A stretch of DNA of 51,171 nt from the NCBI GenBank assembly GCA_028826165.1, contig JAPDFW010000098.1, positions 1-51,171 on the forward strand, in the 5' to 3' direction. Under the pieces are notes generated by a model, which worked only from the letters and a program-made list of their open reading frames with translations, had not been told where the DNA came from and searched no databases. Below, one piece after another: positions 1 through 51,171 of the stretch (positions are counted from its first letter, which is position 1; the number at the start of each line of letters is the position of its first letter). This DNA is from Anaeramoeba ignava BMAN (lineage: Eukaryota; Protista; Anaeramoebae). Made by a program: the position numbers and the translations under genes.

Positions 1-2060
1 TGCAATTTCATCATCAACAAGATCCAATAAATTCTCTATATTCTTCTTTCTTGCTTCTTCTGATTCTTGCTTTGAACTCAAACTAAATAAGGTTGCCTTC
101 CTACTTCTTGGACTTGATCTTTGCAATCCTATTTTTTTTGGAGAATTCCCAAAATTCGTTTGATGTAATCCCTTTCTGGATAGGGAAAGTCTCCTTGAAA
201 AATTTTGGAAAAATCCAACGTTTTCCATTTTTCTCAAACTTGAAATCAAAATTTCAGAATTCAAAATGCTTTCTTGAATCCATTTCAATAATTCTTCAAT
301 TTCATGAATTTTTGATTCAATTTCGCGATTTTCGGGATTGATTGGCTCGTATATATTGAGTAAATAAATGGATATTTGAATCATTTGAATCCATTCCTGA
401 ATCACGAAAAGATTTGTTGAATAAAATTTAAAAACTAAACCCTTTGTTGTTGAGATTGTGAAAATATTCTTTTTGTCTTTTTGTTGTAATTTTTCAATTT
501 TTGTTGTTTTATCAAGTAGAATTGTTTGTTCTGGGTTTTTTTCCTTGTCGGAAGCATAAATATTTAAATAAAAATTGCTCAATATCAAATATTTCTTTTT
601 CCATCCTTGCGGACTTTCTTGCTGCTTTTCGTATTGATAATAAAGAATCCCATTTTTCTGTATCACAAACTCATTTGTCTTCGTTTCATAATTAAGAATT
701 GAGAGAGCTTTGTTGATTAAAAATCCTTCAGGTAAATCATTAGAAACAAAATTCCTTGTTTCTTTCCTCTCAAAAAATAAAGGTTCATCAACAATTTTTT
801 CATCTGATTTTTGTCCATTTTCTTGATTTGAATCAAAAGCTAATAGCGCTATTGATTCTTGTGTAAAATATCCATCAGATTTTTCTCCTTTGCCAATCCA
901 TTTTTCTTCTTGTTTGGCAAACAATATTCTTGCTGAATCATATTTCCTTAATTCTAAACCATTATGTGCTTCTGATTCTTGGTCTCTTATTGAAATTGCA
1001 TAAGATTCTCCATTGAATTTATTCTTTAATACTAAATAATATTTGAACAACCACAAATTCATCCACAAATCAATAACTTTGAGTCTGTCTCTCATTTTGC
1101 GATTTTCTTGGTCATTTTTTTTGCTTTTAATTTCAAGAATTCTTCGATAAACAATTTCCATTAGTTGAATCAATGATTTTAATGTTGGAATATCTTCAGT
1201 AGTTGATGAATAAGAACAAAATTTCAATATATCTTGACACAAATAAATTATATTTATCCAATCATCCATTTCTTTTTTACTATTTGCTTGAAAATGATAA
1301 TTCTTTTGGTTTTTAGTAATAATTCTAAATGCAAAATTTTCATCATTTTTATTATTTGATTTTGATTTTGATTTTTGATTTGAATTTGCTTTTGTTTTTG
1401 AATCTGAATTTTTCTCTGTTGTTTGAAAACTATCACGAATTACACACATAATTTTATCAATATAAATTGATTTCATTTCATTTTCATTTTCCTTTTCTGA
1501 AGGAAAATATCTTAAAGAAAGATCTTCCAAAACACAATATTTTTTCTTCCATTTTCCATTTGAAGAGCCAATCATTAACCAACCTTTTCTAGAAAAAGGA
1601 AATAATGGTAAACGAGTTGGTTTATAAAGTTTTATTAAAGGAACCGTTTGTTTTTTTAATAAAGCACTTTCCAGATAGCTTGTTTCTGGATTTAAATCAG
1701 TTAAAAAAATTTTCATAATTTCTTGATTAAAATTTTTTTGATATTTTAATTTAGGATCTAATTTAGGATCTATTGGATTTTGGAGTTTTACATAATTTAC
1801 TATTTTTATTCAAATTAATTTTAATTTTAATTTTTTAATTTAATTTTTAATTTTTTATTTTAATTTTAATTTTTCATTTAATTTTTACAAGGAAAAATCC
1901 CTTCAATATTATTTTTAATTAATTTTCCTTTAACCCATTTTTTATTAATTTGTTCGTTAATTATAATCTCATCATTTTCGTTAAAACAAAGTAAACTTAA
2001 ATCGTTAGATCGATAATTTAATCTTGCAATCGCTTTTTGATTTAATAAATTTGTTTCCAT
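1..2060 (-). CDS. SH3-PH-PH domain protein, 3' end beyond the window; exons 2060-1889 and 1799-<1
   Basis: Exon 1 is an SH3 domain (AIARLNY...KKWVKGKL..GIFP). Removing the GT-AG intron 1888-1800 completes the SH3 motif GIFPLNYV. Exon 2 is open to the window edge and has two PH-like domains (RKGWLMIG...WKKKYCVL...YHFQANSKKEMDDWINII; GILYYQ...WKKKYLIL...IQEWIQMI). The ORF track misses it because there is no stop inside the window. Confidence 0.85.
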
Positions 2061-2351
2061 TTTTAATTTCGGTTAAAAAAAAATAAAAAAAAAAAAAAAA
2101 ATAAAAATGAAAAAAAAAAATGAAAAAAAAAAAATGGCAAAAAGAAGAATACTCTTTTTATTTTAATTTATTTTAATTTATTTTTAAAAAAAATTGAAAG
2201 GAAAAATTTAATTTTCTCTCTTTTTTTTCTTCTTTTCTTTTCTTTTCTTTTCTTAATTTTAAAGTGAGAACAGAATTAGAAAAAAATAAAATTAATTTTT
2301 TCATTTTTTCATTTTTTCATTTTTTCATTTTTTTTAATTAATTATTTGGAA

Positions 2352-5300
2352 ATGAATAATTCTAAAATTTTTCCTTCAACTTCTCATCAACTTAGACTTT
2401 TTATTGATTATAAATTAAATCCAAATACTTCTAAATATAATCTTTCATGGATAATTGATATAAATGGAAAATTTAATTTAGAAAGTTTTCAAAAAAGTTG
2501 GATTTATTTAATTCAAAACCAAGAATCATTTAGAACAACTTTTAAAGAAGAAAATGATAAAATTTATCAAATTATTCATCCTAAAAATATAGAAATTCCA
2601 ATTGAAATTATTAATTTAAAGCAAAATAAAAACCCAAAAAAATCAATTAACAAAATTGTCAAATCAAAAATTTATAATCATTTTAATTTGGAAAACTTCC
2701 CTTTATGTTCTTGTTCTATTATTCAATTCAACCAAAATCAATTTAAAATTGTTTTTTGTTTTCATCATATTATCATTGATGGTTATTCAATAGATTTATT
2801 TTTCAATAATTTATCTCTTCTTTATTCTCATTTCAAATCAGATCCAAAATCTCAAAATATTGAATTAAATTTAGATTCTAAAAGAAATCTTTATTCTCAT
2901 TTCAAACCATATCCAAAATCCCAAAATATTGAATTAAATTTAGATTCTAAAAGAAATACAATGGAAGATTATCTAAAATTTGAAGAAAAACTTTTGCAAA
3001 ATTCCAGTAAAATTGAATCAGCAGAAAATTACTGGAAAGATGTTTTCAAGGATTCTTCTCTTGAATTAAAAATTCCAACATGCTATCATTACAACAAAGA
3101 CTCCTTTACAGAATCTGCAAAACGGATTTATTTTCATATCAACAAACAAGAAATGCTTTCAATAGAAAATTTTATTAAACAATACAAAACAACTTTATTC
3201 ATCTATTTAGTATCCGTTTTCCAAGTTTTACTCTTTAAATTTTCAAAACAAAAAACAATTACAATTGGTTATTCAAGTGGGATGTTTTATAGGAAAATTT
3301 TCCCTAATTTGATTGGATTTTTTGTTAATAATCTTCCTTTAAAATCAAAATTCAAAAAAGATTTGTCGTTTCTTCATCTTCTCTCTCAAAATCAAAACAT
3401 GAGAACTCAAACAAAAGAATTTGAATGGTTACCTTTATCAGAAATAATCAAACTACTTAGAAAGGATGAAAATTTTGTTCAAATTAACGCAACAAATTTA
3501 TTTCCTGTTTCTTTTTCAGCAACAAATTTTGCTATGAATGTAAAATTTGAAGATGTTGAAACCAAATCATATCCTGGAGAAATTGCAGAAATTATGAACA
3601 AACTTTCATTTATTTATGAAAAACAAAATGATTCCATTTGTTTTGGTGTGGAATATAACACTTCAATATTTTCTTTAGACTTTATCAATCAACTAATTAC
3701 TTATTACTGTAAATTGATTTCAAGCACTTCACAAAATCCAAATTTACTAGTTTCTGAATATTTATCAACATTTGATGATTCAATTCATCCAAATTTTGAT
3801 TATTCAACAAATTTATCTCAAAATCAATTTTTTATTTTTCAAAAATTTGAAGCTCAAGTCCAAAAACAACCTGATTCAATTGCTTTAATTTATCAAAATC
3901 AATCGATAACCTACAAAAACTTGAATAAAATATCAAATAAATTGGCTCATTTTTTAAGAGATTATTGCCAAGTAAAACCAAATACTTTTGTTGGGATTTG
4001 TCTTGATCGCTCATTTGAATTGATAATTGCAATTTTAAGTGTTTTAAAATCAGGAGCATGTTATGTTGCATTAGATCCTATATATCCCCAAGAAAGACTT
4101 AATTATTTTATCAAAGACACAAAAATTAATACAATTTTAACTTTTGAAAAATATTCCAATTTAATACCAAATTCAGTAAATTACATAATTTTTTTGGATA
4201 ATTTTTATAGAAATGGAAATGGAAATTTTTCTATTAAAATATCAGAAAATTCCCAAAAAAAGAAGAAAGTACAACTCTCTCACATCAGTAAAGATAATCC
4301 AAAAATATGTAATGAACTTAGTGATTTGGCTTATATTATTTACACCTCTGGATCAACTGGAGAACCAAAAGGAGTCATGATTTCACATTCAAATTTATCA
4401 TATAGAATTGACAGTTTACTTACAGCATATTGCATTAATCAAGACGAACAAGAAAGAGAGAAAGAAATATTTCTTCATCAAACATCACATAGTTTTGATA
4501 CTTCAATTGAAGAAATTTTCATTCCATTAACAACAGGAGGAGAAGTTGTGATTCTTCCCCAATCAAAATTTAGAGATATCAACTTAATTTTTGATTTAAT
4601 TTGGCAACATTCAATTACAACAGTAAGCTTTGTTCCATCTTTACTGGAAATTTTCCTGAAATATTTTTTGGAAAATAAAGATGCTTATAGATTAGCATTT
4701 CCTTTGAAAAGAATAATTTCTGGTGGAGAAGAATTGAAAAGAAATGTTGTGGATCTTTATTTTGATTTGAAACTAAATTCAATTAAATTATTCAATAGTT
4801 ATGGACCAACAGAAACAACAATTATTGTTACATCATATAAAATTGACTCAAAATTGGAAAGGAATGAAAAAATACTTATTGGGAAAACTATCCCTCACAC
4901 TTCCATTTATATTCTTGATTCAAAATTAAATCTTGTTCCTATTTTTGCTCCTGGTGAAATTTATATTTCAGGAAAATGTGTTTCTCAAGGTTATATCAAC
5001 AAAGAAGAGCTTACCAAAAAGAAATTCATTCCAAATCCTTTTTCGAAAGATGATTCAAATAAGATTTTATATCGAACAGGAGATCAAGGAAGATTTATGA
5101 AAAATGGAGGAATTGAATTTTTGGGAAGAGTTGATAATCAAATTAAATTAAGAGGAATTAGGATTGAATTGGTGGAAATTGAAAAAGTATTAAATAAACA
5201 TCCAAATATCGTTAATTCAGTTGTTTGTTTATCAAAAGAAAAACAAATTTTGGTTGCTTTTATTATTTATTCTCAAGATTCACAAAAAATAGAAAATCAA

Positions 5301-8300
5301 GAAATATTTTTGGAAAGGAAAAAAAACATTTTAAATTATTTGAAACCAAAATTACATCAAGCAATGATTCCTTCAATTATGATATTTCTTGATTCATTTC
5401 CTTTAACTGTTGGAAAGAAAATTGATAGAGGGAAATTAATGAAGATGGCTCAAGATCCAAAATATTTAAAATTTTCCAAAAATGAAGAATTAAATGATGA
5501 AAAAGAAGAATTCAAACCAAGAAATGAAATTGAAAAACAAATTGAAAACATTTGGAAAGATATTTTACACATTGATAATTGCAAAATTAATGATAACTTC
5601 TTTTCTTTGGGAGGACACTCTTTATCAGTTCTTCTATTTGCATCAAGAATTAGAAATATTTTCCAAATCAATTTACCAATAGATCTTATATTCCGATTCC
5701 CAACTATTATGGAAATTTCAGACTTGATTAAAAATTTTAAAAACCAAAATTTTGAAGATGAAATATTTATGATTGAAAAATTTCCAAATGTAGAATCACC
5801 TTATCCTTTATCATTTGCTCAAGAGAGATTACTTTTTCTTGAGGAATTATCACCAGGAAATTATAATATCTCAATACCAATAAAATTAAATGGTGAATTA
5901 GATATTGAAGCTTTAGAATATTCATTTACTAAATTGTTAAAATTATATCCCATTTTTGGATCCAGAATTTTGATGAAAAATGATAACTATTACCAAGAAT
6001 TTATTGAAAATAGAAATTTCCAAATTGAGAGAAGTGTAATTTCCTCAAAAGAAGTTGATCAAATTATTCGAAAAGAATCAAGCAAACATTTTGATTTATT
6101 CAACGATTTTCTATATAGAGTTAAATTATTTTGCATTATTGATAATGAAAATGAAAAACAAAATATAGATAATTGTGGAAGTTGTCATTATGGTCATAAC
6201 CATCTACTTTTAATTTGTGTTCATCATATTATTTTTGATGGATTTTCTCATGATATCATGAATAAGAAAATATCCTCATTTTATAATTATTATATTGAAA
6301 ACAAGGAGAAAAAAGGGATTGTATCTGAAGAAGAATTGAATGAAATAAATCATAACTTAAATTATATTGATTTTATTCTCTCTCAAAAAAATTGGTTCAA
6401 ATCAGAAAAAATGAACAAATATTTTGAATATTGGAAACAAAAATTAAGTGGATCTTCTTTCCATCTTAATTTACCATTTGATTTCCCAAGAAAAACAAAA
6501 CAAAGTTTCAAGGGTTCCTATTATGAATTTGGAATTGATCAAGTATTATTCAAAAAATTGAAAAATTTTGCAGAAAAAAATAACACAACAATGTTTGTAG
6601 TTATGCTATCAGTTTTCCAAATATTATTATATAGATATTCTAATCAAAATGATATTATTGTTGGAGTTCCATTTTCATCAAGACATTATTCAGGATCAGA
6701 AAATATTATTGGATTGTTTGTAAATTCAATTCCAATAATAACAAAATTTGATAAGCATACAAATCAGAGTTTCAATTCTTTTTTAAGAGAAATTCAAAAA
6801 ACACATGAAGAAGCGCATAAATATCAAGATTTACCTTTTGATAAAATTGTGAAACTACTAAATATTGCACATAATCCTTCACATAATCCCCTTTTCCAAG
6901 TTATGTTTTCATATGAACATTTAAAAGATGGAAGTGTATTTAATTTAAAAAATGTGAAATCCCAAGAAATTTACAATGTTGATTATCAAAGTTCCAAATT
7001 TGATTTATCATTAGAATGCCAAGAAATAAATCATGAATCTCAAAATAAAGAAGATATCACGTTCACTTTTGAATATTGTGTGGATTTATTCAGAAAAGAA
7101 ACAATTATACAAATGGCAAATAATTTGACAAATTTAATTGAATATATTGTGAAAAATGAAGGAAATGAATCAATATTTTTTATTCCATTACTTTCAGAAA
7201 AGGAAAAAGAAAAAATACTATATACTTTTAATTATAAAAAGCTAAACAAAGAAAAGAAAGAAAAAATATTTGCTGAAGATGAAAAACTCTTACATAAAAT
7301 TTTTGAAAAGATTACTAAAGAAAAACCCAAAAATATTGCATTGAATTATCTTGGGAAGGAAATTACTTATCAACAATTAAATGAAAATTCTAATCAATTT
7401 GCAGTTTATTTGATAAACAAATATAAAATTATCCCAAATTCTTTGATTGCTATTGGGATACAACGTTCAATACCACTTATAATAGCAATTATTGGAATTC
7501 TCAAAGCAGGTTGTTGTTTTTTACCTATTGATGTTAATTTACCACAAGAATCATTGATAAATATTATAAAGGATTCAGAGTGTAAATCAATTATTATCAA
7601 TGAAGAAACAAAATCCAAATTCTCATTTTTTGAAGGAAATTTTATCGATATTGATTCAAATGATATTTGGGAGCAAAAAGAAAATATTAATTATGAGGAA
7701 ATACTGCAAAAAATAGAAATAGATGGGAAAAGTTTAGCTTATGTTATTTATACATCTGGAACATCAGGAAAACCCAAAGGAGTTATGATCCAACACCAAG
7801 CAATAACTTTAAGATTATTATCTGCACAAAAACTTTGTCAACTTAATGAAAAAGATAAAATGCTTAATTACACAACAATCGGCTTTGATATTTCTATTGA
7901 AGAGATATTTTGGCCACTTATAGTTGGTGGAACTGTTGTTATTGGAGCAGAAAATATTCATTTTGATATTCCTCAACTTTTGGAAATTATCTCATCTACA
8001 AAAGTTTCTGTGATTGACTTTGTTCCTTCTTATCTTCAAGTATTTCTAGAGAATCACAACATTTTCAAAGATAAGTTGAAACCTTTAAGGATTGTAATTT
8101 GTGGAGGAGAAGCACTTAAATACGATATTATGAACAAGTTTTTCAAAATATTTCCTGAAAATGTTTCATTTTATAATGCTTATGGACCAACAGAAATTAC
8201 GATTGATGCAAGTTATTGGAAATGTGACAAGAATTCGGATCGAGTTTTTATTGGGAAACCTTTAGCAAAAACTTATTTATATATTTTAGATCAATTTTTA

Positions 8301-10394
8301 CAACCTGTTCCTATTGGTGTTTGGGGTAAATAATAATTAAATAATAATTAAAAATTTATCTAAAAATTTATTTAAAATTTAAAATCAAAAGGTCAATTAT
8401 TTGTTGGAGGAATTGGATTGTCTAAAGGATATCTAAATAATCCAGATTTAACAAAGAAGAAATTCATTGCAAATCCTTTTAGTAAAAATTCTGAGAAAAG
8501 ATTATATAAAACTGGAGATATTGTGCGATTTAATCATGAAGGAAATGTTGAATTTTTTGGAAGAAAAGATTCTCAAATAAAATTAAGAGGATATAGAATT
8601 GAAATATCAGGAATTGAATCAATTATTCAAGAGTTTCCATATGTTTCACAAGCAGCAATTAAAATGTTTTCTTTTAATGAAAATGATTATAATTCTTGCT
8701 ATTTAACTGCTTATATTGTTACCAAAAAACCAGAAATTTTGGAAAAAGAAAAATTGATTGAAGAATTGAAGAAATTTGTTTCAAATAAACTTCCTAAATA
8801 TATGATTCCAAGTTTTTATGTAATTTTGAATGAATTACCACTAAATCAAAATGGGAAGATTGAATACAATTTATTGGAAAAACCCAAAATTAATGAAAAG
8901 GAAATTGTGAAAATTGAACAAGAAATTTTGGGAGAAATGGAAAAGAAAATGATTTCAATTTGGCAAAAAATCTTGGGAATTGAGGAAATATCTTTTGATA
9001 GTAATTTTTTTGAACTTGGAGGGAATTCATTGATCTTATTAAGTTTACAATCAAAAATTGATATGGAAATGAAAGAGAAAATACCAATTAACCAATTCTT
9101 TATCAATCAAACACCAAGAAAATTGGTTGAATACATTAATTCTATTCATAATATTCAAAATTTAGAAAGTGAAATTATTACCAATAAAGAAAATAATGAA
9201 AATTTTGGAGATTCAACAATAAAAAAGTTAATTTCTGAAGATTTAAAATTTGAATTGGAGAAAATTGATTTGAAATTTGATTTGGAAAAATTGAAGAATC
9301 CAGATGGTATTTTCTTAACAGGAGCAACAGGATTTCTTGGCTCATTTTTATTATTTGATTTATTAAAACAATTTGAACAACAAAAAACACCAATTTATTG
9401 TTTAGTTAGAGCAAATGAGAATGAAAATGGAAAACAAAAAATTGAAAGAATAATGAAAGAAAATTTGATTTGGAAAGAAGAATTTAAAGAAAGAATTATA
9501 GCAATAGAAGGAGATTTATCCAAAACAAATCTTGGAATGGAAGAAAATGAATTCAACGAATTATCCAAAAAAGTATCATTAATATATCATTGTGGAGCAA
9601 TTGTCAATTTTATTTATCCTTATGAAAAAGTGAGGAATACAAATATCCTTTCAACAAAAGAAATCATCAAGTTATCGTGTTTGAATCAATTAAAAACAAT
9701 CAATTATATATCAACAATTTCTGTTTTAGAATTTTATGAGGAAGATTATGAAGAAATTGATGAAACATTTCCATTGTATATTCACAATAATCTTTATTCA
9801 AGTGATGGTTATACACAAACAAAAACCGTTTCTGAATTGCTGATTTTGAAAGCAAAGGAAAAGGGGATTCCAATTAAAATTTACAGACCATCAAGAATTA
9901 TGGGAGATTCTTTAAATAATTGTTATAACGAAAAAGATTTCCTTGTTAATTTTATAAAGGGAGTTTATCATATGAAAATTACTCCTGATATAGATTTATT
10001 AGAAGATTGTTTACCTGTTGATTATGTTTCTCAATCAATTGTTTCTTTATCTATTCAACCTGATTTATTTGGTCAAGTTTTCCATTTATTTAATTCTCAA
10101 AAAATTTCTTGGAATGAAATTATCTCAATTATGAATTCAAATTCTCTTCAAGTTTCTACTCTTTCTTATAAGGAATGGAGGAAATGTTTTGTTAATTCAA
10201 AAGATGATGATTTAAATCCACTTTCTAATTTTTGGTTTTTATTTGATGAAAATGGAGATTTTTTTAAGAATAGAAGAGAGAATTTTAAATATTTAAATAA
10301 GAAAACCAATTTAAAAATTGAATATTTAATTAATTCTTTAAAAGATCTAAAAGAATTATTTACTTTTTATTTAAATTCGATGAAATTAAATTAA
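2352..10394 (+). CDS. Bimodular nonribosomal peptide synthetase C-A-T-C-A-T-R (terminal thioester reductase); exons 2352-8325 and 8392-10394, 2658 aa
   Basis: C1 HHIIIDG (2763). A1 YTSGSTGEPKG (4341), FDTS, SGGE, NSYGPTETT, YRTGD, QIKLRGIRIE. T1 FFSLGGHSL (Ser at 5619). C2 HHIIFDG (6222). A2 YTSGTSGKPKG (7749), CGGE, NAYGPTE, YKTGD, NGK. T2 FFELGGNSL (Ser at 9027). R domain TGATGFLG (9318), YISTIS, YTQTK (YxxxK), RPSRI. The ATG is at 2352 (the ORF track uses TTG 2346). Splicing 8326-8391 joins the two ORFs in frame (7977 nt total). Confidence 0.97.
2820..2957 (+). repeat. 69-bp (23-aa) in-frame tandem duplication inside the NRPS C1 domain
   Basis: LYSHFKSDPKSQNIELNLDSKRN / LYSHFKPYPKSQNIELNLDSKRN; copies at 2820-2888 and 2889-2957, nearly identical in DNA. 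Confidence 0.95.
8326..8391 (+). other. 66-nt phase-1 spliceosomal intron in the NRPS A2 domain
   Basis: TGGG|gtaaataat...aaaatcaaaag|GTCAA. It contains in-frame stops, and its removal restores the A6 core motif PIGVW-G-QLFVGGIGLSKGY. Confidence 0.95.
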
Positions 10395-10583
10395 TTTAGA
10401 AATTAAAATTAAAATTAAAATTAAAATTAAAATATTTTTCCAACATTTTTTTCTCAATTTTGTTTAAATTTACGTCAAGTTTTTTTTTGTCAAATTTTTT
10501 TTCCTTTTTTTAATTTTTTTTTTTTAATTTTTTTTTTTCATTTTTTTTTTTCATTTTTTTCTTTTCATTTTTTTTTTTTCATT

Positions 10584-13046
10584 ATGAATAAAATTCAAGA
10601 AGTTTGGTCTTTTAATTTAGAAAAAGAAATACGTAATATTTGTGATATTGTAGAAGATTATCCATATATTGGAATGGTATAACAAAAAATAAACTAAAAA
10701 AATTAATTAAACAAAAAAATTAATTAAAATAAAAATTAAATTATTTAACAAAAGGATACAGAATTTCCTGGAGTTGTTAAACCAAGTTATCAAAAAGTTC
10801 CAATAAATACAATTGAAACTTCTTATAAAACAATAAGAGAAAATGTTAATATTTTAAAGATCATTCAAATAGGATTAACATTTTCTAATGAAAACGGAGA
10901 GTTACCCCCAAATATTTCAACTTGGCAATTTAATTTTCATTTTGATTTAGAGTAAATTTTTAGATCAACAATTAAAATTAAAATTCATTTATAAAATTAA
11001 AATTCATTTATAAAATTAAAATTCATTTACAAAATTAGTATTAATATTATAATTAAAATTAAAATTCATTTACAAAATTAAAATTAAAATTAAAATTAAA
11101 ATTAAAATTAAAATTAAAATTAATATTAAAATTAAAATTAAAATTAAAATTAAAATTAAAATTAAAATTAAAATTAATTTACAAAATTAAAATTAAAATT
11201 AAAATTAAATTTAAATTTAAATTTAATTAAAATTAAAATTAAAATTAAAATTAAAATTAAATTAAATTTAAAATTAAAATTAATTATTAATAGAATTAAA
11301 ATTAAAATTAAAATTAAAATTAAAAATTAAAATTAAAATTAAAATTAAAATTAAAATTAAAATTATTAAAATTAATATTAAAATTAAAATTAAAATTAAA
11401 ATTCATTTATAAAATTAAAATTAAAATTAAAAATAAAATTAAAAAAGAAATGATCCTTATGCAAAAGATAGTATCAATTTATTAAAAAATTCTGGGTTAA
11501 ATTTTCAAAGACATTTAAATGAAGGAATTAAATCAACCGATTTTGCTGAGTTAATTATGACAAGTGGAGTTGTTTTATCGGATTCAGTTAAATGGATTAC
11601 TTATCATAGTGGATTTGATTTTGGATATTTTTTAAGATTATTATCGAATCTAGATTTACAACCAGAAAGAGATAGTTTTATTGAAGATTTATCTTATTAT
11701 TTTCCTGTTATTTATGATTTAAAATATATTTCAAAATCTATAGGAAATTTTCATGGAGGATTACAAGATTTAGCAGATTATTTTCAAGTAAAAATCAATC
11801 AAGAAAGACATTTTAAACATAATTTAAAATTAAATTAAAATTAAAAAATTAAATTTAAAATAAAATTAAAATTAAAATCAAAATCAAAATCAAAATCAAA
11901 ATCAAAATCAAAATCAAAATGAAAATCAAAATCAAAATCAAAATCAAAATAAAAATCAAAATCAAAATAAAAATCAAAATCAAAATCAAAATAAAAATCA
12001 AAATGAAAATCAAAATCAAAATGAAAATCAAAATCAAAATCAAAATCAAAATCAAAATCAAAATCAAAATGAAAATCAAAATGAAAATCAAAATCAAAAT
12101 CAAAATGAAAATCAAAATGAAAATCAAAATCAAAATCAAAATGAAAATGAAAATGAAAATGAAAATGAAAATGAAAATGAAAATGAAAATGAAAATTAAA
12201 ATCAAAATTAAAATCAAAATCAAAATCAAAATCAAAATGAAAATTAAAATCAAAATCAAAATTAAAATCAAAATGAAAATGAAAATTAAAATCAAAATCA
12301 AAATAAAAATCAAAATTAAAATCAAAATCAAAATCAAAATAAAAATCAAAATAAAAATCAAAATAAAAATTAAAATCAAAATCAAAATCAAAATCAAAAT
12401 TAAAATGGAAATCAAAATCAAAATCAAAATCAAAATAAAAATGAAAATGAAAATGAAAATAAAAATGAAAATCAAAATGAAAATAAAAATGAAAATGAAA
12501 ATGAAAATTTAAATCAAAATGAAAAATAAAAATTAAAATAAATGAAAAATATGTTGTGGATTAAATTTATTTATCAAAAAAAAAAATAATTATTATTTTC
12601 CTTTTTCAAAAAAAAAGGTTCCAAGAATTGGTCAAAAACATCAAGCAGGAAGTGATAGTTTAATAACTAATTCCTTATTTTTTGCCTTAAAAAAACATTT
12701 GAATGGATTCATTTCTGAAAATTTTAATGGGAAAATTTTTGGATTATTTGAAGATCCTCAACAAAAAATTCCAAATCAAAATTTAAATCAAAATCCAATT
12801 CCAAATCAAAATTCAAATCAAATTCAAATTCCAAATCAAAACATAAATCAAAATATAAATCAAAATATAAATCAAAATCAAATTGAAAATCTTAAAGAAA
12901 TGAATCAAAAAAAAAATTATCCGGCTTTAAATCAATTAAAAGGAAAAGATTATAATTCTCAATTTATTTCTTATTCAAATTATGCTCAAAATCAATTTAT
13001 GAACGAATATGAAATTAATGATCATTTTTTTGTTCAAACAAATTAA
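10584..13046 (+). CDS. CAF1: CCR4-NOT deadenylase subunit CAF1/POP2 (CNOT7/8 family, DEDD nuclease); exons 10584-10676, 10755-10951, 11448-11787, 12618-13046
   Basis: Spliced protein [15 protein letters not shown]...YPYIGM|DTEFPGVV...IIQIGLTF...TWQFNF...[12 protein letters not shown]...[12 protein letters not shown]...YDLKY...HGGLQDLA...[12 protein letters not shown]. All catalytic motifs are present, the three GT-AG introns keep frame, and there is an N/Q-rich tail. Confidence 0.95.
10952..11447 (+). repeat. CAF1 intron 2 filled with (AAAATT)n microsatellite
   Basis: Direct reading; GT at 10952, AG at 11446-11447. Confidence 0.9.
11788..12617 (+). repeat. CAF1 intron 3 filled with (AAAATC/AAAATG)n microsatellite
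   Basis: Direct reading; accounts for the spurious KIKIKI/ILILIL ORFs. Confidence 0.9.
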
Positions 13047-13233
13047 AAAAAAAAATTAATTAAAATTAATTAAAATTTATTTTTTTTTTTAAAAACAAAA
13101 CAAAACAAAACAAAACAATAAAAATCGGAAAAAAAAAATTTATTTGAAATTTTCTCTAAAGAGAATTGTAAATTGTTTTTTAAAAAAAAAATGAAAAAGA
13201 AAAGTAATTTTTTTGAGTTAAATTTTTTTGAAA

Positions 13234-16200
13234 TCATTTTTTTTCTTTTTTTGTTTCTTGTTTAATTTTCTTTCTTTCTTGTTTTTCTTTTAATCTTTCT
13301 TCTTTTTTCTTTTGATAATATTCAATAAAAGTTTTTCTCATTTGTTGTTTTTCTAATTCTTTTGATTTTGATTTATCAATTGTTGGTTCTTTTTGAATTT
13401 GAGGTTTATCTCTTAAATCATTCATTTTTTTTTCTGCATCTTCTTGAATTTTCTTTTTGTCAGATTCAGAAAGAATTTCAATTCTTGGTCTCCAACAAGC
13501 AAATTTTAAACCTTCTGGATGAATTGTTTTAATTAAAGCACCTTGGAAAGTATAAAATTGAATTTCTCGATTGTTCTAATTTTTAATATTAATATTAATT
13601 TTAATTTTAAATTTATAAATGAATTTTAATATTAAATTAATTTTAATTTTAAATTGAATTTTAATTTTATAAATTAAATGAATTTTAATTTAATATTAAT
13701 TTTAATTTTAATTTTAATTTTAATTTTAATTTTAATTTTATAAATTAAATGAATTTTAATTTTATTTTTAATATTAATTTTAATTTTAATTTTAATATTA
13801 AATTAATTTTAATTTTTAATATTAAATTAATTTTAATTTGAATTTTAATTTTAATTTTATAAATTAAATTGAATTTTTAATTTTATTTTTAATATTAATT
13901 TTAATTTCAAATTTAATATTAATTTTAATTTTAATTTTAATTTTAAATTTATAAATGAATTTTAATTTTAATTTTATAAATTAAATGAATATTAATTTTA
14001 TAATTTTAATTTTATAAATTAAATGAATTTTAATTTTATTTTTAATATTAATTTTAATTTTAATTTTATAAATTAAATGAATTTTAATTTTATTATTAAT
14101 ATTAATTTTAATTTTAATTTTATAAATTAAATGAATTTTAATTTTAAAATGAATTTTAATTTTATAAATTGAATTTTAATTTGTACTTCTGAAAAAATCA
14201 TAAGGAAACTTCCAGTTGGATCCCAAAATCCTCGAGTATATGAAGGTAAATCAACAATAGAACTCTTAGTAAAATTTGAACTATCCCAAAACTCCATAAC
14301 ATAAGAATAACCTTTTTTAACCACAACAATAAAATATCTACCTTTTGAACTCCATACAATATCTCTCAATTGAATATCAGGAATAGTTTTCAAAACTTCA
14401 ACTTTGTTTTGATTCACATCATTCGTTAATTGAGCATGACCTTGTGTTGTATACATGCGGATTGTTTGTAGTTTTGCTTCATTTTGTGATTTCACTTCAG
14501 CTGGTTCGGTTGCAAATATAAAAGTGGATCCCTCTGGATCCCATTCAAAATTACTGATCAAAAAGCTTTTGAAGTCAATTGTTTCATGAAGAATTTCTTT
14601 TGAATTTAAATTGAATAATTCCACTGATGATCCTGATATTGATTTTAATGTTTTTGAGTATTTTGTAACAATAACAGCAACATGGTTTCCTTTTGGATGC
14701 CAAAAAATTTCACAATCTTCAACAAGAACAAGATTGTGTGATTTCACTATTTGTAAAGAAGGAATTTCCATGAAGACAATCTTTGATAAATTGGCGCTAT
14801 CTGTTGCTTTTGTCCAGTAAACTAACAAATTTTCTTTTGGTGAAAAGGATATTTCTTGAATGTTTGGAATAGGAATTGGATGCTTTGGATTCGAATCTAA
14901 AGATGGTATATCATAGAATTGTATTTGGTCAAGATTCAAACGAGCAAATTTTGTCCCGTCAAAATTCCATGCAAATCCATTATAAATGTCTGTTGAATGT
15001 ATTAAAGCTTTTGGTGATTTCGATTCGATTTTTTGCAATTCTATTCTTTCATTTATTAATTTTCGAAGATCTGTTTTATCTATCTTAGTTTTTGGCTCCT
15101 TTTTATCTTTTTTTCGGTTTTGCTTTTTGATTTGTCCGATTCTATCTGTTTCTCTTTGGATTTCTTCTTCTAAAACTTCTAATTCTTTTGGGGTTCGAAA
15201 AAATTGATTGTTTTTTTATCTTTTGATACATTTTCTGGTAATTGAATTTTTGGAATTTTGAATTTTCTTTTTCTATTATCAATCCATAAATCCCAAACAA
15301 CGGAAGCGTCTCTATTTTACATGAAAAATATATTTATATTTATATTTATATTTATATTTTATATTTATATTTATATTTATATTTATATTTATATTTATAT
15401 TTATATTTATATTTATATTTATATTTATATTTATATTTATATTTATATTTATATTTATATTTATATTTATATTTATATTTATATTTATATTTATATTTTA
15501 TATTTTATATTTATATTTTATATTTATGTTTATATTTATGTTTATATTTATATTTTTATTTATATTTATATTTATATTTATTTATATTTATATTTATATT
15601 TATATTTATATTTATATTTTATTTATATTTATTTATGTTTTATATTTTATATTTTATGTTTATTTATATTTATATTTATATTTATATTTATGTTTTATAT
15701 TTATGTTTATGTTTTATTATATTTATATTTATATTTATATTTATATTTTATTTTTTATGTTTATATTTTATGTTTTATATGTTTATATTTTATTTTTTTT
15801 ATGTTTTTTTTTTATGTTTATATTTATGTTTATATTTATATTTATATTTATGTTTATATTTTTATGTTTATAATTTTATTTTATATTTATATTTATATTT
15901 ATATTTATATTTATATTTATATTTATATTTATATTTATATTTTATATTTATATTTTATGTTTATGTTTATATTTTTTATTTTTGTATTTTTATGTTTATA
16001 TTTTATATTTTTATTTATGTTTATGTTTATATTTTATATTTATATTTATATTTATATTTTTATATTTATGTTTATGTTTATATTTATATTTATATTTATT
16101 TAATATTTTATATTTATATTTATATTTTATGTTTATTTTTTATTTATATTTTTATATTTATATTTTATATTTTATATTATTTATATTTATATTTATATTT

Positions 16201-18786
16201 ATATTTATATTTATATTTATATTTATATTTTTATATTTATATTTTTATTTTATTTTATAATTAGTTTTATTTTATATTTATATTTATATTTATATTTATA
16301 TTTATATTTATATTTATATTTATATTTATATTTATATTTATATTTATATTTATATTATATTTATATTTATATTTATATTTATATTTATATTTATATTTAT
16401 ATTTATATTTATATTTATATTTATATTTATATTTATATTTATATTTTATTTTTATATTTATTTTTATTTTTATTTTTATTTATTTTTATTTTTATTTTTG
16501 AAATTACTTTGAATGTGTTATTAAAAATCTTTCATTTGGACAAAATTGAAAAGTTTTGATATTATCATGTCTCAATGATTGAAAACGTCCCCATTCTTTT
16601 CCACAATATGCATCTAAAGATGAAACTCCAGTTATTGTTAAAAATAACCCATGAGGAGACCATTCTGTTCGACGACCTGAAGTCTATTAGATATTATTAA
16701 ACAATCAAAAATTATTTTAAATTATTTCAATTTATTTAAATTATTTCAATTATTTCAATTTATTTCAAATTATTTTAAATTATTTTAAATTATTTCAAAT
16801 TATTTCAATTATTTCAAATTATTTCAAATTATTTTAAATTATTTTAAATTATTTCAAATTATTTTAAATTATTTTAAATTATTATCTCAAAAAAATACCT
16901 TCAATTCAAAATCCATTTCATCATCTTCTTGAGCAAAATCACACCACATAACAGAAGCAGTTAAATTTGTTGCAATAACATATTGATCTCTTAAATTAGG
17001 ATCTAAAAGCCAATATAAGAGATCATAATCATCTTTTAATGAATAATCTTTTTTAGGAAGTTCATCAGGAAATTCTTCAACAGTTTTTAAATATTCAAAT
17101 GAATAAATTTCAAATGTATGTTGTTTATCAAATGGTTTGTTATGTAGTTTTTTTGTCATCAATTCTGCTGTTTCTTTATCTTCAAAACTTACAAAACAAT
17201 ATCCTTTTGTTTTATTCGCTTCTTTATCAAATGGAACACTCAAATATTTTATTTTGTATTTCCCAGCCTAAATATTTAATTTTAATATTAATTTTAATAA
17301 ATGAATTTTAATTTTAATTTTAATTTTAATTTTAATTTTAATTTTAATTTTAATTTTAATTTTAATTTTAATTTTAATTTTAATTTTAATTTTAATTTTA
17401 ATTTTAATTTTAATTTTAATTTTAATTTTAATTTTAATTTTAATTTTAATTTTAATTTTTAATTTTAAATTTTAATTTTAATTTTAATTTTAATAAATTT
17501 TAATTTTAATTTTAATTTTAATTTTAATTTTAATTTTAATTTTAATTTTAATTTTAATAAATAAATTTTAATTTTAATTTTAATTTTAATTTTAATTTTA
17601 ATTTTAATTTTAATTTTAATTTTAATTTTAATTTTAATTTTAATTTTAATTTTAATTTTAATTTTTAATTTTAATTTTAAATTTTTTTAATAAATTACTT
17701 CAGAAAAGGTTTTTTCAAGAACTTTTTTTAATAATTCCAATTTTTGTCCACCAATTATTGGTATATTCTTTACTATAATATCACTATCATAAGAAAGCTC
17801 TGGATTTGGTGTTGGTAATTCTTCATATTCCTTAATTAATTCTTCTTTTTCTTTTTCTTTCTTTTTAATTTCTTCTTCTAATTTATTAAAACTTTCAAGT
17901 TGTTCCCAAATTTTATCTCTTTCAGCTTTTTTTGCGTTCATTTTTTCTACTAATAGTTTCACTTCATCAACTTTTTCTTTTTCTTTTTCTTTTATTTCAT
18001 TAATTTGATTTTCTATTTGAGTTTTTTCATCTTTTTTTTCATCTTTTATTTCATCTTTTTTTTCATCTTTTTTTTCATCTTGTTTTTCATCTTGTTTTTC
18101 ATCTTGTTTTTCATCTTGTTTTTCATCTTGTTTTTCATCTTGTTTTTCATCTTGTTTTTCATCTTGTTTTTCATCTTTTATTTCAACTTTCTTTTCATCT
18201 TTTTTTTCATCTTTTTTTTCATCTTTTTTTTCATCTTTTTTTTCATCTTTTTTTTCATCTTTTTTTTCATCTTGTTTTTCAGCTTTTCATCTTGTTTTTC
18301 ATCTTTTTTTTTTTCATCTTTTTTTTCATCTTGTTTTTCATCTTTCATTTGTTTTTTTGGTTGATTATTTTGTTTTTTTGGTTGATTATTTTGTTTTTGA
18401 TTTTGATTTTGATTTTGATTTTTTGGTTTATTTTTTTGATTTTGATTTTGTTTTTGATTTTGTTTTTGATTTTGTTTTTTGGGTTGATTTTTTTGATTTT
18501 CATTTGTTTCTTGATTTTGATTTTCATTTATTTCTTGTTTTGGATTTTCATTTGTTTCTTGTTTTGGATTTTCATTTGTTTCTTGTTTTGGTTTTTCATT
18601 TGTTTCTTGATTTTGATTTTGATTTTGATTTTGATTTTGTTTTTGTTTTTGTTTTTGTTGCTGTCTTTGTTTTTGTTTTTGATTTTGATTTTGTTTTTGT
18701 CTTTGTTTTTGTTTTTTTTTTTGATTTTGTTTTTGTTTTTGTTTTTGATTTTGTTTTCCTTTCTGTGATTTATTTGTTAGTGACAT
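13234..18786 (-). CDS. eIF3b: Eukaryotic translation initiation factor 3 subunit B (PRT1); exons ~18786-17699, 17267-16899, 16683-16509, 15311-14187, 13575-13234; two apparent 1-nt frameshifts (~18285, ~15200)
   Basis: RRM ([10 protein letters not shown]...[10 protein letters not shown]...KPFDKQHTF), the [12 protein letters not shown] motif, WD/beta-propeller repeats ([41 protein letters not shown]) and the C-terminal WRPR motif. The long low-complexity QNQK/DEKK N-terminal extension makes the start less certain. Confidence 0.9.
13576..14186 (-). repeat. eIF3b intron with (AAAATT)n-type repeats on the sense strand
   Basis: Direct reading; GT at 14186, AG ending at 13576. Confidence 0.85.
15312..16508 (-). 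repeat. eIF3b ~1.2-kb intron with (ATAAAT)n microsatellite on the sense strand
   Basis: (TTTATA)n on the plus strand; accounts for the IYIY/LYLY ORFs. Confidence 0.9.
17268..17698 (-). repeat. eIF3b intron with near-perfect (AAAATT)n on the sense strand
   Basis: (TTTTAA)n on the plus strand, between GT at 17698 and AG ending at 17268. Confidence 0.9.
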
Positions 18787-18929
18787 TGTTTTTTATTCAA
18801 AAATTAATCAAAAAATTTTTTTTTAATTCTAAATTTTTTGTTTTTGAATTAAAAATGAAAAATTTTTCTTTTTTTTTTATTTATTAATAATTTTTTTGAA
18901 ATAATTAGTAATATTATTTCTATTTTTAC

Positions 18930-21900
18930 TCATTTATTTCAAAATATTCTTTATTCCTTATTTTAAATTAAATTAATTAAATATTATTATTCAATTTTTA
19001 TTCCAATTTTTATAAAATATTATTAATAATTTTATAAATTAATTATTATTTATTCAAATTTTTAATCAAAATATTAAATTGATTAAATTTAAAAATAAAT
19101 AAAAAATTTCTTATTTTTTTATTAAATTAATTTATTATTATTAAATATTTATTAAATTTTAATAAAATATTATTAATAATTTTATAAATTAATTATTATT
19201 TATTCCATTTTTAATCAAAATATTAAATAGATTAAATTTATTAAATATAAATAAATATTCTTTATTCCTTATTTTAAATTAAATTAATTAAATATTATTA
19301 TTAAATATTTATCTAAATTTTAATAAAATATTATTAATAATTTTATAAATTAATTATTATTTATTTCAAATTTTTAATCAAAATATTAAATTGATTAAAT
19401 TTATTAAATATAAATAAATATTCTTTATTCCTTATTTTAAATTAAATTAATTAAATATTATTATTCAATTTTTATCTTAATTTTAATAAAATATTATTAA
19501 TAATTTTATAAATTAATTATTATTTATTTCAATTTTTAATCAAAATATTAAATTGATTAAATTTATTAAATATAAATAAATATTCTTTTATTCTTTATTT
19601 TAAATTAATTTTAATTAAATATTATTAATAAATATTTATCTTAATTTTTATAAAATATTATTAATAATTTTATAAATTAATTATTATTTATTTCAATTTT
19701 TAATCAAAATATTAAATTGATTAAATTTATTAAATTTAAATAAATAATATTCTTTATTTCTTTTTTAAATTAAATTTATTAATAAATATTTATTAAATTT
19801 TAATAAAATATTATTAATAATTTTATAAATTAATTATTATTTATTTCAATTTTTAATCAAAATATTAAATTAGATTAAATTTTTAAATATAAATTAATTA
19901 TTCTTTATTTCCTTATTTTAAATTAATTTTTAAATAAATATTTATTATTAAATATTTATTCCAATTTTAATAAAATTTATTAAAATTAAATAAATTAATT
20001 ATTATTTATTCCATTTTTAATCAAAATATTAAATTGATTAAATTTATTAAATTTAAATAAATATTCTTTATTTCTTATTTTAAATTAAATTAATTAAATA
20101 TTATTATTAAATATTTATTCCAATTTTAATAAAATATTAATTTTATAAATTAATTATTATTTATTCAAATTTTTAATCAAAATATTAAATTGATTAAATT
20201 TATTAAATATAAATAAATATTCTTTTATTTCTTATTTTAAATTAATTTAATTAAATATTATTATTAAATATTTATTCCAATTTTAATAAAATATTATTAA
20301 TAATTTTATAAATTAATTATTATTTATTTCAAATTTTTAATCAAAATATTAAATTGATTAAATTTATTAAATATAAATAAATATTCTTTATTTCTTATTT
20401 TAAATTAATTTAATTAAATATTATTATTCAATTTTTATCTAAATTTTAATAAAATATTATTAATAATTTTATAAATTAATTATTATTTATTTCAAATTTT
20501 TAATCAAAATATTAAATTGATTAAATTTATTAAATAAATAAATATTCTTTATTTCTTATTTTTATATTAAATTAATAAATTAAATATTATTATTAAATAT
20601 TTATTCCAATTTTAATAAAATATTATTAATAATTTTATAAATTAATTATTATTTATTTCAAATTTTTAATCAAAATATTAAATAGATTAAATTTATTAAA
20701 TATAAATGTCAATTTTTATTCTTATTTTAAATTGAATTAATTAAATATTATTAATAAATATTTATCTAAATTTTAATAAAATATTATTAATAATTTTATA
20801 AATTAATTATTATTTATTTCAAATTTTTAATCAAAATATTAAATAGATTAAATTTATTAAATATAAATAATTATTCTTTATTCCTTATTTTAAATTAAAT
20901 TAATTAAATATTATTAATAAATATTTATCTAAATTTTAATAAAATATTATTAATAATTTTATAAATTAATTATTATTTATCCCAATTTTTAATCAAAATA
21001 TTAAATTGATTAAATTTATTAAATATAAATAAATATTCTTTATTTCTTATTTTAAATTAATTTAATTAAATATTATTAATAAATATTTATCTTAATTTTA
21101 ATAAAATATTATTAATAATTTTATAAATTAATTATTATTTATTTCAAATTTTTAATCAAAATATTAAATAGATTAAATTTATTAAATATAAATAAATATT
21201 CTTTATTTCTTATTTTAAATTAATTTAATTAAATATTATTATTAAATATTTATCTAAATTTTAATAAAATATTATTAATAATTTTATAAATTAATTATTA
21301 TTTATTTCAATTTTTAATCAAAATATTAAATTGATTAAATTTATTAAATTTAAATAAATATTCTTTTATTCCTTATTTTTAAATTAATTTAATTAAATAT
21401 TATTATTAAATATTTATCTTAATTTTTAATAAAATATTATTAAAGTTTTATAAATTAATTATTATTTATTTCAATTTTTAATCAAAATATTAAATTGATT
21501 AAATTTATTAAATATAAATAAATATTCTTTATTTCTTATTTTAAATTAAATTAATTAAATATTATTATTAAATATTTATCTCAATTTTAATAAAATATTA
21601 TTAATAATTTTATAAATTAATTATTATTTATTTCATTTTTAATCAAAATATTAAATAGATTAAATTTATTAAATATAAATAAATATTCTTTATTTCTTAT
21701 TTTAAATTAATTTAATTAAATATTATTATTAAATTTTTATCTTAATTTTAATAAAAATATTATTAATAATTTTATAAATTAATTATTATTTATTTCAATT
21801 TTTTAATCAAAATATTAAATTGATTAAATTTATTAAATTTAAATAAATATTCTTTATTTCTTATTTTAAATTAATTTAATTAAATATTATTATTAAATAT

Positions 21901-22100
21901 TTATCTCAATTTTTATAAAATATTATTAATAATTTTATAAATTAATTATTATTTATTCAAATTTTTAATCAAAATATTAAATTGATTAAATTTATTAAAT
22001 ATAAATAAATATTCTTTATTCTTTTATTTTAAATTAAATTAATTAAATGTTATTATTAAATATTTATCTTAATTTTAATAAAATATTATTAAAGTTTTAT
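18930..22100. repeat. Tandem satellite array, ~162-bp unit, ~19-20 copies, extremely AT-rich
   Basis: Anchor AATCAAAATATTAAA recurs at about 19064, 19213, 19376, 19538, 19702, 19855, 20019, 20175, 20339, 20502, 20668, 20829, 20991, 21154, 21316, 21480, 21641, 21805, 21967. Confidence 0.93.
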
Positions 22101-22104
22101 TCAT

Positions 22105-24288
22105 TTATTCTTTATTATTTTTGTTTTGTTCTTTTAAACTTCTTCCAACTTTCTCCCAAAATATTTTCTCAAAATTCATCAAAGGACTTTCAAAACAAAG
22201 CGAAAGAAGAAAACCTGCAGCAAAACCAAGAACAGAAAATCCACAAAAATAAACAGCAATAATAGAATCTGACCAGTAAAAAGAGGCTTTAAAATCAGCT
22301 TCGATTGTGCGCATAATAATTGGATGAATCAAGTAAGTAGCATAAGTTGCACGAGAAAAAGGAACCCAAAAATCTGAGGATAAAAAGACCAAAATAGATC
22401 CACCATACCCAGCAAGAAACAAATAAAGAAGAATAAGCAAACCCAATGAAAAAGCAAATCGGGAAAATGTTATGAACCAAATGTTCTCACTTTTGTTCCA
22501 ACCATTAAGATCGTCGGAATGATAAAGGGAATAAGTGCCAAAAGTTGTGATTGTCATCAAAAAACCTGCGAATAGAAACAAGGAGATTCTCAATTTTTTT
22601 CGCACTTTCCTTGATGAATTTTCTGGTCTTTCATAGAGAACAAATCCCAGAATCATCCCAAGAAGAAAAGGCGTAATCCTGCACCAGGGCTTGACATAGA
22701 CTTTATTCCAATAATCAGAGCTATTTGGAGCAGCAACAGATTGAGAAATGTTATAACCAGAAACAACACTTGCAGTTATGATAAAAGAAAGGATCATCAA
22801 CGAAAAAACGGAAAAATAACCGAATTTGCGGTTTCGATAAAACAGGAAAATAATTGCTGGAGAAAGTAGATAAAATTGGAAGTCCAGTGAAAGATACCAC
22901 AAATGACCAAAACAACTGTTCTCCCATTTTGGATAGAAATCAGTAATCAAAAAAGCATTTGCCCACCAGCTTTTGGAACAAGGTTTATTCACCGACTCCT
23001 GATAGAGTTTCCACATTGGACCATTTCCGAGTTGGATTGCGAATTTCCAACCGATCCAAATCACGATCAAAAATAACGGTGCAATTCTCCAATAACGATG
23101 AAAATAGAATTTCACTAAAGACACTTTGCCGTTGGTTGATTTCAACTGGGCCAAGAGGCTATGCACCGCAAGCATCCCGCTCAATACGAAGAAAAGATCG
23201 ACTCCAAACTCAGCCCCAACAACAAACTGGAAGGAAAACCTTTTCAGAAGCGATTCTGCTCCCAAAATGTTACCCACAGCAGCTGTCGCAATGAAATAGG
23301 AGTATGTGTGTCCCAAAATGATCCACAACATGCTCAAAACACGAAGAGAATGAAGAACCTTAAATGAATTATGGGATTCTGTGGCGATTCTTGGAATGTT
23401 TTTCAAAAGTGAAAATTGAAGGAAAAATTCCACTTTCCAATTGTTTTTTGCTGTTCCACTTTTTTTCTTTTTCTCTTGATTTCCCTGTTTACTTTGTGTT
23501 AGTCCGTTATGTTGGTTTTCCTCTTCAGAACTCTGAATCTCTTGCTGTATATTTGGTTCAAAAGGATTTGTCTCTTCGTTATCTATCAAATTCCTCATCG
23601 GCAATGAAGAGTCCAATTGCATAAATTCTGCAGAAGTTTTCTCTTGCGTCTCCATTTCCTCGTTTTTTGCAAGTACATCGTTATCTTTTAGGCTTTGTTT
23701 TTCTGGATCGTTTGATTTTTCAACTTTTTCTGAGTTTGGCTTCAAATTTTTTGGATGCTTGTTTGAATTAGGGTTTTCTTGTTCTTCTCTCTTAAGAATT
23801 CTGCTATGAAGAAATGTGCCGATCACAACAGTCATCCCAACAAACACAAAAAACAAGACAATCAATAAAAACGAGATTGATTTTCGATACTCAATTGAGC
23901 AACTGACAGAAATTGGATAATTTTCTGGAATGGGAAGAAAACTTCGAATTTTAGGCACAAAATAATTCAACTCACTCTCAGTGCAGTTAAATGGTAAACA
24001 TGCACCAAGTGACACATCCACGTCTCGGAATTTTGTTTTGAGTACACAATATCGGGTTAGCTTCACTATTTGATTTTTATTGATTTCTAAACAAGATTCA
24101 TATTTTCCAAGGTCGTTTATATTTGTTCCCCATGTTTTCAGAATTTCATCCCATTTTGGATAAGTGTGGGTTATATATAATGATTGAAGATCATTGATGC
24201 ATTGAGATGTATTTTGTGTTTTTGTCATTTTAAAATGAAAAAGTAGTAAAAATATGAATAAAAAGAATTTAGGGAATTTTAAAATCAT
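22105..24288 (-). CDS. NRF-6/OACYL-like membrane O-acyltransferase (N-terminal NRF domain + acyltransferase-3), 727 aa, intronless
   Basis: Signal peptide and Cys-rich NRF-like segment (NDLGKYESC...YC...LGACLPFNC). Acyl_transf_3 motifs LRVLSMLWIILGHTY, GVDLFFVLSG, FYFHRYWRIAP, CFGHLWYLSLDFQFYLLSP, YVKPWCR, SRATYATYLIHP, FESP. Confidence 0.92.
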   Translation of the reverse strand: MILKFPKFFLFIFLLLFHFKMTKTQNTSQCINDLQSLYITHTYPKWDEILKTWGTNINDLGKYESCLEINKNQIVKLTRYCVLKTKFRDVDVSLGACLPFNCTESELNYFVPKIRSFLPIPENYPISVSCSIEYRKSISFLLIVLFFVFVGMTVVIGTFLHSRILKREEQENPNSNKHPKNLKPNSEKVEKSNDPEKQSLKDNDVLAKNEEMETQEKTSAEFMQLDSSLPMRNLIDNEETNPFEPNIQQEIQSSEEENQHNGLTQSKQGNQEKKKKSGTAKNNWKVEFFLQFSLLKNIPRIATESHNSFKVLHSLRVLSMLWIILGHTYSYFIATAAVGNILGAESLLKRFSFQFVVGAEFGVDLFFVLSGMLAVHSLLAQLKSTNGKVSLVKFYFHRYWRIAPLFLIVIWIGWKFAIQLGNGPMWKLYQESVNKPCSKSWWANAFLITDFYPKWENSCFGHLWYLSLDFQFYLLSPAIIFLFYRNRKFGYFSVFSLMILSFIITASVVSGYNISQSVAAPNSSDYWNKVYVKPWCRITPFLLGMILGFVLYERPENSSRKVRKKLRISLFLFAGFLMTITTFGTYSLYHSDDLNGWNKSENIWFITFSRFAFSLGLLILLYLFLAGYGGSILVFLSSDFWVPFSRATYATYLIHPIIMRTIEADFKASFYWSDSIIAVYFCGFSVLGFAAGFLLSLCFESPLMNFEKIFWEKVGRSLKEQNKNNKE

Positions 24289-24499
24289 TTGATAAAAAAA
24301 AAGAAAAAAAGTTGTTTTTGTTTTTTTTTTTGATTTTTAATAAAAGAATAAAAGAAAAAGTGAAAAATTGTTTTTGAAAAAATTTCATTTTTTTTTTAAT
24401 TTTTAATTTTTAATTTTTAAAAAATTTTTTGGTTTTTTGATTTTTTGGATTTGATTTTTTCTTCAATAAAATTTCTATTGCAATAAAAATAAAAAATTC

Positions 24500-27022
24500 T
24501 CATTTCTTTTCTTGAAAATCTTTAAAAAGAAATTCCAAAAAATGCAACTTTTGAAATTCTTCAATTTGATTTTGATAATTTTTTTTAATATGGTCTATCA
24601 AAGAAGACATTTTTTTGCGAAGAATAGTTGAGAAGAGATTTTTGATTGAAGAAGTTAACATATTGTCTTTTCCGACATTTTGTTTCAAAATATCAAAAAT
24701 AAAATCAAACAAATTCAAGCAAATGATATTTTCCAAATATTGATTGTCATTCATCATGACAATTTCGCGAAAGCACCTGACAACAGACAGCTTGGCGTTA
24801 TTAGAACCCAATGAATTTGCGTAAGAGAAAAGATTCTGGATGATTGAATTTGATATCAAAAAAGAACGGTTTTTTTCCAAGTCAATTAAATTGCAAAAAA
24901 TAATAAAATCACAAAGTAAACCAAGTAAAATATGATTTACTTGGACAGTGTTATTGTGTTCTGCTTTCTTGGGTTGCGGTTCCATTATCGGCTCAAAAAG
25001 CTTTGGAAGAATCCTGTTGAAAAAGAACAATGTCCAATGAGAATCCTTGAAAATGCGCCGATCTTGTTGTGATTGGAAAAGCGATTTGAAAAATTCAAAC
25101 ATTGCAAATTGAACTCCAAAATCGTTGCTAGTGTGGAAAACATTGACTAAGTTATTCGAGAGCGGATTATCCATGATCTTCTTTGATCTCTTCATAATGA
25201 AATTGGCCATCATTTTCGGATATTTGCTTGAGATCATCATCGCTATTTCGATGGATTGGGTCGTTGTTTTTTCCGAAACGCGATCTTGAATCGCTTGAAT
25301 TATTATTTCCAAAATATCCGGGCAATAAAGGTTCTTCGAAAATCCTGGACGGAATTGTATTTCAACATCGTCAGTGATCTTAAAAAGTTCGAGTAAAAAT
25401 AAAATCAAAAGTGATTTTTCTTCAGGTTTTTCTTTTGCATTTTCAAATAGATTTTTCAATGTAGAAATCACATTATATTCGTTGTATAATCTTCGAAGCA
25501 CTTCTTTTTTCTTTGAAACTAGAAAGTTTTTTGTGTAGATTCGTCCCATTTCAAAAGAAAATTCTGGGAGAATTGCTGATTCAAAATATTCTAATTTATG
25601 AATATATCCAATCATTTTTACAACTAAATCATCCACTCTAATTAAATTGTGAAATTTGCTGAATTGTGTAAGAAATTCCCTGTGATTTGTTTTTTTCGTT
25701 ATTTTTGAGTTTGTTGATTTCAATGTTTCTGGTGGTGGAAATAGATATTCAAAAATTCCAATACTAATTGGAATATTTTCTTCAGAATACATTATATTTA
25801 AAATTTTTGGATCTTCTAAATTATGAACTGCTTTGAGAATGTGTGCAATATAGCTTAGATTCAATCTATTTTCTTTGTTTTGTGTTTTATTGTATTTATT
25901 TTCCATTTTTTTGAATAAAGCAAAGAGTTTGTGAACGAAGTGCTAAATTTTCATCAATAATTTTTGAATATTTTTAAATATTTTTAAATGAATTTTTAAA
26001 TATTTTTAAATGAATTTTTAAATATTTTTATAAATGAATTTTTATAAATGAATTTTTAAATGAATTTTTAAATATTTTTAAATATAATTTTTATAAATGA
26101 ATTTTAATTTTACTTCTCCTAAAATTGTTTTAATTCGTTTATCTCTTAAATAAAAAGGAATTTCTCGAAGAAAACTATAAAGAAAACTTAAAGTTTCTTC
26201 TTGAGGATCAGGAAAAGTTTCATTCTCTTCTTCAATATCGCTTTCATCATCACTTTTATTCCCATTAGAAATACTTCTTGTAGCAGTATCAGTTTCGTCA
26301 TCACTTTTGGGATTAGAATCATTAGAGTTTTCAACTTGATTAATATTAATGATGACATTTTGATTTTTATTTTTTTGATTTTGATTTAGATTTTCATTTT
26401 CATTTAAATTTTCATTTTGATTTTCATATCCATTTAAATTTCCATATTCATTTAAATTTTTATATTCATTTAAATTTTCATATTCATTTAAATTTCCATA
26501 TTCATTCAAATTTTTATTTTCATTCAAATTTTCATTTTCATTCTCAAATCCATCGAAATCTTTAAATAATTTCTGCAATTTTGATTGCTTTGGAAAAACT
26601 TCATCATTTCTAGAAAATAAATAGTTTTCATCTTCCAAAATAGTTTTTTGAAAACTTAAAATATCACTAAAAGGATCATCACTAACGGTTCTTTTAAGAA
26701 AACCTAAATTATATTCTGAATTGAATTGTTGATCATCTTTAAGTAAATCAAATATGAAATTGCAATCTTGTTCAGTTTCAAAATCCAAAGAATAAACAGG
26801 TTCTTCAAATTCATCTTTTTGTTCAATTGAAAAAATAATTGATTTGTTATACATTGAAAATTTTGATTTGGATTCAACAAAAAGTTTAAAGTCTTCTTTT
26901 GCATCCTGTATTATAATTTCAACTCCTTCTCCTTGAGTATTTATTTCTATAATTCCTTTTGCTTGCGGAATCCATTCTTCACTTTCCATTTTAGATATTT
27001 CTGATATTATTTCTAGATTCAT
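24500..27022 (-). CDS. Protein phosphatase 4 regulatory subunit 3 (SMEK/Psy2-like); exons 27022-26114 and 25942-24500
   Basis: N-terminal EVH1-like region (WIPQAKG...SLDFETEQDCNFIF), Smk-1-like region (HKLFALFKKME...MYSEENIPISIGIFEY) and C-terminal LSVVRCFREIV..NDNQY...LFDFIF...N..KDNMLTSSIKNLF. The GT-AG intron 26113-25943 joins the two ORFs in frame. Confidence 0.8.
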
Positions 27023-27404
27023 TTGAAAAAATTTTTATTATAAATTTTTTTGCTTTTTTATTTTTTTTATTTTTTCTTATTTTTTTCGTTTAAATTGATT
27101 TGGTTTAAATTTAATAGAATAAAATTGAATAGAATTTAATAGAATAAAAAGTTTTAATTTTTTATTTTGGAATCTTTTTATGATTTTTGTTTCTTTTTTT
27201 TTTTTTTGATTGTATTTCTTCTTCTTTTCCTTTTTCTCTTTTTAAATAATAAGAAAAAATTTAAATTAAAAAAAAAAAAGAAAAATGAAAAATTGAAAAA
27301 AAAAAATTTTAATTAATTAATTAATTAATAAAAAAAAAAAAAAACTATAAAAACCAAAAACTTTCATTTTTCTTTTTTTCATTTTTCTCTTTATTTTTTT
27401 ATTA

Positions 27405-28283
27405 ATGGAAGTTGAAGATACTTTATGGATAATTTTCTCTTATTTAGATCCAAAAGCATTAATTAATTGTTCACAAGTTTGTTGGAAATGGAATCAAATA
27501 TCAGAAGATCCACAATTATGGAAACAATTAGTTGAAAAAAAAACTGAAGGATATAATTCAAGAAGAAAATTAACAAAACAGAAGGAAGTTCTTATTGAAT
27601 TTGATCAATATCTTGGAGAAAATTATCATTTCGAAGTTGATTATGATCGCAAATACAGTTGGAAAGAAGTTTATATGATCCTGTCAAAAATTCACTATTA
27701 TCAATTTGAATCCCCAATTATGCTTTATTCAAGAGGATTTGATCATCAAATTTATGGAGAAGATATTTTAACTAACGGATATTCAAACGATCCAAAATTG
27801 GAAAAAAATTTAACTGAAGAAGAGAAAAAAGAACTGGAATCAAAACTGTTTTATAAAATTTCTCATGCAATTTCAAGTCAATGTTCTGATATTTATTCCA
27901 TTTTTAAATATTGTAGAGTTTTTGATTTAAAACATAAAATTTTGTCTTGCATGATTGACTTGTTTAGAATCAAAAATGAAAACAATAAAACGGTTCCTTT
28001 ATTGAAAACTATTCTGATTTCAAAACAAAAATTAACTTCAGATGAACTTGATTCTGCTACTTATTTTCTTTTGGGTCAATTTTCTGATGGAATTGCTGAA
28101 AACGGTTGCGAAATTTATGACCAAAATTGCAAGTATGAAAGTGCTTCTTTATGGTGGTTTTATAATAAAAGAGATCATCCTTTTTATTTGAAACTTGTTT
28201 ACACTACAGATGAAAAAATGAGATATAAACAAGCGTTAAATTTTGCAGAAGAAAGATACACTTCAAAAAGAAAAAATAATTGA
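27405..28283 (+). CDS. F-box protein, 292 aa, C-terminal region unassigned
   Basis: N-terminal F-box EDTLWIIFSYLDPKALINCSQVCWKWNQISEDPQLWKQL. Confidence 0.88.
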   Translation: MEVEDTLWIIFSYLDPKALINCSQVCWKWNQISEDPQLWKQLVEKKTEGYNSRRKLTKQKEVLIEFDQYLGENYHFEVDYDRKYSWKEVYMILSKIHYYQFESPIMLYSRGFDHQIYGEDILTNGYSNDPKLEKNLTEEEKKELESKLFYKISHAISSQCSDIYSIFKYCRVFDLKHKILSCMIDLFRIKNENNKTVPLLKTILISKQKLTSDELDSATYFLLGQFSDGIAENGCEIYDQNCKYESASLWWFYNKRDHPFYLKLVYTTDEKMRYKQALNFAEERYTSKRKNN

Positions 28284-28333
28284 AAAAAAAAAAGAAGAAG
28301 AAAATAATTTTTTTTCTTTTAGGGAAAATTAAA

Positions 28334-29297
28334 TCAACCTTTTTTTGTTTCTTCATTTTCTTTTCCTTTTCTTAAAAAGTAAATATAAAAGGTGAATTTC
28401 TCTTCTTCTTTTTCACAAGCTATTTTTAATTTTTTAATTTTAATTTTTTAATTTTAATTTTATAATTTTAATTTTTTAATTTACAAATAATTTTATGAGA
28501 AATTTTCCATTTAAATTTTTTATTTTTTAAATAAAACATTCTATCAAATGGTGTTCCCCATGTAATTTCAATAAAAATTGAATTAGGTTTCATTATTCTA
28601 TATATTTCTGATAACATTTTTAATGAATTTTCTTTTGGATATTCAGTCTAAAATAAAATAAATTAAAATAATAAAATTAAATCAAAAAATTTTAAAGTTA
28701 TTTTACTAATAAACTATCTAAAGTTCCTTTATCAATAATACAATCAAAACTTTCATCTTTAAATGTTAAATTTCTTGTATCCATAATTTCAACTAAAAAA
28801 AAAGCAAAAAAAAAAAGTGGAACAAAATAAAAAAAATTTTTTTTTCTTCTCTTTAAAAAATACATTTAATTGATAAATTCTGATATTTTTTTTTCATTTT
28901 TTCAATTGCTGTTTCAGAAATCTAATAAACTAATAAATGAATAATTTATAATTTATTAAAGAATTTTATTTTAATTTACATCAATATTTGTTATTTCTGA
29001 AAATCCTTTTTGATATAATTTTTTTGCGAAATCTTTAAACAAAAATTAATAAATTAAAATTATTTTTTAAATTTGAATTTGAATTTGAATTTGAATTTAT
29101 TTTTTAAATTTGAATTTGAATTTGAATTTATTTTTTATACTGCTTGTTCCACATCCAATTTGAAGAATTTTCATTGATTTATCAATAAAACAATGTTTAA
29201 TTTTTGGATAAATTTTTGAAAAAGTTGAATACCAATCCATTTCTTGTTTTTCTGATGAATAAATATTATCCCAATATTCTTTTTTTGTAAAATTCAT
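28334..29297 (-). CDS. Class I SAM-dependent methyltransferase, EEF1AKMT4/METTL13-N-like; exons 29297-29141, 29032-28980, 28921-28864, 28792-28707, 28647-28485, 28419-28334
   Basis: Spliced: FTKKEYWDNIY...DWY...ILQIGCGTSNFAKKLYQKGFSEITNIDISETAIEKM...FEIMDTRNLTFKDESFDCIIDKGTLDSLL...MLSEIYRIMKPNSIFIEITWGTP. Five GT-AG introns, all in frame. Confidence 0.9.
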
Positions 29298-29419
29298 TTT
29301 TAATTTTAAAAAGAAATGAAAAAAATGAAAAAAAATTTTTTAATATTATTTTTTTTTATTTAAAAGAAATTTAGAAATTATATTCACATTTAAAAAAAAA
29401 GAATTCAAAAAAAAAAATA

Positions 29420-30304
29420 AATCAATTTTCATATAAAGTTTTAAATCAATTTCGGAATAAATTTTCAAATCAGTTTTCATATAAGTTTTCATATAAATTT
29501 TTAAATCAATTTCGGAATAAGTTTTAAATCAATTTTTAAATCAGTTTTCATATAAATTTTTAAATCAAGTTTTAAATCAATTTTTAAATCAGTTTTCATA
29601 TAAGTTTTAAATCAAGTTTTCATATAAATTTTCATATAAATTTTCATATAAATTTTTAAATCAGTTTTCATATAAATTTTTAAATCAGTTTTCATATAAA
29701 TTTTTAAATCAGTTTTCATATAAATTTTTAAATCAGTTTTCATATAAAATTTTAAATCAGTTTTCAAATCAATTTTTAAATCAGTTTTCATATAAGTTTT
29801 AAATCAGTTTTTATATAAGTTTTAAATCAAGTTTTCATATAAAGTTTTAAATCAGTTTTCATATAAGTTTTAAATCAATTTTTAAATCAAGTTTTCATAT
29901 AAATTTTTAAATCAATTTTTAAATCAGTTTTCATATAAATTTTTAAATCAATTTTTAAATAAATTTTCATATAAGTTTTAAATCAATTTTTATATAAATT
30001 TTTAAATCAGTTTTCATATAAATTTTGGAATCAATTTTCATATAAATTTTTAAATCAATTTCGGAATAAGTTTTCATATAAGTTTTAAATCAGTTTTCAT
30101 ATAAGTTTTCATATAAAGTTTTCATATAAAGTTTTCATATAAAGTTTTCATATAAAGTTTTCATATAAAGTTTTCATATAAAGTTTTCATATAAAGTTTT
30201 CATATAAATTTTCAAATCAATTTTTATATAAGTTTTAAATCAATTTTTATATAAATTTTTAAATCAGTTTTCATATAAGTTTTCATATAAAGTTTTCATA
30301 TAAA
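29420..30304. repeat. Complex minisatellite built from ~12-13-bp modules (GTTTTCATATAAA / TTTTTAAATCA)
   Basis: Direct reading; pure (GTTTTCATATAAA)n at ~30105-30205. Confidence 0.9.
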
Positions 30305-33300
30305 TTAAAATTGAAATCCACAACAAATAACATCGCCATTTCCATTTGCACCAAAAATCCATCTTTCATTAGGTGAAAGAGCAACAGAACGAATTGCAGT
30401 TTTCATATCAGCAGAAAACAATATTTTAAGAGAATATAATTCACGAATTTGGAGCATACCACTTTTGCCACCAAGAACAAAAAAAGGATGATTTTTAGCA
30501 AATGCCCAAGAATAAACAATTTGGGGACAAGAAGAACTGACAAGATGTTTTCCATTAAGAGAGAATAAATGAATAGTTAGGTCTTCAAAAGTATAAACAA
30601 CAAGATATCCCTGAGTGCAAATTTTAACAAGAGTTATATATTGTGATTGTGATGTTTTTGTTGTTGTTGTTGTTGATAAATAAATTGTTCTTATATGCTT
30701 TCCTTTGCGAAGACTATAAACCACAACAGATCCATCTGATAATCCACCAACAATAAGATCCAAATCAATATTCACATCGAGACAAACAACTTCGGAATCA
30801 TGAGAAGAAAGAATGCAATTTGGTGTTTCATTCACTTTTCCCTGAATATAATCAAATTCCCAAACAATTATCGTTGTGTCAAGTGATCCTGTTACAAGAA
30901 TATTTTTTTCAACTGCTGTGCAAGTTACTATGTTTTTGTGCATGTGGATTGTGTCAGTCAGTTTGGAACTTTCAAGATGGAAAATTTTTAAACTATCATC
31001 CCAATATCCACAGCTTATGAAAAATTTTGAATTGCTTGAAAGTTTGAAACAATTAGAGATATTTTTGATTTCTTTCGAAAATGATACTCCAATTTGTGGT
31101 GAATTTTTTGATGTATCTATATCTAAACTGATAATTCTATTTTGATCTAAATTTTCTTTTTCTAATTGATTTTGATATTGATTTTGATTTTGATTTTGAT
31201 TTTGATTTTGGTTTTTATTTTGATTTTGATTTTGATTTTGATTTTGATTTTGATTTTGATTTTGATTTTGATTTTGATTTTGTTTTTCATTTTGATTTTG
31301 TTTTTCATTTTGATTTTGTTTTTCATTTTGATTTTCATTTTGTTTTTCATTTTGATTTAATTTTTGATCAATGCTTTGATTCCGAGATATAATAAATCGA
31401 TGCTCCATTAATTTCCTTGATTCATCAAAAACCCAAATACGACCATTCAAATTTGTTGTAACAAAATTTGGAGAAAATTCAGAAAACCCCAAAAAAACAA
31501 GACTGTTATCTGAAACATGGAAAGTAAAATATTTAAAAGATTCACGAATTTTTGAAGGATTCCAAAAGGAAAGCTCTTTCTGAATTTGAGTTTGAGGAAG
31601 TCTTTTTGGATGAGGTTTCCTGAAAAGTTTGATTGGGGTTTGTCCATAATATTCAATTTGGGATTGAACAGAAGAAATATCTGAAGGATCAACTTTGGAA
31701 AGATCGACACAATTTTCGTATGAAATATAGTGGAAAACATTATATGATTTGATAGCTTCTTCACCTGTTTGTTTGTAACCGAAAATCAAGTCAATCCATT
31801 CTGAAAGATGAAGAGAAACATATTCTGATTCAAGTGCCTCGCGATGAATGCGGACAAATTCCTGAGAAGAATGAGCCCAGGGAGGAAGTAACACATCACC
31901 AACTTCTTCGTTGTTTTGTTTTTTTCCAAGATTTATTTTGTTGCAATTTTCAAACATTTCGGGAAGATAAAAAAACTCAGGAATCAATTCCTTCACATCC
32001 GCATTATTGCGCATAAGATCTTCCCATGTATTTGGAATTGAAGAGAACATTCTATCGGGTTTATCGAATTTTCCTCCTTGAAATTTTATTGCGAGAGAAG
32101 TGAACGGATATACTCTGACCATGTAATTCAATACAATTCCTGGATTTGAATAATGCGTTCCGTGATGAAAAGCTGGTGTTCCTTTTGGAAAAGAATTATA
32201 ACGTTCGTTAAGCATGGGAAGGATATTCTTGCTTAGCGCACCGATTGGCTTTGATAAATCACGATAAATATTTGGATCGTTGAGATCAATTTCTGGGGAA
32301 TTGTAATCACATAAAATCCACGGGAAAACTGGATATTGAGAAAGATCGTTGTATGTTCGACCAGAAAGTGTGTTCAAACACATTAAATACTCGAAATTCG
32401 AAATTTTCCTTCTTTTCCATTTGCGGGTGAGTCTTGTTTTCTTAAGAAATGATCTTGGACTCGTGACAAAATTTGCAGGTGTGCTTGGAAGACCAAGTGA
32501 TTTATGTGTTGTGATTTGAGCAAAAATTTTATCTCTCAAATCAGCTTCGAAAGTCAGAAAAAAGTTCTTTTTTGTATTCAGAAAAATCTCAATTGCGCAA
32601 TGGCTGTAGATATATCTGCGCTTGTGGAGCCCGATAATCGAGCTCACAGACCAATTATAATCCTTATTATGGATATCTTCTTTCCGATACAGATTTGGAT
32701 TTTCCTCGATTCTCTTCTCGTCAACATAAAAACTGATGTGAGAATTCGTCACTTCGAATATTCCTGGTGTTCTTGATAACGGAAGAATCAGATGGCATGT
32801 GTATCTTGCTGTTGTTGGGATCGAAATGGTTTTTCTACGAAGGAAAATATCCTTGAGTTTAATTGATCCAAAATGAGATGGTTTATTTTCGTGGGAAATG
32901 GAGTTTCTTTTGGATTCGCTGAAATCATTAAAATCATTTAAATCATTCAAATCATTCATGTGCATTTCGGAATAATCCATATTATCAGCAATCTCTTGAT
33001 CATCGATATCTTCGTTTCCATCATCGCTATCAATCTCACTAATTGTACTTGAATCGCCAAATACCTCGTTCAAATCCTTAATGTTGCGATTCTGTGCATT
33101 TTTATCATCGATTTGCGAAATTTGCAAATTAAGTTCATCAATTTTGCGTTCTGCATTATTAGTCAGAGAAGAATCCTGGTGAACAGAGGAATCAGGATAT
33201 TGAGAGAAGTTATATTCAATCTTCATTCTGCGGCGACAACGCAGATGATCCTCTATCTTGTCCAGTTTCCAATGTTGGCCGCTTTGGTTTTGAGTTTTGA

Positions 33301-36300
33301 TTTTATGATGCGTGACTATTTTCTTTGTTAGTCGATGGTAATTAAGTTGCGCGAAACGAGCCTTTTTCTGGTCACCTTCGCGCTTATTTGCTCTTCTCCG
33401 AGTCTCAATGCTCATCATTGTGTTCACGTTTTTGTCGATTTCAATGCGGAATTTTTCCGAAAGTAATAAATCCTCTTTTGTATTTTCTGAAACTCTTATT
33501 TTGGTTAATTGCGTGTTTTTAAATAAAACTTGACTAAATAATTCTTGATTTTGTGATATTTCTAAATCTATTTTAGACTCGATGATTGAGAATTTTGTTT
33601 GGAAGATGTCTTTCCATTTTGAGTCAAAAAGAGAGCGAATAAATTGGGAGATATTTCTGTGTTCGATAAAGGATTCCTTTGATTTTTTGCGTGGAACCAA
33701 ATCGGAATTCTCATGGGAATCGCACAGAGTTTCAAATAAGAAGGAATAACCATCTCTCATAAGAATTTGGAAAATTGTTGCGATTTGCAAAATTTTTGGG
33801 TTTTTTTCTAAATCCTGTTCAGTATTATTTTCCTGGTGTAAATCACGTTGATATGATTCAAGTATTCTGAAAAGATAGCATAAAGTCAACATCATGGGTT
33901 CAGGATTTTTTGATAATGATCGTGATGTTATTTTTAATGGTCCTTGGAAGAGTCTTGCGAGAAACATCAAATTTTTCTCGTTTTCTAATCCTTCAAATGA
34001 ATCAATCGAGTCGAGAATCGATAACAAAACCATTTTGTATATTGCTCGTGTGCTTGTTTTGTCGTGTAATTTGATTCCTTTTTTGTCGAAAAACGAACAG
34101 GAATCAAGTAGAGAATAAAGAAGCATCAGAGCCTTATTTGTTATTTTTCTCATGTTTACCATCTGGTTCGTTTCTTCAGATATAATATTGGTTGTGTCTT
34201 TCAGAAAAGAAGGGATCATTGGTTGAGATGTGCTAATTGGTATTGGGCGAAAGTGTGATGGTATAACTGTGGGATTTTCTGTATCGCCTCTTTTTTTCTT
34301 TGTTGATGAAAATGCTGAGTTTTCTTGGAAATCTTTTTGCTTTTTAGGTTTGGAAAATACAGTTGAAACTGTTCGGATCAGAATTTTTGGTTTTCCTGCT
34401 TTCTGTTGTTGCTGTTGTTGTTCTAATGAGCATTGATTTTTTTCGCAATCTTTTTGATCTTTTTGATCTTTTTGATCTTTTTTATTTTTATTTTTCTTGT
34501 TTTTGTTTTTGTTTTTATCCTTCGTATCTTTTTTCGGTTTTTTTGTATTTTCATTAAATTGGGAATTTGTGTATTGATTTTCGTTTTGAATAAGGATATT
34601 TGGAGTATTTTGAAGTGGAGATAAGAAGTGATAATAACAAACCATATTGATTAAATGATACAAATTTTCAACAACAATAGAAAGATCATTAGAACGTTTC
34701 AATTCAGATTGGATATTTGTAGGATCTTCATCATGGAATCGTTTCTCAAACAATGTTGTTGTTGCAGAAATGATTTCTGAAAGAATTCTCAAGACGATTC
34801 TTTGTGCGTTTTGTTGGGAAAGAAAACTGAGATTGATTAAAGCTGCTGTTTCTTCAAATAACGATCCAAAACTTTCTTTATTGAACATGCAATATAAAAG
34901 AATATCTGAAAGAATTGCAAACGCAACATTATTTATTTGGAATTGAGAACCGTGTGATTTTGAAATTTGAGGAATTGTGCCGAAATCAACGGGTATTGAA
35001 CTATCGATGATTTGCAATAAAAGTCGTTGCCACATGAATTCAATCAAAAGAAGCTCTTTATTGACAACATTTTCTGTGATCAAGAAACGCACATTGCGAA
35101 GAACTTCAAGAGAATATTCATTTGGATGCTCGGAAATGATGGATGTTATTGTGCGTAAAATGAAGCAATTTTGGATCGTTCTTCCTCCGATTGTCGGATC
35201 GTTTTGCTGTGTTTCGTTGCAAGTTAATAAAGAGAATAATGTTGGAAGAACTTCGGTATATGAAGTTTCCACAAGAATCATGTGCAAAACATTGTATTCA
35301 CAAGAAGAGCAAATACGAGTTCTCGAAATGATCTTTTTCTTCTTTCCTTGAGAAGCGACATGTGCACTTTCAAGAAGAAACAGTAAACGCAAGCAAAGAT
35401 TAATATGAGCTGCTTCGTTATTTTTCTCCATCAAATAAATCAAAGTGTCCATGATATTCAAGTAATTCAGATGGAATTGCTGTTCTGTTGGGATGGATGT
35501 GAATATTTGAAATAAAACAAGCAATAATTCATTATTAAGTGCTAAATCGTTTGATAAGCAGCAAGTAATAGATAGAAATATGATTTCCTTGTTGAACATT
35601 TCTGTGTCACAAGCCGCTTTTTTTATACAAAGTACAATTGTTGACAATAATTTTTGAGCAAGTTGATGTTTTTGCTCATTGGGTAAATTTGCCATATTTT
35701 GCAATTTTTGCCATGATTTATTTCCCATTTGCTCTGGATATCTTGGTGTTGGTGGTTCTGGTGTTTTGGTGGGTGTCCATGCACGTATTTCCTTTGGAGC
35801 ACTTCCGCTCCAGTAGTATCTCCTTAAAACATCAACCAAACTTTCTGTTGTGATATCTTTGAAACGATCATTTGGATTTTCTCTATTTGATTTTTCTGCA
35901 AGTTCATGGATTATTTGCAAAACTTGTTCCTGTATTCCTTGTTCTGTTCTAATCCAAATATCGAAATCAAGCATTATTCCTGCTATTAAATCTGCAATAA
36001 AATCTGATGATTCTGTTGCTTCATCAAATATTAGTCTTCGAAGATGATCCAGAACTCCTGATGTAATGAATATATGAGGAATACGTTTGAGAACTGATGA
36101 CAAAGTACATAATGAATGTTCTGTATGGAAATCCTGTTTATTAAGAGGGTTTCCAAGAAGTATTTCTGTAAGAAGAGCGAATATTTTTTCGAATATTAAT
36201 GGGTTTTTACGAGTTTGAATTTGAATTTGATTTTCATTTTGAATTTGATTTAAATTTTCATTTTGATTTTCATTTTGTTCTGAAGATATAAGTAACATCA

Positions 36301-39300
36301 TCTCAAGTAACATTTTAGTTCCTCCAAAACAACTAATCAAATGTAAAATATTCGATACAGAGCATTGTGAAATTGAAACTAACTTTGCAGAACCTGAAAT
36401 GGCCTGCTTCTTGGGACTTTGATCAAAACAAACAGAGCCATTAGAAGCCTTTGAGTTGAGACAAATCATAAGATGGGAAGTCAAAGAACCATCAAGAACA
36501 TTGCGAATCAAGGAATGATAACTAGATTGATTCTTTTTAAGAATTTGCTCCATTTCATTGGATTCAAAAAAAGAATTATATTCTGCTCCAAGATGGTAGA
36601 TCCCAGATATCCATTCAGGCTCCAAAGAATCATCGAAAAAATAAAGAGTTCCCATTTGTCCGTAGAAAAGATAATTAAAGGATTTCTGAGGAGACTTGGG
36701 CGAAGTATGTTTAAATCCAATACTACATTTTGTAAATGATTCGTTGATACTTGGAAATTTAAGTGTTTTGTTTGCAATAGAAACACCATCAATGAAAATC
36801 TCTGCAGGTCCATTTGAAGACCATCGCTGGTTTGAGTGTGTAACTGCAACGCAATACCATCTCTTCATTTCAAACGTGAAATTTGCTGATAATTTATCCC
36901 AATGCTTTGATGTATATACTGAATAATATAGTGTGTGTTTTTCTTGGTTTTCTGCTTTTTGTTGATTTTCCGACAAATAAAATTGCATTCCATAATCGGA
37001 TGAAGTAAAGAAACTAAATATATTTGGGAGATTTTGTTTGTTCTGTGTTGGTGATTTGAAAGACTCAATTCGAATCCAAGTTAAAAATGTAAATCCTTTT
37101 GTGGCTCGCCATTTTTCCTGCATTGAAAATTCGATGCGAGAATTTCTTCCATTAAAATCAAAAAAATATAACGGTCCATTCTGTGTTTTTGTCTTTTGAA
37201 TTGTCGAACGCACTCCATCAATAAGAAGCTCAGTTATTTTGTGCGCCTTATTTTGTAAAATGAACATATTGACCATTTGGAAAATTTTTTTCATTTCAGA
37301 AACAGAGAAACGATGCGATCCGATGACTAAAACAAGTCGGATCATTTTCTCGGCTAATTGTTCATTTTCATTTTCAATTTCAATGAAATCCACAATTTGA
37401 GAAATTAGTTTCAAAAGATATCCAACAAGTCCTAAATCTCCACAACTAGATGTGTTGTGAAGAGATTTCTCGCAAATTTGACAAAATATATCCAATAAAT
37501 TTGAAAGTTTTTCGTTTTGCTGTTTTTTGATATCTTGTTGGTTTTCTATTTTTGTGTTGGAATTTTTTTGCTTGTTTTCCACCAAAGAATTTCTTAATCC
37601 TGCAGTGTATACGCGAAAAATTATCAAAATCATATCGGGGTTTTGAATAGTAAAGTTATTTTGGATGTCAAACTCTCCATTATTGACAAGCATGTTAAAC
37701 AACACTTCGAAAATTTTTTGATCAGGATTTTCTCCAACAGCGTCGCACAAAAGTTCACCAAATGTGGAATATCCAATCGATTTCTTGAAGAAATCCAAGC
37801 TTGAAGTGCTATTTCGGAACAATGCGGCAAGCAATTCGAGGATTATATACTCGTTCCCTTGGTTTGATTGATGAGAGAAAAGAAGGGTCATTGCTGTTGA
37901 GAAAATATTAGCCAAAACAAATTGAGGTTGCAGAACATCAGGTATGAAGTTGATCACCTCGATTGCCACTGCCACAAGTTCTTTGATCATTTTGTCTACG
38001 TTTGTTGATACTTCGACACTGTTGTTTTTCGACATTTGGTTGAGAAGAAGCATTTCCTCCACAATTCTTGATATCAAAAAGTTTTGCTGATTATTCTCTT
38101 GTTTTTCTGTTCGTTTGAGAATCGCTTTTAAATGAGGGAGAATAAGACTGCGAGTTTGTGGTTCGCGAGCCAAAATTATTAATAAGTTCATAAATGATGT
38201 CTCTTTGAAAACAAAGAGTTGTGTTTCATTGACACTTAAAAATAAGTGCAATAATTTAAGCATTGAGTGAGTTAATTTGTGCAATATTTGCATTTTTTCT
38301 GGGTAATGTATTATTGTTGTCGAATAAAGATCCATTAAAAATGGAAGTAAAATGTTGAATATTTTGAACCCAAGATTGTCTATAAATTTCACAACCGTTG
38401 ATTGCATATCTGATTTGAAAATTTTAATATAAACTTTAGTACAGAAAAAAAGAAGGAATAAATTATCTCGGTTTTGAGTTAATTGATTGAATAAAAATTG
38501 ATATTCGAAATTATCCTGATTTTTAAGAATGATATTTGAGAAGAAATCTCTTGATTTGTTGAATAAATAATGGAAAAGTGTTTGGAGAAATTGAGGAAGA
38601 TTTTTCTAAAAAAAGGGAAAAAAAAATGAAAAAAAAAAGATATTCAAATTAATATTAAAATTGATATAGAAATTAATATACATTAATCGGTCTGTGAATA
38701 AAGAAATCTGTGAAAATGGTTTTCCATTTGTTTTCTTGTCTTAAAAAATTCAGTGTGTTATTATCCATATTTTTCTCCAATAAAAACATCACATAAAATT
38801 GCAATTCGGGAATAACGTTTTTGATGAAATGTCTAGCTTTTTGATTTTCTTTTGAATTATTAAAATCATCTTCAAATAGATTCATACAAACATGAATAAT
38901 TTTTCTTTTGTAAATGAAATATAAATTGTTTTCATTTTGATTTTCATTTTGATTTTGATTTTGATTCTGATTTTGATTTTCGTTTTCATTCTCATTTATA
39001 TCTCCATTCTTTTTTTTCTTTCTGAATTTTGAGAACATTTTCTTTTTAGGATTTTCGTTATTCTTGTTATTTTTTTGTTTATCTTTTGAGCCTGATTTTG
39101 TTCGCGTACTTTTCTTTTTTCTTGTAGTTTGGAATTGATGTTTCAATTTTTCATCAACATCAATAAATTCTCTAAGTAGTTTAAATAATTGGTCTAAATA
39201 AGGATTGCTAAATGAAATGTTATCCTTTTTTTCTTTTTGTTCTTTTGGATCAAAAGTATGGAAAGAAAAAGTTGGGAAAGAATCATTTCCAATAAGTTTA

Positions 39301-41164
39301 AATTCTAAATAAATAAATAAATAAATAAATATTTTCAAATGATTTAATTTAATTCAAAAAGAGGAAAGAGATTTATTTACTTATTGGGTAAATAAATAAA
39401 TGATTTAATTTAATTCAAAAAGAGGAAAGAGATTTATTTACTTATTGGGTCATTTTCTGATTGTTGCTCTGTTGTTGTTGTTATTGTTAATTCTTTTTGT
39501 TTCGCAATAACTTCTTCTTTTTCTTGTTTTTCAATTGGTTTTTCAATTTGTTTTGTTTTTGATGGGATTTGATCTCCAAAATTTGAAGGAAATGTAAAGG
39601 CTGTCCACAAAATGAAATCAGTAATTAAACTTAGGTTTTCATCAGTAAAAAATTTTCTGGAAAAAAATTTTGTTGTTAAAATTTGGATCAAAAATGAGAT
39701 GGAATATGTTCTTAATTGGAATTCAATATGATTTGCAGCGAATTCTTGTGCTTGTAAATTATCATTGATCATTTGATTTGATTCAAGAAGAGAAATATCT
39801 TGTTGGGGTTCTTGATAGAAATTAAAATAATTAGCTTGATAAATATCTTCCATTTGATTTAGTAAAATATATGGCTGAGATTCTTGGTTCTGTTTTAGAT
39901 ATTCCGATATTAGGAAGTGAAATATTAGGAAGTTGGAGAATTTCAAACAAAATAATTATAATTTGTTCTAATTCCTCATCAAGAATTATGTTTAATTGAA
40001 ATAATTTTTCAATTACATCAAGTAATGCTAATTGAAGTTCGTAATGTTTGTTTGTGAGAAGGAATTTTTTTTGGAGATTCATATTTTCTTTATAACAATC
40101 TTTTTTTGAAAAAAAATAAATTTTTTAAATAATGAATTACTTTTTTTTAAATGGATTATTTTTTTTAAATGAATTTACTGAGTAAATTTTTGATTAATTC
40201 GTTTTGAATTATTAATTTTTTTAAATTTTCATCAATTAATTTGCCACGAAATTTTAAAAACCGATTTAGAATTATAAGACTATTTGAAATGACAAACTGA
40301 ACAAGAAGTAAATTATTCGTTTTTTCATTAGAAAAATTCTAAAAAAAAAAAAATAAGAATAAATTATTTGCTTTTTTTGTTTAGTTTTTGATTTTGAAAG
40401 TGGATCTAATACAGATAATGATGAAATATATTGAAGAAGAGTATCCATCATTTTAATTAAATTTATTAATGATTCTAATAAACGAAAATTAAATAACATT
40501 TGTCGATTATATTTTGAACGAGATAAAATGGAAGAAACTTCAAGAGAAATTAAAGATTCCAAGTTTAATTTAAGAGTTTCTTGATTTTTTAAGTTTTTTG
40601 TTAAATCTTTGAATTTTAAAAAAAAAATTTGAATTAAAAAAATTTTAATTTTAGAAAAATTTGAATTTGGAAAAATTTTTAAATACATTCAAGTTGGTTT
40701 TGAGCTAATTGTAATATTTCTATTGTATTTTCAATTAATTTTGGTGGATGTGCTTGTTTTTGTTTAATTGCATCATTTATTTCTTTTGGTTTATACATTC
40801 TATCAATAAATTTCATATTTTTGTTTGTATTTTCTTCAAGTTCTAAATTATCATTTGGATTCCAATTTCGGTAAGAAACAAGAAAAAGTCTTGCAAATTG
40901 AATGTAATCCTTAGTCAACTAATTTTATAAATGAATTTTAATTTTATAAATTTTTATTATAATTTTATAAATGAATTTTTAATTTTAAATTTGCTTTTTT
41001 CTTTATACTTCATTGATTCCTTTTTTTTCAGTTTCTTCTGTTTCATTTTTTATTAAAAAACAATTATTCCAAAGTGTTTGTAATCTATTTCCATTTGGTG
41101 TAAAATCTTCAAAATAATCTGAACTTTGTGAAATTGTTCTTTTGTTTTTTTTATTTTTTTTCAT
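30305..41164 (-). CDS. BEACH-domain protein (neurobeachin/LYST/Lvs-like; ConA/LamG-like, PH, BEACH, WD40), ~3400 aa; exons 41164-41009, 40918-40687, 40606-40413, 40338-40179, 40099-39442, 39304-38682, 38605-30305; one apparent frameshift at ~39910
   Basis: BEACH core [39 protein letters not shown]...HHGTHYSN...FQGGKFDKPDRMF...DVKELIPEFFYLPE...LPPWA...WIDLIFGYKQTG...YGQTPIKLF. Also ConA-like GFTFLTWIRIE...WYCVAVTH and C-terminal WD40 repeats. The upstream exons were joined by eye through GT-AG introns and are less certain. Confidence 0.92.
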
Positions 41165-41455
41165 TTGTAAATTAAATGAGAAATAATAAAAATTATTGAT
41201 TATTATATTATTTTGTCTTATAAAAGATTTTATAAAAAAAAAATGAAAAAAAAAATGATTTTTTGATTTTCTCCTTTTTTTTTATTTTTTTTTTAATTTG
41301 GATTAAAATTGATTTTAAAATTAAATCAATTAATGAAAATGAAATGAAATTAAAAATTGAAATTGATTTAAAATTAAATCAATTAAAATTGAAATTGAAA
41401 TTTGAAATGAAATTGAAATTGAATGTTATTATTTTGATTATTTTGATTTTGTAAA

Positions 41456-44400
41456 TTAATTTAAAAATAAATCAATTATTGAATTTGGATTTAATTGATA
41501 ATATTCTTTTAAATCTTTAAATTCTTCTTTAATTTCTTTTGGAATTTCTTTTTTAAATTTATCATTATAAAGAAAATAAATTAATTCTTGAATTGTTTCA
41601 TTTGATTTTTTTGAATAATCATGAACTTGATTTGATGAATCTTGAACATTTAAAAACATTCCTTTAAATAATTCACTTCTGATTATTAATATTAATTTAT
41701 GAACTTTAATTTGTTTTTCATTTGAAATAATTATTGTAAAATCTTTTGTTGAATTTTCTTCATATAATTTTGATAAATCTTTTATTATTCCTTTTCTTCC
41801 TTTTTTATTTTCAATCCATTTTGAATCAATTCCAATTTCTTGGAATAATTTTGTAATTTTCTTTTCTTTTTCTTTATTTCCAAAGAAATTAGAATCATCT
41901 TTATCTTCATCTTCATCTTCATTAATCTTCATAATATTTATCTTCATCTTCATCTGGAAGGTAAAAATCAAAATCAAAACCATAATCAAAATAAAGATTA
42001 TAATCAGAATTAGAATTATGATCAAAATCAATTCCATTTAGTTTTTGATAAATTTGATGCAAATCAAAAAATCCAGTATAAATAAAATTTAATGCTAATT
42101 GAACTTCTTCTTTTGGTTTTTGAGAACAAATATCAATAAATTTTTGTAAAATTGATTCATTATTATCAAATCTTGTTTTAAGAATTAATTTATGAACTTT
42201 AAATTTGAAACCATCATTTGATTGAATTTGATAATCTGAAAAATTATTATTATCATTTGAATCCAATAATAATTTGTTCATATCTTCATTAATTGAATAA
42301 ATTTTATTGAAAATTTCAATAAATTGTTTTGTGATTTTATCTTCTTTTAATCTAAAAATATTTACATCATTCATCAATAATAATTTAATTATATCTTTTC
42401 TTTTCCTTTTAATTGATAATGAAAGAGCTGTTTCATTTATTTTTGTTTTTGCATTAATATCAATTCCTTTGGAAATAAGATATTCAATAATTTCAAGTGA
42501 AATATTTTCATTTCGGCAAGCAATATGTAAAGCTGTTTCATTATCTTTTGTTTTTGCATTAATATCAATTCCTTTGGAAATAAGATATTTGATAATTTCA
42601 AGTGAAATATTTTTATTTTGGCAAGCAATATGTAAAGCTGTTTTATTATATTCTGTTTTTGCATTAATATCAAATCCTTTGGAAATAAGATAATCGATAA
42701 TTTCAATTGAAATATTTTTATTGTGGCAAACATTATGTAAAATTGTTTTTTCATTATTATTTGTTTTTTCATTAATATCAATTCCTTTTTTAATCAATAA
42801 TTTGATAATTTCAAGTAAAATATTTGGATTTAAATTTCGGCAAGCATAATGTAAAGCTGTTTCATTTCCATATTTTGTTTTTGCATTTATATCAATTCCT
42901 TTTTCAATCAATAATTTGATAACTTCAAGTGAAATATTTTCATTTTGGCAAGCATAATGTAAAGCTGTTTTTCATTTCTTTTGTTTTTGCATTAATATTA
43001 ATTCCTTTTTCAATCAATAATTTGATAATTTCAAGTGAAATATTTTCATTTTGGCAAGCAATATGTAAAGCTGTTTCATTATCTTTTGTTTTTGCATTAA
43101 TATTAATTCCTTTGGAAATAAGATATTCAATAATTTGATAATTTCAAATGAAATATTTTCATTTCGGCAAGCATAATGTAAAGCTGTTTCATTTGTTTTT
43201 GCATTAATATCAATTCCTTTTTCAATCAATAATTTGATAATTTCAAATGAAATATTTTCATTTTGGCAAGCAATATGTAAAGATGTTTCATTATTTTTTT
43301 CTTTTTCATGAATATCAATTCCTTTTTCAATTAGCAATTTACTAATTTGAAGTGAAATATTTGGATTAAAACAAGCAATATTTAAAGCTGTTTCATTCCT
43401 TCTTGTTTTTGCATTAATATCAATTCTTTTAGAAATAAGATACTCGATAATTTGAATTGAAATATTTGGATTTCTGCAAGCATAATGTAAAACTGTTTCA
43501 CTACCATTTGTTTTTGCATTAATATTAATTCCTTTGGAAATAAGATATTCAATAATTTGAAGTGAAATATTTGGATTTTCATTTTGGCAAGCATAATGTA
43601 AAGCTGTTTTATTATCTTCTGTTTTTGCATTAATATCAATTCTTTTGGAAATAAGATATTCAATAATTTCAAGTGAAATATTTGGATTTTGGCAAGCAAA
43701 ATGTAAAGCTGTTTTTATTCCATTTGTTTTTGCATTAATATCAATTCCTTTGGAAATAAGATATTCGATAATTTCAAGTGAAATATTTTCATTAATTTTT
43801 TGAATTAATATCATTCCTTTTCAATAATGTATAAAGCTGTTTCATCCTTTTCTTTTGTTTTTGCATTAATATCAATTCCTTTGGAAACAAGATATTCAAT
43901 AATTTCAAGTGAAATATTTTCATTTTGGCAAGCATAATGTAAAGCTGTTTCATTTCCATTTGTTTTTGCATTGATATCAATTCCTTTAGAAATAAGATAA
44001 TCAATAATTTTAATTGAAATATTTTCATTTTGGCAAGCATAATGTAAAGCTGTTTCATTTAAATTTGATTTTGCATTAATATCAATTCCTTTGGAAACAA
44101 GATATTCAATAATTTCAAGTGAATTATTTGGATTTAAGCAAGCAATATTTAAAGCTTTTTCATTCCATTTGTTTTTGCATTAATATCAATTCCTTTGGAA
44201 ATAAGATATTCAATAATTTCAAGTGAAATATTTGGATTTATGCAAGCATAATGTAAAGCTGTTTCATTTATTTTTTGTTTTTGCATTAATATCAATTCCT
44301 TTAGAAATAAGATATTCAATAATTTCAAGTGAATTAAATTGTGATGCATAATGTAAAGCTGTTTTATTTTCTTTTGTTTTTGCATTGATATCAATTCCTT

Positions 44401-44961
44401 TGGAAATAAGATATTCAATAATTTGAAGTGAAATATTTGGATTTTCACAAGCAAAATGTATTGATGTTTTGTTTAAAAAGTTTTCTGGATTGATAATCAT
44501 TTGTTTTTGAAGTAAATATTTTATAATTTTAGAATTTTGATATTGTGAAGGAATGTTCAAATTTGTTTCTTTTATCAAATCTTTTGGATCAATATTGATT
44601 TGTTTGTTGTACAAATATATAATATTTTCTTCTATTGATAAATTTTCAAAAGCTGAAAGAAAATAAGTTTTGGTTGTTTTTGAATTGATATCAATTCCTT
44701 TTGAAAGTAAAAGTTCAAGAATATCTTTTTCTGAATTGTTTAGAATTGCAATATGAAATGAATTTCTTCCTAAATCATCAAATAATTCTGGTTTAATTCC
44801 TTTTGAAATTAATTTTTCAATTATTTCTTTTGAAACTTTTTTTTCGATTGCAAAATGTAAAATTAATTTGTTTTCTTTCTTTAGTTTATTTTTTCAATTT
44901 TTTCAATTTTTTCCAAATATTCAATATTATTTTCTAAAATAGTTTTATAAATTAATTCCAT
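41456..44961 (-). pseudogene. Ankyrin-repeat + BTB/POZ x2 gene, copy 2, broken by multiple frameshifts (pseudogene or mis-polished repeat)
   Basis: The start MELIYKTILENN at 44961 matches copy 1, but a C is missing at ~44893 relative to copy 1. Further frame breaks fall near 44270, 44150, 43800, 43130, 42970 and 41925. The C-terminal BTB (TKDFTII..IKVHKLILIIRSELFKGMF) is nearly identical to copy 1. Confidence 0.75.
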
Positions 44962-45034
44962 TTTTAAAAAATAAATTGAAATGAAAAATGAAAAGCATGC
45001 AAAAAAAATTTTGTTTTTAATTTATTTTTTTTTT

Positions 45035-45510
45035 GAATAATGAGTTTTTTAAATGAATTTTAAATTAAATTGTAAATTAAAATTATTGATCTTTTTCTTA
45101 TTTTGTTTTTAAATTATTTGTAAATTAAATTGGAATTTTTTAAATTATAAATTAAAGAAATAAAATTTTTTGCTTTTTTTTTTAATTTATAATTTGGAAT
45201 AATGAGTTTTTTAAATTAATTTGTAAAATAAATTATAAATAAATTGTAAATGAATTTTAAATTAAATTGTAAATTAAAATTATTGATCTTTTTCTTATTT
45301 TGTTTTTAAATTATTTGTAAATTAAATTGGAATTTTTTAAATTGTAAATTAAGGAAATAAAATTTTTTGCTTTTTTAATTTATAATTTGGAATAATGAGT
45401 TTTTAAAATTAATTTGTAAAATAAATTATAAATTAAATTTGTAAATGAATTTTAAATTAAATTGTAAATTAAAGTTATTGATCTTTTTCTTATTTTGTTT
45501 TTAAATTGGA
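45035..45510. repeat. ~196-bp tandem repeat (~2.5 copies) between the two ankyrin-BTB genes
   Basis: AAATGAATTTTAAATTAAATTGTAAATTAAA.TTATTGATCTTTTTCTTATTTTG recurs at ~45051, 45248, 45443. Confidence 0.8.
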
Positions 45511-45557
45511 AATTGAAATTTTAAATGTTATTATTTTGATTATTTTGATTTTGTAAA

Positions 45558-48500
45558 TTAATTTAAAAATAAATCAATTATTGAATTTGAATTTAATTGA
45601 TAATATTCTTTTAAATCATTAAATTCTTCTTTAATTTCTTTTGGAATTTCTTTTTTAAATTTATCATTATAAAGAAAATAAATTAATTCTTGAATTGTTT
45701 CATTTGATTTTTTTGAATAATCATGAACTTGATTTGATGAATCTTGAACATTTAAAAACATTCCTTTAAATAATTCACTTCTGATTATTAATATTAATTT
45801 ATGAACTTTAATTTGTTTTTCATTTGAAATAATTATTGTAAAATCTTTTGTTGAATTTTCTTCATATAATTTTGATAAATCTTTTATTATTCCTTTTCTT
45901 CCTTTTTTATTTTCAATCCATTTTGAATCAATTCCAATTTTTTGGAATAATTTTGTAATTTTCTTTCCTTTTTCTTTTTCTTTTTTCTTTTTCTTTTTCT
46001 TTTTCTTTTTCTTCAGTATCTTCATCTTCATATTTTAGAACCAAAATGATCATCAATTCCATTTATTTTTTTATAAATTTGATGCAAATCAAAAAATCCA
46101 GTATAAATAAAATTTAATGCTAATTGAACTTCTTTTTTTGGTTTTTGAGAACAAATATTAATAAATTTTTGTAAAATTGATTCATTATTATCAAATCTTG
46201 TTTTAAGAATTAATTTATGAACTTTAAATTTGAAACCATCTTTTGATTGAATTTGATAATCTGAAAAATTATTATTATTATCATTTGAATCCAATAATAA
46301 TTTGTTCATATCTTCATTAATTGAATAAATTTTATTGAAAATTTCAATAAATTGTTTTGTGATTTGATCTTCTTTTAATCTAAAAATATTTACATCATTC
46401 ATCAATAATAATTTAATTATATCTTTTCTTTCCTTTTTAAATGATAATGAAAGAGCTGTTTCATTTCCATATTTTGTTTTTGCATTAATATCAATTCCTT
46501 TGGAAATAAGATATTCAATAATTTCAATGGAAATATTTTCATTTTTGCAAGCAATATGTAAAGCTGTTTCATTATCTTTTGTTTTTGCATTGATATTAAT
46601 TCCTTTTTCAATCAATAATTTGATAATTTCAATTGAAATATTTTCATTTTGGCAAGCAATATGTAAATCTGTTTCATTTCCATTTGTTTTTGAATTAATA
46701 TCAATTCCTTTTTCAATCAATAATTTGATAATTTCAAGTGAAATATTTTCATTTTGGCAAACATAATGTAAAGCTGTTTTATTTGCATATTTTGTTTTTG
46801 AATTAATATCAATTCCTTTTTCAATCAATAATTTGATAATTTCAAGTGAAATATTTTCATTTTGGCAAGCATAATGTAAAGCTGTTTCATTTCCACTTGC
46901 TTTTGCATTAGTATCAATTCCTTTTTCAATCAATAAGTTAATAATTTCAAGTGAAATATTTTCATTTTGGCAAGCAATATGTAAAGCTGTTTCATTTCCA
47001 TTTGTTTTTGAATTAATATCAATTCCTTTTTCAATCAATAAGTTAATAATTTCAAGTGAAATATTTTCATTTTGGCAAGCATAATGTAAGGCTGTTTCAT
47101 TCATATATGTTTTTTCATTAATATTAATTCCTTTTTCAATCAATAGTTTGATAATTTCAATGGAAATATTTGGATTTAAGCAAGCAATATGTAAAGATGT
47201 TTCATTGTTTTTTGTTTTTGCATTAATATCAATTCCTTTGGAAATAAAATATTCAATAATTTCAAGTGAAATATTTTTATTTTTGCAAGAAAAATGTAAA
47301 GCTGTTTCATTATTAATTGTTTTTGCATTAATATCAATTCCTTTGGAAACAAGATACTCGATAATTTGAATTGAAATATTTGGATTTTCACAAGCAAAGT
47401 GTAAAGCTGTTTGAATTTGATCTGTTTTTGTATTGATATCAATTCCTTTGGAAATAAGATATTCAATAATTTCAAATGAAATATTTTTATTTTGGCAAGC
47501 ATAATGTAAAGCTGTTTCATTATTAATTGTTTTTGTATTAATATCAATTCCTTTGGAAATAAAATATTCAATAATTTCAAGTGAAATATTTGGATTTGGA
47601 TTTTTGCAAACATAATGTAAAGCTGTTTCATTATTAATTTTTTTTTCATTAATATCAATTCCTTTGGAAATAAGATATTCGATAACTTCAAGTGAAATAT
47701 TTGAATTTTGACAAGCAATATGTAAAGCTGTTTCATTGTTAAATATTTCTGAATGAATATTAATTCCTTTGGAAATAAGATATTCTATAATTTGAATTGA
47801 AATATTTTCATTTTGGCAAGCAAAATATAAAGCTGTTTCATTATTAATTGTTTTTGAATTAATATCAATTCCTTTGGAAATAAAATATTCAATAATTTCA
47901 AGTGAAATATTTTCATTTTTGCAAGCAATATGTAAGGCTGTTTCATTCATTTTTGTTTTTGCATTTATATCAATTCCTTTTTCAATCAATAATTTGATAA
48001 TTTCAAGTGAAATATTTGGATTTAAGCAAGCATAATGTAAAGCTATTTCATTATTAATTGTTTTTGCATTAATATCAATTCCTTTTTCAATCAATAATTT
48101 GATAATTTCAAGTGAAATATTTTTATTTTGGCAAGCATAATGTAAAGCTGTTTCATTATCTTTTGTTTTTGCAGTAATATCAATTCCTTTGGAAATAAAA
48201 TATTCAATAATTTGAAGTGAATTATTTGGATTTAAGCAAGCAAAATATAAAGCTGTTTCATTATTAATTGTTTTTGCAGTTATATCAATTCCTTTGGAAA
48301 TAAGATATTCAATAATTTCAAGTGAATTAAATTGTGATGCATAATGTAAAACTGTTTTATTATCATTTGTTTTTGCATTAATATCAATTCTTTTGGAAAT
48401 TAAATATTCAATATCTGAAATATTTATATTTGGATTTTCACAAGCAAAATGTATTGATGTTTTGTTTAAAAAATTGTTTGGATTAATATTCATTTGTTTT

Positions 48501-48952
48501 TGAAGTAAATAACCTATAATTTTAGAATTTTGATATTGTGAAGGAATGTTCAAATTTGTTTCTTTTATCAAATCTTTTGGATCAATATTAATTTGTTTGT
48601 TGTGCAAATAAATAATATTTCTTGGTGATAAATTTTCAAAAGCTTTAAGAAAACGTGTTTTGATTGTTTTTGAATTGATATCAATTCCTTTTGAAAGTAA
48701 AAGTTCAAGAATATCTTTTTCTGAATTGTTTAGAATTGCAATATGAAATGAATTTCTTCCTAAATCATCAAATAATTCTGGTTTAATTCCTTTTGAAATT
48801 AATTTTTCAATTATTTCTTTTGAAACTTTTTTTTCGATTGCAAAATGTAAAATTAATTTGTTTTCTTTCTTTAGTTTATTTTCTTCAATTTTTTCAATTT
48901 TTTCCAAATATTCAATATTATTTTCTAAAATAGTTTTATAAATTAATTCCAT
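45558..48952 (-). CDS. Ankyrin-repeat (~20 x 35 aa) + two BTB/POZ domains, copy 1; frame break around 46035-45985 in an A-homopolymer/KE tract
   Basis: 974-aa ORF of NETALHxACxNxNISLEIIxxLIxKGIDINAKT repeats, then BTB1 (FSDYQIQSKDGFKFKVHKLILKTR). The overlapping ORF 45558-46031 carries BTB2 (TKDFTIIISNEKQIKVHKLILIIRSELFKGMF). Confidence 0.88.
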
Positions 48953-49009
48953 AAATTGAAATGAAAAATGAAATGAAAAATGAAAAATGAAAAAAAAAAA
49001 GAAACAAAT

Positions 49010-50610
49010 TAAAATAAATTAATTAAATAAATTCAAGAAAAAAAGGAGAATAGATTATTTTATTAATATTTTCTAAATATATATTAATTCAAAATAATTC
49101 AAAATAATTTTAAAAAATTTTATAAAAATTTCATAAATTTAATAAATAAATATTAATTAAATAAATATAAATTAATTAAATAAATTCAAGAAAAAAAGGA
49201 GAATAGATTATTTTATTAATATTTCCTAAATATATATTAATTCAAAATAATTTAAAATTATTTTAAAAATTTTATAAAAATTTCATAAATTTAATAAATA
49301 AATATTAATTAAATAAATATAAATTAATTAAATAAATTCAAGAAAAAAAGGAGAATAGATTATTTTATTAATATTTTCTAAATATATATTAATTCAAAAT
49401 AATTTAAAAATTATTTCAAAAATTTAATAAAAATGGAAAAGAAATTTAATAAATAAATATTAATTAAATTAATATAAATTAATTAAATAAATTCAAGAAA
49501 AAAAGGAGAATAGATTATTTTATTAATATTTTCTAAATATATATTAATTCAAAATAATTCAAAATAATTTTAAAAATTTTATAAAATGGAAAATAAATTT
49601 AATAAATAAATATTAATTAAATTAATATAAATTAATTAAATAAATTCAAGAAAAAAAGGAGAATAGATTATTTTATTAATATTTTAAAAATATATATTAA
49701 TTTAAAAATAAAATTCAAAATTAAATTTTAAAAATAAATTCAAGAAATAAAAAAAAATTTCATAAATATAAATTTAATAAATAAATATTGAATTAAATAA
49801 ATATAAATTAATTAAATAAATTCAATAAAAAAGAAGAATAGATTATTTTATTAATATTTCCTAAATATATATTAATTCAAAATAATTTAAAATTATTTTA
49901 AAAATTTTATAAAAAAATGGAAAAGAAATTTAATAAATAAATATAAATTAAATAAATATAAATTAATTAAATAAATTCAAGAAAAAAAAAAAGAATAGAT
50001 TATTTTATTAATATTTCCTAAATATATATTAATTCAAAATAATTTAAAATTATTTTAAAAATTTTATAAAAATTTCATAAATTTAATAAATAAATATTAA
50101 TTAAATAAATATAAATTAATTAAATAAATTCAAGAAAAAGAAGAATGGATTATTTTATTAATATTTCCTAAATATATATTAATTCAAAATAATTTAAAAT
50201 TATTTCAAAAATTTTAATATAAAAAAATGGAAAAGAAATTTAATTAAATTAAATATAAATTAATTAAATAAATTCAAGAAAAAGGGAGAATAGATTATTT
50301 TATTAATATTTTCTAAATATATAATTAATTCAAAATAATTTTAAAATTATTTTAAAAATTTTATAAAAAAATTTCATAAATTTAATAAATAAATATTAAT
50401 TAAATAAATATAAATTAATTAAATAAATTCAAGAAAAAAAGAAGAATGGATTATTTTATTAATATTTCCTAAATATATATTAATTCAAAATAATTTAAAA
50501 TTATTTCAAAAATTTTAATAAAAATGGAAAAGAAATTTAATAAATAAATATTAATTAAATTAAATATAAATTAATTAAATAAATTCAATAAAAAAAGGAG
50601 AATAGAAAAT
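49010..50610. repeat. Tandem satellite array, ~153-bp unit, ~11 copies
   Basis: Anchor GAATAGATTATTTTATTAATATT at about 49048, 49201, 49353, 49508, 49661, 49836, 49993, 50143, 50288, 50444, and partial at 50600. Confidence 0.92.
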
Positions 50611-50793
50611 TATTTTTTTTATTTAAATTTCTTATTTGATCAAAAAGAAAATTAAATGACAGCTAATAAAAAGAAAAAATTCAAACTTTCAAAAAACAAA
50701 CAAAAATAAAAAAAATAAAATAATTTTCCAAATTTCATTTTTTTTTCAATTAAATTTTTTTAATTTTCAGTTATAATTTTATTTCATTTTTAA

Positions 50794-51063
50794 ATGGGGA
50801 ATACACCGATCAAAAAGAAAATAAATAAAGCTAAATTAAAAAGATACATAAAAACAATAAAAAAATCAAACCAACCAATTTTAATCTTCACGATTGATTT
50901 AAAAACAATTGAAGTAAATCAAGAAGCAGTAAAAACTTTTTCAAGCTCCAACTCGAGAAATTATGTTAAAAAGAGATGCTCTTGATTTTGCAACAAAATT
51001 TCAGTCTCATCTTGGAGTTGAAACTTCTGAAATTATTTCACGTTTAAAAATTTTTTCAAAAGA
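50794..51063 (+). CDS. 5' part of a probable PAS-domain protein with an N-terminal MG (possible myristoylation); 1-nt frameshift at ~50940; likely continues after an intron beyond the window
   Basis: MGNTPIKKK...SNQPILIFTIDLKTIEVNQEAVKTF resembles a PAS N-terminus. Removing one T of a T5 run continues QAPTREIMLKRDALDFATKFQSHLGVETSEII up to a possible GT donor at 51064. Confidence 0.5.
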
Positions 51064-51171
51064 GTTTGTTTTTTCTTTTTGTTTTTTTGGAAATGTGAAA
51101 AATTACTTTTTATTATTTTGTATTTGGAATTCGTTATTCTTTATTCGAATCAATTTCAATTATTTTTATTC

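What the first reader, a model, noticed from the sequence alone, without database searches (positions are those of the whole stretch)
2352..10394. Complete bacterial-type reductive-release NRPS (C-A-T-C-A-T-R) resident in a protist genome
Seen: every catalytic motif of two full modules and a terminal SDR-type thioester reductase is intact in one 2658-aa frame, flanked by intron-containing eukaryotic genes (SH3-PH-PH, CAF1). Known: multimodular NRPSs are mainly bacterial and fungal. C-A-T-C-A-T-R is the architecture of gut-anaerobe peptide-aldehyde synthetases such as ruminopeptin RupA, and R domains release aldehydes or alcohols. Inferred: a laterally acquired, functional secondary-metabolite synthetase in a non-fungal, probably anaerobic, microbial eukaryote, where such chemistry is to my knowledge barely described.
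Basis: partly seen in the sequence, partly recalled or inferred. Interest (0 to 1): 0.95.

Follow-up and report, generated by a model that had tools for sequence, protein, structure and literature searches.

The report
Amoeba's duplicated reductive peptide synthetase
An anaerobic amoeba carries a bacterial-type peptide assembly-line gene that has gained an intron, probably makes a small lysine-arginine aldehyde or alcohol, and exists in two near-identical copies whose differences fall preferentially in the substrate pockets; a genome paper already listed the locus but never characterised it.

Summary
Real, with one correction: the 2658-aa C-A-T-C-A-T-R protein needs splicing of a 66-nt GT-AG intron (8326-8391). 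The genome is Anaeramoeba ignava BMAN. The model equals NCBI M0811_11149, and the locus is antiSMASH 'Region 55.1 NRPS' in the 2024 genome paper, which already suggests a role in symbiont selection. Its existence is therefore known; its anatomy was not described. All catalytic motifs are present. Named relatives are bacterial (28-42% identity; no donor resolved). One Sfp-type PPTase exists, and all 11 carrier domains found in the genome belong to NRPS-type genes. The pockets predict Lys then Arg, and the R domain is MxaA-like. C1 looks elongation-type, not starter-type, so this is not shown to be a RupA orthologue. New here: a 98.6%-identical paralogue differs at 5 of 16 pocket residues (P about 2e-5), including a charge reversal, which suggests product diversification; that copy is frameshifted in the assembly. 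Six degenerate NRPS-PH fusions also exist. The scan had already noted the paralogue and these fusions on other contigs.

The parts
2352..8325 (+). NRPS exon 1 (aa 1-1991: C1, A1, T1, C2, most of A2)
8326..8391 (+). 66-nt GT-AG spliceosomal intron with an in-frame stop, inside A2; same position in the C47 paralogue
8392..10394 (+). NRPS exon 2 (A2 subdomain, T2, R, stop)
2358..3770 (+). C1 condensation domain, HHxxxDG intact, elongation (LCL)-like, no upstream donor module
2820..2957 (+). 69-nt (23-aa) tandem duplication inside C1, present in both copies
3834..5456 (+). A1 adenylation domain, pocket code DTESIGSII(K), Lys-like
   Evidence: reference code
5538..5729 (+). T1 carrier domain (Ser kept)
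5796..7220 (+). C2 condensation domain, LCL-type
7284..8867 (+). A2 adenylation domain (split by the intron), pocket code DIEDIGAID(K), Arg-like
   Evidence: reference code
8949..9137 (+). T2 carrier domain (Ser kept)
9309..10300 (+). Terminal thioester reductase (R, SDR fold), MxaA-like
1..10432 (.). Segment duplicated on contig C47 (12096-1726): 5' part of the PH-domain gene plus the whole NRPS
1..1800 (-). Upstream eukaryotic multi-PH-domain gene (5' part; runs off the contig start)
10584..13046 (+). Downstream intron-containing CAF1 deadenylase gene

Best explanation
A nuclear, intron-bearing, two-module NRPS of Anaeramoeba ignava, derived from an old lateral transfer from bacteria and probably still active. 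Shown: intact domains and motifs, eukaryotic context, one Sfp-type PPTase, a recent duplicate. Inferred: the host PPTase primes T1 and T2; A1 loads lysine and A2 arginine (or another basic residue); C2 joins them; the NAD(P)H-dependent R domain releases Lys-argininal, or the alcohol after a second reduction. C1 either caps the N-terminus with an acyl group or is idle. The likely role is a trypsin-type or dibasic-site protease inhibitor, or a cationic metabolite acting on bacteria (prey, competitors, symbiosome colonisers). After duplication the second copy changed pocket residues, so it would make, or made, a different dipeptide.
For: Motifs intact over 2658 aa. Intron, GC3 0.15 and spliced neighbours; the eukaryotic upstream flank is shared by two separately assembled contigs. 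All named best hits are bacterial at 28-42%. The R domain sits on a long branch among bacterial R domains; closest solved R is MxaA, E 1e-65, versus fungal PsoA 1e-16. The A1 code matches BacB Lys DAESIGSV at 6/8; the A2 code matches ApnA Arg DVEDIGAIEK at 8/10; A1 and A2 group with Lys-coded bacterial A domains after SR4 recoding (84/92). An NRPS-R from Nostoc CENA543, a strain that makes argininal trypsin inhibitors, is among the R-domain hits. One AASDHPPT/Sfp-type PPTase, and all 11 carrier domains found lie in NRPS-type genes. 5 of 16 pocket residues differ between paralogues against 63 of 2658 overall, P=2e-5.
Against: pN/pS 0.43 between copies is not significant once transition bias is allowed (P 0.07-0.19). 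Pocket codes are predictions for domains only about 40% identical to any reference. No MbtH-like helper, no tailoring or transporter gene nearby. The C47 copy is frameshifted in the assembly. The trees lack eukaryotic reference NRPSs and show composition bias.
Confidence: 0.6

Rival explanations
1. C1 is idle, so the enzyme works like AusA: the free Lys-Arg aldehyde cyclises to a dihydropyrazinone, pyrazinone or piperazine, and the product is not a protease inhibitor. This differs from the main reading only in the last step.
For: C1 is more diverged than C2, carries a 23-aa duplication, and resembles elongation rather than starter domains. No donor module exists except degenerate PH fusions. 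Uncapped dipeptide aldehydes cyclise non-enzymatically (PMC12327764).
Against: The C1 HHxxxDG is intact in both copies. The AusA model scores 1038 bits against a cut-off of 2500.
Confidence: 0.3
2. The gene is intact but silent or in early decay, like the six degenerate NRPS-PH fusions, and the pocket differences reflect gene conversion or mis-polishing rather than selection.
For: No expression evidence. Frameshift in the C47 copy. Purifying selection between copies not significant.
Against: About 8 kb of 75% AT sequence stays open with every catalytic residue kept despite long branches from bacteria. Random decay or sequencing error would not concentrate on pocket residues, and no third copy exists to convert from.
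Confidence: 0.12
3. The gene belongs to an older, vertically inherited eukaryotic NRPS-R family that is poorly sampled, rather than to a transfer into the Anaeramoeba lineage.
For: Only 28-42% identity to bacteria, no donor resolved. A. flamelloides also has NRPS regions of similar span. My trees held no eukaryotic references.
Against: No named eukaryotic protein other than A. ignava among the best 120 hits of either word-based search. The Lys2-type model is below cut-off (663 vs 1030).
Confidence: 0.1
4. Bacterial contamination or a chimeric contig.
For: The culture holds many bacteria, and no read-level check of the junctions was possible.
Against: Spliceosomal intron, 25% GC like the host, the same eukaryotic upstream flank on two contigs, CAF1 189 nt downstream, no bacterial near-match.
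Confidence: 0.02

Closest known systems
A. ignava BMAN antiSMASH Region 55.1 / M0811_11149 (PMC11550330, Suppl. Data 7)
   Same: The same locus: region end 30,394 = gene end 10,394 + 20 kb; six other regions match the other loci to the base. The paper suggests NRPS products may influence symbiosome colonisation.
   Different: The paper gives only coordinates and type: no domain order, intron, substrates, origin or paralogue comparison. NCBI calls the protein hypothetical.
RupA (ruminopeptin) and related gut-bacterial dipeptide-aldehyde NRPSs
   Same: Stand-alone two-module line with reductive release (architecture from memory; dipeptide-aldehyde product per PMC12327764).
   Different: C1 is not starter-like by PDB comparison; pockets predict basic residues; no gut-Firmicute protein of this architecture among the best hits. 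The RupA sequence and paper could not be obtained.
Spumigin/pseudospumigin SpuB-type lines and unnamed bacterial C-A-T-C-A(Lys-like)-T-R genes (P0290, P0304, P0364)
   Same: Terminal basic-residue module plus an MxaA-type R domain. P0290 and P0304 lie beside a trypsin-FHA gene. Argininal products inhibit trypsin.
   Different: In bacteria these are the last gene of a longer PKS/NRPS line that feeds C1; here no upstream line exists. Identity is only 28-30% and the trees show no supported grouping.
MxaA R domain, MxcG, AusA
   Same: Same reductive-release chemistry; MxaA R is the closest solved structure.
   Different: All whole-protein models are far below cut-off; module number or N-terminus differ.
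Horizontally acquired NRPS/PKS of bdelloid rotifers and Folsomia candida (PMC11258130)
   Same: Bacterial-type NRPS domesticated and duplicated in a non-fungal eukaryote.
   Different: Animals, with pathogen-induced expression shown in rotifers; here an anaerobic metamonad, with reductive release and untested expression.

Membership tests
Multimodular (type I) NRPS | C-A-T modules with HHxxxDG, A core motifs and carrier serines | tested here: met
   TIGR01733 727 bits vs cut-off 317 on the 96%-identical paralogue
Multimodular (type I) NRPS | A PPTase able to prime the carriers | tested here: inconclusive
   Single Sfp/AASDHPPT-type gene present; activity on these T domains not testable
Multimodular (type I) NRPS | Expressed and makes a peptide | not testable with these tools
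Thioester-reductase (R) release | Rossmann GxxGxxG and Thr/Tyr/Lys catalytic set; TIGR01746 | tested here: met
   268 bits vs cut-off 213
Thioester-reductase (R) release | Two-electron (aldehyde) versus four-electron (alcohol) product | not testable with these tools
   Closest solved R is MxaA (alcohol-forming, from memory); an NRPS-R of an argininal producer is also a hit
RupA-type acyl-dipeptide-aldehyde synthetases | Stand-alone C-A-T-C-A-T-R order | tested here: met
RupA-type acyl-dipeptide-aldehyde synthetases | Starter-type N-terminal C domain | tested here: not met
   C1 vs TycC C domain E 3e-22, vs EntF 5e-6 and 7C1K/7C1H (starter-type, from memory) 2e-5 to 4e-5; outside the E/DCL clade. 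No starter references were in the tree, so the test is by score only
RupA-type acyl-dipeptide-aldehyde synthetases | Orthology to RupA | tested here: inconclusive
   Not among best hits; RupA sequence not obtained
AusA / MxcG / Lys2 equivalogs | NCBIfam score above curated cut-off | tested here: not met
   1038/2500, 793/2300, 663/1030
Laterally acquired nuclear gene | Host-type intron, composition and flanks | tested here: met
Laterally acquired nuclear gene | Supported nesting within a bacterial clade with eukaryotic homologues sampled | tested here: inconclusive
   Long unresolved branches; no eukaryotic references in the trees

The most novel reading that the evidence does not exclude
An anaerobic protist runs its own peptide-aldehyde pathway: one module duplicated into two after transfer, the gene then duplicated again, and selection retuned the substrate pockets (Lys-Arg in one copy, an acidic or amide residue at position 1 in the other), giving host-made small molecules that help decide which bacteria colonise the symbiosome.
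Probability: 0.25. Interest if true: 0.8.

Novelty: new member of a known kind. Interest (0 to 1): 0.55.

Why it matters
I found no report of a characterised NRPS product from a metamonad. The genome paper left open whether host NRPS products shape the Anaeramoeba-Desulfobacteraceae symbiosome. This analysis turns that remark into a concrete target (acyl- or free Lys-argininal/argininol, or its cyclised form) that can be synthesised, searched for by LC-MS and assayed. Two paralogues that are 97.6% identical in protein but differ at five pocket residues are also a natural experiment on how A-domain specificity changes.

Tried and rejected
The RupA and Guo 2017 papers are not held. A single-sequence scan of genome contigs found nothing; the alignment-based scan worked. 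The 1.84-billion-protein search was swamped by long multimodular proteins and gave no names. I first read pN/pS 0.43 as purifying selection, then dropped it as proof after correcting for transition bias. My class profiles for C-domain subtypes were contaminated by mislabelled domains and are not used. The allele reading of the two copies is unlikely: each downstream neighbour is single-copy and the upstream gene copies are only 94% identical. No A. flamelloides orthologue was recovered, which does not show absence.

Full report
Observation. The stated interval is not one ORF: the first frame stops at 8333 and a second ends at 10394. Of the possible GT-AG pairs, removing 8326-8391 (66 nt) gives exactly 2658 aa and restores the A6 region of the second A domain. 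This model is identical to NCBI KAJ5070120.1, M0811_11149 of Anaeramoeba ignava. Pfam gives C, A, T, C, A, T, R. Both HHxxxDG motifs, both A3 and A8 motifs, both carrier serines, the Rossmann motif and the R-domain Thr/Tyr/Lys are present; only A10 of A1 deviates (GKKID, lysine kept).

Residency. The CDS has GC 0.25 and GC3 0.15, within the range of its neighbours. A spliced CAF1 gene starts 189 nt after the stop, and a multi-PH gene lies upstream. The intron and the upstream junction recur on a second contig. Public runs, most of them guessed to be DNA, hold 49-76% of the sampled words. Contamination is very unlikely. I sent no letters of that stretch to search tools afterwards, searched the model exon by exon or through tool-supplied protein ids, and left the joined-sequence search out.

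Prior knowledge. The genome paper (PMC11550330) says the Anaeramoeba genomes have 'several non-ribosomal peptide synthases' whose products might influence symbiosome colonisation. Its Supplementary Data 7 lists BMAN Region 55.1 NRPS 1-30,394, which is this gene's end plus 20 kb; six further regions match the other loci to the base. It gives no architecture or analysis, and the gene ids are not in the held supplements. Horizontally acquired NRPSs are also known in bdelloid rotifers and a springtail (PMC11258130).

Origin. Apart from the paralogue, all named best hits are bacterial at 28-42% identity. The R domain lies on a long, unresolved branch among bacterial R domains; MxaA R is the closest solved structure. 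A1 and A2 are sisters and group with Lys-coded bacterial A domains, also after SR4 recoding (84/92) and when each is placed alone; C1 and C2 also group (85). This fits an old transfer, possibly followed by module duplication, but supports are modest, composition is biased, and no eukaryotic references were in the trees. No donor can be named.

Mechanism. Pocket codes are DTESIGSII(K) for A1 and DIEDIGAID(K) for A2. Published codes are DAESIGSV for BacB Lys (PMC3207962) and DVEDIGAIEK for ApnA A1 Arg (PMC5311044). The inferred product is Lys-Arg released as an aldehyde or alcohol. Peptide aldehydes made by NRPS-R enzymes inhibit serine and cysteine proteases (PMC10548850), and argininal peptides inhibit trypsin (PMC5640712). 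Bacterial proteins of the same order with a Lys-like last pocket end longer NRPS or PKS/NRPS lines, and two of them lie beside a trypsin-FHA gene. C1 keeps its active site but scores much better against elongation than starter C domains, and no donor line exists here, so N-acylation is uncertain. The genome has one AASDHPPT/Sfp-type PPTase. All 11 carrier domains found belong to the two NRPS copies, six NRPS-PH fusions and one carboxylic-acid-reductase-like gene, so NRPS-type proteins are the only detected clients of that PPTase. No MbtH-like gene was found.

The paralogue. Window 1-10432 is duplicated on contig C47. Each downstream neighbour is single-copy, so these are paralogues, possibly in tandem across an assembly gap. 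The CDS copies are 98.6% identical, with 62-63 amino-acid and 34 silent differences. Five differences hit the 16 variable pocket positions: E720K, S759N and S816G in A1, I1847V and D1889E in A2 (P 2e-5, against the whole protein or within the A cores only). C47 A1 reads DTKNIGGII, with Lys at position 239 as in the surfactin Glu code DAKDLGVV, although the overall match is weak. Changes also cluster near the R active site (aa 2395-2463; not tested statistically). This suggests selection on product identity. Caveats: overall pN/pS is not significant after allowing for transition bias, and the C47 copy has two 1-nt insertions in A2 that break its frame in the assembly, which may be polishing errors or a real loss.

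In passing. Six other loci are A-T-C-C-PH fusions whose A and C motifs are lost; four keep the carrier serine. One has a complete transcriptome ORF in EukProt. I found no paper joining these domains. Other first readers flagged them, and they deserve their own follow-up.

Verdict. A real, probably functional NRPS of a known kind, already listed but uncharacterised. The substrate prediction and the pocket-focused divergence of the duplicate are the additions. Interest 0.55.

Noticed in passing
G000 C59:497844-504508, C68:187453-194490, C8:64212-70850, C101:201424-208319, C114:77053-84152, C115:399717-406988 (L031-L042): Six degenerate NRPS modules (A-T-C/E-C) fused to a C-terminal PH domain. 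A and C catalytic motifs are lost; the carrier Ser is kept in C59, C68, C101 and C114 but lost in C8 and C115. The C68 gene has a complete EukProt transcript ORF (P0510). No paper found; possibly more novel than the finding itself.
   Followed up: partly
L029 (G000:C47:1764-9809, minus strand): Paralogue M0811_14704 with five pocket changes and two 1-nt insertions near 4311; the NCBI model lacks 29 aa there, including the A4 motif of A2.
   Followed up: yes
L044:3033-6557 (G000:C97), minus strand: ZZ-zinc-finger-A-T-R protein, carboxylic-acid-reductase-like; probably the paper's 'NRPS-like' Region 53.1.
   Followed up: partly
L043:3147-3947 (G000:C113): The only PPTase found (AASDHPPT/Sfp type); no stand-alone ACP, FAS or type I PKS carrier domain was detected in the genome.
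   Followed up: partly
L046:17659-19449 and L047:17614-19401: Bacterial PKS/NRPS clusters ending in a Lys-like module plus R domain lie next to a trypsin-FHA gene, a possible target or self-resistance gene.
   Followed up: no
window 19001-22000: About 3 kb at 4-5% GC with strong GC skew, between genes.
   Followed up: no
window 22105-24288 (minus): Acyltransferase-3 family gene 12 kb from the NRPS; no evidence that it belongs to the pathway.
   Followed up: no
window 30305-38407 and 41456-48952 (minus): Intron-free 2700-aa BEACH/neurobeachin gene and a run of ankyrin-repeat ORFs; ordinary eukaryotic content.
   Followed up: no

What the first reader, a model, noticed from the sequence alone, without database searches (positions are those of the whole stretch)
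4497..8215. Adenylation pockets predict two basic residues (Lys-like then Arg-like): candidate X-Lys-argininal protease inhibitor
Seen: aligning by eye to the GrsA-PheA core motifs gives 10-residue codes of about DTESIGSIIK for A1 (FDTSIE / TTVSFVP / IISGGE / NSYGPTETTII) and DIEDIGAIDK for A2 (FDISIE / SVIDFVP / VICGGE / NAYGPTEITID). Known: Glu/Asp at positions 239 and 278 typify pockets for basic amino acids. From memory, A1 resembles Lys codes of the DAESIGSV type and A2 resembles Arg codes of the DxEDIGAI type. Inferred: with the R domain the product would end in argininal, the warhead of leupeptin and antipain. That would inhibit trypsin-, papain-, clostripain- or kexin-like proteases, and might modulate digestion of prey or symbionts, or serve in defence.
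Basis: partly seen in the sequence, partly recalled or inferred. Interest (0 to 1): 0.85.

Follow-up and report, generated by a model that had tools for sequence, protein, structure and literature searches.

The report
Amoeba NRPS predicted to make Lys-argininal
An anaerobic amoeba (Anaeramoeba ignava) carries an intact bacterial-type peptide-making enzyme whose two substrate pockets match those for lysine and arginine; it ends in a reductase, so it most likely makes a small capped Lys-Arg aldehyde of the leupeptin kind, but the product is so far only a prediction from sequence.

Summary
The window is a whole contig of Anaeramoeba ignava. It carries one gene (2352-10394, one 66-bp GT..AG intron) encoding a C-A-T-C-A-T-R NRPS with all catalytic motifs intact.

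- **Pocket codes.** The same extraction returns published codes for other families.
- **A2.** It is 8/10 identical to two Arg codes in published substrate-labelled tables and fits the Arg consensus at 9 of 10 positions.
- **A1.** It is 8/10 identical to a Lys code and 7/10 to three more. The best Arg code is 6/10.
- **Reductase.** It passes the thioester-reductase cut-off. Its relatives include a probable SpuB synthetase, from a strain that makes argininal peptides. Its best solved relative, MxaA, is an alcohol-former as I recall it.
- **Unresolved.** Aldehyde versus alcohol, the role of the N-terminal C domain, and expression.
- **New here.** A 98.7%-identical paralog on another contig differs at 5 of 18 pocket positions (p about 5e-5), including E239K in A1. 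Its frame is broken in A2.
- **Prior knowledge.** The genome paper mentions NRPS genes only in passing.

This is a new member of a known kind in an unusual host.

The parts
2352..8325 (+). Exon 1 of the NRPS gene. It starts at ATG 2352 and ends in phase 1. It encodes C1-A1-T1-C2 and the N-terminal two thirds of A2.
   Evidence: Open frame 2346-8333. Pfam domains. The public model of the paralog starts at the same Met.
8326..8391 (+). Intron of 66 bp, GTAAAT...AG. Removing it restores the A-domain stretch GVWG|QLFVGGIGLSKGY.
   Evidence: Read directly from the sequence. The public model P0001 of the paralog has the same junction. The intron is conserved in the C47 copy. No RNA reads could be obtained.
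8392..10394 (+). Exon 2: the C-terminal subdomain of A2, then T2 and R. The stop codon is at 10392-10394.
   Evidence: ORF 8418-10394 in the same frame as 8394. Pfam and NCBIfam hits.
2352..3770 (+). C1, the N-terminal condensation domain. The active-site motif HHIIIDG starts at 2763. Its subtype (starter or elongation) is unresolved.
   Evidence: Pfam Condensation stretches. Motif position. Subtype tests were inconclusive.
2819..2957 (+). In-frame 69-bp tandem duplication (2 copies, 23 aa each) inserted in C1 just after the HHxxxDG motif.
   Evidence: Tandem Repeats Finder: period 69, 2.0 copies, 95% matches. The Pfam match to C1 is split at this point.
3846..5420 (+). A1 adenylation domain with code DTESIGSIIK (residues at nt 4497-4826, K517 at 5418). 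Predicted substrate L-Lys.
   Evidence: Pfam residues 501-883 and 944-1022. TIGR01733 at 395.5 bits against a cut-off of 317.4. Code. Labelled Lys codes.
5538..5729 (+). T1 carrier domain. The GGHS motif starts at 5610 and the attachment Ser is at 5619.
   Evidence: Pfam PP-binding at residues 1065-1128. Motif position.
5796..7220 (+). C2 condensation domain with HHIIFDG at 6222. It has typical elongation-type similarity, 30-34% identity to bacterial C domains.
   Evidence: Pfam residues 1151-1625. BLAST against retrieved NRPSs.
7365..8858 (+). A2 adenylation domain, interrupted by the intron at 8326-8391. Code DIEDIGAIDK (nt 7887-8207, K517 at 8856). Predicted substrate L-Arg.
   Evidence: TIGR01733 hits on both exon pieces. 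Code. Arg consensus and labelled codes.
8949..9137 (+). T2 carrier domain. The GGNS motif starts at 9018.
   Evidence: Pfam PP-binding. Motif position.
9309..10274 (+). R, the terminal thioester reductase. The NAD(P)H motif GATGFLG is at 9321, STISV at 9711 and the catalytic YTQTK at 9810.
   Evidence: TIGR01746 at 279.7 bits against a cut-off of 213.35. Pfam NAD_binding_4 at 210.7 bits. Best PDB match MxaA at 225 bits. Motif positions.

Best explanation
The gene at 2352-10394 encodes an intact two-module NRPS of bacterial type, now resident in the nuclear genome of Anaeramoeba ignava.

Shown: the domain order C-A-T-C-A-T-R, intact catalytic motifs in every domain, and an Sfp/AASDHPPT-type phosphopantetheinyl transferase elsewhere in the genome.

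Inferred from pocket codes: A1 loads L-lysine onto T1 and A2 loads L-arginine onto T2. C2 then joins them into T2-bound Lys-Arg.

Inferred from position only: C1, which has nothing upstream of it in the protein, caps the lysine alpha-amine with an acyl group taken from an acyl-CoA or a carrier protein.

Inferred from family membership: the terminal reductase uses NAD(P)H to cleave the thioester and releases (acyl-)Lys-argininal. That is a peptide aldehyde with a leupeptin-like warhead. It would form a covalent hemiacetal or hemithioacetal in serine or cysteine proteases that accept Arg at P1 and Lys at P2, such as trypsin-like, cathepsin-like or kexin/furin-like enzymes. A second reduction to the inert alcohol cannot be excluded.
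For: - **Architecture and motifs:**
- **Intron and start codon:** they agree with the public model of the paralog.
- **A2 as Arg:** it fits the Arg consensus at 9 of 10 positions and is 8/10 identical to three labelled Arg codes.
- **A1 as Lys:** it is 8/10 identical to Lys DAESIGTIIK, and every labelled code at 7/10 or better is Lys.
- **Extraction method:** validated on published codes.
- **Reductase:** over the TIGR01746 cut-off. Among its relatives is P0276 of Nostoc sp. CENA543. The pocket codes of P0276's three modules fit Hty, Ile/Val and Arg, and the strain's pseudospumigins end in argininal.
- **Bacterial look-alikes:** C-A-T-C-A-T-R relatives with a Pro code followed by DTESIG[ST]VV before the R domain exist.
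- **Selection:** dN/dS of 0.35-0.45 between the two copies shows purifying selection.
- **Host context:** a PPTase is present. The neighbouring genes are eukaryotic, namely BEACH, PP4R3, F-box and ankyrin.
Against:
- **Reductase:** its best solved relative is MxaA at 225 bits, which as I recall reduces to an alcohol. The aldehyde-forming AusA R scores only 54 bits.
- **C1:** it shows no special similarity to known starter C domains. It is about 22-27% identical to N-terminal and internal C domains alike.
- **A2:** its A10 motif reads NGKIEY instead of the usual NGKxDR.
- **Distance:** nothing characterised is more than about 33% identical over the modules or about 42% over R, so codes learned on bacteria may transfer imperfectly.
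- **Context:** no tailoring, transport or acyl-supplying gene lies next to the gene.
Confidence: 0.5

Rival explanations
1. Same enzyme and substrates, but the reductase carries out two successive reductions. The product is then (acyl-)Lys-argininol, an alcohol with no protease-reactive warhead.
For: The best solved relative of the R domain is MxaA of myxalamid biosynthesis (225 bits), an alcohol-former as I recall it. MxcG-type relatives also give further-reduced products by my own knowledge.
Against: R-domain sequence does not reliably separate 2-electron from 4-electron enzymes (own knowledge). Another relative is P0276, probably SpuB of Nostoc CENA543, a strain in which argininol variants were 'practically absent'. 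The Anaeramoeba R domain sits on a long branch with no supported sister.
Confidence: 0.2
2. C1 does not acylate. The free dipeptide aldehyde Lys-Arg-H is released and cyclises through its alpha-amine to a dihydropyrazinone or pyrazinone, as with the aureusimines and the gut-bacterial dipeptide aldehydes.
For: The C1 subtype is unresolved. C1 carries a 46-aa duplicated insert next to its active site. No acyl-activating partner is adjacent. Pieces of the protein align with the AusA model, though far below its cut-off.
Against: The HHIIIDG motif of C1 is intact. Between the paralogs C1 has dN/dS 0.41, so it is under constraint. An N-terminal C domain with no job would be expected to decay.
Confidence: 0.12
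3. One or both pockets take a related but different substrate: ornithine, homoarginine, hydroxylysine, or a bispecific Arg/Tyr choice at A1. The product would then not be Lys-Arg.
For: DVESIGGVTK serves both Arg and homoarginine, and DIESIGTIVK serves beta-OH-Lys or Lys. ApnA A1 genotypes with E239 and S278 take Arg plus Tyr. A1 matched ApnA A1 more strongly than most other solved A domains (319.7 bits).
Against: All labelled codes at 7/10 or better to A1 are Lys, and all at 8/10 to A2 are Arg. The best Orn codes reach only about 6/10 to A2.
Confidence: 0.13
4. The gene is a silent relic of lateral transfer and makes no product.
For: There is no expression evidence. The sister copy on C47 has a broken frame. 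No relative closer than about 33% identity turned up in the protein collection, none of them from another Anaeramoeba.
Against: The coding sequence of 7974 nt is uninterrupted apart from one clean intron, in very AT-rich DNA. All catalytic motifs are intact. dN/dS is 0.35-0.45. The coding region is 98.7% identical between the copies against 91% upstream.
Confidence: 0.05

Closest known systems
Spumigin / pseudospumigin synthetase SpuB (Nodularia, Nostoc sp. CENA543)
   Same: An NRPS whose last module activates Arg and is followed directly by a thioester reductase that releases an argininal-ended trypsin inhibitor. P0276 of Nostoc sp. CENA543, probably this SpuB, is 32% identical over the T-R region, aligned over 99% of it.
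   Different: It is bacterial and has three modules (Hty, Pro or Ile, Arg). It is primed by a separate SpuA with a hydroxy acid. Its Arg code is DVETTGAVT, a different subtype from DIEDIGAID. It has no Lys at P2.
Gut-Clostridia dipeptide-aldehyde NRPSs and ruminopeptin
   Same: The same C-A-T-C-A-T-R layout. Products are N-acyl or free dipeptide aldehydes that inhibit proteases or cyclise to pyrazinones.
   Different: Their residues are hydrophobic or Glu rather than dibasic. They are bacterial. No close sequence relationship was seen: all hits are at or below about 33% identity.
Leupeptin (Ac-Leu-Leu-argininal)
   Same: An N-capped short peptide ending in argininal. The structure is quoted in PMC5640712.
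   Different: P2 and P3 are Leu. By my own knowledge it is made in gammaproteobacteria by discrete ligases, not by a modular NRPS.
MxcG (myxochelin) and MxcG-like C-A-T-R proteins
   Same: A Lys-type pocket (DAEDIGTVVK) next to a terminal R domain. The NCBIfam MxcG model aligns to exon 2 with 312.8 bits.
   Different: That score is far below the MxcG cut-off of 2300. MxcG has one module, acylates both Lys amines with dihydroxybenzoate and makes a siderophore.
AusA (aureusimine synthetase)
   Same: A two-module NRPS with a terminal R domain that releases a dipeptide aldehyde. NF047350 aligns piecewise.
   Different: AusA lacks the N-terminal C domain and uses Val and Tyr or Phe. All scores (75-465 bits) are far below its cut-off of 2500, and the AusA R domain is a weak match (54 bits).
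MxaA terminal reductase (PDB 4U7W)
   Same: The best solved relative of the R domain (225 bits).
   Different: It belongs to a PKS-NRPS line and, by my own knowledge, reduces all the way to a primary alcohol.

Membership tests
Modular (type I) NRPS | Condensation domains with the HHxxxDG active site | tested here: met
   HHIIIDG at nt 2763 and HHIIFDG at 6222. Pfam Condensation 454 bits.
Modular (type I) NRPS | Amino-acid adenylation domains with D235 and K517 and the core motifs | tested here: met
   A1 scores 395.5 bits on TIGR01733, over the cut-off of 317.4. A2, searched as two exon pieces, scores 244.6 and 116.1 bits, each below the cut-off. D235 and K517 are present in both. The A10 motif of A2 is atypical (NGKIEY).
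Modular (type I) NRPS | Carrier domains with the GGxS serine, and a PPTase to load them | tested here: met
   GGHS at 5610 and GGNS at 9018. An AASDHPPT_N+ACPS protein of 266 aa lies at G000:C113.
Terminal thioester reductase (TIGR01746) | Score over the curated cut-off, a GxxGxxG nucleotide motif and the Thr/Tyr/Lys triad | tested here: met
   279.7 bits against 213.35. GATGFLG, STISV and YTQTK are present.
Arg-activating A domains | Code consensus D-[AV]-E-D-[IVL]-G-A-[VI]-[TD]-K (PMC12283262) | tested here: met
   A2 DIEDIGAIDK fits 9 of 10 positions, with Ile at 236. It is 8/10 identical to WbpA, to PedH/PvdI and to ApnA Arg codes. Enzymatic activation cannot be tested with these tools.
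Lys-activating A domains | Code of the D-x-E-[SD]-I-G-[ST]-[IV]-[IVC]-K type | tested here: met
   A1 DTESIGSIIK is 8/10 identical to DAESIGTIIK (SesC/TaaE). It is 7/10 to the BacB, CphC and PaxB/C codes. The best Arg code is 6/10.
Peptide-aldehyde protease-inhibitor pathways | Release stops at the aldehyde (2-electron reduction) | not testable with these tools
   The relatives include P0276, probably SpuB, from a strain whose peptides end in argininal, and MxaA, alcohol-forming as I recall it. The tree gives no supported sister.
Peptide-aldehyde protease-inhibitor pathways | Product detected and shown to inhibit a protease | not testable with these tools
   There are no chemical data. RNA runs could not be reached.
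Starter (lipoinitiation) C domain | N-terminal position with no upstream module in the protein | tested here: met
   The gene starts at 2352 directly with C1.
Starter (lipoinitiation) C domain | Groups by sequence with known starter C domains | tested here: inconclusive
   Best hits are 22-27% identical and mix N-terminal docking-type and internal C domains. PDB hits are headed by the TycC PCP-C structure. The 1.84-billion-protein search was dominated by multi-domain sums.
AusA / MxcG / Lys2 equivalogs (NCBIfam) | Whole-protein score over the equivalog cut-off | tested here: not met
   NF047350 gives at most 465 bits against 2500. NF038078 gives 313 against 2300. TIGR03443 gives 343 against 1030. 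The matches are domain-level homology only.

The most novel reading that the evidence does not exclude
The C99 and C47 genes are a young duplicate pair in which selection, or a recombination tract, has rewritten the substrate pockets: E239K, S278N and S322G in A1, and I236V and D278E in A2. The amoeba would then make, or recently made, a small set of argininal peptides differing at P2. It would use these host-encoded metabolites to control proteases of its prey or of the sulfate-reducing bacteria in its symbiosome. That is the role the genome paper only guessed at for its NRPS genes.
Probability: 0.12. Interest if true: 0.8.

Novelty: new member of a known kind. Interest (0 to 1): 0.55.

Why it matters
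NRPS genes are rare in protists, and almost none has a predicted product. Here the prediction is concrete: a capped Lys-Arg aldehyde, whose dibasic Lys-Arg end matches the classic recognition site of kexin/furin-type and trypsin-type proteases. It can be tested with standard adenylation assays and with carbonyl-directed LC-MS on an organism that is already in culture.

The Anaeramoeba genome paper raised, without analysis, the idea that host NRPS products influence which bacteria colonise the symbiosome (PMC11550330). This gene gives that idea a specific molecule to look for.

The paralog pair, with pocket-focused divergence, offers a small natural experiment in how A-domain specificity changes after duplication in a eukaryote.

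Tried and rejected
- **RNA evidence.** Expression and splicing rest on sequence logic and on the public model of the paralog.
- **Alignment to GrsA (1AMU).** Five near-identical LgrA entries filled the alignment slots each time. I relied instead on motif anchors and on a column extraction validated against published codes.
- **Text searches for exact or near-exact code strings.** These gave only two useful papers at first. A later search found the code-table paper.
- **Subtype of C1.** The HMMER scan of 1.84 billion proteins ranked giant synthetases by summed domains and was uninformative. BLAST against 238 retrieved NRPSs and the PDB search did not separate starter from elongation type.
- **Donor lineage.** Top hits are mostly cyanobacterial but at most 33% identical over the modules and about 37-42% over R. 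A maximum-likelihood run did not finish. FastTree puts the two Anaeramoeba R domains on a branch of 1.3 substitutions per site, and support for the nearest sister is 0.54. I name no donor.
- **Haplotig reading of C47.** Rejected. Homology stops about 40 bp after the stop codon, and the rest of the two contigs shares only simple repeats.
- **Earlier findings of this scan.** Nothing was on record.
- **Supplement of the genome paper.** It did not list this gene in the text that is held.
- **Spliced protein.** They were searched apart by reference. The stored public protein P0001, which is the paralog's model, served for the R-region search.

Full report
**What is there.** The window is a complete 51,171-bp contig (G000:C99) of a 42.8-Mb assembly. 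Its G+C content is 4-35% in 2-kb windows. The best protein match names the organism: a 2629-aa hypothetical protein of Anaeramoeba ignava, P0001, is 96% identical.

A frame of 1995 codons (2346-8333) is followed after 84 bases by a frame of 658 codons (8418-10394) on the same strand. The gap holds a 66-bp intron, 8326-8391, GTAAAT...AG, in phase 1. Removing it joins ...PIGVWG to QLFVGGIGLSKGY..., the normal continuation of an adenylation domain. The public model of the sister copy has the same junction and the same start Met.

Each exon was searched by reference.

**Domains.** Pfam and NCBIfam give C-A-T-C-A-T-R. Every catalytic signature is intact:
- HHIIIDG and HHIIFDG in the two C domains.
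- The GGHS and GGNS carrier serines.
- D235 and K517 in both A domains.
- GATGFLG, STISV and YTQTK in the reductase.

The reductase exceeds the curated thioester-reductase cut-off (TIGR01746, 279.7 bits against 213.35). The genome also encodes one Sfp/AASDHPPT-type phosphopantetheinyl transferase.

The other genes on the contig are plainly eukaryotic: a BEACH/neurobeachin protein, PP4R3, an F-box protein and ankyrin-repeat proteins. The NRPS is therefore part of the amoeba's genome, not a bacterial contaminant.

**The observation.** Anchoring on FDxS, xxPS, xGGE, NxYGPTE and the A10 Lys gives DTESIGSIIK for A1 and DIEDIGAIDK for A2, with coordinates. The finding's start, 4497, is exactly the D235 codon of A1.

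I repeated the extraction by reading the corresponding columns of MAFFT alignments of several hundred A-domain segments cut from database homologues. The same columns return three codes that a published table lists for the same families: PaxB/C Lys DTSDIGSVI, MxcG Lys DAEDIGTVV and Pro DVQFIAHVV. They also return DILQLGLIW, the Gly code as I know it. This validates the register.

**What the codes predict.** A 2025 survey of 2051 bacterial A domains gives substrate-labelled tables in GrsA numbering (PMC12283262).
- **A2.** The survey states that most Arg domains share D235, A/V236, E239, D278, I/V/L299, G301, A322, V/I330, T/D331 and K517. A2 matches at every position but 236, where it has Ile. 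Its nearest labelled codes are all Arg, each at 8/10: DTEDIGAVDK (WbpA) and DAEDIGAITK (PedH, PvdI), and the Arg-only ApnA A1 genotype DVEDIGAIEK of Planktothrix (PMC5311044). The best Orn codes reach about 6/10.
- **A1.** The nearest labelled codes are all Lys. DAESIGTIIK (SesC, TaaE) is 8/10. DAESIGSVCK (BacB), DAEDIGTIIK (CphC), DIESIGTIVK (Odl4, Lys or beta-OH-Lys) and DTSDIGSVIK (PaxB/C) are each 7/10. The best Arg code, DVESIGGVTK, is 6/10.

In short, A2 has the acidic residue at 331 that the Arg consensus allows, and A1 has the hydrophobic 331 seen in most of the listed Lys codes. I put A2 = Arg at about 0.8 and A1 = Lys at about 0.65. The main alternatives are close analogues (homoarginine, hydroxylysine, Orn) or a looser Arg/Tyr-type pocket like some ApnA genotypes.

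**Release step.** The R domain has no close relative. The best are about 37-42% identical and mostly cyanobacterial. In a FastTree the two Anaeramoeba copies sit on a long branch without a supported sister.

Two relatives are informative, and they point in opposite directions.
- P0276 of Nostoc sp. CENA543 has three modules whose codes fit Hty, Ile/Val and Arg, followed by R. This matches pseudospumigin (Hpla-Hty-Ile-argininal) from that strain, in which argininol forms were practically absent (PMC5640712).
- The best solved relative is the MxaA reductase (225 bits). From my own knowledge it reduces to an alcohol.

Sequence alone does not settle aldehyde against alcohol. I favour the aldehyde at roughly 3:1. 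It is the obligatory first product, and a basic P1 residue placed next to an R domain recurs in relatives.

**The N-terminal C domain.** C1 has an intact active site and is under constraint (dN/dS 0.41). It carries an in-frame 69-bp tandem duplication just after the active-site motif. It is only 22-27% identical to any C domain I retrieved, and equally so to N-terminal docking-type and internal ones. PDB and billion-protein searches did not place it.

By position it should cap the Lys alpha-amine with an acyl group, which would keep the aldehyde from cyclising. That is an inference. If C1 does nothing, the free dipeptide aldehyde would probably cyclise to a pyrazinone.

**A second copy.** G000:C47 holds the same gene in reverse orientation (12096-1725). 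The coding sequence is 98.7% identical, the upstream region 91%, and homology stops about 40 bp after the stop codon. The rest of the two contigs shares only simple repeats, so this is a duplication and not a haplotig.

Overall dN/dS is 0.35-0.45. Amino-acid changes pile up in the pockets, however.
- A1 becomes DTKNIGGIIK (E239K, S278N, S322G).
- A2 becomes DVEEIGAIDK, which is 9/10 identical to the Arg code of HynA.
- Five of 18 variable code positions differ, against 64 of 2657 residues overall (hypergeometric p = 4.7e-5).
- The A4-A5 stretch of A1 has dN 0.035 against 0.010 for the gene, while the 210 residues before it have no replacement at all. Synonymous change is also raised there, so a recombination tract is as possible as positive selection.

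As assembled, the C47 copy has two separate 1-bp insertions, 21 bases apart, just before the A4 motif of A2. They break the frame. The public model P0001 hides this by splicing out 29 residues that include the FDxS motif. Whether these insertions are real needs reads.

**Context in the literature.** The Anaeramoeba genome paper notes 'several non-ribosomal peptide synthases' among laterally acquired genes. It suggests their products might influence which bacteria colonise the symbiosome, without further analysis (PMC11550330). I found no paper that treats this gene, its codes or its product.

**Verdict.** The enzyme is a new member of a known kind, a reductase-terminated dimodular NRPS of the peptide-aldehyde type, in an unusual host. 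The product structure, its oxidation state, its N-cap and any role in digestion, defence or symbiont control remain predictions.

Noticed in passing
G000:C47:1725-12096 (minus strand; loci L013-L014): A paralog of the whole gene, 98.7% identical in coding sequence. Its pocket codes are changed: A1 DTKNIGGIIK and A2 DVEEIGAIDK. Two separate 1-bp insertions, opposite window 7844 and 7865, break the frame just before the A4 motif of A2.
   Followed up: yes
Protein P0001 (public model M0811_14704 of the C47 copy): The annotated protein skips 29 residues, including the FDxS motif with D235 of A2. This looks like an artificial intron placed to bridge the two frameshifts. As annotated, its second A domain would be dead.
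   Followed up: partly
G000:C114:77056-82965(-), C101:201427-207381(-), C59:500147-504505(+), C68:187453-194487(+), C115:399717-406985(+), C8:64215-70850(-): Six further NRPS-like genes, each one long open frame. Four of the five checked with Pfam have AMP-binding, PP-binding, two or more Condensation stretches and a C-terminal pleckstrin-homology (PH) domain (64-71 bits). The fifth (C59) shows PP-binding, Condensation and PH but no AMP-binding hit. C8 was not scanned. The usual HHxxxDG and A3 motifs were not found by pattern. An NRPS fused to a PH domain is an odd, eukaryote-style architecture.
   Followed up: partly
window 2819-2957: An in-frame 69-bp tandem duplication (two 23-aa copies) sits inside the first condensation domain, right after its active-site motif. 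It is present in both paralogs.
   Followed up: no
window 10970-22100: About 11 kb of almost pure simple repeats follows the gene: hexamer arrays AATTAA, TTTTAA, TATATT and TTTAAT, then a 163-bp satellite of about 20 copies at 18942-22100. G+C falls to 4.4% there. The hexamer arrays also match arrays on C47.
   Followed up: no
window 22108-24288 (-): A 727-aa protein with a membrane Acyl_transf_3 domain (110 bits), 12 kb downstream of the NRPS. No link to the NRPS was tested.
   Followed up: no
G000:C113:7147-7944 (+) (L019:1186-1983): The only phosphopantetheinyl transferase found in the genome: 266 aa, AASDHPPT_N plus ACPS domains (Sfp/Lys5 type). It is the likely activator of all the carrier domains.
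   Followed up: partly
Proteins P0280, P0284, P0356 (metagenomic, unnamed): Bacterial C-A-T-C-A-T-R proteins of about 2530 aa with a Pro code followed by DTESIG[ST]VV, a Lys-like code close to A1 here, directly before the reductase. These may make capped Pro-Lys aldehydes.
   Followed up: no
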